The position numbers and the translations under genes are program-made. A stretch of 64,000 nucleotides of DNA from Candidatus Melainabacteria bacterium 17Bon1m (GTDB lineage: Bacteria; Cyanobacteriota; Vampirovibrionia; Obscuribacterales; Obscuribacteraceae), in the NCBI GenBank assembly GCA_032128875.1, contig JAVLKG010000002.1:928001-992000 (forward strand), in the 5' to 3' direction. The notes beneath the pieces are model-generated. The model was not told where the DNA came from. It ran no database searches and was given only the letters and a program-made list of their open reading frames with translations. This document shows, in pieces, positions 1 through 64,000 of the stretch; position 1 is the stretch's first letter, and each line of letters starts with the position of its first letter.

Positions 1-504
1 AGCGGTGTTAGCGTACGCTCCGACAATTTTTCCACGAGCCGGAATCGCGTTGTCTTCAACGCGTCTCCAGGCTGACACCTGCACTTTCAGCCCCGGTGCT
101 CCATGGAAGTAATCGCCGAACGGCACTGTGAAAATACACATGTCGCTCGGGTTGTCTTCCAAACTTGGTCCTACTCTTTGACCGGTCTTATAAGCTGCCG
201 GACGAACGTAAGTGTCAGTCTTGGGCTCATTCTTCTTAACTAGTTCGACTGAAATTTTGCAGAGTTCGTCAACTGAATACTTCATGTCGTCGAGGTGCAT
301 GATCTTCATTGAGTCTTTCATGCGCAGGAAGTGTTCTTTCAGGCGGAACAAATACATCTCGCCGTGTGCTTCATTCCAGTATCCTCGGATGCCCTCGAAA
401 ACTGCGGTTCCATACATGAATGAGTGATTCATGATGCTGATTTTGGCATTCTCAAGCGGAATAAAGTTTCCTTCGAAGAAAGCGTATTTGTGCGGATTGC
501 TCAC
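1..504 (-). CDS. ilvE: Branched-chain amino acid aminotransferase, 5' part (runs off the window start)
   Basis: Absent from the ORF track. The reverse strand from GTG at 504 reads VSNPHKYAFFEGNFIPLENAKISIMNHSFMYGTAVFEGIRGYWN, the class IV aminotransferase N-terminal YGxxxFEGxR motif. GAGGG RBS upstream. Confidence 0.92.
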   Translation of the reverse strand, partial: MSNPHKYAFFEGNFIPLENAKISIMNHSFMYGTAVFEGIRGYWNEAHGEMYLFRLKEHFLRMKDSMKIMHLDDMKYSVDELCKISVELVKKNEPKTDTYVRPAAYKTGQRVGPSLEDNPSDMCIFTVPFGDYFHGAPGLKVQVSAWRRVEDNAIPARGKIVGAYANTA

Positions 505-525
505 TTACCTACCCTCTTTGTGTTT

Positions 526-990
526 CTATTGTTGACCTTTGCAGAACTGAATGCGATCAGAAACGAGCTTTCTATTGCTCGCATCCGGCTTCAATTCCAA
601 ATACTTCTCAAAAGCTACTGCAGCTGATCTGAAGTCTTTATCGCTTTCTTGCATACAGCCTATTTCGTAATACGCGTCCGCAAAATTCGGATCGCATTGC
701 ACGGCTGCACGGAATTCGCCCTTTGCTTCGTCGAATTTGCCAAGCCGTTTGTACGATTTGGCAAGCATATTCCTCAACTCCGCAGAGCTGGGATATTTGG
801 TGACAAGCTTCAGAAAAGCGTCTTGGGCAACTTGATAGTTGCCTCTCTCGAATTCCGCAGTCGCTTTAGCCATAGGTTTGGCATACTTCTCTGCGTCTTC
901 TGAAGCATAAGCAAAAGACAGAGGGCAGAAGACTAACGCCGCTTGAATCAATGCGCACAGGCCAGTCTTCTGCCAAATCTGTTTTTTCAT
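526..990 (-). CDS. Secreted TPR-repeat protein
   Basis: Signal-peptide-like N-terminus and about 3 TPR motifs (LRNMLAKSYKRLGKFDEA, AYYEIGCMQE). Confidence 0.8.
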   Translation of the reverse strand: MKKQIWQKTGLCALIQAALVFCPLSFAYASEDAEKYAKPMAKATAEFERGNYQVAQDAFLKLVTKYPSSAELRNMLAKSYKRLGKFDEAKGEFRAAVQCDPNFADAYYEIGCMQESDKDFRSAAVAFEKYLELKPDASNRKLVSDRIQFCKGQQ

Positions 991-992
991 TG

Positions 993-2096
993 TTATTTAG
1001 TTGCTTCTTTCTTGAGTACGGTGCCGCTTGTGGTCATCGTAGTCTTCTGGAATGAGCTTCCAGAGCCGTCGCCGGAGCCCGGCAATGGAGTGATTACGAC
1101 AGCCGCTACATCGGTTGTCACCTTCTTCACTGAGTCGCCTACTTTGACACCGCCGCCCTTCGTGATGTCGCCGGTAGAGTTGTCTGCGTTCACTTCTTTG
1201 ATCTTGATGAGGGCGATTGTGCTGCTCATTTCTTTGAGCACCTTGCCGGTCACAGGATCTTTGATGGTCTTATACGGACGATCGACCGAGAGATGATCAC
1301 CGGCGGCGATGCCGTTTTGCTTGCCGACGTTGACGATGACTTCGCGGCCGGTTACATCGGCAACTCTGCCTTCAACGTTTTGCAATGCGAGAGATTGGTT
1401 GTCTGGAATCTTCGATGCCATCGCAATCAATTGTCCGCCCATTTGCTCAACAGCTTGGTTGGTGGCTTCACCTGCAAGCGAGGTCGAGAAGTCGGAGCTG
1501 TCTACGTCATAAGCACCGAACGAACTCGATGCCTTTTGTGATTCGCCGAGTCCATGGACAGCAGCGAGAATTTCGCCGGTGTTGGTGTCGGTGACTGTCG
1601 CGTCAATAGCTGTTCTTGCTTTTTGTTTGCGCGAACTTCCGTGGAAGCCGCCGAACAAACTGCCGACGCCGCCTACGTAAGGTATCGAAACTGGAATCGG
1701 CACCGATGGCGCAGAATAGGATGTACGTTTGTCTTCGAAACCGAAAGCAGTGATGGTGCCGTAGACAACGGCATCTACACCTAGCATTTTGCCGATTTTG
1801 TTAGCGGTGCTGGCGTCTGCTCTGTCGCTGGTCGAAAAGTTTTGCTCTTTCAGAATGGCGTCCAAGTGTTGGCGATCGATGAGCGAGTATGTGCCGTCAT
1901 TAACAAGCTTGGTGATCAACAGACTGGCAACGCCTTTGCCAAGGTCGTATCCGCCCAACGAACCGCTGACTGCGCCGTATTCAAACGGCAGTACTGCGAT
2001 TCTGCGCTTGGGACCAGCCATGGCTGCCTGCGGCAATAAGCTCACCGCCAGAAGCATGAGCATTGCGCCCAGTGCAATAGTCCGTCTTGCTTTCAT
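993..2096 (-). CDS. CsgG/HfaB-family envelope protein with FlgT-like C-terminal beta domain
   Basis: Signal peptide; KRRIAVLPF...LIDRQHLDAILKEQ...IGKMLGVDAVVYGTIT CsgG-like signature; C-terminal VIVNVGKQNGIAAGD...IKDPVTGKVL. AAGGAG RBS. Confidence 0.8.
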   Translation of the reverse strand: MKARRTIALGAMLMLLAVSLLPQAAMAGPKRRIAVLPFEYGAVSGSLGGYDLGKGVASLLITKLVNDGTYSLIDRQHLDAILKEQNFSTSDRADASTANKIGKMLGVDAVVYGTITAFGFEDKRTSYSAPSVPIPVSIPYVGGVGSLFGGFHGSSRKQKARTAIDATVTDTNTGEILAAVHGLGESQKASSSFGAYDVDSSDFSTSLAGEATNQAVEQMGGQLIAMASKIPDNQSLALQNVEGRVADVTGREVIVNVGKQNGIAAGDHLSVDRPYKTIKDPVTGKVLKEMSSTIALIKIKEVNADNSTGDITKGGGVKVGDSVKKVTTDVAAVVITPLPGSGDGSGSSFQKTTMTTSGTVLKKEATK

Positions 2097-2485
2097 TTAC
2101 AACTCTCCTTAATCCAAAATTCCATGAGACCGTCAGTTTCTAGACTCCGATATCCAAATGCTCGCTATTGTGCTTCTCCACTTCTTAGCATTTCGAGTTT
2201 AGTTTCCGCTTGAAAAGCCGCAGCATCTTGATCAAATAAGAAGTACGGCGCGGTTCTACAAATTAGGAGCTCCTTGACGGCCTTTTCGACAAATCATGGG
2301 TCCATTCGCACAGCGCTCCTGGGCAAAAAGTCTTATCAGGAGCGAGGTTAGTCTACTTGATAGCTGCGCTTAAAAAAAGGCGCTTCATATTAGAACGGCT
2401 CGCCGTCAGTATATTGATCTGTGGGTGGTTTGGATGCATGAACCTGCTGAACCACCGAAAACAGGGCGCAGTGACGCGTTTGGAT

Positions 2486-2507
2486 GTCGAAGTCAGGTGA
2501 CTTCGAC
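2486..2507. terminator. Perfect 10-bp inverted repeat, possible terminator of the 2533..3306 gene
   Basis: GTCGAAGTCA-GG-TGACTTCGAC, 25 nt past the stop codon; no clear U-tract. Confidence 0.45.
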
Positions 2508-2532
2508 TGTTAATTTATCTATCATCTGCTAT

Positions 2533-3306
2533 CTACTTGTGAGCCCTGTACTGCGACATGAGCGCGACAGCATTGCGGTAACGTTTTGATTTCTTGTTTA
2601 CCTGTCGCAAGGCTACGACTGCTTGAGTATAAGCACCTGCCCTGGCTTTGGACTTGGCGGTGCTGATCAACTGCATAGCTTCCTTTTCCATGGCGTATTC
2701 GTCCATAAGTGCTCGGACAGCTTTGAAACGCGGGGAGTCCGGACCGATCGCGCGCAAGACGGCAGTCGCTTCATCGTACTTGTCATCTTCCGCCTTCATC
2801 TCGGCTTCAATAATTCTCTTGCGAGTCTCGATTTCGATTTCGACCGCTTGTTGAATGGGCGGCAAAGAGCGATCTGTGACTGCCTGTATGACGTCTCTGG
2901 CGGCATTCTCAACGAGGCGCTTGTTCAATTGTTGTCCAGGAACCACATAGTCCTGATTGTATTTCTGCACCGAAGATGTCGTGATGACCTGCCCGTCACG
3001 TGTTTTGACGGTTACGGTTCCGTTATATCTGATTTGTCCGGTGACCTGGTCGTTTTTCTCGACGATAGTGCAGGTGATGAACCAGTCTGGGTTTACAGTG
3101 CTAATTACAATGTCCTGTGCGTTGGAGAGTCCCATGCTCAGGCGGTCGCACACCTCCTGCTCAATTCCGCTTTGACCACCTGGTGTCACCGACATTCGTA
3201 CCGGAGGCACTGCGGCAAACGCTGGAATCGACAGAGAGAGCGAGGTCGCGACAACCAAAGCCATAAAGAGGACCTTGTCTTTCACCCTGCTTACAAACAT
3301 CTTCAA
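2533..3306 (-). CDS. Hypothetical secreted protein (alpha/beta domain plus helical C-terminus)
   Basis: 257-aa ORF with signal peptide ending IPAFA-A; TPR-like helical C-terminus. Confidence 0.7.
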   Translation of the reverse strand: MKMFVSRVKDKVLFMALVVATSLSLSIPAFAAVPPVRMSVTPGGQSGIEQEVCDRLSMGLSNAQDIVISTVNPDWFITCTIVEKNDQVTGQIRYNGTVTVKTRDGQVITTSSVQKYNQDYVVPGQQLNKRLVENAARDVIQAVTDRSLPPIQQAVEIEIETRKRIIEAEMKAEDDKYDEATAVLRAIGPDSPRFKAVRALMDEYAMEKEAMQLISTAKSKARAGAYTQAVVALRQVNKKSKRYRNAVALMSQYRAHK

Positions 3307-3422
3307 TACCCCACCATCGAATGCGCGAAAGCTGTAAGAAACGAAAGGCTATTTTAAACCGTTTGTATGGTCGAAGCCATTTATTTGCTTACGTAGCCGA
3401 ACTTACTTGGTGGGCGCGTAAA

Positions 3423-3842
3423 TTAGGACTCAACTGGAAAAAATTCAATCCACATCACATCGGCATCTTCATTTCCTGTACTTGCCGCCAATCGTATTCC
3501 AGGAGACTCATATATTTCAGCATTGGTTGAATCATGCCGAACAAAATGAAGGTTGGGAAACATACTCTTGGCATATTTCAAAGAACCAGGAATTATGCCC
3601 TGCTCGGCTAAGACTCCTGAAATCCACAGTTTGGAAATCGTGCCTTGCTGTTGGAGCGATGTAACGCGAATAAGACCGTCTCGAAAGTCGAAAGAAAAAC
3701 CATTTGCCATTTCGGCAGTTTCACAAATGCCACCAAGTCTGTCGATTGCATCTTTGATGCTCGTGTGGCCCGGCACCACTCCCAGCCAACCTTGCTCAGG
3801 GCGCCATTCTTTGCTGATTAGAGAAGTATTGTCGGATATCAT
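3423..3842 (-). CDS. Hypothetical 139-aa protein, candidate immunity/inhibitor protein
   Basis: ATGA overlap with the upstream peptidase gene; internal duplication GVVPGHTSIKDAIDRLG / GIIPGSLKYAKSMFPN. Confidence 0.6.
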   Translation of the reverse strand: MISDNTSLISKEWRPEQGWLGVVPGHTSIKDAIDRLGGICETAEMANGFSFDFRDGLIRVTSLQQQGTISKLWISGVLAEQGIIPGSLKYAKSMFPNLHFVRHDSTNAEIYESPGIRLAASTGNEDADVMWIEFFPVES

Positions 3843-5185
3843 TTTTTCTTCTCCACTTTTTTGATTTTTTCTTCGAATGTTTGAATCTCAGCGCGCGCCT
3901 CTGCTGTGTTTTTGACTAGAATGCCATTTGGCGAGCGAATATATTTAGGTTCGCCGGAAGGTTCTTTACCATATCTTGCATTCAATTCTTGCTGGTCATG
4001 CTCTTTGACTGCGTCGTAGAGACGAGGACTGTCTTCGAGCAACTCTTGCCTGCGCTTTTCGTTAATGCGATACTTCATTCCTCCTTCAGCAAACATTTCT
4101 AGCGGGTTTACGAAATAGCGCGTAGACGGTTTTACAGCTGCCAGATCGCGAACTTGATCAAGTGTAAATTGCTTTGCGTCTTTTACTCTCGAGACTCCTG
4201 AACCTCGCTCGTTTTCCAGTCCGCCATGCTTGCCGCAAGCGCACCAACTGAATGCATCCTTGCAATGATCCTGATCTCGCCTATAGAGCTCGTCTTTCTT
4301 GCCAGTGAAGAGCCATTTCGTTTCATGAGTATTTGGATCTTCATAAGGTAGCCAGCCGAGTTTTCGCGCCCACTTTTCTTTTTCTTTGGGAGTATTCCAA
4401 TTGAGATTTTGTTGGGCATTGTGCATGAGTTCGTGATGTGCCACGGCCTCAATACTGTAGAGCTGATGCTTGCCCATCCTATCGGCGTCCTTTTCAGTAA
4501 TTGGCTTTCCTTCATTTGCACCGGGTTCGAAATAGATGGCTTGTCTGTTGTTTTTATCTTGTTGTATATGATATGCAAGAGCGACATCATGTTTGTAATA
4601 GTGTTGCGTCAGAAAGTAGAACTTCACTCCCTGAGAGCCATCCATAGTCAATTGGCTGGGTTGTGCTCTATAGAGCGCTGCTTCAATGCCGCTCAGTTCT
4701 GCAAGATTAGGGCTGCGCGCTTTTATCATGTTGCCGCGCCCCCAACTGCAATCGTCTTTCTGAACCCACTGTTTGAGTATGTCTTCACCATCTTGGCTGA
4801 AAGAGACTTTGAAGATCTTTTCGAGATCTGCGATTTTTTCGCGCTTCAATTTTGCCAACTCGGCTTCGGCTTTCTCTATGCCTTTCGCATTAGCGTCTGT
4901 TGAGATCAACTCCTTGTCCTGACCGTTGATCTTCAGAATGTAAAAATACTTTCCGTCTTTTGTTTCGACGGATACTCCATGTTTTTGCTCGAATTTCTGC
5001 GCCTCTGTAAGCGGCTGCTTGTTCTCTGCAGTGCCGTCCTTGCGTTCCAAGGCCCGTGGGCGCCCGCATAACTCTCCTTCTTCGCGCAATTGCTCTGGAG
5101 TCGCGGAGAATTTAGCGTCGTTAGTGTTTTCAGCGGAATTATCTGAAAAAGAATGTTTGGATAGCTGAAGCATAGATGCGTCCAC
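3839..5185 (-). CDS. Zincin-type metallopeptidase domain protein without signal peptide
   Basis: HHELMH (HExxH) motif plus downstream NPLEMFAE third-ligand motif. Confidence 0.7.
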   Translation of the reverse strand: MDASMLQLSKHSFSDNSAENTNDAKFSATPEQLREEGELCGRPRALERKDGTAENKQPLTEAQKFEQKHGVSVETKDGKYFYILKINGQDKELISTDANAKGIEKAEAELAKLKREKIADLEKIFKVSFSQDGEDILKQWVQKDDCSWGRGNMIKARSPNLAELSGIEAALYRAQPSQLTMDGSQGVKFYFLTQHYYKHDVALAYHIQQDKNNRQAIYFEPGANEGKPITEKDADRMGKHQLYSIEAVAHHELMHNAQQNLNWNTPKEKEKWARKLGWLPYEDPNTHETKWLFTGKKDELYRRDQDHCKDAFSWCACGKHGGLENERGSGVSRVKDAKQFTLDQVRDLAAVKPSTRYFVNPLEMFAEGGMKYRINEKRRQELLEDSPRLYDAVKEHDQQELNARYGKEPSGEPKYIRSPNGILVKNTAEARAEIQTFEEKIKKVEKKK

Positions 5186-5324
5186 CCTAAAGACGAAAAT
5201 CTACACTTCTATCCAGCCTGGTTATCATAGGCTCAGCCGTTGCACATGTGAATACGCGGAATTCCCATAAAGACTGAAAAGCTTTATCCTGCAGGTCAAG
5301 AGAGTTTTTTATTTCAACCTTAAA

Positions 5325-7208
5325 TCAGCGTTTCAGCCGTTTGAGGTCTTCTCTAAACTCTTGGACGCTGGAATATCTCTCTGCCAGTGGAGTAGCAGTT
5401 GCTCGAGCCACGATTTTGTCCAGCTCGGCAGAGACAAGTGCGCTATGGTTTGCAGGATGTGACGTACTGATGGGCTCCGGCTCTTTTCCTGTAAGGAGAT
5501 AAAACATTGTTCCGCCCAAAGAGTAGATATCGCTTTGTGGTGTCGGTTTGCCTCTGAATTGTTCAGCAGGAATATAGGCATGTTTTCCTACTACAGTTGC
5601 GGTGGCTGATGAATCTACTTGATACGCGACGTTGAAGTCCACAAGTTTGATATGTCCGTCGTCCTGCAGCATCAAGTTGTCTGGAGTAATGTCTCGATGC
5701 ACCAACGCTGGTGTCAGATTGTGCATGTACTCGAGAATATCGAGCGTTTGAATGGCCCAATCAATAACAGCTTCCTCGGTCTGTGGTCCAAGTCGGTCAG
5801 TTAGCGATTTTAGGGATTCTCCGGCGACAAAATCAAGAACCAAATAGCCTCTGTAGTCTTCGATAAAGGCATCTTTTAGTTTGACGATTTGCTCGTGATC
5901 GAGAGTGTTGAGTATTTCAGCTTCACCTTTCAACTTTTCAGCAGTGCGTTCTGCAGTCAGTTGTCCACGGTGAACAGGCAAAATATATTCTTTGAGCACA
6001 ACTTCCTGTCCACGCACAAGTTTCTTTTTCCCACCTGCCGCTGCCTGGTCAATTTTCAGAATGTGACGGGCTTCCTTGTTGCCCATGGAGACTTCGACTT
6101 TTCCATCAACACCAGAACTTCCATAAGCAGATTCAGGAATGTGATCTTTTTCCACAGTGGCAAGGTAAGCTGTTCCCTGACCGCCACCGCCAACGGTGCC
6201 AACGACCTTATACATGCCATCGCCAACCAGCATGTCTGGCTCCAGCAATCCACCTCTCGATCTATCTGTGGCCTTGGAGAAATACTTCAGCCAGAGCTCC
6301 GTATATGATTCGTCTGTCGCGAAAGCTGGGTCAACATTGAACTTCGCCTTCGGAGCGTGCTCCTTAATAAGGCTGAAGAAACTTCCAATATTGTTCTTCG
6401 CTGTGATGTCTGAAAGTTTGAGCCTGAAAACATTTCCTTCTTGCGTCGTCAGCAAGAAAACTGGCTGTTTGCCATGAAAAATGTCCCAGCGCCAAATCTG
6501 ATCGACGCTCTTAATCGCGGTCCATTTGAATGCAAGGTTGATTGGTCCAGAATATTCAAGCATTAAGTGACTGTCTGTCCAGTCTATTTCACGGGTCTTT
6601 GCCGAACGGGCAATATAAGTTGCCAGGGCCGTGGTTAGGGCACATCCGAAAGCGGCAAACGGAAGGAAGTTCAAGACGTCCTTCATGTCTTCCAAACCCT
6701 TGAACTCGTGACCTTCTGTCAGAGCTTTGAAAAACAGGTAGAGTGGATTGTTTGTCCAATCGAAATCAGGGAGCGAACCATTCGGCTGATGGTTCATTGC
6801 ATTGAACACCACCAGACCAATGATGATGACACCTGCTGCAAGAGCGAAACCCATCAGGTGCGAAGCAACGTCTAAAAACTGATTTACTCCCTGCCAGCTT
6901 TGATTGGAAGCTTCCATCGCGTCTTCATAGGGACTTTTGTAGTTCTTCAGCGCTTTGAAATAGGCATCATCGCCGTATTGCTTACGATACTTGTCGAGTT
7001 CTTCCTCGCGAAGCTTTTCTCGCCGGTCGTACCATTGTTCGTCGCTTTGTGCATCCTCAACTGGTGGCGCCTCAAAAACAAATGGTGGTGGAGACGTTTG
7101 CGATAATTGCGGTGTTGCTTGCGGAGACACTTTCAAGGTGGGTTGTGAAACCGCTTCCAGCGTGGGTTGGGCGAACGATTCTTTTTCGTGGTCTTTGAAC
7201 TGACTCAT
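5325..7208 (-). CDS. Membrane Ser/Thr protein kinase (N-terminal TMs, C-terminal kinase)
   Basis: GGGGQGTAY, VVLKE, HRDITPDN, DFN, SDIYSLG motifs; two hydrophobic segments upstream. Confidence 0.9.
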   Translation of the reverse strand: MSQFKDHEKESFAQPTLEAVSQPTLKVSPQATPQLSQTSPPPFVFEAPPVEDAQSDEQWYDRREKLREEELDKYRKQYGDDAYFKALKNYKSPYEDAMEASNQSWQGVNQFLDVASHLMGFALAAGVIIIGLVVFNAMNHQPNGSLPDFDWTNNPLYLFFKALTEGHEFKGLEDMKDVLNFLPFAAFGCALTTALATYIARSAKTREIDWTDSHLMLEYSGPINLAFKWTAIKSVDQIWRWDIFHGKQPVFLLTTQEGNVFRLKLSDITAKNNIGSFFSLIKEHAPKAKFNVDPAFATDESYTELWLKYFSKATDRSRGGLLEPDMLVGDGMYKVVGTVGGGGQGTAYLATVEKDHIPESAYGSSGVDGKVEVSMGNKEARHILKIDQAAAGGKKKLVRGQEVVLKEYILPVHRGQLTAERTAEKLKGEAEILNTLDHEQIVKLKDAFIEDYRGYLVLDFVAGESLKSLTDRLGPQTEEAVIDWAIQTLDILEYMHNLTPALVHRDITPDNLMLQDDGHIKLVDFNVAYQVDSSATATVVGKHAYIPAEQFRGKPTPQSDIYSLGGTMFYLLTGKEPEPISTSHPANHSALVSAELDKIVARATATPLAERYSSVQEFREDLKRLKR

Positions 7209-8668
7209 ACGTTCTCACCCAGCCGTCCTGCAATTTTCTCCACGGAACTCAATGAGAGACTTTCTTGCTGGTAGCTCTTTGTGTAAGCGCGTGCCAGAGC
7301 GACGACATCTTCGGCAGTCTGCAAGCGGTTTTCCGCTTCCATTGCTGTGCACTTCTCGATCAGCTCGTTCAATGCAGGATATTTCTCTTTGAGGTCATCG
7401 GGCAAAGAAGATTGAGACAGCGGCTCCGGATCAGTACCTGTTGTTAGATAGTAGAGTGTGCAACCAAGCGCATAGATATCGCTCTGAGTGGTTGCCTTGC
7501 CTCTAAACTGTTCGGGCGGAATGTAGCACTGCTTGCCGACCAGCGTGCCTGTCGCCGTGCCGAGGAGTTCATTTGCAGCACCGAAATCAATCAATTTGAT
7601 CGACCCCAGGCGATCGAGCACGATATTGTCCGGAGTTATGTCCCGGTGGATGATAGGTGGATCTTTTGAGTGCAGGTAGCTGAGAATTAGCGCCATATCC
7701 AGCGCCCATCGCATAACCAGGCGTTCGCCCTGCTGTCCGTGTTCTTTGACAAACGCACGCAAGTCGACACCATTGACGTGTTCCAGCATCAGGTAGTGTC
7801 TGTCGTTTTCTACAAAATGATCAAGCACTCGAGCAATATATGGATGATTCAGACCCTGCAAGATTTTCGCTTCCCTCTGAAACATTTCGATGGCTTTTTC
7901 TTTCATCGCCAGATCGGAATTGAGAGGAACCACAGCTTCTTTCACGATAACCGAGTCTCCCAATTTGTCTTTGCAAAGATAGACAGCGGAGAGACCACCA
8001 AAGGAGACTTGTCCGATTACTGTGAGCGTGTCACTTTTCAGTTTTGCTCTTGCTTCTAGTGGAACGAAGGCTGTGCTGCCGAACCGACTGGCGAGGTCTT
8101 GTTCCCACATTGCTGTAAAACTTCCGTCAGCCGAAGGCGCCGCCTGTGAATCGGGCATGACGGTCTCGATTGCCTTTTTATCAAAGCTGCATCTGGCTTC
8201 CGGGGCGTTCGAGCGAACGGCCACAACGAAGTCCTTCAGGTCGTTGTTGTTCATGCCGTTGAGATTAAAATGCGCCTCTCCCACCTTGAACTTCAGAATG
8301 AGTTCGTCATCCTTAAAATCCACGGTCTGCAAGTCTGACCACTTCTGGGTCCGGGTGAATCCCAAATTCAAGAAATATCGCCAGGGCAGGCGTAGCTCCT
8401 TTTCGTTAACTACAAATTTGGCGTCAAGGCAGACAAAAAGTCCGAAAAGTCCTACGCAGATTAGGCTTATGTAGAAAAGAAGGAGGGCAAATAGATCTTC
8501 ATAGCCGCTAATGCCAGCGCGGACAAGCGCTGCCAGCAGCCAGCTGGAAACATAAATGGACCACAGTCCCCAAACCGGAGACAGCGCAAGCAACACAGCC
8601 AGCCCGTTGCGCGCCTGGTCTTCCTTATAGTGGATATTCAGCTGTGGCTGGAGTTGGTTTTCTGACAA
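7205..8668 (-). CDS. Membrane Ser/Thr protein kinase, paralog of the downstream gene
   Basis: GGLSAVY, VIVKE, HRDITPDN, DFG, PEQFRGK; two TMs. Start placed at TTG 8668 because the ORF-track start at 8863 overlaps the divergent gene. ATGA overlap with the next kinase. Confidence 0.88.
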   Translation of the reverse strand: MSENQLQPQLNIHYKEDQARNGLAVLLALSPVWGLWSIYVSSWLLAALVRAGISGYEDLFALLLFYISLICVGLFGLFVCLDAKFVVNEKELRLPWRYFLNLGFTRTQKWSDLQTVDFKDDELILKFKVGEAHFNLNGMNNNDLKDFVVAVRSNAPEARCSFDKKAIETVMPDSQAAPSADGSFTAMWEQDLASRFGSTAFVPLEARAKLKSDTLTVIGQVSFGGLSAVYLCKDKLGDSVIVKEAVVPLNSDLAMKEKAIEMFQREAKILQGLNHPYIARVLDHFVENDRHYLMLEHVNGVDLRAFVKEHGQQGERLVMRWALDMALILSYLHSKDPPIIHRDITPDNIVLDRLGSIKLIDFGAANELLGTATGTLVGKQCYIPPEQFRGKATTQSDIYALGCTLYYLTTGTDPEPLSQSSLPDDLKEKYPALNELIEKCTAMEAENRLQTAEDVVALARAYTKSYQQESLSLSSVEKIAGRLGENV

Positions 8669-8845
8669 GATTGTCTTTTGGTAAGCGCGTGCATGCGAAC
8701 ACTTATATTCCCGAAAGTATGGGCCGATCCTCGGAGTCTGGCAGGGCGCCGCATAAATGCCTGCTAATGTATCGTCTCTAAAATTTCGGCGCAGAAGGCG
8801 ACCATGGTTTAGCAGTAGAGGCGGTGAAAGGCTCCAGCGGGCATA

Positions 8846-9808
8846 ATGGAATTTGAAATGCACGTCTTAAGTGGAGTGCCTGATTTGAGACACCCGGTTT
8901 TTGCTATACCGATAGTTATTTTGCTGGCTTGTTTCGCTTCCAGTTCGATGGATGACGCTGCGTCGGCGCGGCAGATCAGCAGGCAAGTTGGAACTTACTC
9001 TGATCGAGTGGATTCTTCCGAGAGGCTGGGAGCCAATGGGAGTTCAGGTTATATTCTCACGGCACGGTCCTCTAACAGAGGACTGTACATCACCCTGGTG
9101 ATACGCGGGTCCGTCGCTGCGAAGCTGGGATTGGAGCCGGGCGATGTGCTTCTGCAGTTAAACAATAAGGTCGTTTCTTCAGCCACTGAAGCGGATCGAA
9201 TCTTAGCTGCCACACCATCAGGGCCGTTGCGTTCGGTGTTTGTGAAACAGGCATCCGGCGCCCTCAATTGCTACAACCAGACGATTTCGTATACGAATGA
9301 TTCGCCGACAGAAAGCAGTCCCACCGGCGCGACCACTATTAGACGCGATGTGACGCTCGAGCGTATACAGACCAATGTACCTATTCAAACACTTGAGTCA
9401 TATTTGTGCGAGATCGTAAATTCCGATCGCTCTGCTAACGGAGTCGGCCGAGTCTCTTTGAGCAGCGGTCTCTCGTCTGTTGCGCGTGCTCATGCGGAAG
9501 ACATGATCAAGCGCGGATTTTTTGCACACGTTAATCCCTCCGGAATGGATCCGCGAGCCAGAGCTGCGGCAGCTGGTTATAACGTTGATGTTGCCGAAAA
9601 CATTGCCACCAAAAATGGTCCGATGTCGCCACAGCAAAAAGTTGCCGGTTGCGAAGCAACGATGATGGCCGAGCCAAAAGATGATCCGCACAATCACAGG
9701 GGCAATATTCTCAATCCAAAATTTGTTTGCGTCGGAATTGGATGCGCTTACGGTCCTGGTGGTGCAGTCTACTTCGCGCAGGAATTCTCTGCGACACCTG
9801 TACCCTGA
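8846..9808 (+). CDS. Secreted PDZ + CAP (SCP) domain protein
   Basis: PDZ-like VIRGSVAAKLGLEPGDVLLQLN; CAP motifs VARAHAEDM..RGFFAH, ENIA, HRGNILNP..VGIG. Confidence 0.85.
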   Translation: MEFEMHVLSGVPDLRHPVFAIPIVILLACFASSSMDDAASARQISRQVGTYSDRVDSSERLGANGSSGYILTARSSNRGLYITLVIRGSVAAKLGLEPGDVLLQLNNKVVSSATEADRILAATPSGPLRSVFVKQASGALNCYNQTISYTNDSPTESSPTGATTIRRDVTLERIQTNVPIQTLESYLCEIVNSDRSANGVGRVSLSSGLSSVARAHAEDMIKRGFFAHVNPSGMDPRARAAAAGYNVDVAENIATKNGPMSPQQKVAGCEATMMAEPKDDPHNHRGNILNPKFVCVGIGCAYGPGGAVYFAQEFSATPVP

Positions 9809-9825
9809 TTTTTGAAGGAAACTCT

Positions 9826-10353
9826 TTAAGGGTTGAACGGAATGACGTTGCTTGCTTGTTCTTTTCTCGGATTTATGACTTCCAAATTTTCGTACAAGCG
9901 CGAAACTTGTTCTAAATCGTCAGTCTGAATCTCGTCTATTTTTTCAGTATCGCCAGCACTCAAATTGCACAAGACCCACTGCGGTTTTCGATTGGAAACT
10001 TGCACTGAGAGCGACACTTCACCATCACCCATTGTCCAGCGCAACGTCGCAAATTTGGTTTTATTCTCTTTTGCTTTTTGTATAAGTGCTTGTAAATCTG
10101 CTTCGCTGGGAATTCCGCGATCCATCATTCCACTGCTGAGCAACTCAGGCAGACTAGATTTGAACGCTGACGAACCTTCCATCTGCGCGTCCATTCCCAA
10201 TTGAAGCAAGGACTTTTTCAATCTTCTTGCCAAGAGGCGAGGATCCATTTCCAAGATCTTAGCCAGCTCTTCAATGGTCGGAACGCGCCCAGTGTGGCGC
10301 TCAAATTCTGCGACGTGGCGCTTGATGTGTTCGTTTGGGTTGTCAGTAATCAC
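9826..10353 (-). CDS. Hypothetical protein with sigma-70 region 3-like HTH at the N-terminus
   Basis: FERHTGRVPTIEELAKILEM resembles sigma-70 region 3. GTG start at 10353 with GAGG RBS. Confidence 0.6.
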   Translation of the reverse strand: MITDNPNEHIKRHVAEFERHTGRVPTIEELAKILEMDPRLLARRLKKSLLQLGMDAQMEGSSAFKSSLPELLSSGMMDRGIPSEADLQALIQKAKENKTKFATLRWTMGDGEVSLSVQVSNRKPQWVLCNLSAGDTEKIDEIQTDDLEQVSRLYENLEVINPRKEQASNVIPFNP

Positions 10354-10431
10354 GAAGATTTCACCTCTTACGACATATGATAACAAGCGCGTCAGTCATA
10401 ACTTTGCCACAAGTTGATGAGACGATAAATT

Positions 10432-11214
10432 GTGGAGTGTCAGCTGAATGTCATTTTGAGATGCGATTTTGGCAGTGCGTTGGATGTTGAGGAAAGGTCT
10501 TTGAGAAGGCTGAGCCAAAATACGAGAGATATAAACGACGCTGAGTTGGAAGTTTTTCTTCCTCTTCAGTATTTAGATCCGAGCTATTTCCAACTGCGCG
10601 ATTTTGCTGGCGTTTTTGCCCGTGGCGCCGCATTTGGTATCGCAATTAATTTCCCACTCATAGTTCTTGGATTAGTTACGCCTTCACTAATGCCGGTTTA
10701 TCTGCCGTGCATCACGGCGACTGCATGCATCCTCGGAATTGCGTTTAGCGCTGCGGCTAAGGGTTTTCAAAAGGCGTTTAGCAGAGGTGTTTCGATTCAT
10801 GGAATCGATGCCTACCTAACATATGAAGATGTGCATTTGCCTCTGGCCAAAGCATACGAACTTTGTCTTGCTGCAACCTCTCAAATTCACGAAGCTCGAA
10901 TTTTGAGGTGTATAGAAGGACGACTACTTTGTGTGCGGGTAAAAGCTCAACCGGAGCGAACAATTGTTATACGTCTAGATGGGATTGGAAGAGGAATAAC
11001 ACGCATCGCAATAGACTGCGTAAAGCATGTGAGTCTGCCTCAAGCGTTAACTATTCGCAGCTGCTGGGGACCAAAGTTTGAGCAGTTGGTATTGCGCGTC
11101 GATGATGGATTAAATGCCGAATTGATTGAAGAAGTAGCCGCGTTTATACGCGAAACCCCAGGCAGGGACTACAGGTACGAAGGGGTAAAAACGCTGCAGG
11201 GCAGTCGCCGTTAG
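10432..11214 (+). CDS. Hypothetical membrane protein (2 TMs)
   Basis: 260-aa ORF with two hydrophobic helices; convergent with alaS with a 4-nt overlap. Confidence 0.6.
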   Translation: MECQLNVILRCDFGSALDVEERSLRRLSQNTRDINDAELEVFLPLQYLDPSYFQLRDFAGVFARGAAFGIAINFPLIVLGLVTPSLMPVYLPCITATACILGIAFSAAAKGFQKAFSRGVSIHGIDAYLTYEDVHLPLAKAYELCLAATSQIHEARILRCIEGRLLCVRVKAQPERTIVIRLDGIGRGITRIAIDCVKHVSLPQALTIRSCWGPKFEQLVLRVDDGLNAELIEEVAAFIRETPGRDYRYEGVKTLQGSRR

Positions 11215-13925
11215 ACCGACTTCTGGCTGAGTTTGTCCTCTACCATATCAACCACTTTCTTCAGTGCTTGTGGAATCATTTCGGGTTGCTTGCCGCCGGC
11301 TTGCGCTAATTGTGGTTTGCCACCACCACCGCCGCCGCAAATTTGTGCTGCAGCTTTGACAAGCTCTCCTGCACTGACTCCATTTTTTGTAAGCGGATCA
11401 GAAACAGCGACAACAATAGCTACTTGCTGTGGCCCGGTTGAAGAAGCAAGCGCGACGACTGTTTGGTCTGAGCGAGACTTCAAATCTTCGGCAATGGATT
11501 TAAGCGCGTCAGCACCAAGGTTTTCGATGCTTTCTGCTATCAGAGTAACGGCGCCTACTTTTTTGCTTTTCGCTAACAATTCTGGAACGCGTGATAAAGC
11601 CATACGTTCTTCCATCTTTTGAAGCTGTTTTTCTCTCTCTCTAAGAGATTCCTGCAATTTCTCAATTTGATTTGCAAGTTCGTTCGGACGCACTTTCATA
11701 AGTTTGGAAGCGTCAGACAAATATGTCAGTTGATCGTTCAGATAGCTCCAAGCCTTTGGCCCGGAGTATGCGGACACGCGGCGTGTGCCTTGTGAAACGC
11801 TTTCTTCTGAGATGATTTTGATTGGTCCGATTTCGCCGGTTTGGTTGACGTGGGTGCCGCCGCAAAATTCGAGCGAGAAATCTCCCATGCTCAAAACGCG
11901 AACGGTGTCTCCATACTTCTCTCCGAACATGGCGATTGCGCCAGTCTTTTTGGCATCATCAATCGACATCTCTTGAGTAATGACTTGAGCATTTTGCTTA
12001 ACCCAGTCATTCATTTGTTGTTCAATTTTGCGAAGTTCTTCAGGCTTCGGTTGTTTTTCCAAAGTGAAGTCAAAGCGCATGTAGTTCGGTCCAACTTGCG
12101 AACCTGCCTGGGTTACATGCTTGCCAAAAAGGTCTCTCACTGCTGCGTGGAACAAGTGAGCGGTGCTGTGGTGCAATACAGTTTGGTTGCGCTTTTCGGC
12201 ATCAACATGCGCGTGCAGCGATTGTCCTGCTTCCAAAACTCCTGAAAGAGCTTTGACTTTGTGCAGGTGCAAGCCTTCGTGCTTCTTAGTGTCGAGAACT
12301 TCGAGCTTTGCACCGTCAGTTTCTAAATAACCAGTGTCGCCGACTTGACCACCAGACTCTGCGTAGAATGGAGTCTTGTCTAGTATTAGGTCGACTTCTT
12401 CACCTTCTTCCACGTGATCAACGAAGCGGCCATCTTTGACCAGGGCTACAACTTTCGCTTCGTCCTTGATTCCCTTGTAGCCACTAAATGTGGTGGTGCC
12501 ATGCTTTTTGATGACTTCGCTTAGTGCTTCGTCACCCGCAATGTTTATGTTGAAGTTGCCGACTGCAGAAACAGCGCGGTGTTCTTTCTTCGCGTTTTGG
12601 AAGCCTTCCAAGTCTACTGTCTTGCCATGTTCGAGCGCGATTTCTGTAGTCAATTCAACAGGGAAGCCGTAGGTGGCGTACAGGTCGAATACTTCTTTAC
12701 CGGGAAGCACTGTTTCTTTTTTCGCCAGAAGTTCATCCAGGAGGGCCGTGCCCCGTTCGATGCTCTTAGCGAAGTTTTCTTCTTCGGCGCGCAAATGCTT
12801 GATAATCGCTTGCTCGTTTTCTTTCAGCTCTGGATAGTGGTGACCGTAAGACTCAACTATTTTTGGAACGAGCTTATAGATGAAGGGCTCTTTCAGTCCC
12901 AAAAGTCTACCAAAGCGGGCGGCGCGGCGCGTAATGAAACGCAGTACGTATCCGCGTCCCACGTTACTTGTTCTTACCCCGTCAGCGACGAGGAATGTTA
13001 CGCAGCGTACGTGGTCGCAAATGATTTTGATATAGCTGTCGATCTTAAACTCGGGAGAGCCTGGCTTTTCTTGCTTAGGAGTTCCGCCTGTGTATTTGAC
13101 GTTCGCAATTTTGCAAACTTCATCCAAGATTGGCTTGAAAAGGTCGGTCTCGAAATTGTTGTTCTTTTTCTGAAGAACGAGTGCGACGCGTTCTAGACCA
13201 GAACCAGTATCAACGTTCTTCGCGGCTAATGGTGTGAAATTGCCGTGTTCGTCTTTGAAGAGTTCCATGAACACGAGGTTCCAGATCTCCAAATAGCGGT
13301 CGCAATCGCAAATTCCGATGCCGCATTTTGTAGCGTCGTCACTGCAGCCGTAATCAGGACCACGATCGTAATAGAGTTCTGAGCAGGGACCACAAGGTCC
13401 TGTTGGTCCGGGCGGTCCCCAGAAATTGTCTTTGCGCGACATTCTGAAGATGCGCTCAGGTGGTATGCCTACATCCTTGTTCCAGATGGCATAAGCTTCT
13501 TCGTCTGCCGGATTTTGCTCATCGCCTTTGAAGATGGTGACATAGATTTTGTCCGGCTCAAGTCCTAGTTCTTTTGTGACGAGTTCAAAACTCCACGGAA
13601 TGATTTCTTTCTTGAAATAATCTCCGAAGCTGAAATTGCCGAGCATCTCGAAGAATGTGTGGTGGCGCGCGGTTCTGCCGACATTTTCAATGTCGGAATC
13701 TTTTCCGCCTGCACGAGCGCATTTTTGAACTGTAACGGCGCGTGGAGGATTAGGGACAGGTGCCTGTCCCAGGAAGATCGGCACGAATTGCACCATTCCC
13801 GCAGAAGTAAGGAGCAAAGTAGGATTGTCCGGAATCAAGCTGGACGACGGCAAATGTTGATGCCCCCGCTTGTCCTTGAAATAGGAAATAAACTTGTCTC
13901 TTATCTCTGCGCCAGAAAATGTCAT
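11211..13925 (-). CDS. alaS: Alanine--tRNA ligase
   Basis: RHHTFFEMLGNFSFGDYFK, DTGSGLER, editing-domain HSTAH...FCGGTH, C-terminal GGGGGKPQLAQAGG. Start at MTFSGAEIR. Confidence 0.98.
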   Translation of the reverse strand: MTFSGAEIRDKFISYFKDKRGHQHLPSSSLIPDNPTLLLTSAGMVQFVPIFLGQAPVPNPPRAVTVQKCARAGGKDSDIENVGRTARHHTFFEMLGNFSFGDYFKKEIIPWSFELVTKELGLEPDKIYVTIFKGDEQNPADEEAYAIWNKDVGIPPERIFRMSRKDNFWGPPGPTGPCGPCSELYYDRGPDYGCSDDATKCGIGICDCDRYLEIWNLVFMELFKDEHGNFTPLAAKNVDTGSGLERVALVLQKKNNNFETDLFKPILDEVCKIANVKYTGGTPKQEKPGSPEFKIDSYIKIICDHVRCVTFLVADGVRTSNVGRGYVLRFITRRAARFGRLLGLKEPFIYKLVPKIVESYGHHYPELKENEQAIIKHLRAEEENFAKSIERGTALLDELLAKKETVLPGKEVFDLYATYGFPVELTTEIALEHGKTVDLEGFQNAKKEHRAVSAVGNFNINIAGDEALSEVIKKHGTTTFSGYKGIKDEAKVVALVKDGRFVDHVEEGEEVDLILDKTPFYAESGGQVGDTGYLETDGAKLEVLDTKKHEGLHLHKVKALSGVLEAGQSLHAHVDAEKRNQTVLHHSTAHLFHAAVRDLFGKHVTQAGSQVGPNYMRFDFTLEKQPKPEELRKIEQQMNDWVKQNAQVITQEMSIDDAKKTGAIAMFGEKYGDTVRVLSMGDFSLEFCGGTHVNQTGEIGPIKIISEESVSQGTRRVSAYSGPKAWSYLNDQLTYLSDASKLMKVRPNELANQIEKLQESLREREKQLQKMEERMALSRVPELLAKSKKVGAVTLIAESIENLGADALKSIAEDLKSRSDQTVVALASSTGPQQVAIVVAVSDPLTKNGVSAGELVKAAAQICGGGGGGKPQLAQAGGKQPEMIPQALKKVVDMVEDKLSQKSV

Positions 13926-14149
13926 TAATGCCTCCCAGCACCAATCACTGCTTACATTTGGGATCATCAAGTATATCCTAGTTAGACAGGCTTTCGCCCA
14001 CTGCTGTCGAACGTTTGGAGCGTGTTCAAGCGCTTAAAATCGTCACTTCCGGCATGCTCAGCGGCAATCTAAATTTAGAATGGCGAAAGGTCGAATTCGC
14101 TCGACAACTACACATAGCTTCACGTGCCATCTCTTCGGAAGCCAGCCGC

Positions 14150-14328
14150 CGGCAGTCAAAAACAGCTTCATAGGGCACGCGATGACCGCTGCTGCCTGTG
14201 GTATTAGGTAGCCGAATCTGCTAGATTCTTCAGTTCCCGGCGCCGCATTTGGAACCCCTGAAGAACACAATCAGGGTTAAGCCATCTATGTGCGCAGAAC
14301 CTTGCCTGTCCCAGTTTTGGACCTGCCG
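14150..14328 (+). ncRNA. Candidate ~180-nt rod-like structured RNA (cis-regulatory leader of the NAD kinase, or 6S-like)
   Basis: Nested complementarity: CGGCAG/CTGCCG, AAAAC/GTTTT, GGGCACGCGA/TTGCCTGTCC, CTGC/GCAG, TTCTTCA/TGAAGAA, GTTCC/GGAAC. Confidence 0.4.
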
Positions 14329-15224
14329 TGAAACTCCGCAAAGTATTAATCGTTCCCAAGAAGTCGACCTATCAGATTCAGGCGATTGAACACAAGGAAA
14401 CTACTTTCCTGAAGATGCTCGAGGAAGGGCATTCGTCTGTGACCAAGGTTAAGCTTGCCCATGACGAGCATATGGAAACGCTTCAGTATTTGCTGAAAGC
14501 CCTGGATCAGCGTGGCGTAGAACACAAAGAAGTTGTGCGCGCCGACTTGGAAGGGCGAATTAAGGGCGTCGACCTGGTAATTTCAGTTGGCGGCGACGGC
14601 ACATTTTTAGATGCCTCCCATCACGTAGATACTTTACCGTTGCTCGGTATCAATTCCTCGAAGTCTTCGAGCTTTGGGCACTTTTGCCTGGGCAATTTGA
14701 AAAATATCGACAAAGTTTTGGACGATATAGAGAATGACAACATTAAAACCATCAAGCTTCTCAGGCTCGAGCTTTTACTGAATGGAAAACTTTTACCTGA
14801 TTTGGTCCTTAATGAAGTTTTGATTGCTCACTCTAATCCGGCCGGAACAAGCCGATTTATAGTACATCTTCGAGGAATTAGCGAAGAGCAAAAATCCTCT
14901 GGTATATGGGTCAGTACACCATCTGGATCTACTGGCTCAATGCGCTCCGCCGGTGGTACTGTATTGCCTATAAATGACGAGCGATATCAGTACATCGTAC
15001 GAGAGGCCTGCATGCGACCAAATGAAAAATGGCAGCTGGTAAGAGGTATTCTCGACCGCAAGGAAGAAATGCGTTTTGTCTCGCAAACACGCACAGGTAC
15101 ACTCTTTATCGATGGACAACATATCGAGCATCAATTCGGATTGGGAGACGAGCTGATCATTCGCGCCAGTGAGCATGATCTCAACGCGTATGCATCAGCG
15201 GACGTTAACGATATATTCGTATGA
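14328..15224 (+). CDS. nadK: NAD(+)/NADH kinase
   Basis: GGDGT motif, LNE motif, STPSGSTGSMRSAGG. Confidence 0.92.
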   Translation: MKLRKVLIVPKKSTYQIQAIEHKETTFLKMLEEGHSSVTKVKLAHDEHMETLQYLLKALDQRGVEHKEVVRADLEGRIKGVDLVISVGGDGTFLDASHHVDTLPLLGINSSKSSSFGHFCLGNLKNIDKVLDDIENDNIKTIKLLRLELLLNGKLLPDLVLNEVLIAHSNPAGTSRFIVHLRGISEEQKSSGIWVSTPSGSTGSMRSAGGTVLPINDERYQYIVREACMRPNEKWQLVRGILDRKEEMRFVSQTRTGTLFIDGQHIEHQFGLGDELIIRASEHDLNAYASADVNDIFV

Positions 15225-15246
15225 CTTCGAAGCAAAACTGGAATCA

Positions 15247-16647
15247 ATGACGAGTAATGACAGAGTCGCCGTCGCGGTTGGAAAGATGGCGGCGCGAACG
15301 ATTCGAATGTTGGGAGCAGGACTGGGTTCTAACCTGCCTGGTAGGGTGGCGAGAAAGCTCGCACCAGATGTTCTCTCGCATCTTGCCGGGCAATCTAAAA
15401 AAGGCGTTATTGCCGTCACTGGAACCAATGGTAAGAGCACCACATCCGGTTTGCTTTCTTCTGTTTTGAAAACTGCCGGTTTTACTTTGATACACAACCG
15501 CCAGGGCGCAAACCTGGTCACTGGCATTACCGCTACTTTGGTAGATGCAGCTTCGTGGGATGGTCACATAAACACAGATTACTGCCTTTTCGAGATTGAC
15601 GAAGCGGCACTGCCTCTGGTGGCTAAAGAAACGACACTGTCGGTGGTGGTGGTGACGAATTTATTTCGTGACCAGCTTGATCGATTCGGTGAATTGGATA
15701 CCACCGCAAAACTCATCGAAAAAGGTATCACCACCTGCAAGTCACCGGCTGTGTTAAATGCCGATGATCCCAATGTCTGCCAGCTCGTGCCCGACAACAC
15801 AAGATTGTTTTTTGGATTGGATGCTGGCTATTGCGAAGTTGACAGTCAAAGGATACAGGATGAAAGCAATCCGGATTGCTCGCAATCAATGGAGTTATCC
15901 TACTGCCTCAAGTGCGGTGCCGAGATAGTCTATGACTGCTTCTTCTATGGTCAGCTGGGTCACTGGCGTTGTTCGTCCTGTGACTATAAGCGCCCCGATC
16001 CGACTATTGTCGCCACTCATATTCAGTTGAATGCGACTGGATCGCGATTTAAATTGACTGACAAACGGCAGAATCTCTCCGTTGATGTGAAGCTGCCTAT
16101 TCCGGGTTTGTTCAATGTTTACAATGCTCTAGCGGCTGCTGCATGCGCGGTGAAATTAGGCGTGACGCTCGAGTCAGTGAAGCAGGGTCTGCAGAATTAT
16201 TCCACTCTATTTGGGCGTTCGGAGAAGATCTCGCTTCTCGGAAAGCCAGTTCTCATTCAGTTAATTAAGAACCCCGCCGGTGCAAGTCAGACAGTAAAAG
16301 CTGTCGTCGAGGACAGCACAGCGCGAGTGCTCATTGCCATCAATGACAATCTTGCCGATGGACGGGACATTTCCTGGCTCTGGGATGCTGATTTCGAGCC
16401 ACTTAGATCTGTGAAAGGAACAGTTATTGTCAGTGGGCTTCGTGCTGATGATATGGCTGTGCGTATGAAATATGCAGGCATCGAGCCGGAGCGAATTGTT
16501 TGTGTTCCGAAGCTGGAGAGAGCTCTCCGGCAAGCCCTAAACGACACTAGTCCAGATGAAACTTTGTGGATTTTGCCAACATATACTTGCCTGCTCGAGT
16601 TACAAAAAATAGTTAAAACCATGGGCCAGTCGCTCGCTGGGACTTAA
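15247..16647 (+). CDS. murT: Lipid II isoglutaminyl synthase subunit MurT (Mur ligase + DUF1727)
   Basis: VTGTNGKSTT P-loop, NLFRDQLDRFGE, Cys4 zinc finger (CLKC...CSSC), LIKNPAG, DGRDISWLWDADFE. Confidence 0.9.
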   Translation: MTSNDRVAVAVGKMAARTIRMLGAGLGSNLPGRVARKLAPDVLSHLAGQSKKGVIAVTGTNGKSTTSGLLSSVLKTAGFTLIHNRQGANLVTGITATLVDAASWDGHINTDYCLFEIDEAALPLVAKETTLSVVVVTNLFRDQLDRFGELDTTAKLIEKGITTCKSPAVLNADDPNVCQLVPDNTRLFFGLDAGYCEVDSQRIQDESNPDCSQSMELSYCLKCGAEIVYDCFFYGQLGHWRCSSCDYKRPDPTIVATHIQLNATGSRFKLTDKRQNLSVDVKLPIPGLFNVYNALAAAACAVKLGVTLESVKQGLQNYSTLFGRSEKISLLGKPVLIQLIKNPAGASQTVKAVVEDSTARVLIAINDNLADGRDISWLWDADFEPLRSVKGTVIVSGLRADDMAVRMKYAGIEPERIVCVPKLERALRQALNDTSPDETLWILPTYTCLLELQKIVKTMGQSLAGT

Positions 16648-16740
16648 TCGATTCAATTTTTAAATTGCCGGCGGGAACTGCTGAGCCTAAACTCCGTCGC
16701 CACGAATGAACGTGACGAATGAGGAGCTAAAGAATCAGTT

Positions 16741-17019
16741 ATGGATAAGAAAAAAGCCGCCAAGGCTCAGAAGAAAACAGATAATCCTGTGTATACCGAG
16801 CAGGATGATTCTGCATTGCTGAATTCGACGGGCACCAACCCGTCTGATGCCGATCCGGCACTGGTTTCAAATCAGGCAGGGACAGAAGGCAAAGCGGACA
16901 GTCATTTGCCCAACGTGCACAAGGATGCAGCAGACAAAATTTCGAAAAAGGACAAGAGTCCTGATGGTGAAACCGAAGAAGTAGACGAAAGAGACGAAGA
17001 CAGACAAGACGACAAGTAA
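16741..17019 (+). CDS. Small acidic, probably disordered protein
   Basis: 92-aa hydrophilic ORF with GAGGAG upstream. Confidence 0.55.
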   Translation: MDKKKAAKAQKKTDNPVYTEQDDSALLNSTGTNPSDADPALVSNQAGTEGKADSHLPNVHKDAADKISKKDKSPDGETEEVDERDEDRQDDK

Positions 17020-17060
17020 GCTGTGTCGTTAGAAAACTAGAGACACCACCATTCCCCGGG

Positions 17061-17819
17061 CTAACGCGCGGGGAATGGTTTGTATAGGTCAGAAACATCT
17101 TCATCTTGCAGAGTGCCTGCTTCTTTAAGCAAGACTTCCATCTCCGATTTCACTCTCGTGAAATTCTTCGGTGCTTTGAAGATGTCGGAATCTACCATGG
17201 TCTTACTCACAAATGTTGTGTTCAAGAAGACCTTAGAGCCGTGTTGACTGTCGCCAACGACTCGCAATGGCAAACCCTTGCCGGTCGGAATGTAGCAGCA
17301 GATAGCCGCGGCGTTCATCAAACCCTGCGGTAAGCCGATGTTATCTACGCTGGAGAAATCGTAGAGAAGCCGTTGCTCTTTTGGATTTTTCGGGTTGTAT
17401 GCGTACCAGTGCCAGTTTCTTGCTTTCAAACCTGAAAATGTTTGGAATGCCGGTTTGGCTGGTTCCATTTTTTCAATGTAGCCTACAGGGCGTGTTTTCG
17501 GCGGACTTCGCCTTTGAAATTCTTGGAGCGATTCGTCGAATATGTATTTCGTTCTCTCATTCCAAAAAGTTATTCGCCACTTTGGCGGCGTCATCGTGAC
17601 TCTGATGGTCCCCATCTCCATTTTGAGACCGTCCGGAGAAACAATTGTTTTGACGATGCCGTAAGTCTGACTATTCTGACGAATGAGCCAACCTGGCTTT
17701 TTGGCAAAAACTGGCTGTGTGAGCGCAGATAGCGACATCAAAAAGGAAACTAGAACAGCCACCCGGCAAGATAGAATCACTGCGTCCATCTGCTGATAAT
17801 GTCCCTTGTGTTGCCTCAT
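17061..17819 (-). CDS. Hypothetical secreted beta-rich protein
   Basis: Signal peptide ending QPVFA; ends with a FKAPKNF..V motif reminiscent of DUF4412/LolA-like proteins. True start probably ~17789. Confidence 0.6.
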   Translation of the reverse strand: MRQHKGHYQQMDAVILSCRVAVLVSFLMSLSALTQPVFAKKPGWLIRQNSQTYGIVKTIVSPDGLKMEMGTIRVTMTPPKWRITFWNERTKYIFDESLQEFQRRSPPKTRPVGYIEKMEPAKPAFQTFSGLKARNWHWYAYNPKNPKEQRLLYDFSSVDNIGLPQGLMNAAAICCYIPTGKGLPLRVVGDSQHGSKVFLNTTFVSKTMVDSDIFKAPKNFTRVKSEMEVLLKEAGTLQDEDVSDLYKPFPAR

Positions 17820-17937
17820 TGTTGAGTCATACCCATATCATCAGGTTCTCCAATTCCATTCTCCTAATATTTATTTTGATCAAAAGTGCCTGATGAGGGT
17901 AGATAGGACTATACGAGTACTTGGCGATAGTAGTGCC

Positions 17938-20049
17938 ATGCTGGAAGAAAGTGCCGAGCAATTTAAGAAGCCAGAAGTCGTGGTTGATAAAACCAAGATT
18001 GATCTGTCGCATGCAACATTTGAAGAAATCTCGGCTTTAGAGCGCAGTAAAACTGGGCTTTCTGGCGAGGAAGAACTAAACGAACGCCCCATCATTTTCG
18101 ATAACTGCTGGTTGATTACCGAAAGGTTAGGAGAAGGTGGCATGAGCGTCGTGTATAAAGCGCGTCACTTAGACCTTAACCGATTTGTCGCGATAAAAGT
18201 CCTGCTGCCGCATTTGACTACGAATACGAAAAATTTGCAGCGCTTCAAGCAGGAAGCTGTCACTGCCAGTGCACTCAGCCATCCCAACTTGATTCGAGTT
18301 GAAAATTTCGGTGTTACGCCAGAAGGGCGTACTTTCATCATCATGGACTTCGTCGACGGTATGAGTCTGGCGGATGTAATTGCCAAAGAGGGAAAACTCG
18401 ATCCTGTTCGCGCTGTTTTCATTTTTGTTCAGGCTGCAAACGCGCTTCAGCATGCCCATGAGCGCAATGTGATTCACCGTGATTTGAAGCCCAGCAACAT
18501 CATGTTGATCAATAACGGTGAGGAAGGTGAAGCTGTAAAAATAGTTGACTTCGGAATTGCAAAGCTGGTCTTGGATGACGAAGACCAAATGCAACATCTG
18601 ACACAGACAGGCGAGGTCTTCGGAAGTCCGCTCTACATGAGCCCGGAGCAATGCCGAGGTGAAAAACTCGATATGCGCTCCGATATTTATTCAATGGGTG
18701 TTCTTATGTATGAAGCCTTGACCGGTCATCCTCCGGTGCGCGGTGCCAATGCATTTGAAACCATGCAGAAGCAATTGAATGAAAACCCGGAGCCTATTGT
18801 TGACCACAAAGCACCCGACAGTTTGTTAAAACGTCTGAACGCGGTCGTTATGCGAGCTTTGGAAAAAGATTCTGCAGCACGCTATCAGTCGATGGAAGAG
18901 TTGGAAAAGGATTTGAATAACGCCCTTGTCAGCGCTGAAAAAGAATGGAAGGATCGAGCCAAGGCTCTTAAAAAGCAATACAAAAAAGTCAGCGCAAAAG
19001 AAAAGAAAACACGTAAGGTCATAGCATTTAGCGTCTTAGGCGTCCTTGCGTCCGTCGCGGTTTTCATAGGCGTGCGGGAGTTTATGTATGACCCGGTGTC
19101 GGCAATGGTGCCCGAGCAAGATTCGCTTTTTGCCAAGCAGTTTAAACCCAAGGCAAAAGCGCAAGGCATCAATTACTCAAAACTTACTGAGCAGCTAGAC
19201 GTAGTTGTAATGCGCGATGAGAAGATCTGGAACGAGATCAAATCTCGTTGGAGTCGAGGCGATAAGCGTGCGGAAGACTACGATATCGTCACCAACGATT
19301 TGATTCCCGGAAGATTGGCTGCTATGCGAACCTTTCAGGAGGATAGAAACTATATCGCTGCCGCGCGGCTTGGCCGTTGGGTTTTGGAGATGTATGAAAT
19401 GGTTTCTGATGTCAACTCGTCGGAATATGTAAGCATCTTCAAACTTCAAGGCGAAAATTATTTGGCTATGGGTGAATTGGCCGAGTCTTACAGGAATTAT
19501 GAGAAGGCTTATGCGACTGCTGACAGAACCTTGAGCTCTTATGGAAAGCTTGAGGCGTTAAGTGATTTGCTTTACATGATGATGGAAATCAACGTTCACG
19601 AGCGGCATTACAGAGCGGCAATTCTGCAGGCGCAGAAATTGAATCTTTTCTACAAGGAAATGGCAAAGTACGAAGATCCGGTCGCGATAAGAGAAGTTCT
19701 GGCCCTGGATTCTAAGGTTGCCGAAATGGAAAGGCTGAGCGGAAGCCCGAGTGTAATCGACGACTACAAAATTGTGATTGGCAATTGGAAATCGTTTATC
19801 GCGGCGAGTCGCGGTGACAATCAACTGCTTTTCGAGGATTTCCTCGCTAAGTCGCGTTACGGCCTCGGACTTGCACAAGCTCATGCCAAACAATACGACG
19901 ATGCGACCAAAAATCTTGCCGCTGCCTATGAGTTTTTCGCCAAACAAGGCAAAGACCCGGCATTAACAGAGCGTGCCAAAATAAACTATTTGGCTCTTTT
20001 GAGGAAAACCAACCCCGTAGCCTATGCATTGCGAAGTTTTGGCGGTTAA
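17938..20049 (+). CDS. Ser/Thr protein kinase with TM and extracytoplasmic TPR-like region
   Basis: LGEGGMSVVY, VAIK, RFKQEA, HRDLKPSN, DFG, GSPLYMSPEQ; TM VIAFSVLGVLASVAVFIGV. Confidence 0.92.
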   Translation: MLEESAEQFKKPEVVVDKTKIDLSHATFEEISALERSKTGLSGEEELNERPIIFDNCWLITERLGEGGMSVVYKARHLDLNRFVAIKVLLPHLTTNTKNLQRFKQEAVTASALSHPNLIRVENFGVTPEGRTFIIMDFVDGMSLADVIAKEGKLDPVRAVFIFVQAANALQHAHERNVIHRDLKPSNIMLINNGEEGEAVKIVDFGIAKLVLDDEDQMQHLTQTGEVFGSPLYMSPEQCRGEKLDMRSDIYSMGVLMYEALTGHPPVRGANAFETMQKQLNENPEPIVDHKAPDSLLKRLNAVVMRALEKDSAARYQSMEELEKDLNNALVSAEKEWKDRAKALKKQYKKVSAKEKKTRKVIAFSVLGVLASVAVFIGVREFMYDPVSAMVPEQDSLFAKQFKPKAKAQGINYSKLTEQLDVVVMRDEKIWNEIKSRWSRGDKRAEDYDIVTNDLIPGRLAAMRTFQEDRNYIAAARLGRWVLEMYEMVSDVNSSEYVSIFKLQGENYLAMGELAESYRNYEKAYATADRTLSSYGKLEALSDLLYMMMEINVHERHYRAAILQAQKLNLFYKEMAKYEDPVAIREVLALDSKVAEMERLSGSPSVIDDYKIVIGNWKSFIAASRGDNQLLFEDFLAKSRYGLGLAQAHAKQYDDATKNLAAAYEFFAKQGKDPALTERAKINYLALLRKTNPVAYALRSFGG

Positions 20050-20208
20050 TCCCTTGCTAATTGCATACAACAAGATTGATTAACTGATCAAGTGGAATAC
20101 TATGTATTAATGGAGCTCTGGCGGCTAAAACTGCTGCAGCGACTGATAATGGCGTTCTGAAGGCATTTTCGGCTGGCTCAGAGCGAACCCCGTCCCTTCC
20201 CCGTTACT

Positions 20209-22473
20209 GTGAGCGACAATTCAGACCCTATCTTTGAAGAAGAGGAGCTGACGCTTCATGATGAAGCGGCGGTCGCGAGCGAGCGCGCCAAGAAAGAAGA
20301 ATCAAAGAAAGAAGCCGCCAAAGAAGCCGCGGTCAAAGAAGCGGTGAAGGAAGCGCCCAAAAAGGACAATGGCGCTGATACCGAGCGATTTGGAAAACCC
20401 AAAGACAAGCCGGAAAGCAGTAACAAGAACATTCTTCAGTCCACTTCTGACCTTTCCTCGTCAGCTTCTTCGCGCTCTGACAGCAAGAAGCAGAGCAGCA
20501 CTACTCCTGCCTCAGGCGACTCTGGCAAAGACGAAACCTCGCTTTTCGGCAATGTCGATCCTATGGTCGGCAAGCGCATCGCCGATCGCTGGGAAATTAT
20601 GGAATTGCTCGGCGAGGGCAGTATGAGCATGGTTTATAAGGCTACTGAGGTTGAGACCGGTAAAGTTGTCGTGCTCAAATGCCTGCACTCTCACCTATTG
20701 GCAAAACTGCCCAACGTCAAGCGTTTTGAGCAGAAAGCCAAGGCCAATGCCAATCTCCGGCATCCACATATTTCGAATTTCCACGATTTTCACTTGGGTT
20801 CGGACGGGCAAGTCTATTTGATTTGCGATTTCATCAACGGTCAGAGCCTTGAAGAATTGTTGTCCAAAAGCGGTCACCTTGCCGTAGACCGTGCGATCGC
20901 GCTTTTCCTGCAGGCGATTGAAGCGCTGGAGTACGCGCACCAGGAGAAGGTTCTCCACCGCGATTTGAAGCCCAGCAATATCGTCGTTCAGAAAGAAGCG
21001 GGCGGAAAAGAACTTGCGCGCGTGGTCGACTTTGGCATTGCAAAGTTGCTTACGGACGAAACGGATGACGTCAAATCTAATCAATACATTACACACACAA
21101 GAGAGGTCTTTGGAAGTCCGCTCTACATGAGCCCTGAGCAATGTATGGGTAGAAAGTTGGATCCCCGATCCGACATCTATTCGCTGGGCTGCGTCATGTA
21201 CGAAACAATCAGCGGAAAGCCGCCATTTGTAGGCAAGAACGTTCTTGAAACGGCCTACAAACATATGAACGAAGCGCCGCGCCCTCTTGTTAGCGATTCG
21301 GCTGAAGACCGAACTTTGTCTCGCTTTGAGCTGGTTGTGCTGAAGATGTTGGCGAAAGATGCCGACAACAGATATCAGAACGTATCAGATATAAAGCATG
21401 ATCTCGAGCTTATCCATACTGCTTCCGATGACGAGTGGCAAGAGCAAGCCGTAGCACTGAAAAAGGTCACCAAGGCAAAACGACTTGAAACAAAACGGCT
21501 GCCCGTTTCTTTCGAGATGATGGTCATTTTGACTACGTCTGTTTTGCTCATTGTTGTCGTTGCTGTTTGGTCACTGTCATTCTTGAGCCCGGAAAATCAA
21601 GATTATCCTTCGTTCAACGACGATCAGCTCTGGGTTATTAATGACAAAAAACACAATCCTTCGGCGGTTCAAGACTTCGGCAATCGCGAAGAAGCTGCTC
21701 GCATGAATCTTGCTACCGTTGAGCGAGAACGCGGTCCGGATTGCCGCGAATATGCTGATGCACTCTTCAACTTGGTAGAACTATACGACAAGGCGGAACA
21801 CTGGGCTGATGCAGCGCTCAATACTACGCGCTTGATTGAAACCACCAAGAAGGTCGGCGGTCCAATGTCGCAAGGCACTTGCTACAAGCGGCTGGCGTAC
21901 TATTATTTTATGCAAGATGAGTTTGACGAGGCGATCGCAAATGCCAATACTTCGCTCGACTTGTTGGAGAAAGAATTCGGACCTGTATCTCCTTCAATGA
22001 TGCTTTCCATGCAAGTTTTGGGCGACATCTACACAAGGAAGAAAGATCTCGACAATGCGCAGCGCATCTATGAGCGCATGCTGGCGATTACTGACAGCAT
22101 GAAGGATAGAAGTCCGCTCGATTTTGCAAAATCATCGGCGAAATTGGCTGATGTATACCGGCGTCAGGGCAAGCTAGAGCTTGCGGAAAACCACTATCGG
22201 CAAGGCTTGGAGTGGGTGCAAAACACTATCGGAAAAGAAAACGCCTTTGTTCCGAAAACTATGTATGGACTCGGATTGACTCTGATGGCAGAGAAGAAGT
22301 ACAAGGAAGCCGAGCAAATGTTCAAAGACGCCCTTCCACTTGCAAAAGCATCTTTGGGTGAGCGAACTGCGCTTGTAGGCGCCATTCGCAAGCACTATTC
22401 AGATGTTCTGTGGAAGACCAACTGGGTAGCGGCGGCGATGATGAAGATCGGTTCTTCAGACACAATGAAGTGA
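20209..22473 (+). CDS. Ser/Thr kinase (possibly pseudokinase) with TM and TPR repeats
   Basis: LGEGSMSMVY, HRDLKPSN, DFG, GSPLYMSPEQ; one TM; kinesin-light-chain-like TPRs; long disordered N-terminus. Confidence 0.9.
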   Translation: MSDNSDPIFEEEELTLHDEAAVASERAKKEESKKEAAKEAAVKEAVKEAPKKDNGADTERFGKPKDKPESSNKNILQSTSDLSSSASSRSDSKKQSSTTPASGDSGKDETSLFGNVDPMVGKRIADRWEIMELLGEGSMSMVYKATEVETGKVVVLKCLHSHLLAKLPNVKRFEQKAKANANLRHPHISNFHDFHLGSDGQVYLICDFINGQSLEELLSKSGHLAVDRAIALFLQAIEALEYAHQEKVLHRDLKPSNIVVQKEAGGKELARVVDFGIAKLLTDETDDVKSNQYITHTREVFGSPLYMSPEQCMGRKLDPRSDIYSLGCVMYETISGKPPFVGKNVLETAYKHMNEAPRPLVSDSAEDRTLSRFELVVLKMLAKDADNRYQNVSDIKHDLELIHTASDDEWQEQAVALKKVTKAKRLETKRLPVSFEMMVILTTSVLLIVVVAVWSLSFLSPENQDYPSFNDDQLWVINDKKHNPSAVQDFGNREEAARMNLATVERERGPDCREYADALFNLVELYDKAEHWADAALNTTRLIETTKKVGGPMSQGTCYKRLAYYYFMQDEFDEAIANANTSLDLLEKEFGPVSPSMMLSMQVLGDIYTRKKDLDNAQRIYERMLAITDSMKDRSPLDFAKSSAKLADVYRRQGKLELAENHYRQGLEWVQNTIGKENAFVPKTMYGLGLTLMAEKKYKEAEQMFKDALPLAKASLGERTALVGAIRKHYSDVLWKTNWVAAAMMKIGSSDTMK

Positions 22474-22510
22474 GCGTCTGAAGAGTCTTTCTTTGTAGAC
22501 CAGCTAAGTC

Positions 22511-23554
22511 TTACTGAGTTTTGCTCAGTTTGTTGATGCCTTCTTGAGCGATCTTGGAGTTCGGATTGATCTCCAGAGCTTTCTTGTACTCAGTCATCGC
22601 ATCGGCTTTCTTTCCTTGTTTTTCAAGGAATTGAGCGTACTCGACGCGTGCGGTTACATCTTTTGGCGACCATTTGAGTGCTTCGAGAAACTCTTTGGTA
22701 GCTTCAGCATTGTTGCCGGTGTCAGCCAGTGACTGGGCTAGTCTTCTGTGCGCCGGAGCAAAGTTGGGTTGATACTTCAAGGCTTTTCTCTGTTCTGCTT
22801 GTGCACCCTTTTGATCACCTTGCTTGGCGAGCATCCAACCTAATCCGCTATGAGCATTCGGATGGTTTGGAGCAATTCTAATGGCGTCGCGGAATGAATC
22901 AATTGCGCGTTCAGGATTGCCGGATTCGCCGTAGATATTGCCCAAATTGACGTGAGCTTCTACACACTGTCCATCCAGTCTGAGGGCTTCTTCTTCTGCC
23001 TTGATTCCATCCTGGAATTTGTTTTGCTGCGCCATCAATACGCCCATATTGATGTGCGGTCTCGGGTCTTTCGAATCGATTTCGGCCGCTTTTTTGTAAG
23101 TTGCGATTGCATCGTCGAGCTTGCCGTTTTGCGCGTAAGCAAAACCAAGGTCAAGGGTAGCTCTCAAGCTTGTCGGCTTGAGTGCTACAGCAGTTTTGAA
23201 TTCTTCAAGAGCCTGATCCATTTTTCCTTGGTTGGCGTATAGCTGACCGAGAATAATGTGCGAGAGAAAGTATTTTGGATCGAGTTTGATCGACTGTTTT
23301 GTTTCCAAAATCGCCGTATCTTCTTCGCCCATAGCACCGAGAACCGCTCCCAGTCTTTGGTGCGCTCTGGCGTTGTCCGGTTCTTTGCGAACAATATCCC
23401 TGAATGCTGCTTCCGCTTCTTTCAGCTTCAGCTTCTTGTAGAGAAGGTCGGCTTTGTTGAAATCAGCGCTTTGTCCATCTTCTGCCAGTGCTGGAATGGC
23501 GATGGAAGCGGCGGCGATGACGGAAATTAGAGTCATCAATTTGCGGGGCGTCAT
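22511..23554 (-). CDS. Secreted multi-TPR protein
   Basis: Signal peptide (IPALA) followed by about 9 canonical 34-aa TPRs. Confidence 0.9.
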   Translation of the reverse strand: MTPRKLMTLISVIAAASIAIPALAEDGQSADFNKADLLYKKLKLKEAEAAFRDIVRKEPDNARAHQRLGAVLGAMGEEDTAILETKQSIKLDPKYFLSHIILGQLYANQGKMDQALEEFKTAVALKPTSLRATLDLGFAYAQNGKLDDAIATYKKAAEIDSKDPRPHINMGVLMAQQNKFQDGIKAEEEALRLDGQCVEAHVNLGNIYGESGNPERAIDSFRDAIRIAPNHPNAHSGLGWMLAKQGDQKGAQAEQRKALKYQPNFAPAHRRLAQSLADTGNNAEATKEFLEALKWSPKDVTARVEYAQFLEKQGKKADAMTEYKKALEINPNSKIAQEGINKLSKTQ

Positions 23555-23600
23555 TTAGGTTTCTACCTCTCGGTTCGATAGGGAATGATATTCGGAATTC

Positions 23601-24281
23601 CTAATAGTTCGCAGGAACGGCTGCAGAGCCTTTCACTATTGCTACGCCGGCTGAAGTTCCCAGCCTTGTGGCGCCGGCATCAACTAATGCTTTTGCTTTT
23701 TCAAAATCGCGAATTCCAGCGGAAGCTTTGATACCCAGCGTGGATCCTTCAATCGATTCCTTGATTAGTTTGATATCTTCTACGGTGGCACCTTTTCCGT
23801 CTTTGACGAAACCGGTCGATGTCTTGACCATGCCTGCGCCGGCTCTCACACATGCTTTCGACGCTGCAATTTTTTCTTCGTCAGTAAGCAAATCGCATTC
23901 GATGATTACCTTGACCATATGTCCTTTCGACACTTTGACGATTGATGCAATCTCAGAAGTCACATAGTCGATGTGTCCATTCTTGAGTGCCGAAATGTTG
24001 ATGACCATGTCGATTTCTTCAGCGCCTTCAGCAATCGCTCGTTGTGTTTCGGCGATTTTTACGTCGGTGAGATTTGCTCCCAGTGGAAAACCAATTACCG
24101 TTGCGACCGCGACATTGCTGGATGCCAATTCTTTTACTGCCTGTTTTACGAAGTAAGGATTGACGCAGACGGCAAAGAATTTGTTCTCCTTCGCCTCTTC
24201 GCACAGCTTGGTTATTTCACTTTCAGTGGCAGCCGGGTTGAGTAGGGTGTGGTCGATGTATTGTGCAAATTCGGCGTTCAC
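23601..24281 (-). CDS. deoC: Deoxyribose-phosphate aldolase
   Basis: IDHTLL, VIGFPLG, EIDMVIN, VKTSTGF, IKASAGIR, RLGTS. Confidence 0.97.
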   Translation of the reverse strand: MNAEFAQYIDHTLLNPAATESEITKLCEEAKENKFFAVCVNPYFVKQAVKELASSNVAVATVIGFPLGANLTDVKIAETQRAIAEGAEEIDMVINISALKNGHIDYVTSEIASIVKVSKGHMVKVIIECDLLTDEEKIAASKACVRAGAGMVKTSTGFVKDGKGATVEDIKLIKESIEGSTLGIKASAGIRDFEKAKALVDAGATRLGTSAGVAIVKGSAAVPANY

Positions 24282-24435
24282 AGCTCGTATCTCCGCGAAG
24301 GGCGCTCATCTAAACTTTGAGACAAGCTGGAATTATATCCGAATGCAGTCAAACAGCCATTATTGCTATGCAATCTCCGGTTATGAATGAATACATGCTG
24401 TACTGGCGAGTGTCTTGGAGAGATGCGGCAATAAT

Positions 24436-24465
24436 TTGACAAGCCGTATATATGTATGGTATATT
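24436..24465 (+). promoter_or_regulatory. Sigma-70 promoter with extended -10
   Basis: TTGACA (24436-41), 18-nt spacer, TGn-TATATT (24457-65). Confidence 0.65.
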
Positions 24466-24475
24466 GCTCAAATAC

Positions 24476-24547
24476 ATGGCACACAAGAACGCCAACATCA
24501 TCGAAATTGCATACATGTACTTTGGTTCCCAGTGGGTGCCTTTGTAA
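24476..24547 (+). CDS. Candidate 23-aa small peptide MAHKNANIIEIAYMYFGSQWVPL
   Basis: The ORF fills the space between the promoter and the GC hairpin; below the ORF-track length cutoff. Confidence 0.4.
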   Translation: MAHKNANIIEIAYMYFGSQWVPL

Positions 24548-24569
24548 GGGCGGGCAAGAGCCCGCCCTT
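24546..24569. terminator. GC-rich hairpin, likely bidirectional terminator (carB and the small transcript)
   Basis: AAGGGCGGGC-AAGA-GCCCGCCCTT, perfect 10-bp stem. Confidence 0.7.
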
Positions 24570-24603
24570 GCTCAGAGCGCCCCGGACGTGCTGGCCGTAT
24601 TAG

Positions 24604-27600
24604 TTAGATGGTTGCGCGTCCTGTTGATGCTTCGCGCGTGTTTATGTTCTGGTGATAATCCTGCAATGCCCGTACGGCAATTGAGCCTGATTGCATTGCG
24701 GCAATCGCTGAAGCTGTCGCCCGAGCTCCGGCAAGCGTAGTTACTACAGGAACGTTGTAGTTCACTGAAGCCCTGCGGATCATCTGGTCGTCATCGCGAG
24801 CCGTACGTCCTGATGGAATATTGATTACCAGCTGGATTTCACCGTTCTTAATGCGATCGACCAGGTTTGGACGTCCTTCCGAAACCTTGTTGACCACAAT
24901 TGCAGGAACGCCAGCCGACTTGATTGCCGCTGCTGTTCCGCGCGTTGCCACAAGTTCGAAACCGAGTTGATATAGGCTTTGCGCAACCAGCACCACTTCT
25001 TGTTTGTGTACGTCTGAAACGCTCACAAAAATGCGACCCTTGGTCGGCAGTTTGTGACCGGCAGCAATCTGAGCTTTTGCAAATGCCTGACCAAACTGCG
25101 TCGAGATGCCCATCACCTCGCCAGTAGAGCGCATTTCGGGTCCGAGTGAAATCTCGGCGCCAGGAAAACGCTTAAAAGGAATAACAACCGACTTAACCGA
25201 AACATGTGGCGGCAGCAGTCTGGGTGAGATCCCCAATTCGGACAAACTCTTGCCGACCATAACAGCTGCAGCTAATTTAGCCCATGGTACGCCCGTAGCT
25301 TTAGAGACAAAAGGCACAGTGCGACTGGCTCTCGGGTTGACTTCCAGAATGAAGAGTTCTTCTTCCCTCACAGCAAACTGAATGTTCATCAAACCGATTA
25401 CTTTCAGTTCGCGCGCCAAGTCGTTGGTTATCTTCCTGATTTCCTCGACAATCTTGAGAGGAATGGATTGCGTCGGCAACACGCAAGTGCTGTCACCCGA
25501 GTGAATGCCGGCTTCTTCGACGTGTTCCATAATGCCAGCGACGATCGTTGCACGACCATCGGAAATTGCATCGACGTCGATTTCAATTGCATTTTCCAAG
25601 AATTCATCGATAAGAACTGGCGTGTCAGGCGACACTAAGAAGCCGGATGCAAGCCATCTGGAAAATTCTTCTTCGCTGTAGATAATTTGCATTGCTCTGC
25701 CGCCCAGCACATAGCTTGGTCTGACCAGGACTGGGAAACCCACTCCTCGAGCCGCTGCCAGTGCTTCGTCCGGAGTTTTGGCAATCGCGCCTTTTGGCTG
25801 TTTGAGTTTCAGTCGTTTGATCAACTGACCAAAACGCTCGCGATCTTCTGCGATGTCGATCGATTCCGGTGACGTGCCGAGAATCTTGAATCCACGCGCT
25901 TCCAGACCTTTGGCAATCTTAAGGGGCGTTTGTCCGCCCAGCTGAACAATAATACCGTGCGGTTTTTCAACATCGGCGATATTAGTCACATCCTCGAGAG
26001 TCAGCGGTTCGAAATAGAGTCTGTCTGATACGTCGTAATCAGTAGACACTGTCTCGGGATTGGAGTTGACCATTACTGATTCAAAACCAAGGTCTCTCAT
26101 CGCCATAGTGGCATGGACGCAGCAGTAGTCGAACTCGATTCCTTGTCCGATTCTGTTGGGTCCACCGCCTAGGATCATAATGCGAGGTTTTTCTGCCGGC
26201 GGTACTTCCGATTCTTTTTCGTACGTTGAATAAAGATACGGAGTTGTAGCTTGAAATTCTGCCGCGCATGTATCGATCGTTTTATATGCAGGCACCACAT
26301 TCAGTTTTTTGCGTAACTGATAGATTTCTTCTTCCGTAGACGAGGTCAGGTGCGCGATATGCACGTCGCTAAAACCCATACGTTTGAGACGATACAGTTC
26401 ATCCTTATCCAAATTAGCTGGCGTGAGTTTTCTCTCCTTCACTTCTTTTGCTGTGTAGTGCAGGTCGACCAGATTGTCGATAAACCATGGATCAATAGAA
26501 GTTAGGTCTGTCACTTCTTCAGGCGAAATACCGGCTTCTAATGCACCAATTAAATCGGTGATTCTGTGATGGGAAGGAACCGACAAACGACGGCGCCATT
26601 CCCAAAAATCCGCTTTCAATCGAGAAGCTACAGGGGAGAAGCCCGGCAGACCCAACTCGAGACCACGCAAGGCCTTTTGAATTGCTTCTTGGAACGTGCG
26701 ACCGACAGCCATGACTTCGCCGACAGACTTCATCTGCGTTGTAAGCGTGGTGTCCGACCCGCGAAACTTTTCGAAATTGAATCGTGGCACTTTGGCGACT
26801 ACATAATCAAGAACCGGTTCGAATGACGCCGGTGTCGTGCCAGTGATGTCGTTAGCAATTTCATCCAGTGTTAGCCCGATAGCCAGTTTGGCAGCGATTT
26901 TCGCTATTGGGTAACCAGTTGCTTTACTCGCCAATGCAGATGACCGCGAAACCCGTGGGTTCATCTCAATAACAACGATGCGTCCCGATTTCGTGTCCAC
27001 ACCGAATTGAATATTTGAACCACCAGTATCCACGCCGATTGCACGAATAACTTTTATCGCAGCGTCTCTAAGCGCCTGATACTCTTTGTCGCTCAATGTT
27101 TGCACAGGCGCCACAGTAATTGAATCACCTGTGTGCACGCCCATCGCATCGAAATTCTCGATGCCGCAAATAATCACCACATTATCCAGGCGGTCGCGCA
27201 TGACCTCCAACTCGATTTCTTTCCAGCCGAGCACGCTTTCTTCCAGCAGAATCTCGCTCACCGGGCTGGCATTCAAACCATTCAATGCGATATCGTGCAA
27301 TTCTTCGTGATTGTAGGCTATGCCACCACCGGCGCCACCTAAAGTGAAAGCCGGGCGAATGATGATTGGAAAACCGATTTCTTGTGCAATTTTGTCTACT
27401 TCTGACAGATTCCTTGCGATGCCGGAATTGGGCACAAATAATCCGATTTCTTGCATTTTGTTCTTGAAAAGGTCACGGTCTTCAGCAAGTTTGATCGCGT
27501 TTAGTTTGGCGCCAATCAGTTCGACCTTGTGCTCATCAAGAAAACCCGATTCAGCTAGTTCCACTGCGACATTGAGCGCCGTCTGCCCACCCATTGTCGG

Positions 27601-27864
27601 CAACAGCGCATGTGGCTTTTCGATAGCAATGACTGCCATCGCCACTTCTTTAGTAACGGGCTCAATATAGGTCCGGTCGGCGACCTCGGGATCCGTCATG
27701 ATCGTCGCTGGATTGGAGTTGATGAGGATAACCTCGTAACCCTCTTCCTTTAACGCCTTGCAGGATTGCGTGCCCGAATAATCGAATTCACACGCCTGCC
27801 CGATAGTAATTGGACCCGCACCTAAAACAAGAATCTTCTTTATATCTGTTCGTTTTCCCTGCAT
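24604..27864 (-). CDS. carB: Carbamoyl-phosphate synthase large subunit
   Basis: [46 protein letters not shown], duplicated ATP-grasp halves, C-terminal MGS domain. Confidence 0.98.
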
Positions 27865-28120
27865 CTTAAATTTTTGGCTCCCAGTCAGCCATTGGATCTT
27901 ACATCCCTGGGGCACTTGACTGAACTGGTGAGGGGCTCAAGCAAACAAATCGAGATGAGACATAGACACCAACTCGATAAAAACTATTCTTGACATCGTT
28001 TTAAATGAACTCTGGTGGTGGCAAGAATAGAAGTAAGAGCAGTCGATGGCTGACTGCGTTTTAAGCAAAGGCTGATTTTAGATTGGCTGTCTCCGTTCGG
28101 GACGGCTCTGGGGGGATCTT

Positions 28121-29170
28121 ATGTCAATGTGCATGCAGAGAAAGTCTCTGCTAAACCTTGGCGCGAAGTTTTTGCGCGTTTTTATCTTGAGTGCTCTGGT
28201 CGTATCCCTTATGCCTAGCCAGTCTTTGGCTGGGGTAATGAGAGACGACGAAGCCAAACTGGCAAAGCAAGTGGGCTTGCCCGTTTATGAGTGGAAAAGC
28301 GATTCTGTAGAAACCCGAGGAGTGGCGATTCTGGTCCATGGACTGACCATGCACGGGGCGATCTATGACAAACTGGCGCGGCATCTAGCCGAGAAGGGTC
28401 TGATCGTCTTGGCGCCTGACCTTCACGGGTACGGTCGCTGGGCTGACGCGCCCAGCGAACAACGCCATTGCAAGGAATGCGGTGCTCAAGTTTGCTACCA
28501 AAAGAGCCGCAGGGAGCTTCTGGGTCTTGTCGACTCGGTCAAAGAGACATATCCTTCCCTTCCTCTTTATATGATCGGCGAAAGCCTTGGTGGCGATATG
28601 GTCTTGTACTGTGCCGGACAGCGCCCAAAAGCGATTGAAGGCATTGTGCTGTCCAGTCCTGCCATCAAGCGCCGTACAAATCTGGTTCCGCGGGTCTTCT
28701 GGGACGCTGGTCTTGTCAGCCATAACCTGTTCCGCCAGGTCAACCTGATTCCCTACATGAAAAAGTTCGCTTCAGAAGATCCACGCATCGTTGATGAAGC
28801 CGTTCACGATCCTCTCGTGAGGAAGAAGCTGACTGCATGGGAGCTTTTCAAAACTATGCGCACGATCAAGGCTTCGCTGCGCTACGCAGACCAAGTGCCC
28901 GCCGATATGCCGGTCTTGGTGCTTCAAGGCGATAAAGACCGCATGCTCAAGAGCAATGCAGTTTGCGACCTTCTCAAGCATTTAAGCTCGAGGGACCGCA
29001 CAGTTAAATGGTTCAAGGATAAAGGGCATCTTCTGCTCGAAACTGCCTACCTCGAGGAAGACACACTGGTAGCCGTTGATGGTTGGTTAAAAACGCACCT
29101 CAACAACGGCAACGTGGCCGATGCCTCTGTTACTGGCGTGGTTAAAGAGTCGGTGGTGTCCAGCAACTAG
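28121..29170 (+). CDS. Secreted alpha/beta hydrolase (lysophospholipase / monoglyceride lipase-like)
   Basis: LVHGL, DLHGYG, GESLGG nucleophile elbow, QGDKD, GHLL; signal peptide. Confidence 0.88.
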   Translation: MSMCMQRKSLLNLGAKFLRVFILSALVVSLMPSQSLAGVMRDDEAKLAKQVGLPVYEWKSDSVETRGVAILVHGLTMHGAIYDKLARHLAEKGLIVLAPDLHGYGRWADAPSEQRHCKECGAQVCYQKSRRELLGLVDSVKETYPSLPLYMIGESLGGDMVLYCAGQRPKAIEGIVLSSPAIKRRTNLVPRVFWDAGLVSHNLFRQVNLIPYMKKFASEDPRIVDEAVHDPLVRKKLTAWELFKTMRTIKASLRYADQVPADMPVLVLQGDKDRMLKSNAVCDLLKHLSSRDRTVKWFKDKGHLLLETAYLEEDTLVAVDGWLKTHLNNGNVADASVTGVVKESVVSSN

Positions 29171-29199
29171 ATTCATTGATTTGCAGTTTCAGGCACCTT

Positions 29200-30342
29200 T
29201 TAGCGATAGGGTGCGAGCTTCTCCTTGAGGCGGAACTGCAAATTAGTGTTGTTGGGGGCTGTGTTTGAGTTGTATTCCCATTGATTGCTGAGTCCGGAAT
29301 TGGACCAGGTATTCGGTTTCAGAAATGGGAATTTGATTGTCGGATCGAGAAATGTCGCGGAGCGCGGCACAGGCACGTTTGGCTTCTCGAGTACACGTGC
29401 ATCGGCAAGTACTTTGCGAACATCTTCAATCGGGGTCGAACCTGCCTTGCTGCCTCGGATGTCAGTCATCGCAATGACGCCTATCGCTTCAAAATTCTGA
29501 TTGAGCAGTGGCCCGCCTGAATTTCCCGGCTCTACTTTCAAGTCAGTTGCAATCACGCTGCGATTTGGGTCTTCGCCAGGTAAGAGCCCGCCCTGTATTC
29601 GCTCTTTGCCGTCTGGCGTGTAGAGCATCGATGCCAGAGTGACTTTGCCTTTGAATCCACCAGGCAAGAAACCCGACCCATCGGCAGCTAAGAACATTTT
29701 GTTTTGAGAGAATTGAGCAGGCGACTCATATGCGGAAGGCTGTTGCCAGCGTCCGCCGACTGAAAGAAATAATTCTTTGACCCCGCGTGGATAACCGAGT
29801 GCCGAAACCCTTTCGCCGGGTTGCAAATCACTATTCTCTGCCATCTTGAGAGGCTTGAATGTCTCGCCCGGTTGGCGCTGGAGGCGCAAAACCGCAAGCT
29901 CTGTCTTGGGATCGAGGTGCTCGACTTCTGCCTTGTATTTCTTGCCGTCCGGCAAAGTCACAGTAAGGCTTTCCGGCTTTGCATCTTTGACTACGTGATA
30001 GCCTGTGACCACCCGTCCGTCTGCAGTTGCGACGAATCCGCTTCCCACCGAGGGAGCCTTTTTGTCTGAACCCGCCGGCTGGGGCTGGTTTGACGTGGAC
30101 TCGACATAAACGACGCTTTCTCTGGCTTGTTTGTACATCGCCACAGTGCCGCTATTGATGCGGTAGGCTGTGACGTCATTGGGGTCCCAACGGTCTCCCG
30201 GCAATTGAGTGGGGATGCGCTCGAAACCTTCACGCAGGGGGCGCGGCTGCGCGTCCGATTGCAGCTTGTCATTGAGAGAAGCTTGGTCGGTTTTATTTTT
30301 CTGCCATTCGGACAGAAATCCCGGGATTTCGAATTGACCCAT
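29200..30342 (-). CDS. Trypsin-like (HtrA-type) serine protease lacking signal peptide and PDZ
   Basis: GSGFV, VTGYHVV, GYPRG, PGNSGGPLLN. Confidence 0.85.
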   Translation of the reverse strand: MGQFEIPGFLSEWQKNKTDQASLNDKLQSDAQPRPLREGFERIPTQLPGDRWDPNDVTAYRINSGTVAMYKQARESVVYVESTSNQPQPAGSDKKAPSVGSGFVATADGRVVTGYHVVKDAKPESLTVTLPDGKKYKAEVEHLDPKTELAVLRLQRQPGETFKPLKMAENSDLQPGERVSALGYPRGVKELFLSVGGRWQQPSAYESPAQFSQNKMFLAADGSGFLPGGFKGKVTLASMLYTPDGKERIQGGLLPGEDPNRSVIATDLKVEPGNSGGPLLNQNFEAIGVIAMTDIRGSKAGSTPIEDVRKVLADARVLEKPNVPVPRSATFLDPTIKFPFLKPNTWSNSGLSNQWEYNSNTAPNNTNLQFRLKEKLAPYR

Positions 30343-30610
30343 GTTTTGAACTAATACTGGTCGGGTTCGGTGGAAGACCTATTACTTTAAAGATCTAAGC
30401 CAGGGCAGTCACTGGGAAATTTACGTAGTGAACTTTCAGTGCAGCACCGGTTGAAACTTTCGCGAGGCAGCCGGGTTCGTTACAAAACGGACCTCATTAT
30501 CCGTCGGTAAAACTTAGTAAAACGCCTCGAATTAATTCGCTGTTTTCCTTCCATCGATAAAATCTGCATATTCAAAAGAGGCATATACCTACATCGGGTG
30601 GATTGAATAG

Positions 30611-33052
30611 ATGACCGCATCTACAAAAATAGCTGACCAGACAAAGAACAATCAGATTTTCGATCGCAAACCGTTGTCCGACGGCGAACTGCAAGATATA
30701 GATGCTTACTTCCGTGCCGCCAATTACTTGTCGGTCGGACAAATCTATTTGCTTGCCAATCCCCTGCTCAAAGAGCCTTTGAAAATTCAGCATGTGAAGC
30801 CGCGTTTGCTAGGACACTGGGGCACGACACCCGGTCTGAATTTGATCTACGCGCATTTGAACCGTCTGATTAGACAGCGCGATTTGAATGTCATTTACAT
30901 CACTGGTCCCGGGCACGGAGGACCAGGCTTGGTTGCCAACACTTACCTGGAAGGTACCTACAGCGAGTTCTACCCGCGCATTGGGCAGGACGAAGAAGGC
31001 TTGCAATTACTTTTCAAACAATTCTCGTTTCCGGGTGGCATTCCCAGCCACGTTGCGCCTGAGACACCAGGCTCGATTCACGAAGGCGGTGAACTTGGCT
31101 ATGCGCTGACTCACGCTGCCGGTGCGATTTTTGATAATCCATCTTTGACTGCTTGCTGTGTTGTCGGTGATGGTGAAGCAGAGACAGGTCCTATGGCCGG
31201 AAGCTGGCATTGGAATAAATTCGTTAATCCAAAACGCGATGGCGCTGTACTGCCGATTTTACACCTCAATGGTTACAAAATCGCCAATCCCACCATTTAC
31301 GGAAGAATGGCTGATGATGAGCTACAAAGCTTGTTCGAAGGGCGCGGGTATGAGCCTATTTTTGTTGAGGGCGATGAACCACTGGTGGTGCACCAGTTAA
31401 TGGCTGCGGCTCTCGAATATTGCTTCGACCGCATCGCCGCAATTCAAAAAGATGCTCGTGAAAATGGTGTCGACGCTCGTCCCCAGTGGCCTATGATCGT
31501 GATGAGAACGCCAAAGGGCTGGACTGGACCGAAGATTGTCGATGGCAAAAAAGTTGAAGGAACTTACAGGTCGCACCAGGTTCCTCTTTCTGAATTGAAG
31601 ACCAAGCCTGAGCATCTGAAGCAATTGGAAGAGTGGTTGAAGAGTTATAAACCTCAAGAACTTTTCGAAAAGGATGGCAGTTTGAAAAAACATCTCAAAG
31701 AGCTTGCGCCGAAAGGCGAAAAGCGCATGGGAGCGAACCCTCATGCCAATGGCGGTGTGTTATTGCGGGACTTGAAACTGCCGGAATTTGAGAAGTATGC
31801 AGTTGAAGTAAAGAAGCCAGGTACCGTTGAAGCGGAATCGATTTCTGCAATGGGCAAATATTTGCGCGACGTCATGAAGATGAATGACAGTCATAAAAAT
31901 TTCCGGATTTTTGGTCCGGATGAAACGGCTTCTAACCGCTTGTCTGCTGTCTTCGAAGAAACCAACAGAGTGTCGATGGAGCCGATTACAAAAGACGACG
32001 ACCATCTCTCTAGAGATGGCCGGGTAATGGAAGTGCTCAGCGAACATCTTTGTCAGGGATGGTACGAAGGATATTTGCTGACCGGACGCCATGGATTTTT
32101 CTCTTGCTACGAAGCATTCATTCACATCATCGATTCGATGTTCAACCAGCATGCTAAATGGCTCAAGGTCACGAAAGACATTGCCTGGAGAGCTCCCATT
32201 GCTTCATTGAACTATTTGCTTACCTCGCACGTTTGGCGTCAGGACCACAACGGATTCAGTCACCAGGATCCCGGATTTATCGACCATGCAGTAAACAAGA
32301 AAGCAGACATCATTCGCGTCTATCTGCCACCGGATGCAAATACGCTTCTCTATGTCACTCATAAGTGTTTGCGTGGACGAGACAAGATAAATATCATCGT
32401 CGCCGGTAAACAACCGCAATTGCAGTGGTTGGATATGGACTCCGCTATCAAACACTGCGCTGTCGGTCTGGGAATTTGGGATTGGGCAAGCAACGATCAA
32501 GATGGTGAGCCCGATGTCGTAATGGCATGTGCAGGCGATGTCCCGACTTTGGAGACACTGGCTGCCGTATCAATCTTGCGGCAGAATATTCCTGATTTGA
32601 AAATCCGCGTGGTTAACGTAGTCGATTTGATGACTCTGCAGCCGGAATCTGAACACCCGCATGGCCTGTCAGATCAGGAGTTTGACTCAATCTTCACCAA
32701 AGACAAGCCGATCATATTTGCTTATCACGGCTATCCCTGGTTGATTCATCGCCTGACCTACAGAAGAACCAATCACAAAAACCTTCATGTGCGCGGCTAC
32801 AAGGAAGAAGGCACGACTACAACGCCTTTCGACATGACTGTGATGAATCAGCTCGACCGATTCAATCTTGCATTGGATGTTATCGATCGCGTCGCTAAAG
32901 TGGAAGGTGTTTCTGCCCGGGCACGTCAATGGCTGCGCGGTAAGCTCATCGACCATAAGCGCCATATTCACGAGAATGGCGAGGATATGGAGGAAGTGCG
33001 CTCATGGAAATGGCCGTTTGCGCTGCCGAAAGAGAAGAAGGGCTGGTCGTGA
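30611..33052 (+). CDS. xfp: Phosphoketolase (XFP)
   Basis: [42 protein letters not shown]. Confidence 0.97.
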
Positions 33053-33056
33053 TAAC

Positions 33057-34241
33057 GTGAATATTCTCGTATTCAACGCCGGCTCAAGCACATTGAAGGC
33101 CAGCCTCTTTAATGAGAATGTCTTTCTGAAGAAGGGCAAAGACGCTTCCTCTCTTTTGCTGGAAACAAACACCAAGGTGTCGGGTGGCAGCAGAGAAACT
33201 TTCAAAAGTGCAGCTTCCGGCGTTGTCGAGAAAATTCTCAAAGATGCGGCTCAGGATAAGAAATCGATTTCGATGATCGGGCATCGGATTGTTCATGGTG
33301 GCAAGAAATTGCGCACCACCACTCTCATTGACCAAAGCGTCATCGATGAAATCGAGGCGAGAGTCGATCTCGCTCCTACGCATAATCCCAATGCTCTCGG
33401 TTGCGTTGACGCTGCAATGTCTATTTTCGGAAATGAAATGCGGCAAGTAGCTGTTTTTGATACTGCTTTCCACCGGACTATTCCAGAGATGCGCAGCCTT
33501 TATCCTGTGCCCGGCGAATGGGACGAGAAATTTGAAATCAGACGATATGGATTCCATGGCATTAATCATGGTTATTGCGCCAGACGCGTTGCCGAGATTT
33601 TGCCGGACGCCGCAGACAGGATAATCATTTGCCATCTAGGCAATGGTTCCTCACTTGCAGCAGTTCTTCATGGCGTTTCGGTGAACACATCGATGGGGTT
33701 TACTCCTTTAGAAGGCTTAATGATGGGCACCAGATGCGGTACTATCGATCCGGGCATAATCTTGCATTTGATCAATCGCGAGAAATTCGATGGAGAACGG
33801 CTTGAACAGATTCTCAATAAAGAATCAGGACTTCTAGCAGTTAGTGCCAAGACAGGCGATATGAGAGAGATTCTAGAAGCAAGAAGTGCTCATGATAAAA
33901 AGGCTGCGCTGGCATTTGATATGTTTATCGACAGACTGTCTCATCACATAGCATCGTTCACAGCTTCGCTGGGCGGGCTAGATACACTTGTATTCACGGG
34001 AGGCATTGGCGAACACTCTTCAGAAGTTCGCCAGGCTGTTGCGGATAATCTTTCTTATCTGGGGATTAAGCTGGACGCGCAAGCAAACAAAGATGCCGTC
34101 GGCGATGCCTACGCAGATGTAACCATATCGGCAAAGAACTCGAAAGTCAGCGTTCTAAAAATTCGTGCTGGGGAAGATTTGGAAATCGCCAGACAATGTT
34201 TTGAATTAGCCAGCTCGCAAGTGTTTTCGTCCTGGCCCTGA
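33057..34241 (+). CDS. ackA: Acetate kinase
   Basis: NAGSSTLK, GHRIVHGG, FDTAFH, RRYGFHG, SMGFTPLEG, FTGGIGE. GTG start 4 nt after the xfp stop. Confidence 0.96.
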   Translation: MNILVFNAGSSTLKASLFNENVFLKKGKDASSLLLETNTKVSGGSRETFKSAASGVVEKILKDAAQDKKSISMIGHRIVHGGKKLRTTTLIDQSVIDEIEARVDLAPTHNPNALGCVDAAMSIFGNEMRQVAVFDTAFHRTIPEMRSLYPVPGEWDEKFEIRRYGFHGINHGYCARRVAEILPDAADRIIICHLGNGSSLAAVLHGVSVNTSMGFTPLEGLMMGTRCGTIDPGIILHLINREKFDGERLEQILNKESGLLAVSAKTGDMREILEARSAHDKKAALAFDMFIDRLSHHIASFTASLGGLDTLVFTGGIGEHSSEVRQAVADNLSYLGIKLDAQANKDAVGDAYADVTISAKNSKVSVLKIRAGEDLEIARQCFELASSQVFSSWP

Positions 34242-34252
34242 GGCTTAAGACT

Positions 34253-34783
34253 CTAATTACTCTTCGGTTGCATTGTTCTATAGATGCGTGAGTACTGGCA
34301 ATAATTCTGCCAGCCACGTTCGATTTGACCGCGATCGTCTTCACTCAACTGACGAACGATTTTTCCTGGCACACCCATTACCAGACTGTAGGGTGGAATT
34401 TCTTTGCCCGGCGAAACCACGGCACCGGCTGCAACAATCGAGCCGCGTCCTATCACAGCATGGTCCAAAACCACCGCGCCCATTGCGATCAAGCAATCAG
34501 CCTCAATTCGGCAACCATGCAAAATCGCTCCGTGACCAACTGTGACTCGTTCCGCCACGTACAATCCATGCCTGCCGGTGACATGCAACATGCACCCGTC
34601 CTGGATATTGGTGTTTTCGCCGATTTCAATTGAATTGATATCGCCACGCAAGACGCTGTTAAACCATACGCTTGCGCCTGCAGCAATCTTCACCCGGCCG
34701 ATTAGAACAACGGTTGGGGCGATATATGCGTCTTCGGCGACTTGAGGTTCGTGTCCTTCGAAAGGAATTAGCATGCCATTCAT
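34253..34783 (-). CDS. Gamma carbonic anhydrase family protein (YrdA-like)
   Basis: Hexapeptide repeats, LRGD, NIQDGCMLH, VGHGAILHGC. Confidence 0.92.
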   Translation of the reverse strand: MNGMLIPFEGHEPQVAEDAYIAPTVVLIGRVKIAAGASVWFNSVLRGDINSIEIGENTNIQDGCMLHVTGRHGLYVAERVTVGHGAILHGCRIEADCLIAMGAVVLDHAVIGRGSIVAAGAVVSPGKEIPPYSLVMGVPGKIVRQLSEDDRGQIERGWQNYCQYSRIYRTMQPKSN

Positions 34784-34949
34784 AAGGAAGAGTCTAGCGA
34801 ATTAAAAGCACGTAAACGGTGACTAACTCAACAAAAGAGGATTATCTGATATTGAATTGTGAACCTAAAACAACTAAAGGTCATGCAATGGCGACTTTCG
34901 GGCTGCCAAGATGTTAAAATTAACAACTGGAGTAAAGGAGACGTCACAC

Positions 34950-35222
34950 ATGCCCGTATACGACCAGCCCATGCGGAAGCTTCTTGGAATCCTCTCGCCT
35001 ACTATTTCCTGGCTTAATGAAAAAGGATCGGTAGACGTGAATTCCGTTCCAGAGAATCATTTGGAAGCTATCAAGCAATTGGAGCGTATCGGCGTTGTAC
35101 ATAAGCGCAACAACCGTTGCTATGAATTGCAAAAGATTCGCTTGAAAAAGCTGATGGGCAATCTTGGCATCGAGCAGCTCGTCAATCCAGAGCCGGCAGC
35201 TGCGCCTGTGGAATTGAACTGA
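34950..35222 (+). CDS. Small hypothetical protein, possible winged helix
   Basis: AAGGAG RBS before ATG 34950; TGnTAAAAT at 34912-20; AIKQLERIGVVHKRNNRCYEL wing-like motif. Confidence 0.6.
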   Translation: MPVYDQPMRKLLGILSPTISWLNEKGSVDVNSVPENHLEAIKQLERIGVVHKRNNRCYELQKIRLKKLMGNLGIEQLVNPEPAAAPVELN

Positions 35223-35236
35223 TCCTGAACTAGACC

Positions 35237-37663
35237 ATTTTTAAAGATATTGAATTACGAGCGCTGCGTTCGCTTGAGTGGGACAAATTATTAGAGTTCC
35301 TCTCGCAAGAAGCTGAAAGCAAACGCGGAAAAGATCTGTGCCGCCAGGTTTTGCCAGGGCGCGAACGTGCGATTGTCAATGTTTTGCTCGCAGAGTCAGA
35401 TGAGGCGTTGGCGCTGATCTCTCAGCGTACAGGCATGTCGTTCGAGCGCTTGCCGGATCTCGACGAAACATTGAACAGGCTTGAATCTCAGGCTGTTCTT
35501 TCTGAGAGTGAATTGCATGCTTGCCGATTAGCGATGTCGTTGTCCAGGCAGGCTAGAAGGTCACTTTCTCTTCTTGACAATGAAGCATTTCCTGCTCTTC
35601 GCGCATATCTTCCTGCTCTTGCCGATTTCGAAAAGTTGCTAAGAGAGCTCAACGAAATGCTCGATGACGGCGGCAGAGTAAAAGACGATGCGACCCCGCA
35701 TTTAAGAGGTTTGAAAAGTGAAGTTAGACGTCTTGATTCAAAAATCAAAGACGAATTGAATAAAGTTATTCATTCTCAGACTCAGTCAAAAGCTCTTCAA
35801 GAGCCAATTTACACACAGAGAAACGGGCGCTATGTTTTGCCGGTAAGTGCTGCGCAACGGCATGTGGTTCCGGGAATCGTGCACGACAGTTCGCAAAGCG
35901 GATTGACCGTATACGTTGAGCCTATGCCGGTTGTGGAACTCGCAAACAAGCTGAGAATAAAGGAAGCGGAAATCGAACACGAGATTGCTCGCATTCTTTC
36001 CGTTTTGTCTCAACAAGTGTATGCGGGTCGTGATGAGCTTTCACAAGCATTCACTTCTCTGGCAGAATTGGATGCGATTTTTGCCAGGGCTCGCTTTGCC
36101 ACTAAATACGATGGCATTAAACCTGAGTTGAATGAAGAAAATCGTTTTGAATTCATCAGTGTACGTCATCCACTTCTCATACTTCAGTCAGCCAAGGAGA
36201 AGGTTGTTCCTAATACCGTAAGTTTAGGCGGTAAAGATAGAACACTTGTAATTACTGGCCCCAATACGGGCGGTAAAACAGTTCTTCTCAAGACTATCGG
36301 ACTTTTGTCTTTGATGGTCCGCGCCGGCTTGCTTATTCCTGCTGCCCGAGGATCGAAAGCAGCTTTGTTTACTCAGATTTTTGCCGATATTGGAGACGAG
36401 CAATCACTGGCTCAGAGCCTTTCCACATTCTCTTCGCACATGAAGACGATTGTGGAGGTGGTGAAAAGTTCAACGGTCGGTACTCTCGCGCTGCTGGATG
36501 AAATCGGTGTCGGAACGGATCCAAGAGAAGGAGCGGCAATTGCGCGCTCAGTACTCGAGCACCTCAACGATTCGGGAGCCGTCACAGTCAGTACGACCCA
36601 CTTCGGGCAGTTGAAGACTCTTGCTTACAACCTGCCCGGTATGGTGAATGGCAGTTTGGAATTTGATGAAACCACGCTGTCTCCTACCTACCGCTTACGT
36701 ACCGGTATTCCTGGAAGCTCGAAAGGCATTACGATTGCCCGCCGTTTGGGCCTGGATGAAAAACTGGTGGATCTGGCAATTTCTTACCTGGATGTGGCAG
36801 ATGCAGTCATTGATGAAACTGTGGCTCGCCTTGAGGAACGCATCAAGGGACTGGAGTCGAAAGAGGCACTGGCTCAGGAAAAGCTCGTTGAAGCCGAGCG
36901 TTTGACTCAAGAATTGCAGCTCGAAATAGATCGCGAAAGAGCGCAGAGCGAGGAAACCAGGCAAAAGCTCGCTAGCGATCTGAAAGAAGAATTCACTGTA
37001 GCCTTTGAATTAATCAAAGAGACGATAAGAAATCTGCAGAAAGAGCCCAGCATTTCCGGCGCTCAGAAGGCGAAAGAAAAAATGGAGCAGCTCAAAAAAG
37101 AGCTTAACTGGCTCGACTCTCCTGCAAAAAAAGGTGAAAAGACTGCGATCAAACTTTCAGTCGGCGATCGAGTTTCGGTCGTGAGTTTGAACCAGAGGGG
37201 CGTCATTGAAGAGCTTCCCGAAGGTGTGGAAAACAACCCTCGCGGAATTGTTGTCGTTAGGGCGGGTGCTGTCAAACTCAAAGTACCTGCAAGTGATATA
37301 AGACGCATATCGGACGGTGGTCAAAAGTCTGAAAAGGGTCGAGGCGGCGGCAATGCCGGCAAAGCTCGGGGACCTGCGCCTGTTCGTATATACCGAAACG
37401 AAACAAATGTATTTGTTCGCACGGAAATAAATACTCTCGACTTGCGAGGCGAAAGAGTCGATGCCGCGCTCATAAAACTCGAGCAATTTCTGGATGCCTG
37501 CCTGCTTTCCTCAATCAGTCCGGTGATGATTATTCATGGACATGGCACTGGCGCGGTCAAAGATGCCGTGCGGACTTTTCTTTCGAATAGTAACTACGTC
37601 TCGAAATTCCGACCTGGCGAGAACTATGAGGGAGCCGACGGTGTAACGGTCGCTGAATTGTAG
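35237..37663 (+). CDS. mutS2: Endonuclease MutS2
   Basis: ITGPNTGGKT, FADIGDEQS, STFSSH, LDEIGVGTDP, C-terminal Smr domain (LDLRG...IIHGHGTG). The conserved N-terminal LRSLEWDKL lies upstream of the ORF-track start, so the start codon is uncertain. Confidence 0.95.
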   Translation: MFKDIELRALRSLEWDKLLEFLSQEAESKRGKDLCRQVLPGRERAIVNVLLAESDEALALISQRTGMSFERLPDLDETLNRLESQAVLSESELHACRLAMSLSRQARRSLSLLDNEAFPALRAYLPALADFEKLLRELNEMLDDGGRVKDDATPHLRGLKSEVRRLDSKIKDELNKVIHSQTQSKALQEPIYTQRNGRYVLPVSAAQRHVVPGIVHDSSQSGLTVYVEPMPVVELANKLRIKEAEIEHEIARILSVLSQQVYAGRDELSQAFTSLAELDAIFARARFATKYDGIKPELNEENRFEFISVRHPLLILQSAKEKVVPNTVSLGGKDRTLVITGPNTGGKTVLLKTIGLLSLMVRAGLLIPAARGSKAALFTQIFADIGDEQSLAQSLSTFSSHMKTIVEVVKSSTVGTLALLDEIGVGTDPREGAAIARSVLEHLNDSGAVTVSTTHFGQLKTLAYNLPGMVNGSLEFDETTLSPTYRLRTGIPGSSKGITIARRLGLDEKLVDLAISYLDVADAVIDETVARLEERIKGLESKEALAQEKLVEAERLTQELQLEIDRERAQSEETRQKLASDLKEEFTVAFELIKETIRNLQKEPSISGAQKAKEKMEQLKKELNWLDSPAKKGEKTAIKLSVGDRVSVVSLNQRGVIEELPEGVENNPRGIVVVRAGAVKLKVPASDIRRISDGGQKSEKGRGGGNAGKARGPAPVRIYRNETNVFVRTEINTLDLRGERVDAALIKLEQFLDACLLSSISPVMIIHGHGTGAVKDAVRTFLSNSNYVSKFRPGENYEGADGVTVAEL

Positions 37664-37916
37664 TCCTGCAACCGCGTATTCCTCCCACCCTGGCGTAAAA
37701 ATTTTTTGTCCAGAACTGCAGTCCACTGTATAGAAGCAAGGACTGTCCTCAGTAGGTCGAGCCGACCTAACCCTTACGGAGCCCGACGAGACTTTCCAGG
37801 TTAATTCTTACGCCAATCGGTCTGGGTCTACGTGGTTTTCCCACATACAAATAAGGGAATGATATTTAAGCTGAGTGCAGCATTGGTGCTCCTTTCAGTC
37901 GCGTGAGGTTGTCAAG

Positions 37917-40900
37917 ATGGTCGAAGGGAATCAAGTTCCCGGCGGGGAAGAGATCGGCACACGGAGAGACGTTGTTGCAGAAAACAATGTCCAACCGGCA
38001 GCCGACAGATGGCAGGAAGACTACCAGCGAACGGTAGGTTTCCAGCCTCAGGATGGAACCAGCGAACGACAACAAGTCGCGGCGGGCTACGACCGCAACT
38101 TGGGTTACGACCGCATTGCCGTCGGCAATACGGCGCTCGGTCAACGCATCGACAACATCACCAATCTCCTGGCGATGGGCGAACGCTCCGCCGGAAATCT
38201 GCAAGACGTCAACCGCTTCTACGGCAGAGCACAGAAAGAAGCAGACGACCTTTTCAGTGTTGCCGCTCAGAACGTAATGAAGGGTCGCGAAGACTATCGC
38301 GCCATCCTTTCAGCAAAGAGCCCGCAAGAAGTATTTCAGGGCGTCGAAGCTTCCATTCAGAAGCAGACCCAAGTATTGCAACAACAACTTCAGCAAGAAA
38401 GAGATCCTGCCAGAGCCAGACGACTCGAGCAGATTCTTGCCATGGAGCAAGAGCGCGCTCAGACTCTCGAGCGCATGAAGCAGACGAATAACCCGCAAGA
38501 ACTGAACCGTCTATTAATGTACGACGCGTTCAGTGCTCAGCGTATAGATCTATCTCAGAAGATGATGAATGAGAGAGATCCCAATCAAGTTAGATTGATG
38601 GCCGAAGCAGAACAGAATCTGCACACGGTACAGCGTGCACCTGGTTTTACGCGCGCCAATTACGGCATGCTCCTGATGCGTATGGGGCAATACGATCCAA
38701 ATAGACCGGACAACGCCGCGTTGCGCGCACTTCAAGATGCCGCGTCAGTTGATCCTGAAATGGTCCCTAATCCTAATAGTGCAGATCCGGCACGCCGCAT
38801 GGGCGATCCTAATTTCATGCGCGTTGCATCTGACATCACTCGCATGAGTCCGGACGATCCGAATTTTGCCCGCGCGATGGCCCCTATCTTTAATAGGGAT
38901 ATCAACCGCTCGCCTTCACCGTTGCAGGCTGCAGAAAATACAAATCCGAATGCACGTTATTCGCAAGTTCAAGAACAGCCCTACCAACCTGCAAGAGATG
39001 GCGGTAATCGCCCGCTCGAGCAACAACGCGTAACTGATCAAACACAAGGAGTTACTCCTCTGGTCAATGGAAAGACTCCTTTCCAGCGCGTACAAGAATT
39101 GGGAAAAGTTGTCGAAGCGCAAGGTTTGACACCTGATGTCCGTCAGGCTTATGTATCAGCGATTCAAGATTCTGATAAAGGGACCTCGCCGCGTGTAGCG
39201 GAGCTGCAAGCCCAGCTGGCTCAGCTCGAGCAAAAACAGCAAGCACTCGCTCAAAAGGTTCAAGAAGTTCAGCAAAGTCCTGAAATTGCACAGCTCGTTC
39301 AGTCCGGTATGGCCAAACTGAAGGCACGTCCTGAAGCTGAGCAGCAGCAATTGAAGGCTTTGACCGAGCAATTGCAGAAAACTCAAGATAAAGCGGAGCG
39401 TGAAAAACTGCTCGGCGATATCAATAAGATCTGTCCGGAATTTGTTCAAGTCACAAAATTGCTCGAACAGAAGCTGAAGCCGTTTACCGACGAGCTTCAA
39501 CAAATTCAGCAACAAGGGGCCGCTCTCACCAATGATCTGATTGGTGAAATGAATCAGTCTTCCGCCACTCGCATGGAATATGCCGAGAAGCTCATGAAGT
39601 CTGACAAGCCGGAAGACAAAGAGGCTGCCAAACAACTCCTTATCGAGTCTGTCGCCAAAGCAAAACCGGAACAGCGTGAAGCCTTCGCACAATACGCTCA
39701 GCAGTTGGGACTGACGAAGCAAGAACTCGAACAGGGTCTTGCAAAGATTCCTCAAGCACAAGTCGAGCGTTCCGCCACTCAGCCGGGAGCACAGCCAGGC
39801 GTAGAAACCGGTGAAAGAACCGGCGCCGGCAAACTAATCGACGAAAACAAAAAAGCTTTTGACGCTGCTCAAGACAAGAAAGCCAAACTGGCTGAAATGC
39901 AGGGTTCGTTCAAGAAAGCGATCACTGACGCCGACAAAGAATTCGCCGACGCAGAGACCAGATATAACGCTCTGGATGCAGCTCACACTAAAGCCGCCAA
40001 TGACATGCCGGCTGAGGACAAAGCTAAGTTCCAGAAGATGTTGACGCAAGGCACTCCGGATGCCGAAAAGCAAGCTCTGCAGCAAGAGCTTTCGACCAAG
40101 TACGCAAATATCGTCCAGATGGAAACAGAAATGAAAGCCATCAAAGACGGTGCCCTCGATCTGGCGCTCAACAAATTCGAAGCTCGCTACGAATTTGCCC
40201 GCGCATCGAATTTGGGCGGCGATGATGCCACTGCTAAAGCAATGATGTCCGAAGGGATCAAGACCCTCACTAAGGATGTAGGCACTGAGCTGACCGCCAA
40301 GGTGATGGAAGATCCAGGCGTTGCAGATGTGGCTAAGAAACTCGGCGTTGATGCGAATGCACTGATGAAAGAGGCAGCCGCCGAAGCTCCAGCTGCACAA
40401 CCGGGCAGTGATACCGCAGGCGCTACCGGTGACTTGCAAGGCACCTTGCGCGTTGCTAATGCTCGCATGCAGAAGGGCGATATTGCCGGCGCCAAGCAAG
40501 CTTACGAATCAGCCATCAAGATGGTTGATGCTTCATTCAATCCTGACGAGAACAACAGGAAGATCAAAGAAGCTCAAGATCTACTCGAAAAAGGCAATCT
40601 CACGATTGAGCAGCGCCTGCAAAAACAACAGGAAATTGCAGGTTATTTCAACCAAGCCTACCAGGCATTCGATATAAGAAGCGGATACGCCAGAATTTTG
40701 GCGCACCCGAACTACAATCAAAACGCCGCCGCTGAAGCAGCATTCAAAGATGCGGTGGCCGCAGCAGACAAAGTACCGGTTCAAGCAATGAAGCGTCAAA
40801 TCGGCTTGCTTGCAAACGATATCGGTACCTTCCAAACTGCATACGAACAAGCGACCGGCGACAGAAAGACTCAAATCGAACAAGCGCAGGCTTTCCTTAG

Positions 40901-43313
40901 CGAATTCTCCAACACCTTGAACGGTCAAACGACCGGTGGCGGACCCGCTGCAGACAAAGCGTGGATGAACACGCAAATCAACGCACGCAAAGACCTGGCT
41001 TCCTTCTATGTTCGACTGGTAACCGACATAGATGAGAAGGGTCAGCCGATCATGAAGTCGGATGGCAAGCCTAGATACGTGCCCGACGCTTCCAAAGTCT
41101 TCAAGCCCGAAGAAGCGATGAAGGCAATAGACGAAGCAAAAGCGAAGTATAAGGAATTGCATGGCACCGATCTGGATAAAGATCCTGCCAAAGATCCGAC
41201 TCTGGCAGAATTGGCTAAAGGTATTTACGACAATAGCCCTGCCGAACTGCAGAAGAAGTACCAGAACGTTTCACGCTACTGGGATGAAGCGAAAGCAAGC
41301 ATTCCAACATTGGTCGCCGGCGTCGGCTCAGCTCTTTTGTTGGCCAAGTTCAAGCCATTGAGACCACTTATTGGCGAAAGTGCAGCCGCAACCTGGGGTA
41401 CCGCACTTGTCGGTGGATCTGGTGTCGCATCAGTGACGCACCACACCATGATGAACAACGTGCTTGGTCGTGAAGACAATACGTGGGGCAGAAGTATTGC
41501 CACCGGTACAGGTCTCACACTCGGCGGCGTCGGACTTATGAAAGTACCGAAGATGCTCTTCCGTAATGCCGATGATGTAGCTATGGCTTCTGTTATCGAA
41601 CGCGGCGGCGCCGGCGGTATGAAGTTCCATCCTGCTGTAGAAGGCGCAGCTCCTAAGCTGATGAACCTTGATGAACTCAAGGCTGCCAAAGACCTTCTCG
41701 GAACGAAGCAGGCAAGTATGACTGCCGAAGCGTTTGCAGCAGAGTCCAAGCAACTTGATTCACTGATAAGAGCCAGCCAAAACCGTGATGCTCTATGGGC
41801 ATTACAGGCAGGCAAGAATGGTGCCAAACTTACAGGCGGCTTTGATGCCGAATTGGCTAGAGCTGCAACTGGCGCAGATAAAGCCGCTTTGGTCGACAGA
41901 CTGGGCGGCGCCGTCAAGAAATTCGCACCGGAATTGAGACTTGCTCAAGAAGCGCCTAAGTACGGCGAAATTCTTGCGCAAAGAGGTGGCATTGTCGTCA
42001 AAGATCAAGCCATCGTTGAAAAACTGATTGCCGCTGATCTGCCGGTCATCAGAACCGCTGCCGGTGAGAACGTCCTGGCGATGAGAACAGCCGGCGAACT
42101 CGAGGCGGCACTCAAAGCAATTCCAAATATCGAGCCCAAACTGCTCGGTGCTAAGAATCTGAAGACTGCAACAGCGCAAGCGACTAAGATGCTTGATGAT
42201 TTGGCTGCCACCGGTCTGAAGGGCGACGACTTGCTCGCTCCAGCTCTGAAAAATGCCACACTGGAAAATCAGGCGCAGCTCAATCTCTTGCGTAATCTGG
42301 TTCCGGAAGCGGCAGCAGAAGCTAAATTGGCAGGACGTTTCGGCGGCGTTGCTCAATTGGAAAGAGAGGGCTTGCTCTCCAAAGGTTACGGATTTGCCAC
42401 CGGTAAGTTTGGAGCTCCTATCATCGGTACGACCGCTGGGTTCGGACACGAACTATACAGTTCGAATGCCGAAAACAGAGACTTCAGCTTCGGCAACGCA
42501 GCAGTCAAATCGGCACTCGTTGCCGGCGGACTCTGGGGAGGCGGCAAAGTCATCGAATATGGACACGGTATCGTTAAGCCGATGGGCGCTAAGACTTTCG
42601 CTGATCTCGGTCACTCGCGCTTCATGGCCGGATCTGCCGGCGGAGCCGCCTTCTACTCGGGTTCCAACTACTTACCTGCATGGCAGCACATGTACGGTGG
42701 AGAAGGTAATCTCGATCCGAAGACAGGTAAGCCTTACGAATTCAACTTCAGCAACGCCATCGTTGCTCCAGCCTGGAAAGACGCCGGAGACAACATCTTC
42801 GTCAGCTCCTTCCTGCTGGGCGGTATGGCTGCCAAACCGGGTCAAGCAATTTTGGCTCAAGCTCCTTGGGCTAATTCGAGAATGCTCTGGAAGCCTTTCT
42901 CTGCAGCCGGCGGCGTATTCACCGGTTCTACCTGGAACTACCTGGGCGCTCGCTCCATGCCTGTTCTAGGAGAAATCGGACCAGCGCTGAGCACCAACAT
43001 GGCAATGGGCCAGTTCGAGTTGCTCAACAATCTCTCCAACAGAGACGCTGGTCGCCAATACACCGATGCCTTGAAGATGAAGGACCAGCAGATCACCGAC
43101 GAGTCGCCTGAAGCGATTCAGAAACGTCTGGCTGACTTGAAAGCGCAGCAAGAAAAACAGCAGCAACAGCAGCAACAACAACAGCAAGAACAGCAAAAGC
43201 AACAACAACAGAAGAAGCCAGATGCCCAACCAGGTACCCAGCAAGGGACTGAGCAAGGCAATGGAAATCAGCCTCGTCCGGAAAATCCGGACTTGACCGG
43301 CGGCGTTCAATAA
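37917..43313 (+). CDS. Giant (~1798 aa) helical-repeat protein with Gly/Ala-rich hydrophobic C-terminal region
   Basis: Long uninterrupted ORF; GAGG RBS before ATG 37917 (MVEGNQ); no Sec signal; poly-Q tail. Confidence 0.85.
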   Translation: MVEGNQVPGGEEIGTRRDVVAENNVQPAADRWQEDYQRTVGFQPQDGTSERQQVAAGYDRNLGYDRIAVGNTALGQRIDNITNLLAMGERSAGNLQDVNRFYGRAQKEADDLFSVAAQNVMKGREDYRAILSAKSPQEVFQGVEASIQKQTQVLQQQLQQERDPARARRLEQILAMEQERAQTLERMKQTNNPQELNRLLMYDAFSAQRIDLSQKMMNERDPNQVRLMAEAEQNLHTVQRAPGFTRANYGMLLMRMGQYDPNRPDNAALRALQDAASVDPEMVPNPNSADPARRMGDPNFMRVASDITRMSPDDPNFARAMAPIFNRDINRSPSPLQAAENTNPNARYSQVQEQPYQPARDGGNRPLEQQRVTDQTQGVTPLVNGKTPFQRVQELGKVVEAQGLTPDVRQAYVSAIQDSDKGTSPRVAELQAQLAQLEQKQQALAQKVQEVQQSPEIAQLVQSGMAKLKARPEAEQQQLKALTEQLQKTQDKAEREKLLGDINKICPEFVQVTKLLEQKLKPFTDELQQIQQQGAALTNDLIGEMNQSSATRMEYAEKLMKSDKPEDKEAAKQLLIESVAKAKPEQREAFAQYAQQLGLTKQELEQGLAKIPQAQVERSATQPGAQPGVETGERTGAGKLIDENKKAFDAAQDKKAKLAEMQGSFKKAITDADKEFADAETRYNALDAAHTKAANDMPAEDKAKFQKMLTQGTPDAEKQALQQELSTKYANIVQMETEMKAIKDGALDLALNKFEARYEFARASNLGGDDATAKAMMSEGIKTLTKDVGTELTAKVMEDPGVADVAKKLGVDANALMKEAAAEAPAAQPGSDTAGATGDLQGTLRVANARMQKGDIAGAKQAYESAIKMVDASFNPDENNRKIKEAQDLLEKGNLTIEQRLQKQQEIAGYFNQAYQAFDIRSGYARILAHPNYNQNAAAEAAFKDAVAAADKVPVQAMKRQIGLLANDIGTFQTAYEQATGDRKTQIEQAQAFLSEFSNTLNGQTTGGGPAADKAWMNTQINARKDLASFYVRLVTDIDEKGQPIMKSDGKPRYVPDASKVFKPEEAMKAIDEAKAKYKELHGTDLDKDPAKDPTLAELAKGIYDNSPAELQKKYQNVSRYWDEAKASIPTLVAGVGSALLLAKFKPLRPLIGESAAATWGTALVGGSGVASVTHHTMMNNVLGREDNTWGRSIATGTGLTLGGVGLMKVPKMLFRNADDVAMASVIERGGAGGMKFHPAVEGAAPKLMNLDELKAAKDLLGTKQASMTAEAFAAESKQLDSLIRASQNRDALWALQAGKNGAKLTGGFDAELARAATGADKAALVDRLGGAVKKFAPELRLAQEAPKYGEILAQRGGIVVKDQAIVEKLIAADLPVIRTAAGENVLAMRTAGELEAALKAIPNIEPKLLGAKNLKTATAQATKMLDDLAATGLKGDDLLAPALKNATLENQAQLNLLRNLVPEAAAEAKLAGRFGGVAQLEREGLLSKGYGFATGKFGAPIIGTTAGFGHELYSSNAENRDFSFGNAAVKSALVAGGLWGGGKVIEYGHGIVKPMGAKTFADLGHSRFMAGSAGGAAFYSGSNYLPAWQHMYGGEGNLDPKTGKPYEFNFSNAIVAPAWKDAGDNIFVSSFLLGGMAAKPGQAILAQAPWANSRMLWKPFSAAGGVFTGSTWNYLGARSMPVLGEIGPALSTNMAMGQFELLNNLSNRDAGRQYTDALKMKDQQITDESPEAIQKRLADLKAQQEKQQQQQQQQQQEQQKQQQQKKPDAQPGTQQGTEQGNGNQPRPENPDLTGGVQ
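43146..43211 (+). repeat. CAG/CAA-rich poly-glutamine coding tract
   Basis: Encodes QQEKQQQQQQQQQQEQQKQQQQ. Confidence 0.9.
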
Positions 43314-43317
43314 AATC

Positions 43318-43343
43318 GTGGCTTCTGCTTGCGTAGAAGCCAC
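43318..43343 (+). terminator. Hairpin after the first giant gene
   Basis: GTGGCTTCT-N8-AGAAGCCAC, 4 nt after the stop; weak U-tract. Confidence 0.55.
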
Positions 43344-43592
43344 ACTGATTCCTGAAATTCGTGGAGGCGAATTATCAAAACGGGGTTATATTATAGATAA
43401 GATTTTTTATCTGGAGATTCCTGACTAAGGAACCTCCGGATAGCTACTTAAGGGACCCAGGAAAGCAAATTGAGCAGCGGAGATTTAGCCCAAAACAGCC
43501 AGAGAGTGTCCAGAAAGTTTGTATCCCGTATACATGCAGACAAGCACCTTTGCGCTACCAAATTTGCTCTCCGAAAAGAGGTTACTACCTAA

Positions 43593-46500
43593 ATGGTTGA
43601 ACGAAATCAGTACGAGCCAAGTCTGAAGCCCATCAATCAGGGCGACGTCCAAGGTGAAGGTGAAAACCAGAACACCGAAAACGCCCAATTGACGTATTCA
43701 GATGTTATGCGTGCCAAATACGAAGCACCGCAACGCGCCGAGACTCAACAAGTTTCCGATCGTACTAATGTTTCCGACGTCAAAGATCCGGACATCATCA
43801 AAGCTTTCACTCTGGTAGACAATGCCAAAGAAGCATCGATGCTTCTCAATATTCAAGAAAGCAAACAGCCCGACAACACAAAAGTTGAGATGGCTGATGC
43901 TAATGGTCGTCCATTTACTATTACTCTTGGCGAACTCAAGCAAAAGCTCATTGAAGATTTGACAAAGAATTCTGATTTTAAAGGATTCAACGATGCTGGT
44001 CAGCTGAGAGAATTCATCAGCAAGTCTACAGACGCCGCGCTTACTCTCAGCACACAAACCAGAGAGAAGTACGAGGCAAAATCAAGAGAGAGCGATACCA
44101 ACGTCAATGCTCGCAACGAGTTGGCTAAGCAACTTGGTTTTCAACCAACCACCCGTGAAATTCCGGACGGCAATGGCGGCAAGAAGTCCGTAACCTCTTA
44201 CGATATTACTCAAAAGGATATCGATGCCCGTTTGGCTACAACCACAGATGCTGGTCAGAAAGCCAACCTCGAAAAGCTCAAAGGTCTTTTGACCAATTAC
44301 GACAGTATTCAAAAAGAACGCAACGCACTTTCGGCCGTTGACGTTACCGCTGCTCAGTTGATGATGGGCGGTTTCACTCACAAGGCCGGTGAGCAAACTC
44401 TCGAAGGGTTGCCTGCAACCAGAAGCGAAGTTATGCGCTCTTACGAGATCATGAACAAGGCCGGTCGCGGCAACGCTCAACTCGAGCAGACTCCTCAGTT
44501 CCAAATGGTGAAGGAGCAATCCAGCGCCATGTACGCCGACATCCAACTGCAACGCAGCAAAGATGCCGTCAATGCGCTGCAGGAAGCAGACAAATTGAGA
44601 GTCGCCGGCAAGCCCACCGAAGCTCAAGCAAAGTACGAAGAAGCCCTTCAGAAAGTGAAAGGCGTCGACATGGCAACGATTACCACTCAGTGGCAATCGC
44701 AAATGAGAGAGTTCAATACTGTTCAAGAGAAATTGACCGCGCTCGGCAATCCTCCTTCCAATCCGCAAGAAGCGCAGCGTCTTGCTACCGAACTTCAACA
44801 GCGCCAACAAATCGGTTTGCAACTCGAGCAAATCATTCAAGTCGGCAAAGAAGTAAAAACCGAATACGCACGTTTTCTCAATGAGCAAGGCAAGCCTGGC
44901 GAAGCGCTTCCGCTCTTGACCAGCGTCGCTTCCGGAACTCCTCAAGAATTGCTCGCCGGTGATACTACTTTCACCGAGCAGTTGGAAAAAGCTCAAAGCC
45001 TCGGCTCGATCACCAGCGGTGATGCCGAAAAGCACCGCGTCCTTTATGAACAAGCGATGGCTTCCAAAGATTGGACGACTGCCGAGCGCGAAATGGCTGC
45101 TCTCAAAGCTGCTTCAACCAAAGCATCTGAAGCCACCATCCAAGGTGCCAAAGATCGCGTCGCCGTAATGGACAAGAGACAAGCAGAGCTCAAGGCCGAA
45201 GCGGAAGACTTGAAAAAGAACACCACTATGGATGCTGATGCAAAAGCTCTTCGTCAACAACAAATTGATGCAGAGTTGAAAGGCTACGATGTTCTGCGCA
45301 AAGGGTTGTCCGATGGAATTCCGGCTGCCGAGAAAGCTGCTAAAGAGCATGCTAATCAGCTTCGCTACATGGAAGGCATCATTGCTTATTCCAAAGAAGA
45401 CAAAGAAACAGCACACAAAATCTTCAAAGAACTGGAAGCAGAAGCGCCAGAAATCGCCAGCAACAAAGACTACCAATTGGATGCTTTGCTCGAAGACACT
45501 CGCAAGAAAGGCTGGCTCGAGCGTCACTGGGATACGATTGTGAGCGTAGGCAAGATTGTTGCCGTAGTTGGTGCAATCGCTGTTGCCGGTGCAGTCACCG
45601 GTGGTGTCGGAGCAGTCGCACTCGCTGGTGCACTCGGCGCCGCTGGCGTATTCACTGTCGGCGCTGTCGGACACGGTGTTGCCAAAGCCAACGACTGGAA
45701 GTCCACAGACAACTATCACAACTGGAGACCAGGACAAGATTTGCTTATGGGTGCAGCCGGCGGCGCCGGCGGTGCTGCATTGCAAGGACTGTTCGCTGCC
45801 GGCGGAACCGCTGGTTTGGGCGGCAGAATGGTGGCAGCCGGCGGCAGAATTGCTGCAGCAGAAGGCGGCGCAACATTCGGCTCGACAGCTCTCAATGTAG
45901 GCGGCAACGCTCTCATCAGAGGCACTCAACTGGCATCACAAGCCACCACCTTCAAGGGTGCTCTCACCGTGGGTGCTACCTACGGATATGGCGGCGAAGC
46001 AGTAAACTCGTTGACTACCGGAAAACAATTCAGCTTTGGCGATGCCACCAGCAAGACTGCTGGCATGAGCACAGCCCTCTTCTTAGCCGGCAGGACTGGT
46101 GGACTTGGTTCATTCAAGGGCTCGATGGTATACGGCGGCGTCCGAACCGTAGAAGAGCAAGGCAGAGATGTTGTACACGGCAAAGACATCAGTCAAGCGG
46201 CTATGGACAGTCTTGGCAGCTTCGGAAAACACAGCTTCGACGCATTTGCAGTCGGCACCATCGCCAATATGAACGCCGCAGCGCAAGCCGGCAGATTCCA
46301 ATTGGCAAGAGCATTGCCCGAAGGTCAAGCGCTCAACTGGAATTCTGCTCGTCAGTTTGCGGTCAACCTGCCAGGTGCAACCGGCAGCAACCTCCTGTCG
46401 CAAGGCAGATTGGTGTTCAAAGAAGGCATGACCATGACCGGCAAGCAAGGCGCCGTTGTGGGCGCGCTCGGTACCGGACTTGTAGGCTGGCAAGTGCACC

Positions 46501-46643
46501 AAGGTGATGTTGCTTACGATGAAAGCCGCACTGCCAAGACCTGGGATACTCAGGATAATATGACCCGCATGAGAATGAACCAAACAATGGAAGCACTCTC
46601 AAAACCAGTGCCAAAACCGGTCATCAGACGTCCGCAACCGTAA
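43593..46643 (+). CDS. Large (1016 aa) helical protein with Gly/Ala-rich multi-hydrophobic C-terminal region
   Basis: GAGG RBS; MVERNQ start; coiled coils; long hydrophobic stretch IVSVGKIVAVVGAIAVAGAVTGGVGAVALAGALGAAGVFTVGAVG. Confidence 0.85.
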   Translation: MVERNQYEPSLKPINQGDVQGEGENQNTENAQLTYSDVMRAKYEAPQRAETQQVSDRTNVSDVKDPDIIKAFTLVDNAKEASMLLNIQESKQPDNTKVEMADANGRPFTITLGELKQKLIEDLTKNSDFKGFNDAGQLREFISKSTDAALTLSTQTREKYEAKSRESDTNVNARNELAKQLGFQPTTREIPDGNGGKKSVTSYDITQKDIDARLATTTDAGQKANLEKLKGLLTNYDSIQKERNALSAVDVTAAQLMMGGFTHKAGEQTLEGLPATRSEVMRSYEIMNKAGRGNAQLEQTPQFQMVKEQSSAMYADIQLQRSKDAVNALQEADKLRVAGKPTEAQAKYEEALQKVKGVDMATITTQWQSQMREFNTVQEKLTALGNPPSNPQEAQRLATELQQRQQIGLQLEQIIQVGKEVKTEYARFLNEQGKPGEALPLLTSVASGTPQELLAGDTTFTEQLEKAQSLGSITSGDAEKHRVLYEQAMASKDWTTAEREMAALKAASTKASEATIQGAKDRVAVMDKRQAELKAEAEDLKKNTTMDADAKALRQQQIDAELKGYDVLRKGLSDGIPAAEKAAKEHANQLRYMEGIIAYSKEDKETAHKIFKELEAEAPEIASNKDYQLDALLEDTRKKGWLERHWDTIVSVGKIVAVVGAIAVAGAVTGGVGAVALAGALGAAGVFTVGAVGHGVAKANDWKSTDNYHNWRPGQDLLMGAAGGAGGAALQGLFAAGGTAGLGGRMVAAGGRIAAAEGGATFGSTALNVGGNALIRGTQLASQATTFKGALTVGATYGYGGEAVNSLTTGKQFSFGDATSKTAGMSTALFLAGRTGGLGSFKGSMVYGGVRTVEEQGRDVVHGKDISQAAMDSLGSFGKHSFDAFAVGTIANMNAAAQAGRFQLARALPEGQALNWNSARQFAVNLPGATGSNLLSQGRLVFKEGMTMTGKQGAVVGALGTGLVGWQVHQGDVAYDESRTAKTWDTQDNMTRMRMNQTMEALSKPVPKPVIRRPQP

Positions 46644-46707
46644 CTTCATTTATATCTGAGTCCGAGTCGGACAATCTTGTATAAGCGCATGACTTATACT
46701 GGAGGAC

Positions 46708-47466
46708 ATGCCGCATCTTTCGGTAATCATTCCGGCTTACAACGAAGAAAAGAGGTTGCCGACTACGCTCGAGTCGGTGCATGCTTTCTTGTCTGAAACC
46801 GGTCAAGACTTTGAAATAATCGTTGTTGACGACGGCAGCAGCGATAATACAAAGGCGGTTGTCAACGACTTTGCGGGTACGCACTGCAGCGTCAGGTTGA
46901 TTGCGCATACACCGAATATGGGCAAAGGATATTCAGTGCGTGAGGGTATGCTCAAAGCGCAGGGAGAATATCTCCTGCTTGATGATGCTGACGGTGCTTC
47001 GCCGATTGCTGAAGTCGTGCGACTGCTGAGCGCAATTGAAGCTGGGGCCGATGTGGCGATTGGCTCACGTGCTAAGCCAGGCGACGAAACTGTTGTGAAG
47101 GCTCTCTCTCACCGCAAACATATCGGCAATACATTCAATTTGATTGTTCAATCGTCATTGCTGCCGGGGATACAAGACACGCAATGCGGTTTCAAACTTT
47201 TTAAGCGAGATGTTGCCATGGATTTGTTCTCGATTGCGAGATTGAACCGCTACGCTTTCGATGTGGAAATACTCTATCTGGCAAGAATGAAAGGCTATGA
47301 GATTGCTGAAGTGCCAATCAATTGGACCAATGTCGAAGGCTCCAAAATAAATCTCGTGACTGATCCTATGAGTATGCTTTTTGAAATCGGCAAAGTAATT
47401 CTTGGGCGTATGCTTGGAAGTTATGGCAAATTGTCGAAGTCCAAGCAACGGCCGTCCGACGGCTAA
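46708..47466 (+). CDS. GT2 polyprenyl/dolichyl-phosphate glycosyltransferase (ALG5/DPM-like)
   Basis: SVIIPAYNEE, VVDDGSSD, NMGKG, DADG, DTQCGFKLF, FDVEIL. GGAGG RBS. Confidence 0.9.
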   Translation: MPHLSVIIPAYNEEKRLPTTLESVHAFLSETGQDFEIIVVDDGSSDNTKAVVNDFAGTHCSVRLIAHTPNMGKGYSVREGMLKAQGEYLLLDDADGASPIAEVVRLLSAIEAGADVAIGSRAKPGDETVVKALSHRKHIGNTFNLIVQSSLLPGIQDTQCGFKLFKRDVAMDLFSIARLNRYAFDVEILYLARMKGYEIAEVPINWTNVEGSKINLVTDPMSMLFEIGKVILGRMLGSYGKLSKSKQRPSDG

Positions 47467-47497
47467 AACGCAGGTTCTTGCCAATCAGGCAGCAGTA

Positions 47498-50305
47498 ATG
47501 GAAAACGCAAGCAAAGAACGAATAAAGATCGCCGGCACTTATAAAAACGATCTTTTCTGTCTCCTTTGCCTGACAGTTTTTGTAATTGCTATTTTCTCCA
47601 GCACAATTTTTTCCGGCAAGGATATTTCTCGAATTGGCACTGTTGCACATCGAGACACGCTCTTTGGGCGCCTGGCGAAAGGCACTCCCGATCCGATGGA
47701 TACTTGCACGTATCAAGAACATGCGCCGAATTATCTGCTGACTGAAAGGATAATTGCCGGTGGTGATTTGCCGCTTTGGAATCCATATTTGGGCTTTGGC
47801 TGTCCGCTCTGGGCAGACTCTCAAGTTCTCGCATTCTCTCCGATAACCTGGCTGCAAGCGCCTTTTGCGTCGATGCGATTGTATAACTTGCTGATGGTTG
47901 TTCATATTTGGCTGGGTTGCCTATTTGCATATTCGTTTGCGCGCTTATTAAAACTTTCCCCACCAGCTTCTTTGCTCGCATCCATGTCTTATGGCTTGTG
48001 TCCAAACCTGCTCTACATGTTCGAGTGGAATCGCTGTCAGAGTGCCTTCTTTCCACTCCCCTTTTTTGGATTTGCCTTGTTATGGCGATACTCAACTTCT
48101 CTTTCGATTGTTGTCTGTGCCCTTTCATGCACTGCAATGGTGGTGTCTGGTCATGCGGTGCCAAGTTTCTTTGCAATTTTTCTGGCCTCCGTTATGTACT
48201 TTTCGCTATCTCTTGGGGAGCCTCAAACCCAGGCTGGGTCAGGCTTTGTGAGGCTGCCGCGAATTGCCTGTAATTTTATTTCGGTAGGCATAATTACCCT
48301 TCTTCTTTCGGCTCCATTTGTAGTACCGTTTTTGGAAGGTGTGCGTGCATCCGATACATTCAAAGCAACGCAGGGTTATGTTCGATACATTGTGCGAGCT
48401 TCGGCGCTGTTACCTTCGCTTTTTTATCCTTTCCATGGGGCTGGAAGTGTCTATGCCGGTGCGATTTCGATAATTCTTGCTGTGAGCGCCCCGTTTGTTT
48501 CCCGCCGCAATCGAAGGCTCGTCCTCCTTCTTTCAGGGGTGGCTCTTTTTATAATTTGTATTTTGACTAGACCGGGTCCGTTCGACATAGTGTTCCAATT
48601 GCCATACTTGAACTGGTTCATGGTTTTGTATGCTTTGCCTGCGCTGCTGCTATTCATCGCTGTATTAGCAGGTGCAGGCTTTGATGCACTGCTAGAAGAA
48701 GACTCTCGCTTACGCTCTGCAGCAATAATTTTTGCAGTTGCTCTACTTGCCATTGCTATGCCAACTATTTTTCAAAATATGCATTTAACTGCCAAATTTA
48801 CTCTATTGAATGATTGGGTTAAAACAATGGAAGTGAGCTCGGCTGTTCGCATTCGCGAGCTTATTATCATTGTAATTTTCTTGTCAGTTGTTTTTTCGCT
48901 ATCTAAATGTCCTGCAAATTTGAGAAGCAAACTGATACTTTGCCTGATTGTTTTGAACGCTGTAAGTTTGTCGTTTACCATTCGCAAGTCACTGCCGGCT
49001 CGCCCTGCATTCGCTTACGAGGCAGTGGAACCGCTCGGCTTTCTCCGGTCGCAAGGACGGCGCGTGATCAGTATGGGCAGACATGTGCTCGTGCCGAATA
49101 CGAGTCAGATTTTTTCCGTCTCTAATGTTCTTTCGTTTATGCCGACGCACCCGAAGGGTGTTCCGTCATTTTTAGAAGCGATGGGAATCACTCTTGAGGG
49201 TGTGAGCCAGTTTGCTGAAAAGCCGCTGACCAGGCTTGTTGATATCGGTGCTGTCAAGTATGCAGTAGCCAGTGAGCCGGTTCTCTCTGCAGAGGATAAA
49301 TTGCCTGAGGCAGTCGGTGTGTCTGTGAATGGTGGCATCAGTTTCAGTTCGCATGTAAATCTTGTCGGCTACGGACTACAACTGGACGCAAGCAATCAGG
49401 ATATTGTCGGCAGGTTGAAGTGGAAACTATCGAGCGTCCGCGAAAAGTCGTCCGCCGTATTTATGGTTATGTTGCTAAAACCTGATGGTTCCGTTCTTTG
49501 GATTGGCGACCGCCATTCGATTGATGAAGCTAAAGAATCATATGTCACAGCATCTATACCAAAATCGGTGAAACCTGGCGATGAAGTTTGCTTGATTATG
49601 CAGGTGCTCGATTTATCTAGTATGAAGCTTCTATCGGCTTCAAATGCGCCAGCAAGCATGCAGTTCTTGCCCAGTCCAAATTCTCTTTTGCTGGGACGAT
49701 TTAAAGTGCCGGAGAAAGCCCCATCTACCAATCGGCAATTTCGGCTTGTCCATGAGACGGCACCAGAGATGGTGCGCGTGTACGAGAATAAATCTTGTTT
49801 GCCTGAAGCTTACATGGTCACCGCGACACATACGGTGGGCTCGATTGAAGAAGCTTTGTCGCAGATGTTGAAGCCCGGGTTTGATCCAAAGACTGTCGCT
49901 GTAGTTGAGGGATCAGATATTCGGTCATCAGGTCTGAAACCTGGTGAAGCGAATACATCCGGTGCAACCCTTATCGAAGCGAAAGTGAGTCGCTCAGGAG
50001 TCAACGAGGTACTCGTCGAAGCAGAGCCAAAACAGCCATCGTTGCTTGTTCTTACTGATGTCTGCTTTCCTGGCTGGCGGGTAACTATTGACGGGAGGGA
50101 TGCTCCAATCATTCGTGCTAACGGAGTGTTTCGGGGCGTTTTTCTTGAGGCTGGCCATCATAAACTGCGATTTTTCTTTGACCCAATCAGCGTCAAGATC
50201 GGTTTTGCAATGTTTTTCCTAGGGCTTATATTTGTTCTTTTTCTTTTGCGTCCATTGCGAAGTTTCACAAAAAAGCCCTTGGACAGTGGGCCTGAGCCTT
50301 CCTGA
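47498..50305 (+). CDS. YfhO-like GT-C integral membrane glycosyltransferase
   Basis: PLWNPYLGFGCPLWAD motif, multiple TMs, C-terminal PGWRVTIDG...RANGVFRGVFLEAGHH signature. Confidence 0.8.
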   Translation: MENASKERIKIAGTYKNDLFCLLCLTVFVIAIFSSTIFSGKDISRIGTVAHRDTLFGRLAKGTPDPMDTCTYQEHAPNYLLTERIIAGGDLPLWNPYLGFGCPLWADSQVLAFSPITWLQAPFASMRLYNLLMVVHIWLGCLFAYSFARLLKLSPPASLLASMSYGLCPNLLYMFEWNRCQSAFFPLPFFGFALLWRYSTSLSIVVCALSCTAMVVSGHAVPSFFAIFLASVMYFSLSLGEPQTQAGSGFVRLPRIACNFISVGIITLLLSAPFVVPFLEGVRASDTFKATQGYVRYIVRASALLPSLFYPFHGAGSVYAGAISIILAVSAPFVSRRNRRLVLLLSGVALFIICILTRPGPFDIVFQLPYLNWFMVLYALPALLLFIAVLAGAGFDALLEEDSRLRSAAIIFAVALLAIAMPTIFQNMHLTAKFTLLNDWVKTMEVSSAVRIRELIIIVIFLSVVFSLSKCPANLRSKLILCLIVLNAVSLSFTIRKSLPARPAFAYEAVEPLGFLRSQGRRVISMGRHVLVPNTSQIFSVSNVLSFMPTHPKGVPSFLEAMGITLEGVSQFAEKPLTRLVDIGAVKYAVASEPVLSAEDKLPEAVGVSVNGGISFSSHVNLVGYGLQLDASNQDIVGRLKWKLSSVREKSSAVFMVMLLKPDGSVLWIGDRHSIDEAKESYVTASIPKSVKPGDEVCLIMQVLDLSSMKLLSASNAPASMQFLPSPNSLLLGRFKVPEKAPSTNRQFRLVHETAPEMVRVYENKSCLPEAYMVTATHTVGSIEEALSQMLKPGFDPKTVAVVEGSDIRSSGLKPGEANTSGATLIEAKVSRSGVNEVLVEAEPKQPSLLVLTDVCFPGWRVTIDGRDAPIIRANGVFRGVFLEAGHHKLRFFFDPISVKIGFAMFFLGLIFVLFLLRPLRSFTKKPLDSGPEPS

Positions 50306-50474
50306 ATCGCTCGAGCGAGTGTCGAATAATTTCTTGCTGTGGTGCCGGCCTCCCTCGATAGCTGGTTCCCCTCTTGCGACTAAGCCGCTAGAATAAAGAT
50401 AGGTAGTAAAGGCATCCGGTTTCCTGTTTTTATTTTTGAATTGGGCTCTGCTCCGAGCGAGTGAACCTTTTAGT

Positions 50475-50948
50475 ATGACCGGCTCCGATAACCACACACC
50501 AGAAGAAAGGCTGCAAAGAGCCTTGTCCACGCTTGAAGAGATGGTCGGCGAAGACCATCCACATACGGTTTTAGCCCGAATGCGCCTGGGTGATTACTAT
50601 TACGAGAATGCTCAGTACACCCGATGTAAACCGTTTTACACGACCGTTTTAGAAAAATACAGCCAAATTTACGGTCCAGACACTATCGAGACCGCCATGG
50701 CTACTCATAAGTTGGCTTTGCTCTATCATGCTTTGGAGCAATATGACAAAGCTGAGCCCCTATACAATGAGGCTCTTCGCGTTCTTAGAATCGAGCGAGG
50801 CGACTATCACCAAGATGTGCTCGGTGTTTTGAAAGATCTGGCTACGATGCTCCAGATGATGAACCGCGATGAAGAGGCTCAAGAGCTCCTGAATTTTGCG
50901 CAGGACCATTTGTCTGGTCGCTGGAAAACCATTCCCTACGAGGCTTAG
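50475..50948 (+). CDS. Small TPR protein (kinesin-light-chain-type repeats)
   Basis: GEDHPHT, LALLYHALEQYDKAEPLYNEAL, GDYHQDV. Confidence 0.85.
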   Translation: MTGSDNHTPEERLQRALSTLEEMVGEDHPHTVLARMRLGDYYYENAQYTRCKPFYTTVLEKYSQIYGPDTIETAMATHKLALLYHALEQYDKAEPLYNEALRVLRIERGDYHQDVLGVLKDLATMLQMMNRDEEAQELLNFAQDHLSGRWKTIPYEA

Positions 50949-51019
50949 CGGGTTTTTGCCCGTATTTGGACCCTAATAGCACTTCTAGAAGTTAAACGGA
51001 TAACGATTAAACTTCTAGG

Positions 51020-51826
51020 TCAACTTTGGGGCTGGCTCGACTCTTCTTTTTCAAGCCTGGTAAGGACTTCCACTAATTCGTCGTGGATTTTACCGTTGGT
51101 AGCCAGGATGTGTCCGGTGGCAATATCGAGCGGGCCGCCGGCAAGGTTGCTTACCTTTCCGCCTGCTTCCTCGACAATCAAGCTTCCGGCTCCGATGTCC
51201 CAGGGCGCAAGCTTCATTTCCCAGAATCCATCCAGTCTTCCTGATGCGACATAGCACAGGTCGAGAGCGGCTGAGCCATCCCTGCGCACGCCGTGAGTTT
51301 GATCGGTAAGAGTCTTGAATTGAAGGATATTGGTTCGCAAAGCTTTGCTCGTGTCTGGTGGAAACCCGGTGGCAAGCAGGCTGGTTTGCAGGTCTTTAGC
51401 ATCGGACACAAACAATCGCTCATCATTGAGATAAGCTCCCTGACCGGGCTCGGCTGCAAACAATTCATCGGTCATGGGGTTATAGACAATGCCTAGAATG
51501 CGCTTGCCTTCTTCTTCCAGTCCAATTGAAACCGAGAAAAACGGATAGGTGTGGGCGTAATTTGTCGTGCCATCCAAAGGGTCGATAAGCCAGCGTCTTT
51601 TGGACGTCTGTCCTTTGGTGAAGCCGCTTTCTTCTGCAAGCACGTCGTCTTCAGGAAATTCGTCTTTGATGATGGAGAAAATCTTTGCTTCTGATGCTTT
51701 ATCGACGTCGGTGACGATGTTGTAAGCGGCTTTGTAATCTATTACTCGGACATCCCCAAGTCTCTCTTTGAGGATTTTGCCGGCTTCCAAAGCTGCTCTT
51801 GTCGCTATCTTTCGTGCGTTTTTCAA
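51020..51826 (-). CDS. suhB: Inositol monophosphatase family protein
   Basis: WLIDPLDGTTNYAH, RRDGSAALDLCYVA, WDIGAG. Confidence 0.93.
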   Translation of the reverse strand: MKNARKIATRAALEAGKILKERLGDVRVIDYKAAYNIVTDVDKASEAKIFSIIKDEFPEDDVLAEESGFTKGQTSKRRWLIDPLDGTTNYAHTYPFFSVSIGLEEEGKRILGIVYNPMTDELFAAEPGQGAYLNDERLFVSDAKDLQTSLLATGFPPDTSKALRTNILQFKTLTDQTHGVRRDGSAALDLCYVASGRLDGFWEMKLAPWDIGAGSLIVEEAGGKVSNLAGGPLDIATGHILATNGKIHDELVEVLTRLEKEESSQPQS

Positions 51827-51923
51827 AATTTGAGATTCTCTTTTGATGTAATGGGGTGCCGAAAAGCCTCTAAATTCGCTTGTAGTTTACTCGACGGCCG
51901 GACAAGTCGATATAAGAAACATT

Positions 51924-52092
51924 AACCGGCATGCCTAGCCGCTTGACGATTATCCGGCCAGCTAATTATGCTGGTGAATCTCGCTGCAATTGATGCGGCG
52001 ACCGTTCGCTTGTCAGTATGAGTTTTGCGCAAATGTTCACCCAGCAGGCAATTTCGGCGATTATTATCCTTGATTGAGGCTGGCTGCAGGTT
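51924..52092 (+). ncRNA. Candidate 6S RNA (ssrS-like) or structured ileS leader
   Basis: Long rod: AACC/GGTT, CTAGCC/GGCTGG, ~10-12-nt central bubble, TGCTGG-TGAA/TTCA-CCAGCA, branched apex with TCGCTGCA/TGCGGCGA. TATAAG just upstream and an intrinsic terminator downstream. Confidence 0.55.
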
Positions 52093-52104
52093 CAAAGATT
52101 GACT

Positions 52105-52141
52105 GCCGCCGGTTGGGTTAGACTGGCGGTTCGTTTTTTTT
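52105..52141 (+). terminator. Intrinsic terminator upstream of ileS
   Basis: GCCGCCGGTT-N6-GACTGGCGGT stem (with G-U pairs) followed by TCG and T8. Confidence 0.75.
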
Positions 52142-52194
52142 GACCCAGCGCAAACCAAGTAGCAACTAGTCACAGAGACTCCGGAGCACAAACC

Positions 52195-55014
52195 ATGAGT
52201 GATTACAGCTTGAATCTCCCTCAAACAGACTTTCCGATGAAGGCCAACAGTGCCGTCAGGGAAGTTGAGATTCAAAAGCGTTGGGATGCCGATGACGTAT
52301 ACGCCAAAGCCATGAAGAAGCGAGAATCGAGCGATAAATTCGTATTGCATGATGGACCGCCTTATTTGAGCAGCAGCAAAATTCACATCGGTACCGCACT
52401 GAATAAAGTGCTCAAAGACATCGTCTGCAAGTACAAAAATCAAAAAGGCTTCTATTCGCCTTATGTACCTGGATACGACAGCCACGGCTTGCCAATCGAG
52501 AACGCTGCACTCAAAGATGTGAAGGGTGGCAGGCACTCCATCACTCCGGTCGAATTGCGAAAACGCTGCAGAGAATTTGCTTTGTCTAATTTGAAAGGGC
52601 AGGAAGCAAACTTCCGCAGATTGGGCGTCTGGGGCGATTGGGAGCATCCTTATATAACCCTTGATCAAAAATTTGAAGCCGCGCAAATTCGCGTCTTCGG
52701 ACAGATGGCGACCAAGGGCTTCCTCTACAAAGGTCTAAAATCAGTGTCGTGGTGTCCCACTTGCGAAACCGCACTGGCTGAAGCTGAAGTTGAATATGCC
52801 GATCATAAATCGAATTCGATCTATGTAAAATTCGAAGTCGCTCCGCAGTCCAGAGCGAAGTTGCCGAAATTTATCAAGGATGAAGATCAAGTCAATTTCG
52901 TCATCTGGACAACCACTCCCTGGACACTTCCTGCCAACTTGGGCGTGGCTCTGCATCCTGATTTCAACTATCAATTCTTGAAGACGAAAGATCACGGAGT
53001 GCTAGTTGTTTCCGAAGGGCTGAAAGATGCTTTCTTGAGCACGACCGGTGTTGGTGACGTGGAAGTGCTTGGCGATGCGCTAGGCAAAGAGCTCGAACTA
53101 ATCGAGACAAAACATCCATTTATCGATCGCACCAGCCTTGTCGTGTTGGGCGGCCACGTGACCAATGAAACAGGTACCGGCGTCGTTCACACTGCGCCCG
53201 GACACGGTCCTGAAGACTTCGAGTTGGGTGCTAAGTACAAACTGGGAGTCGTTTCGCCAGTTGATGAGCGAGGCATCTTCACCGATGAAGCCGGCCAATT
53301 CAAAGGGCAGTTCTACGAAAAGGCTAACCAACCCATTCTCGATCACCTCACTGAATTGGGCAAACTGATCCATCACAGCACATATAGTCACAGTTATCCG
53401 CACTGCTGGCGGTGCAAAAAACCACTGATTTTCAGAGCTACAGAACAATGGTTTGCGTCGGTTGATGGTTTCAGAAAAGATGCATTGAAAGCTATCGACA
53501 GCGTGCAATGGATTCCGGAGTCAGGTCGCAATCGTATCTTCAATATGGTGGAAAACCGTTCCGACTGGTGCATCAGCCGTCAGCGTGCCTGGGGTGTTCC
53601 AATCCCTGTCTTCTATTGCGAAAAATGCAATAAGCATTTGATGACTGCTGAAAGTATCGAAAAGGTTGCTGCGGCATTCGAAAAATACGGCTCTGATTCG
53701 TGGTGGGAAAAGTCGCCGAGAGAACTGATTGGTGATCTCAAATGCGAGTGCGGTCATGGTGAATTCCGCAAGGAAAGCGACATCATGGATGTTTGGTTCG
53801 ATTCTGGAACCACATGGCATGGTGTTCTGGACATGCGCAAAGATCAATTGAGAGGCGCACCATGCGAACTTTATTTGGAGGGTTCGGATCAGCACCGCGG
53901 ATGGTTCCAATCTTCTTTGCTGACTTCCGTGGCGGTTAGCGGAAAGGCACCATATAAGACCGTTTTGACTCATGGCTTCGTTGTTGATGAAACAGGCAGA
54001 AAGATGTCCAAATCGATGGGCAATGTCGTTGAGCCCGATGAAGTAATCAAACAGTACGGTGCCGACGTACTCAGACTCTGGGTTGCTTCGGTTAACTACA
54101 CCGATGACATTCCGATCGGCAAAAACATGCTTGCCCAGTTGGCTGAGGTTTATCGCAAACTGCGCAACACGGCGCGTTACTTGCTCGGTAATTTGAGTGA
54201 TTTCAATCCCAAGACCGACCGTGTCGCTTATGAAAAACTATCGCCAATTGATCAGTTCATCTTGCACAGACTAAGCAGTCTTGTGAAGGAAGTAACTGAA
54301 GATTTCGACCGCTTCGAATTCTTCAAGTACTATCAACTTCTGCAGAATTTTTGCGTAGTTGATCTTTCCAGCTTCTACTTCGATATCGCCAAAGACAGGC
54401 TCTACACGGGTGGTAAGACTTCCGAGTCGAGACGTGCAGTGCAAACAGTGCTGGAAGAAGTACTTTTGACTCTGGTGCGTATCATTGCTCCGGTCGCGCC
54501 CCACCTTGCCGATGACATCTGGCAGCATTTGCCTGAAGCAATCAGAAAATTCGAAGCAACTGAAACCAGTGTTTTGCTTACGGATTTCCCGGTCGCTCAA
54601 GCACGCTATGTTGATGAAACTCTTTCTCAATTGTTCGAATCTCTCATCGATGTTCGTGAGACCGTCAATAAAGCGTTGGAGCAAGCACGTGCGGATAAGA
54701 AAATCGGCAAGTCGACCGAGGCTCAAGTTCTCATCGCCATTGAAAACGCCGAGTTGAGAAAGAAAGTTGAATCTCTTGGCTCTGATTTGCCGGGCTTTTT
54801 CATCACTTCGCAAGCTACTGTGCAAGCGGAAGTGAATGGAAAGGCTTCAGGAACACGCTTGTCCGAGGTGAAGGAAAACGGCTTGACAGTTGTCGTTTTC
54901 AACGCCGAAGGTACGAAGTGTGCGCGTTGCTGGAAATTCAAAACTGAAGTTGGCAGCTTGAAAGAAAATCCTGAGCTTTGCACGTCCTGCCTGGAAGCGC
55001 TCAAAGAGAGCTAA
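52195..55014 (+). CDS. ileS: Isoleucine--tRNA ligase (type 1)
   Basis: LHDGPPY, HIGT (HIGH variant), WTTTPWT, DWCISRQR, EGSDQHRGWF, KMSKS, C-terminal zinc finger CARC...CTSC. Confidence 0.98.
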   Translation: MSDYSLNLPQTDFPMKANSAVREVEIQKRWDADDVYAKAMKKRESSDKFVLHDGPPYLSSSKIHIGTALNKVLKDIVCKYKNQKGFYSPYVPGYDSHGLPIENAALKDVKGGRHSITPVELRKRCREFALSNLKGQEANFRRLGVWGDWEHPYITLDQKFEAAQIRVFGQMATKGFLYKGLKSVSWCPTCETALAEAEVEYADHKSNSIYVKFEVAPQSRAKLPKFIKDEDQVNFVIWTTTPWTLPANLGVALHPDFNYQFLKTKDHGVLVVSEGLKDAFLSTTGVGDVEVLGDALGKELELIETKHPFIDRTSLVVLGGHVTNETGTGVVHTAPGHGPEDFELGAKYKLGVVSPVDERGIFTDEAGQFKGQFYEKANQPILDHLTELGKLIHHSTYSHSYPHCWRCKKPLIFRATEQWFASVDGFRKDALKAIDSVQWIPESGRNRIFNMVENRSDWCISRQRAWGVPIPVFYCEKCNKHLMTAESIEKVAAAFEKYGSDSWWEKSPRELIGDLKCECGHGEFRKESDIMDVWFDSGTTWHGVLDMRKDQLRGAPCELYLEGSDQHRGWFQSSLLTSVAVSGKAPYKTVLTHGFVVDETGRKMSKSMGNVVEPDEVIKQYGADVLRLWVASVNYTDDIPIGKNMLAQLAEVYRKLRNTARYLLGNLSDFNPKTDRVAYEKLSPIDQFILHRLSSLVKEVTEDFDRFEFFKYYQLLQNFCVVDLSSFYFDIAKDRLYTGGKTSESRRAVQTVLEEVLLTLVRIIAPVAPHLADDIWQHLPEAIRKFEATETSVLLTDFPVAQARYVDETLSQLFESLIDVRETVNKALEQARADKKIGKSTEAQVLIAIENAELRKKVESLGSDLPGFFITSQATVQAEVNGKASGTRLSEVKENGLTVVVFNAEGTKCARCWKFKTEVGSLKENPELCTSCLEALKES

Positions 55015-55178
55015 GTCGAGGCTCAGACTTTCAAGGCGTCTGATATAGATGTCACCTGGGATCTTCATCCGGCAAGCTTGGGGAAAACCTCATTGTGCAA
55101 GCCTGACTTCGTATTGATTTAGGGGTATAAATAAGTTGTGACCTCAGGTTTGTCCCGCGCTCTTCAAGTAGTGAAGTC

Positions 55179-56951
55179 TTGTCAAAAGACGATATAGAAA
55201 GCCAAGTCAAAAAATGTCGCGAGCAGCTCAAGGATGCTCAGGATTTCTATTGGCAATCACGATTTCAAGAGTCTGAAGCACTGTACAAAGAGTGTCTGGC
55301 TAAGCTTGATCACATCTTCCCCGGCTACAGTCCTGAGACCGCAACCTGTTTGCAAGGATTGGGCGACACATATTATTTCCAGAGTCGCTACCTGGCAGCC
55401 TTAGACCACTACAAGCGCCTTCTCTCCATGCGCGAAAGACTGGCCGCCAATGATCCGCAAGGATTGGTTACGGCTCTCATAAAAATGGCCAAGACTTCCG
55501 AAAAGCTCAATGAGCCGGAAGAAGCATTGCGTTTCTACAGAAGAGCTTTGGAAGTCGCTCAAGTTTCTCTCTTTATCGGACATCCGGTTTTGACTAGTTT
55601 GCTCGAGTCATACCATGCCTTTTTGAAACGTTCTCAAGGCGATTCGGGTATGGCGGCCGATATCGAGAAAAAGTTGAAAATGTCTCGGGAGAGATACACA
55701 GAAGAAGAGCTTTCCAAAATCATGGGCAGCCCGGACAAACAGGCTCAGGGGCGCAATGCTCCGCAAGAGCCTGTTGAGGAAGAAGCTCATATAGTCGATG
55801 TCGACCATCCTCTGTATGAAGGCAAGGTGCCAAATAACAGCATTATGGGTGTGGTCTGGATCGTTGTCGTCGTGGTGGCAGTGATCTCCATGGCTGGTGC
55901 AGGTGTTTATTTCGGCGCCCAACTCGGCGAAGGTCCTCAGTATGCCTGTGTGAAAACAGGTCAGAAATTTTTGACACTTGATGAAGACAAACAGATCAGT
56001 GTTGGTTCCAACAACAGCGTTGATATGACGCTGAACGGAACAACCAGTAAAGTCAATTGCCGCACATTGAGCAATCCTGCTAGCGGATTGATGTTTGCGA
56101 TTACCGATTTCGCAGGCAAACAGCCGCTCTATGTGAAAACCCCCGAGGTTATTTCAGATCCTGCCGGGGTCTTACTCTACGCCAGTGATGCGCCTGAGTG
56201 GCAGACTATTCAAGCGATGAAGGGAGTAGCCTCCACCATCAAGCTCTATGTGACTAAAAACAAGAAAATGCCGGAGCAACTGGAAGAGCTTATCGAGTTA
56301 AAAAACCCCGAGTATCATAATCCCTTCTCCGGGATGCGGAATTTACCGGCAGTCTCTTCCGGTACATATGGTCCAGAAGGCAATGTAGAAAAGGTTCAAG
56401 AAGCGCTGGTAGCAACAAAGCAGCTTGATACCAGAAAGCTGGATCCAAAACTCCTGACACTTTCTCTGCCGAAAGTCGTGTCACCAGGGGCGGTGCTGGC
56501 GATTTGCTTGCAGGGTGATGACAAAAAACCTTCCTCATTTTTTGTCGTCGGTGCGGACCGCACAGGACAGCTCTTTCGCAACTGTGACAATACGGGCGCA
56601 CTGGTTTTGAGAGGTGAGCCGGACGGCACTTCTCACTTCGTGTGCCCGCTTACATTGCACAAAGATTTGCCCAGGGAAAATTCCATTGTCGTCTCGATTC
56701 GCTCGAGCAAAAGATTTGCCACCTTGCTTGGCATGGTAATTGCAGACGTGGTTTTGATTATTCCGATCATCGTCGGATGGATTGTTCTTCAGAACTTTAC
56801 GGATAACACAATGATTGGTTACGGCACGATGAGCCAGAAAACCAAGAAGATTAAGGGCGCCAGATGGATTTACTTCCCGTTTGTTATGCTGTACATCGCA
56901 TACACGCTTCTGGTTCTCGGTGAGTTTGTTATTGGTGGCATCATTCCGTAG
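55179..56951 (+). CDS. Membrane protein with N-terminal TPRs, extracytoplasmic domain and C-terminal TMs
   Basis: Three TPR-like repeats, TM IMGVVWIVVVVVAVISMAG, two C-terminal TMs. Confidence 0.75.
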   Translation: MSKDDIESQVKKCREQLKDAQDFYWQSRFQESEALYKECLAKLDHIFPGYSPETATCLQGLGDTYYFQSRYLAALDHYKRLLSMRERLAANDPQGLVTALIKMAKTSEKLNEPEEALRFYRRALEVAQVSLFIGHPVLTSLLESYHAFLKRSQGDSGMAADIEKKLKMSRERYTEEELSKIMGSPDKQAQGRNAPQEPVEEEAHIVDVDHPLYEGKVPNNSIMGVVWIVVVVVAVISMAGAGVYFGAQLGEGPQYACVKTGQKFLTLDEDKQISVGSNNSVDMTLNGTTSKVNCRTLSNPASGLMFAITDFAGKQPLYVKTPEVISDPAGVLLYASDAPEWQTIQAMKGVASTIKLYVTKNKKMPEQLEELIELKNPEYHNPFSGMRNLPAVSSGTYGPEGNVEKVQEALVATKQLDTRKLDPKLLTLSLPKVVSPGAVLAICLQGDDKKPSSFFVVGADRTGQLFRNCDNTGALVLRGEPDGTSHFVCPLTLHKDLPRENSIVVSIRSSKRFATLLGMVIADVVLIIPIIVGWIVLQNFTDNTMIGYGTMSQKTKKIKGARWIYFPFVMLYIAYTLLVLGEFVIGGIIP

Positions 56952-56965
56952 CGAGCCGCGCTTCC

Positions 56966-57814
56966 ATGCGAAAAAAGGCTGCAAAAGCGGATCAATCTGA
57001 TATCAGCGGTCATCTCGAAATTGACCGTTGGGTTGCTGATGCAAGCGACGAACCAACTGACCTTGCCGATATTTATCTGGCGGCGCATGACTCTGCGCTC
57101 AGTGCTGATGTGCGCGCGCTTCTCTTTCTTATCTATGGTTCTCGATCTGCCGGTAAGTGCCGGAGGCAGCCGAGTTTCGCAGATAATGAGAGATGGTTGC
57201 GCAGAGCATTTTACTTTGGACTTAAGTATGGAATGCCGCCACAGCCTAAAGTAATCGCGCGCATCCTCGAGTACGAAGAAGGTTTGGACCTTTCGGTCGC
57301 TTATGTTCGCGAATGCGATGCAGCACCAGTTTTCAAAATTCGTGAGAAGCTGGGATTAGAGCTTCTGGAGAGCGGAATGGATGCTCCAGGTCTGATTTCG
57401 CTTTGCCGTGCCTTGCATGCAATTGAACCGCTTTCAGAGCGCCTTCTGGATGCCTCTGAGGAGATTGAAATGATTTTGCCTCATATGCGGCAGGTGGAAG
57501 AGCCAAAAGCCATTAAAGTGCGAAGAGAGCAGGTTGATCGCCTGGCAGTTCTAATCGGCGAATACATGCTGCGCACCCGCTCTACAAAAGTGGTCATCCT
57601 GCTTGCTGGTTTTATCAATACGATGCTGGCTACAGCGCCGTTGACTTCACAGTTGGTAAGAACGATTGAGCGCGCGCTTGCGGAATTTCTCAGTTTTGAC
57701 GATGCCAAACTTGCCGATTGTTTGAAAATTGAAATCGATCAAGATAGAGGGAAGGTTATTTCCAGCCTGAAGGAAGTTGTTCAAATTCTCGAACGTGCAA
57801 AGCGTGACAACTAG
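56966..57814 (+). CDS. Hypothetical helical protein
   Basis: 282-aa ORF 14 nt after the previous gene; no recognisable motif. Confidence 0.6.
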   Translation: MRKKAAKADQSDISGHLEIDRWVADASDEPTDLADIYLAAHDSALSADVRALLFLIYGSRSAGKCRRQPSFADNERWLRRAFYFGLKYGMPPQPKVIARILEYEEGLDLSVAYVRECDAAPVFKIREKLGLELLESGMDAPGLISLCRALHAIEPLSERLLDASEEIEMILPHMRQVEEPKAIKVRREQVDRLAVLIGEYMLRTRSTKVVILLAGFINTMLATAPLTSQLVRTIERALAEFLSFDDAKLADCLKIEIDQDRGKVISSLKEVVQILERAKRDN

Positions 57815-57820
57815 CGCTAA

Positions 57821-58594
57821 TTAGGCTTTTCGATGCCGTACTGTTTCCGCAATTAGAGCAGCACCGCCAGTGACGAGAATCATGAGCGTGCTCAACGCAT
57901 TGATCTCAGGGCTGACACCGAATTTGACCATGCTGAAGATGCGCAAGGGCAGTGTAGTGCTGCCTACCCCGGCTGTAAATTGCGTGATAACAAAATCATC
58001 GAGTGAAAGCACAAAAGCAAGAAGCGCGCCGGCAATAATACCGGGTGCCAATAAAGGAAGTGTGACTCTAAAAAACGCCGTAACAGGCGACGCGCCCAGG
58101 TCTTGGGCTGCTTCTTCAAGGCGCGGGTCAAGCCCCTCCATGCGTCCCATCACTGTCAGGGTTACATAGGCAACACAAAACACGATATGAGAGACGACAA
58201 CCGTTGCAAGACCAAGCGGCACGCCTATAGCAATGAAAAGAATCAGTGCAGCGACGGCCATTGCAATTTCTGGAATGATGATAGGCAAAAGCAATAGACC
58301 GCGATAAGCGCCTTTCCCTTTGAAGTGAAGACGCGTCAAACCGACCGCAGCCATCGTACCCATGACAGTCGAGAAGAGAACGGCAAGCACCGCGACGATG
58401 AGGCTGTTCGCCAGCGCTAGACCGATATCCTCGTTATGAAAAAGCCTGGTGTACCAGTCGAAAGTAAATCCGGTGAATCTTACTGCCAGCCGTGATTGTT
58501 CGAAGCTAAAGGCAATCAAAACAAGTATCGGAATGTACATGAAGGCGTAGATGCCCAAAGCGTACAAATGCAGCCATATTGGCTTGGCTAGCAT
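57821..58594 (-). CDS. potC: Spermidine/putrescine ABC transporter permease
   Basis: FMYIPILVLIAFSF, LEEAAQDLGA (EAA motif), LSLDDFVIT, SPEINAL. Confidence 0.88.
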   Translation of the reverse strand: MLAKPIWLHLYALGIYAFMYIPILVLIAFSFEQSRLAVRFTGFTFDWYTRLFHNEDIGLALANSLIVAVLAVLFSTVMGTMAAVGLTRLHFKGKGAYRGLLLLPIIIPEIAMAVAALILFIAIGVPLGLATVVVSHIVFCVAYVTLTVMGRMEGLDPRLEEAAQDLGASPVTAFFRVTLPLLAPGIIAGALLAFVLSLDDFVITQFTAGVGSTTLPLRIFSMVKFGVSPEINALSTLMILVTGGAALIAETVRHRKA

Positions 58595-58596
58595 TG

Positions 58597-60354
58597 CTAG
58601 TTCAACTCCTTCAACTGGCCTTGCATTGATTTTAATGGCATCATGTCCCCCCGCTTCGAGGCTACTTCAATTCCCTTTTGTAGAATTGCGGCTGCCTCTG
58701 ATTTTCTGTCCAAAGCTGCAAAGGCTTTCGCTAGATCTACGTAAGCAACAGTATGAGTGGGTTTTACCTCGATGGCTTTTTGCAAATACGGTAAAGATTT
58801 CTCGAAGTCTTCCAGAGTGACGAGGCAATTTCCCATGCCGCTATTAGCAAGCAAGTCATCCGGATCTATCTCGAGCACTTGGGAAAACATATCCATTCGC
58901 CCTACCGCTTCTTCTTTAAGGCGCTTTTTCTCTTCTTCTTCCTGCCGTTCACGAGTGGCTTCTTTTGCCGCCATGCGCATCCGAATGCTCATTGATATAG
59001 CCTTTTCTTCTTCAGCTTTTTCGATCTGCTCCTGCTGCATGTAAAAAACTGAAAGATTTGCGTGTGCCATAACCGAGTCTGCATTTAAATCAACCAGAGC
59101 TTTCATCAAAGCTACTGCTTCATCAAGTCTATTTCTGCGAGAAAGAATCACGCCCAATGCTTCATACGCATCTTCCATCGCCGGAGCCAGCATAAGCGCC
59201 TCTCGCAACAGCGTCTCGGCATAAGATGTTTCATCCTCATCACTTTCTTTGGCGAAAGACTCAAGCGCTTCTTCATATAATTGTCTTGCTCTTTGTTCCG
59301 CGCTTGGCGGTGCAATAAACGGCAAAAGCGCAATTTCGACTTCGAATGGCTTGCCGTCAATGCTCACGGCTAGTTGTTTTCCGACAACCCTGTATTCTCG
59401 TTTTACATAAGCCAGGGCAACATATTTATCCAGGCTCGGCGAGAAACAATTTGATTGAATCCAACCAATCGTTTGCGAATCATGCAAAATTTCGCTGTTT
59501 ATGGCAAACGGTTTTTGTGATCGGTTGCCTTCAAAGCTCGTGAAAACAAGTCCCACAAGTCCTCTTGAAGGCGCTCCATGAGACTTCACTCGAGCCAAAA
59601 CTTCTTGACCCAGAAAACATCCCTTCGTGTAACTGACATGAGAGTGGTCGAGACCTGTCTCCGGCATCAAATTTTCTTCAGTTAGATCGACTCCGAAAGA
59701 AACCATTCCGGCTTCGATTCGCGCGGCGTCGACGCCCTTTTCATCAAGCTCTACAACATCAATGGTTGTGGCAGTCTTTTGTAACTGTTGCCAGAATTTT
59801 TCGCTGTTTTTCTCTTCAACAAAAATCACATAGCCTTCTTCTCCTGTTAGAGATCTGGAGAAGACTATAGATTTGAAGCCGAATAAATCTATCTGGCAAA
59901 CAGGTAAAGCCAGATCATTGGCTGTTTTCGCCCCGGCTTGCATGATGAGCTTTCGGGCTCGCGGTCCTTGAACTGCAAACAATTTTCCAGTCAGTCTCTC
60001 GAATTCGACTTTGTCTGCAAAACGGAAAGTATCGAGCTGATTAACGACTTTTTCGCACTGGTTGTTTGAAATCAGTAGAAAGTATTTTTCGTTATGACGA
60101 AACACATCGAAGAGCGATATCACATGAGCTTTGCGGTCCAGCAGCGCGCTCATCTGACCGTCAAACTCTTTCATGCCCTTCACGTCATTTGTGGTTTGAG
60201 AATGAAGGAATCTTTCTGCATCCTTACCGCTCACTTCGACTATCGCATAGTCAGGCAATGCAAAGATTGCCCCTGTGGTTCGCAGTCCTTTATTCGGCGA
60301 CGCTTTGATTGTCTTAGAGTCTGTTTGTGCTGCCACTGTGGTATTTCTCGTCAA
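58597..60354 (-). CDS. ygfZ: YgfZ/GcvT-family folate-binding protein fused to a C-terminal TPR domain
   Basis: GKDAERFLHSQTTND, SYTKGCFLGQEV (YgfZ KGC[Y/F]xGQE motif), then ~230 aa of TPRs. Confidence 0.85.
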   Translation of the reverse strand: MTRNTTVAAQTDSKTIKASPNKGLRTTGAIFALPDYAIVEVSGKDAERFLHSQTTNDVKGMKEFDGQMSALLDRKAHVISLFDVFRHNEKYFLLISNNQCEKVVNQLDTFRFADKVEFERLTGKLFAVQGPRARKLIMQAGAKTANDLALPVCQIDLFGFKSIVFSRSLTGEEGYVIFVEEKNSEKFWQQLQKTATTIDVVELDEKGVDAARIEAGMVSFGVDLTEENLMPETGLDHSHVSYTKGCFLGQEVLARVKSHGAPSRGLVGLVFTSFEGNRSQKPFAINSEILHDSQTIGWIQSNCFSPSLDKYVALAYVKREYRVVGKQLAVSIDGKPFEVEIALLPFIAPPSAEQRARQLYEEALESFAKESDEDETSYAETLLREALMLAPAMEDAYEALGVILSRRNRLDEAVALMKALVDLNADSVMAHANLSVFYMQQEQIEKAEEEKAISMSIRMRMAAKEATRERQEEEEKKRLKEEAVGRMDMFSQVLEIDPDDLLANSGMGNCLVTLEDFEKSLPYLQKAIEVKPTHTVAYVDLAKAFAALDRKSEAAAILQKGIEVASKRGDMMPLKSMQGQLKELN

Positions 60355-60430
60355 GAGAGCTCTATATCCTTATGCAAGATCGATAAGCATAAGGCAATGA
60401 GCTCCGCTTAGCAAAACCAGGTAATAAAAA

Positions 60431-60461
60431 TCCGGTCTCCAGTGAATGCCAGGAGACCGGA
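60431..60461 (-). terminator. Intrinsic terminator after iscA/erpA
   Basis: TCCGGTCTCC-N11-GGAGACCGGA stem followed by TTTTT on the minus strand. Confidence 0.8.
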
Positions 60462-60480
60462 CCAATAATTTGTTGCTGGA

Positions 60481-60828
60481 CTAAACGCTAAAGGACGAAC
60501 CGCAGCCACAGCTGCCTTTGGCTTGCGGATTCTTGATTACAAAGCCGCGACCTTCCAGTCCGCTTTGATAGTCCAGAACCGTTCCTTTCAGGTAGATCGA
60601 GCTTTTCGGGTCTACAAAGACCTTAACGCCATGCATCTCGATGACGTTGTCTTTTTCAGCAGCATTATCAAAACTCATGCCGTAAGACATACCGGAGCAT
60701 CCGCCGCCTCGGATCTCGAGTCTGAGACCGGAATTGCCAGGCTCCTTTTCCAGAAGCGCTTTTACTTCCTGCGCAGCCGCCTCGGTGATGGTCACAATGG
60801 CTGGAGCTGTCGCTGTTTGTTCTGTCAT
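60481..60828 (-). CDS. iscA: A-type Fe-S carrier protein (IscA/ErpA/SufA)
   Basis: GGGCSGMSY, VDPKS, NPQAKGSCGCGSSF. Confidence 0.93.
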   Translation of the reverse strand: MTEQTATAPAIVTITEAAAQEVKALLEKEPGNSGLRLEIRGGGCSGMSYGMSFDNAAEKDNVIEMHGVKVFVDPKSSIYLKGTVLDYQSGLEGRGFVIKNPQAKGSCGCGSSFSV

Positions 60829-60997
60829 AGTCAGATTCCTCAAGATTTCTACTTTCGTTGTAATGCTAGGAAAGCAAGGGATTGCAAGGACGCATTTTTA
60901 CGGGGCCGGCGGCATAGGGAGCCGCCACCGTCAATCTATCACATGACAACAAAAATGGACCGTCAGGTAACGATATCTTAGGGTTCTGGAAGATAAG

Positions 60998-61567
60998 TTA
61001 TTGGAAATTGTCGAACATGATCTGCCCGAGTTCGCTTATCGTCGTAAACGACTCTTTCACCACATCCATGTCCAGAGAATTGAAGTTTTGAGGTACTGAC
61101 AGCGAAATGCCGGCATCAGTTCGGATTACGAGTTCACTGAATTTAGCGTAATGCTCCAGTTTAAGCACCTTTTCAAGGACGCCTGGGTAGTGGACAAATC
61201 TTTCAGCCAATTCTCTGCTGTTGTAAGAAACGAGGAAATTGGACTTGATACGCGGCTCGTCGATTGGTTGTCCTTTAGATTCGAGCAGAAGCAAGCGCGC
61301 AAAAATTGAGTACAAACCTCTGGTCATGCGGGGATAGAAGGTCATGTTGAGAGCATCGGGGTCCATTGGTTTTGGACCATCGCTCAGATCGCCAATTTCT
61401 AGAAAGAATGTGACACCAAATGGAAAACCCGCTCTGAAGGCTTCCAGCGTAAGCGGAAAACCCAACAGGCTGCCTTTTATGCAAACTTCTACTCGGTCGG
61501 AATCATCGACTATTCGCCCCTCAATAAGGTTGGCGACTGCCTCCAATTTCCAAGTTTGCACGCCCAT
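60998..61567 (-). CDS. Hypothetical protein
   Basis: 189-aa ORF co-oriented with its neighbours. Confidence 0.65.
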   Translation of the reverse strand: MGVQTWKLEAVANLIEGRIVDDSDRVEVCIKGSLLGFPLTLEAFRAGFPFGVTFFLEIGDLSDGPKPMDPDALNMTFYPRMTRGLYSIFARLLLLESKGQPIDEPRIKSNFLVSYNSRELAERFVHYPGVLEKVLKLEHYAKFSELVIRTDAGISLSVPQNFNSLDMDVVKESFTTISELGQIMFDNFQ

Positions 61568-61595
61568 TTTTTAGTATACCGAGGAGCTTCTAGTG

Positions 61596-62681
61596 CTATT
61601 TCCAAGCGTCATTGTTAGTCTGCGAGCCGCTGTCCGTTGACCCGCCGTCTGCCGGACTCGGTTTGAGATCTTCACTTGATCCGGGTGGTTGCACGAACAT
61701 CTCCACCTTCTTCTCTTCTTTGGGTTTGCGCTTAAACAGTGGGAAGCGCGGTTTTGCCGCTCCTGAATCAGAGGTAGTTTTATCTGCTGTCGACTTATCT
61801 GCGGCCTGTTTTTTCTCTACTGCAGCGACTGTGCTGTCACCGGTTTTCTTGGTTGTCGTGCCGGTTTCCTTTGCCGGAGGCACTACAGACATTTCAACTT
61901 CTCTGGATGTTGCTTCGCGTGTGAATTCTGTTTCTTGCTCTTTGAGCATCTTTTGCGCGTCTCTTACAAAGTCAGAGTTGGGCGCCATTTCCAACGATTT
62001 TTTCAAGAACACTTGTGATTGAGCTAAGTGTTTTGTCTTGTGTAAAATTCCGCCGATTCTGTAATACGCATCGGGCATCGACTTCTTCGGATCGGCCTCA
62101 ATAGCCTTCATGTACTCAGCCAGCGCAGCCTTTTCGTCCTTTTCGCTTTCCAGGGCGTTGCCCATGTTGTAATAGGCGGAGGCAAAACTTGGATCGATTT
62201 CCACCGCCTTGGCCCATTTGTCTTTGGCTTCGGCAGCTTTTCCACGGGCATAGAGTGCGTTGCCCAGACCGTTTAGGGTCGTCGGCTTGTCCGGCTTTAG
62301 CGCCAGTGCTTTGTTAAAAGCTTCTGCCGCCTTCTCATAGCTTTTTTGAGCCAGATAGACGGCCCCCAGGTTGCTGTAGGCTTCAGCCAGGCGACCATCA
62401 GCCAATATGGCTGCCTTATATTCTTGGATGGCTTGGTTAAGCGACCCATTTTGATGAAACTCGACGCCGCGGTTGTAGTGTTTTACGGCATCTTCAGCGT
62501 ATTGCTTTTTCTTCGGCTTTTCTGCAGGAGCGTCGCCTTCGGCCTCACCTTCTGCAACCGACAAAGAATGCAGAGCTGTAAAATTCACTGCCAGAGCTGG
62601 GTTTGCAGTCCATAGGAGCAGACCAGACAAGCAAGAAACTAGCAAAACTATCTCAGGTACTGGTTTACGATGATCCGTCAC
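61596..62681 (-). CDS. Secreted TPR protein with disordered C-terminal tail
   Basis: Signal peptide (NPALA); TPRs HYNRGV, AYSNLG, LNGLGN, AYYNMGN, AYYRIG. Confidence 0.85.
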   Translation of the reverse strand: MTDHRKPVPEIVLLVSCLSGLLLWTANPALAVNFTALHSLSVAEGEAEGDAPAEKPKKKQYAEDAVKHYNRGVEFHQNGSLNQAIQEYKAAILADGRLAEAYSNLGAVYLAQKSYEKAAEAFNKALALKPDKPTTLNGLGNALYARGKAAEAKDKWAKAVEIDPSFASAYYNMGNALESEKDEKAALAEYMKAIEADPKKSMPDAYYRIGGILHKTKHLAQSQVFLKKSLEMAPNSDFVRDAQKMLKEQETEFTREATSREVEMSVVPPAKETGTTTKKTGDSTVAAVEKKQAADKSTADKTTSDSGAAKPRFPLFKRKPKEEKKVEMFVQPPGSSEDLKPSPADGGSTDSGSQTNNDAWK

Positions 62682-62911
62682 AACGATTTAGATCCGGTTA
62701 ATTCAAGTCCACTGAGCCCGTACAGTGCAGGCACTGGGTTCCTATTATATCTCCAATGGCGAAAGCAACCTTGCTGCCTCCGGAAGCTTGATAAGGTTTG
62801 AAAGAATCAATTCAAATTGCCGCAGGCCGAGGCGCTTGAGCGACGCTCAGACGTGCCTGAAATACTGCATACCTCGGGAGGATATCCAAAGGACATCGTG
62901 AACTTGAACTG

Positions 62912-63367
62912 TCAAGCGGATGTCTTTTTTCTGTCAATGAGGCTCTTAACGAGTGCTCGTAAACCCAAGAAGTAAGAGTCGGCACCAAATCCGGTGATGA
63001 CACCAATGGCAATATCAGACAAATAGGTCTTATGTCTGAATTCTTCTCTTGCGTAAATATTGGAGCAGTGTACTTCGACACAAGGTAAAGAAACGCCGAG
63101 AATAGCGTCTCTGAGCGCAATTGAAGTATGTCCGTAAGCAGCCGGATTGATCAGCAGTCCATCCACCTTTTCCGCGCCGGCCTTGTGAATTTCTTCAATC
63201 AAAACCGATTCGCTGTTTGACTGGAGAAACGTAATTTCGACAGAAAGTTCTTTGGCGATTTTTTCCAATCCGTTATTGATGTCGGCAAGCGTCGACGAGC
63301 CATAGATGGACTTTTCGCGTGTGCCGAAAAGATTGAGATTGGGCCCGTGCAGTACGAGTACTTTCAA
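62912..63367 (-). CDS. aroQ: Type II 3-dehydroquinate dehydratase
   Basis: [43 protein letters not shown]. Confidence 0.96.
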
Positions 63368-63387
63368 TATAAACCTTAGTCTAAAAC

Positions 63388-64000
63388 TTAGTCTTGGTCT
63401 TCATCCATGCCGTCGAGCGAGCACAAAGAAGCGTTCAAGAACGGATCGTTGCGCTGAAGAATCTGCTCGGAGCGAATCAGTCCGATTATCTGTGCCAGCA
63501 AGTCGCGCGCCAGGAGCAGTTCGCTGCCATGTTCGACGGATTTTGGTACGACAAACATCGTAGAGGCAAGAAGCATGCGAGCTTCTACCGGACCCACATC
63601 TTGAGACTGCAAAATTTCTGCCAGAAGCTGCGGCTCCACTTTGTTTTCGAATACGATTGATTTGCAATAGGTCAAAATTGAAGGCTTCAAGCCCTTGCTG
63701 CGATCGCCGGGCAATGAGGCTGCAGCTCTAATCAGATTTACTTTGTTGGACACATCACCGAGCGACTCGGCGCTGTCTACCAGGTTGCGGACCTGGTTGG
63801 CTTTGGTATTGAACTGACGTCTCAATTCGTTCTCAGCAACTTGAGCCACTGGCTTTGTCGCATTGTCATAGCGTTTGTCATAGAAGTCCTGGACTTGCTG
63901 ACGTTTTAACTCAACGCCGTATGGCATCAGTTCGATAAAAATCGACTCCAGCCCTTCCAGCTGAGACTGCAGATACATCAATTCGTCCTGGGAAACTGCG
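63388..64000 (-). CDS. Hypothetical helical protein, 3' part (start lies beyond the window end)
   Basis: The frame stays open to the window edge (...[16 protein letters not shown]...). Confidence 0.7.

Follow-up and report, generated by a model that had tools for sequence, protein, structure and literature searches.

Does a tandem pair of giant genes in a bacterial chromosome encode a device aimed at the membranes of other cells, or proteins that stay in the membrane of the cell that makes them? The two genes, here called A and B, are neighbours in the same orientation on the + strand of the window (the whole stretch of 64,000 nucleotides that was analysed), which comes from an Obscuribacterales MAG of 7.55 Mb that is 93% complete, and the pair ranks among the largest genes of that genome. 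The first-pass annotation took them for an exported two-component effector or translocon. We lean, if only slightly, towards another answer: that A and B are an ancient, Obscuribacterales-specific tandem pair of resident cytoplasmic-membrane TPR scaffold proteins that act together, "scaffold" being the name of a class and not of a process. The features of the locus, in window positions, are as follows.

37905..37910, +, GAGGTT ribosome-binding site of A, read in the sequence 6 nt 5' of the ATG
37917..43313, +, gene A, open frame of 1798 aa with the start MVEGNQ; the longer paralogue
38028..38906, +, A residues 38-330, most conserved helical N-domain (mean pairwise identity 81%)
39387..40514, +, A residues 491-866, helical region homologous to B 170-504 (hhalign)
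40419..41261, +, A residues 835-1115, predicted TPR domain directly before the membrane region (VIA-align on the model)
41274..41561, +, A residues 1120-1215, junction RYWDEAK with three Gly-rich segments of weak hydrophobicity (hydropathy)
41562..42383, +, A residues 1216-1489, hypervariable; sequences share 35% on pairwise average, where the parts ahead of the membrane region share 64-81%
42384..42560, +, A residues 1490-1548, module common to A and B, RDFSFGNAA (hhalign, BLASTP)
43017..43313, +, A residues 1701-1798, linker rich in Gln, then the almost invariant tail ENxDLTGG at the C-terminus (composition, alignment)
43317..43344, no strand assigned, hairpin with a 10-bp stem directly 3' of the A stop codon (terminator-like scan)
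43578..43583, +, GAGGTT ribosome-binding site of B, read in the sequence 9 nt 5' of the ATG
43593..46643, +, gene B, open frame of 1016 aa with the start MVERNQ; the shorter paralogue and swappable cassette
44538..45005, +, B residues 316-471, predicted TPR-like three-repeat module (VIA-align on the model)
45513..45680, +, B residues 641-696, basic/aromatic junction (WLERHWD) and 48-residue Gly-zipper hairpin (hydropathy)
45681..45827, +, B residues 697-745, loop with the conserved sequence KSTDNYxNW, and a weaker third hydrophobic segment that is rich in Gly (alignment, hydropathy)
45828..46640, +, B residues 746-1016, variable Gly/Ala-rich C-domain (mean pairwise identity 39-46%)
45930..46106, +, B residues 780-838, module common to B and A, KQFSFGDAT (hhalign, BLASTP)
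46708..47466, +, GT2 glycosyltransferase of the polyprenyl-phosphate sugar synthase class (Pfam Glycos_transf_2, E 1e-34)
47498..50305, +, YfhO-like large membrane protein (Pfam YfhO, E 1.3e-6, just below cut-off)

Architecture of the two proteins

The first-pass annotation had correctly read the two co-oriented frames and their MVEGNQ and MVERNQ starts after GAGGTT, and it was also right that neither protein has a Sec signal, both N-termini being polar and charged, with no hydrophobic stretch and no signal peptide. The genome-wide search that it had recommended for other MVExNQ starts, done by codon pattern, returned three ORFs: A, B and one of 24 aa. This start is limited to this genus and its near relatives, and the pairs of more distant genera start otherwise; its absence from the distant orthologues makes it an unlikely export signal. 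The hairpin behind A has a T-run on its minus-strand side only (terminator-like scan), and runs labelled as RNA behaved like DNA.

The long N-terminal parts had been described as helical or coiled-coil. Helical they are in the AF2 models (A residues 73-1115 throughout, with a pLDDT of 70-93, and B residues 55-620), but the coiled coils give way to predicted alpha-solenoid and TPR modules. The conserved N-domain of A is helical with a pLDDT of about 70-92, and its matches are confined to fragments of the same family. Residues 835-1115 of A, modelled mostly at a pLDDT of 80-93, match TPR domains at Z 13-15.1 and rmsd 2.3-3.0 Å, and three-TPR domains are covered in full by the predicted model: VIA-align gives Z 15.1 and rmsd 2.9 Å over 141 aa for 4a1s_A, Z 14.9 over 125/125 residues for 3upv_A and Z 13.9 over 115/115 residues for 1elw_B. 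On this model the region qualifies as a TPR domain: its helix-turn-helix repeats are stacked and can be superposed on those of solved structures. Residues 316-471 of B superpose on TPR domains at Z 10.0-10.7 (rmsd 1.7-2.3 Å over 86-98 aa), values below the tool's noise mark of ~13 for helical models; Pfam TPR rows, all below cut-off, occur in up to 6/18 members of the B family.

Both proteins then have an R-[YH]-W-D junction at the sites first noted, RYWDEAK at A residues 1120-1126 (nt 41274) and RHWDTIV at B residues 644-650 (nt 45522). Five K/R lie within the 24 residues preceding the hairpin of B, which is itself a bilobed stretch of 48 residues (649-696) with K654 as its only charged residue; Kyte-Doolittle hydropathy reaches 2.2 over residues 649-667 (family mean 2.11). 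The W-x-E-R-N/H-W motif and the hairpin are kept in distant homologues of 17-26% identity, and AF2 confidence (pLDDT) is <50 across B 623-782. Judged only by hydropathy, B very probably sits in the membrane, and the positive-inside rule suggests an N-in topology for A and B. Of the multiple hydrophobic segments reported earlier, the only strong one is in B; those of A are weak (peaks of 1.55, 1.01 and about 1.0; family average 1.43). In the loop behind the hairpin of B, K703, S704, T705, Y708, N710 and W711 are invariant, and the third hydrophobic segment (717-745) is marginal, at 1.2-1.3.

The domains after the anchor, 270-580 aa long and of no known family, are Gly/Ala-rich as first described (G+A 24-44 per 100 residues; 15% Gly and 14% Ala in B 746-1016), and with 8-15% Ser/Thr they are not notably rich in these residues. 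The linker near the end of A is 29% Gln, and in the tail that follows E1789, N1790, D1792, L1793, G1795 and G1796 are invariant across 11 sequences; an A-like protein of 26% identity ends in ENPPSGGAPE. The shared motif picked out at the outset, RDFSFGNAA in A and KQFSFGDAT in B, lies within the sole BLASTP-significant stretch between the two proteins (52 aa, 37% identity, E 5e-5), and hhalign matches A 1490-1548 with B 780-838 at a probability of 97% (E 4e-11). A further hhalign match joins A 491-866 to B 170-504 (probability 96.8%, E 3e-10, 281 columns, A2 against A3). By sequence comparison, then, A and B are distant paralogues. Their common build would have four parts. A large alpha-solenoid in the cytoplasm, with a TPR protein-binding domain at its end, would come first, then the basic/aromatic junction (RYWDEAK in A, WLERHWD in B). 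A glycine zipper would follow as membrane anchor, weak in A but clear in B, and the last part is a fast-evolving Gly/Ala-rich C-terminal domain with one module common to both.

Distribution of the pair and the exchange of B

Homologues of A number 10 (34-88% identity) and those of B 19 (49-90%). The B family is present in 82/101 genomes of the Obscuribacterales, in 27/35 genera, and in 0/300 other genomes sampled from the phylum; at E <= 1e-3 it matches 40 of 1.84 billion cluster representatives, and tblastn found no match in phages (50,697 phage records) or plasmids. The earlier suggestion that the two proteins belong together is upheld: A lies directly 5' of B in 10/11 related loci, the contig of the 11th being too short for a decision, and the arrangement recurs in distant genera. 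The synteny check that had been proposed likewise found the pair kept between mutS2 and GT2 across several genera. Two further genera share the order mutS2-A-B-GT2-IMPase-ileS, and in a third the A-B block is inverted, still between mutS2 and GT2. One genus (L043) has a single 3183-aa ORF at the pair's position, with a full B-family module at its C-end (residues 2304-3024, E 3.4e-43) and a weakly A-like N-part (BLASTP E 2.6e-5). In family f40, the genes around a solitary B-like gene are unrelated, and GT2 does not adjoin it. The pairing is conserved and confined to one order, and the genes lie in the chromosome between housekeeping genes and are inherited vertically.

Mean pairwise identity is 64-81% (A) and 67-77% (B) before the membrane region, and 35-57% and 39-46% after it. 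Compared with L005, A has a dN/dS of 0.024 and is conserved like its housekeeping neighbours. B is under purifying selection (dN/dS 0.12-0.15), its dN against L005 being 0.43 for residues 746-1016 and 0.13 for residues 1-640; in the same comparison its dS reaches 1.79, where the neighbouring genes have 0.15-0.53. Up to 43648 the nucleotide sequence is 91-97% identical to that of L005, over 43649-46766 it is 47-84% identical and from 46767 onwards 95-99%, a profile that marks B alone as replaced by recombination, as a whole-gene cassette, between near-identical genomes. The swapped portion takes in the conserved, predicted cytoplasmic part of the protein, that is, the whole gene. The YfhO-like gene is more diverged than its flanks (88% aa identity against 97-99%).

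Such an allele swap, combined with variable C-domains, is typical also of exposed or antagonistic proteins. It is conceivable, if unlikely, that A and B are exposed, diversifying envelope proteins, N-in/C-out, whose variable C-domains face the periplasm or surface in recognition, adhesion or receptor-like roles, are possibly glycosylated by the GT2 and YfhO-like enzymes, and owe their diversity to phage or competitor pressure. The precise replacement of B with its raised dS, the peak of variability after the membrane region and the divergence of the YfhO-like gene all fit such a role, and the third hydrophobic segment of B would put the C-domain outside. That segment is, however, only marginally hydrophobic, the C-domains are not specially rich in Ser/Thr, the swap took the conserved cytoplasmic part of B along with the rest, and dN/dS is well below 1.

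The glycosyltransferase also speaks for exposure: GT2 adjoins B in 10/11 loci and a B-family gene in 19/29 (in the other 10 it is not next to that gene), and it remains adjacent after inversion or fusion of A-B. Yet the link to glycosylation is one of gene order, from which the GT2 and YfhO-like genes may act on A and B; since the neighbourhood is syntenic as a whole, the adjacency may reflect inheritance and not function. A GT2 followed by a YfhO-like gene recalls the GtrB/CsbB-YfhO or PgfS-type modules of extracytoplasmic glycosylation, a likeness of the neighbours and not of A and B themselves. Against it, the best NCBIfam rows of the GT2 (PgfS, dolichyl-P hexose transferase and ArnC) are all far below cut-off, with 74.7 bits for PgfS where the cut-off is 500. 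The YfhO match is limited to 60 residues at the C-end, and the YfhO-like gene stands beside the locus in closer genera only, being missing in distant ones (L043, L044, L046, L049 and L050).

A doubtful alternative to the resident scaffold is that A and B are purely cytoplasmic, cytoskeleton-like or polarity/division landmarks, with both ends inside, a re-entrant hairpin as the tether and no functional tie to the glycosyltransferase, like the membrane-tethered coiled-coil landmarks of other bacteria. Both are giant helical proteins with predicted disordered linkers, the bilobed hairpin is compatible with an in-in topology, the f40 gene does without its usual neighbours, and sub-threshold EzrA rows appear in 2/18 B-family members. 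These rows are, however, far below cut-off (16.9 against 39.6 bits), and landmarks of this kind would leave unexplained both the fastest evolution in the post-hairpin domains and the cassette exchange of B.

Known families and export systems

With hmmscan against all of Pfam-A at E <= 1, A returned nothing and B only TPR_16 (E 0.28). NCBIfam, PHROGs and PADLOC had no family for A or B (PADLOC 0 at E <= 0.1), and the PDB sequence search gave low-complexity rows only. The sole PHROGs row was "head protein" (E 0.011), and across 11 A-family members the only recurring rows were APP_E2 (2/11) and weak TPR. Neither an S-layer, an SMC-like nor another known non-toxic giant family was matched at full length in Pfam or NCBIfam, and the same holds, with PHROGs included, for tape-measure families; these were the non-toxic identities named by the first-pass annotation.

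That A and B form a two-component membrane-attacking effector or translocon, leaving by a non-Sec route and inserting in the membrane of a target in interbacterial or predatory encounters, seems to us very improbable. It would agree with the missing signal peptide, with the position of a hydrophobic glycine-zipper hairpin behind a long helical stretch, with the conserved pairing and with the variation of B through allele swapping, and there are two weak leads within noise: the IpaB coiled-coil 5wkq_B (Z 9.1 with an rmsd of 4.2 Å over 114 aa, a score that noise can reach in helical models) and a PT-TG cluster proposed by a language model (rank 27, score 0.82). However, the 93%-complete genome gave 0 matches to FHIPEP (PF00771, the SctV/FlhA gate), for which a control search was positive in 4/14 reference genomes, and no match to VirB4 or TssC (T6SS sheath). 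T2SS/T4P parts are encoded elsewhere in the genome, but the substrates of these systems are Sec/Tat-exported. The absence of any Pfam, NCBIfam, PHROGs or PADLOC family match means that there is no translocator, colicin or toxin family either, and no immunity-like small gene lies between A and B or after the pair. Conservation of A at a housekeeping level, TPR domains adjoining the membrane region, vertical inheritance and a start not kept in distant orthologues likewise argue against export. An exported pore-former or translocator is a poorly supported reading, and A and B look more like resident membrane-anchored scaffolds than like secreted pore-forming toxins.

Several candidate identities were rejected individually: a T3SS translocator of the IpaB/SipB/YopB type (no FHIPEP gate, no Pfam or NCBIfam family match); a colicin-type pore domain (no Pfam row at E <= 1, no PDB sequence match beyond low-complexity); a phage tape-measure protein (no PHROGs tape-measure row, no phage tblastn match, and no phage genes near A and B, whose neighbours are mutS2, GT2 and ileS); a polymorphic toxin such as PT-TG (no Pfam row for it in A or B, no ORF of at least 80 aa called between B and GT2); and an anti-phage defence protein (0 PADLOC families for A or B at E <= 0.1). 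A TPR protein of 170 aa encoded nearby belongs to the TPR_12/FxSxx_TPR type, with no T3SS chaperone family among its NCBIfam rows.

Some likeness to these systems is nonetheless plain. The IpaB/SipB/YopB translocators, usually about 600 aa long, also lack a Sec signal and carry a hydrophobic hairpin behind a helical N-part, whereas A and B are two to three times longer, contain predicted TPR domains and are core syntenic genes. Chlamydial Inc proteins have a bilobed hydrophobic stretch, about 40-60 residues long and with few charges, that forms a hairpin and is attached to long helical domains, as in A and B; they are T3SS substrates of an intracellular pathogen, with the hairpin near the N-terminus. 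In A and B, by contrast, the hairpin comes after 640-1120 residues, there is no sequence similarity, and the genome is without the T3SS gate. Phage tape-measure proteins are very long and helical and may carry Gly-rich hydrophobic segments, but A and B keep a fixed chromosomal position across the order. Membrane-anchored TPR scaffolds or adaptors resemble A and B in having a TPR module beside a membrane anchor in a very large, partly disordered protein, and the fold matches include the transmembrane anti-sigma factor DdvA (8rot_B) and the TPR domains of Pins/LGN, HOP/Sti1 and Sgt2; for B 316-471 and the TPR part of DdvA, Z is 10.7, again below the noise mark for helical models. Landmarks of the FimV/HubP type may resemble A and B in the same way. 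Unlike these scaffolds, A and B have no sequence-family match above cut-off, their anchor is a glycine-zipper hairpin with a Gly/Ala-rich domain of 270-580 aa behind it, and they form a paralogous pair restricted to one order.

A putative membrane-held platform

If A and B are resident TPR scaffolds, as we prefer to think, the hairpin would hold the conserved TPR platforms at the inner face of the membrane, where they would recruit partner proteins, and the variable C-domains of A and B may associate in or beyond the membrane through their shared module; both the association and the scaffold role are what we infer from this build. More elaborate, and in our opinion distinctly improbable, is an Obscuribacterales-specific envelope apparatus in which conserved cytoplasmic TPR platforms operate interchangeable outer domains (in A the variable C-domain, in B the cassette), perhaps sugar-modified by the GT2 and YfhO-like enzymes, and serving either cell-cell recognition or a contact-dependent attack by insertion into a neighbour's membrane without the known injection systems.

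The Obscuribacterales are uncultured, non-photosynthetic relatives of the cyanobacteria whose cell biology is barely known. A pair found in most of the searched genomes of this order, in none of the sampled outside relatives and in no annotated family now has a defined architecture of TPR platform, glycine-zipper anchor and variable C-domain; its members prove to be paralogues that stay together, and a clean whole-gene allele swap of B is documented. The tempting mis-annotation of A and B as a translocator or pore-forming toxin is removed, and the pair gives a tractable entry to envelope or membrane organisation specific to the order.

Genes A and B and their conserved pairing

The adjacent, co-oriented giant genes A and B have the lengths, the MVEGNQ and MVERNQ starts and the preceding GAGGTT boxes that the first-pass annotation gave them:

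37905-37910, GAGGTT box before A, read from the sequence
37917-43313, + strand, gene A, open frame of 1798 aa, start MVEGNQ
43578-43583, GAGGTT box before B, read from the sequence
43593-46643, + strand, gene B, open frame of 1016 aa, start MVERNQ

Also as described there, RYWDEAK is found at A 1120-1126 and RHWDTIV at B 644-650, and a Sec signal is lacking, neither N-terminus having a hydrophobic signal-like stretch. The motif common to both proteins, RDFSFGNAA/KQFSFGDAT, marks the only stretch in which A and B match significantly by BLASTP (52 aa, 37%, E 5e-5). Profile-profile comparison aligned A 491-866 to B 170-504 (probability 96.8%, E 3e-10) and A 1490-1548 to B 780-838 (probability 97%, E 4e-11). 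As the MVExNQ codon pattern occurs in just three ORFs of the 7.55-Mb genome (A, B and one of 24 aa), the common start is not due to chance. We have rejected it as an export signal, since orthologous pairs in other genera do without it.

The pairing proposed for these genes is borne out in relatives. Of 11 related MAG loci, 10 have A immediately upstream of B, the 11th contig beginning 953 bp before B, and the glycosyltransferase gene GT2 follows B in 10/11, with one contig that stops inside B. Identity drops in more distant genera to about 22-26% for A and B, as against 44-51% for mutS2 and 68-70% for ileS, yet the homologous loci L049 and L050 among them keep the order mutS2-A-B-GT2-IMPase-ileS. 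L047 has the A-B block in inverted orientation, still between mutS2 and GT2. In the genus of L043, a single 3183-aa ORF takes the place of A and B, with a match to the B-family profile over residues 2304-3024 (E 3.4e-43) and a weakly A-like N-terminal part (E 2.6e-5). Open frames of 3147-3196 aa occur in five genomes of this genus. Judging from these alignments and gene orders, the two genes are paralogous and have remained together.

Several B-family genes share one locus in some genomes of the order, implying that the family has expanded by tandem duplication more than once. The order in L046 is A, B, B and then GT2, and in L045 (G329:C53) two B copies flank GT2 (1775-aa A-like, 871-aa B-like, GT2, 604-aa ORF, 872-aa B-like). 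A lone B-like gene lies amid unrelated genes in L048, from a second family of the order. In a further 29 loci, for which only 1.5-kb flanks were available, GT2 adjoins the B-family gene in 19.

The neighbours of A and B are housekeeping genes: carB, a hydrolase, a protease, phosphoketolase, acetate kinase and mutS2 upstream of A; GT2, a YfhO-like membrane protein, a small TPR protein, inositol monophosphatase and ileS downstream of B. Phage, plasmid and secretion genes are lacking in this neighbourhood, as are tRNA genes, and Rfam gave no match anywhere in the window. The small TPR_12-type protein (170 aa, 50436-50948) is syntenic, with 83-97% identity in related loci, a level of conservation exceeding that of A and B. 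Farther away, two adjoining Ser/Thr protein kinase genes (17806-22473) encode about 750 aa each, the second with C-terminal TPR_12 repeats. In the phosphoketolase and acetate kinase pair (30611-34241), the listed acetate kinase ORF begins at a TTG within the phosphoketolase gene; its Pfam match starts only at residue 66, which makes a true start beyond the overlapping part, on the downstream side, probable.

Four nucleotides past the stop codon of A there is a perfect hairpin with a 10-bp stem (43317-43344). The T-run is found on the minus-strand side alone, and the hairpin may therefore act between A and B not as a full terminator but as an attenuator or an element of RNA stability. A scan for promoters and terminators gave 8 promoter-like sites where chance predicts 8.9. 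Four runs recorded as transcriptomic RNA-Seq gave, over 34000-53900, contigs of 26-54 kb with even depth over genes and spacers, as genomic DNA would. They tell nothing of transcription and may come from the assembly's own source sample.

Predicted folds and the putative membrane junction

Neither protein could be placed by the usual family searches. A has no Pfam or NCBIfam match and B only a TPR row at E 0.28; PHROGs gave no tape-measure row and PADLOC no match for either. A sequence search of the PDB with both returned low-complexity or chance rows alone, tblastn found no match among 50,697 phage and 72,556 plasmid records, and a full-text literature search, seen as titles and abstract openings, produced no paper on these proteins. 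When the N-terminal domain of A (30-340) was sought in shorter proteins, the three fragments found were all of the same family.

AlphaFold2 models from family alignments present A 73-1115 as all-helical modules (pLDDT 70-93) joined by disordered linkers (337-378, 612-633 and 824-838). In B, residues 55-620 are predicted as helices plus two small hairpins (pLDDT mostly 70-90), and residues 623-782 fall below 50. By exhaustive structural alignment, the modelled A 835-1115 superposed on complete three-TPR domains, with Z-scores of 15.1 for Pins, 14.9 for Sti1 TPR2B (125/125) and 13.9 for HOP TPR1 (115/115). B 316-471 reached a Z of about 10 against TPR domains (rmsd about 2 Å), a value under the mark that the tool sets for noise in helical models. 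Foldseek against the PDB gave no match for B at E <= 1e-3 and three for A 1-1150, all TPR/solenoid chains with TM-scores < 0.1. The best ESM Atlas scores, 0.80 for B and 0.87 for A 1120-1720, are to unnamed clusters and serve as leads only.

A basic/aromatic junction immediately follows the TPR region. In B it leads into a putative membrane hairpin, 649-696, whose 48 residues have K654 as their sole charge and a Kyte-Doolittle value of 2.2; the corresponding segments of A are weakly hydrophobic. Homologues of 17-26% identity retain the W-x-E-R-N/H-W motif and the hairpin better than any other feature. Five K/R residues precede the hairpin and, by the positive-inside rule, would place the N-terminal domain of B in the cytoplasm.

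At its C-terminal end A has a 29%-Gln linker and then a near-invariant peptide, ENxDLTGG(V/AP)Q (43287-43310, A 1791-1798 and upstream); in an A-like protein whose identity is only 26%, the end reads ENPPSGGAPE. The peptide looks like a short linear motif for a partner. A complex prediction of the A tail (1735-1798) with B 55-640, bearing on docking in the helical domain of B, scored 0.00 in a run that had no controls and speaks neither for nor against such docking.

Distribution, variability and replacement of B

A word-indexed search found 19 other homologues of B (49-90% identity, about 1000-1094 aa) and 10 of A, those with names being from Candidatus Obscuribacterales/Melainabacteria MAGs. 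When 1.84 billion cluster representatives were searched exhaustively with a profile, just 40 proteins matched at E <= 1e-3, every named one labelled 'hypothetical'; the distant members have 800-1030 aa and match B columns about 400-820. The B-family profile is present in 82/101 genomes of the order (own genome counted), in 32 of its 39 high-quality genomes and in 27 of its 35 genera. It was in none of 300 other genomes sampled over the phylum; all these counts are of genome samples, and the absence outside the order holds for the genomes searched.

Both proteins are more variable after the membrane region than before it: mean pairwise identity is 64-81% before and 35-57% after in A, and 67-77% and 39-46% in B. 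In the near-identical comparison genome L005, the flanking proteins are 97-99% identical to those of the window (YfhO-like, 88%). Against L005 the neighbouring genes have dS values of 0.15-0.53 and A one of 0.33 (dN/dS 0.024); for B, dS is 1.79 and dN 0.22 (dN/dS 0.12). Nucleotide identity is 91-97% up to 43648, 47-84% over 43649-46766 and 95-99% from 46767, so that the break points bracket B almost exactly. On these comparisons, the allele of B has been replaced as a whole gene, with purifying selection continuing to act. Within the genus, the identities to the window of the A C-terminal end, B and GT2 vary independently of one another from genome to genome. In the YfhO-like gene, nucleotide identity to L005 drops to 79-85% past 47966 (stretch 47966-50305), with GT2, MutS2 and IleS at 97-99% as proteins; given this divergence beyond that of the flanks, a second variable gene adjoins the B cassette.

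Export machinery and the probable place of A and B in the envelope

The first-pass annotation read A and B as an effector or translocon exported by a non-Sec route. Their own genome, 93% complete, has no match to FHIPEP, VirB4 or TssC, which speaks against such export; T2SS/T4P-type ATPases occur at six places and secretins at three, all away from A and B. T3SS chaperones and an IpaB fragment do turn up in the fold lists, simply as further proteins with these common folds. Taken as a secreted pore-former or translocon, the pair does not fit the evidence. A beta-barrel exporter was also considered, PelB and BcsC being built of TPRs plus a porin, and was rejected: A and B are without a signal peptide or a C-terminal aromatic residue, and their C-terminal domains are predicted, at low confidence, to be helical.

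The evidence fits a resident, membrane-anchored TPR scaffold pair with variable post-membrane domains, as which we infer A and B to function. Much depends on the location of these C-terminal domains: on the outside, they would make the pair a candidate for an exposed structure of the envelope that diversifies, to judge by the cassette swap, the variability and the adjacent polyprenyl-P-sugar GT2.
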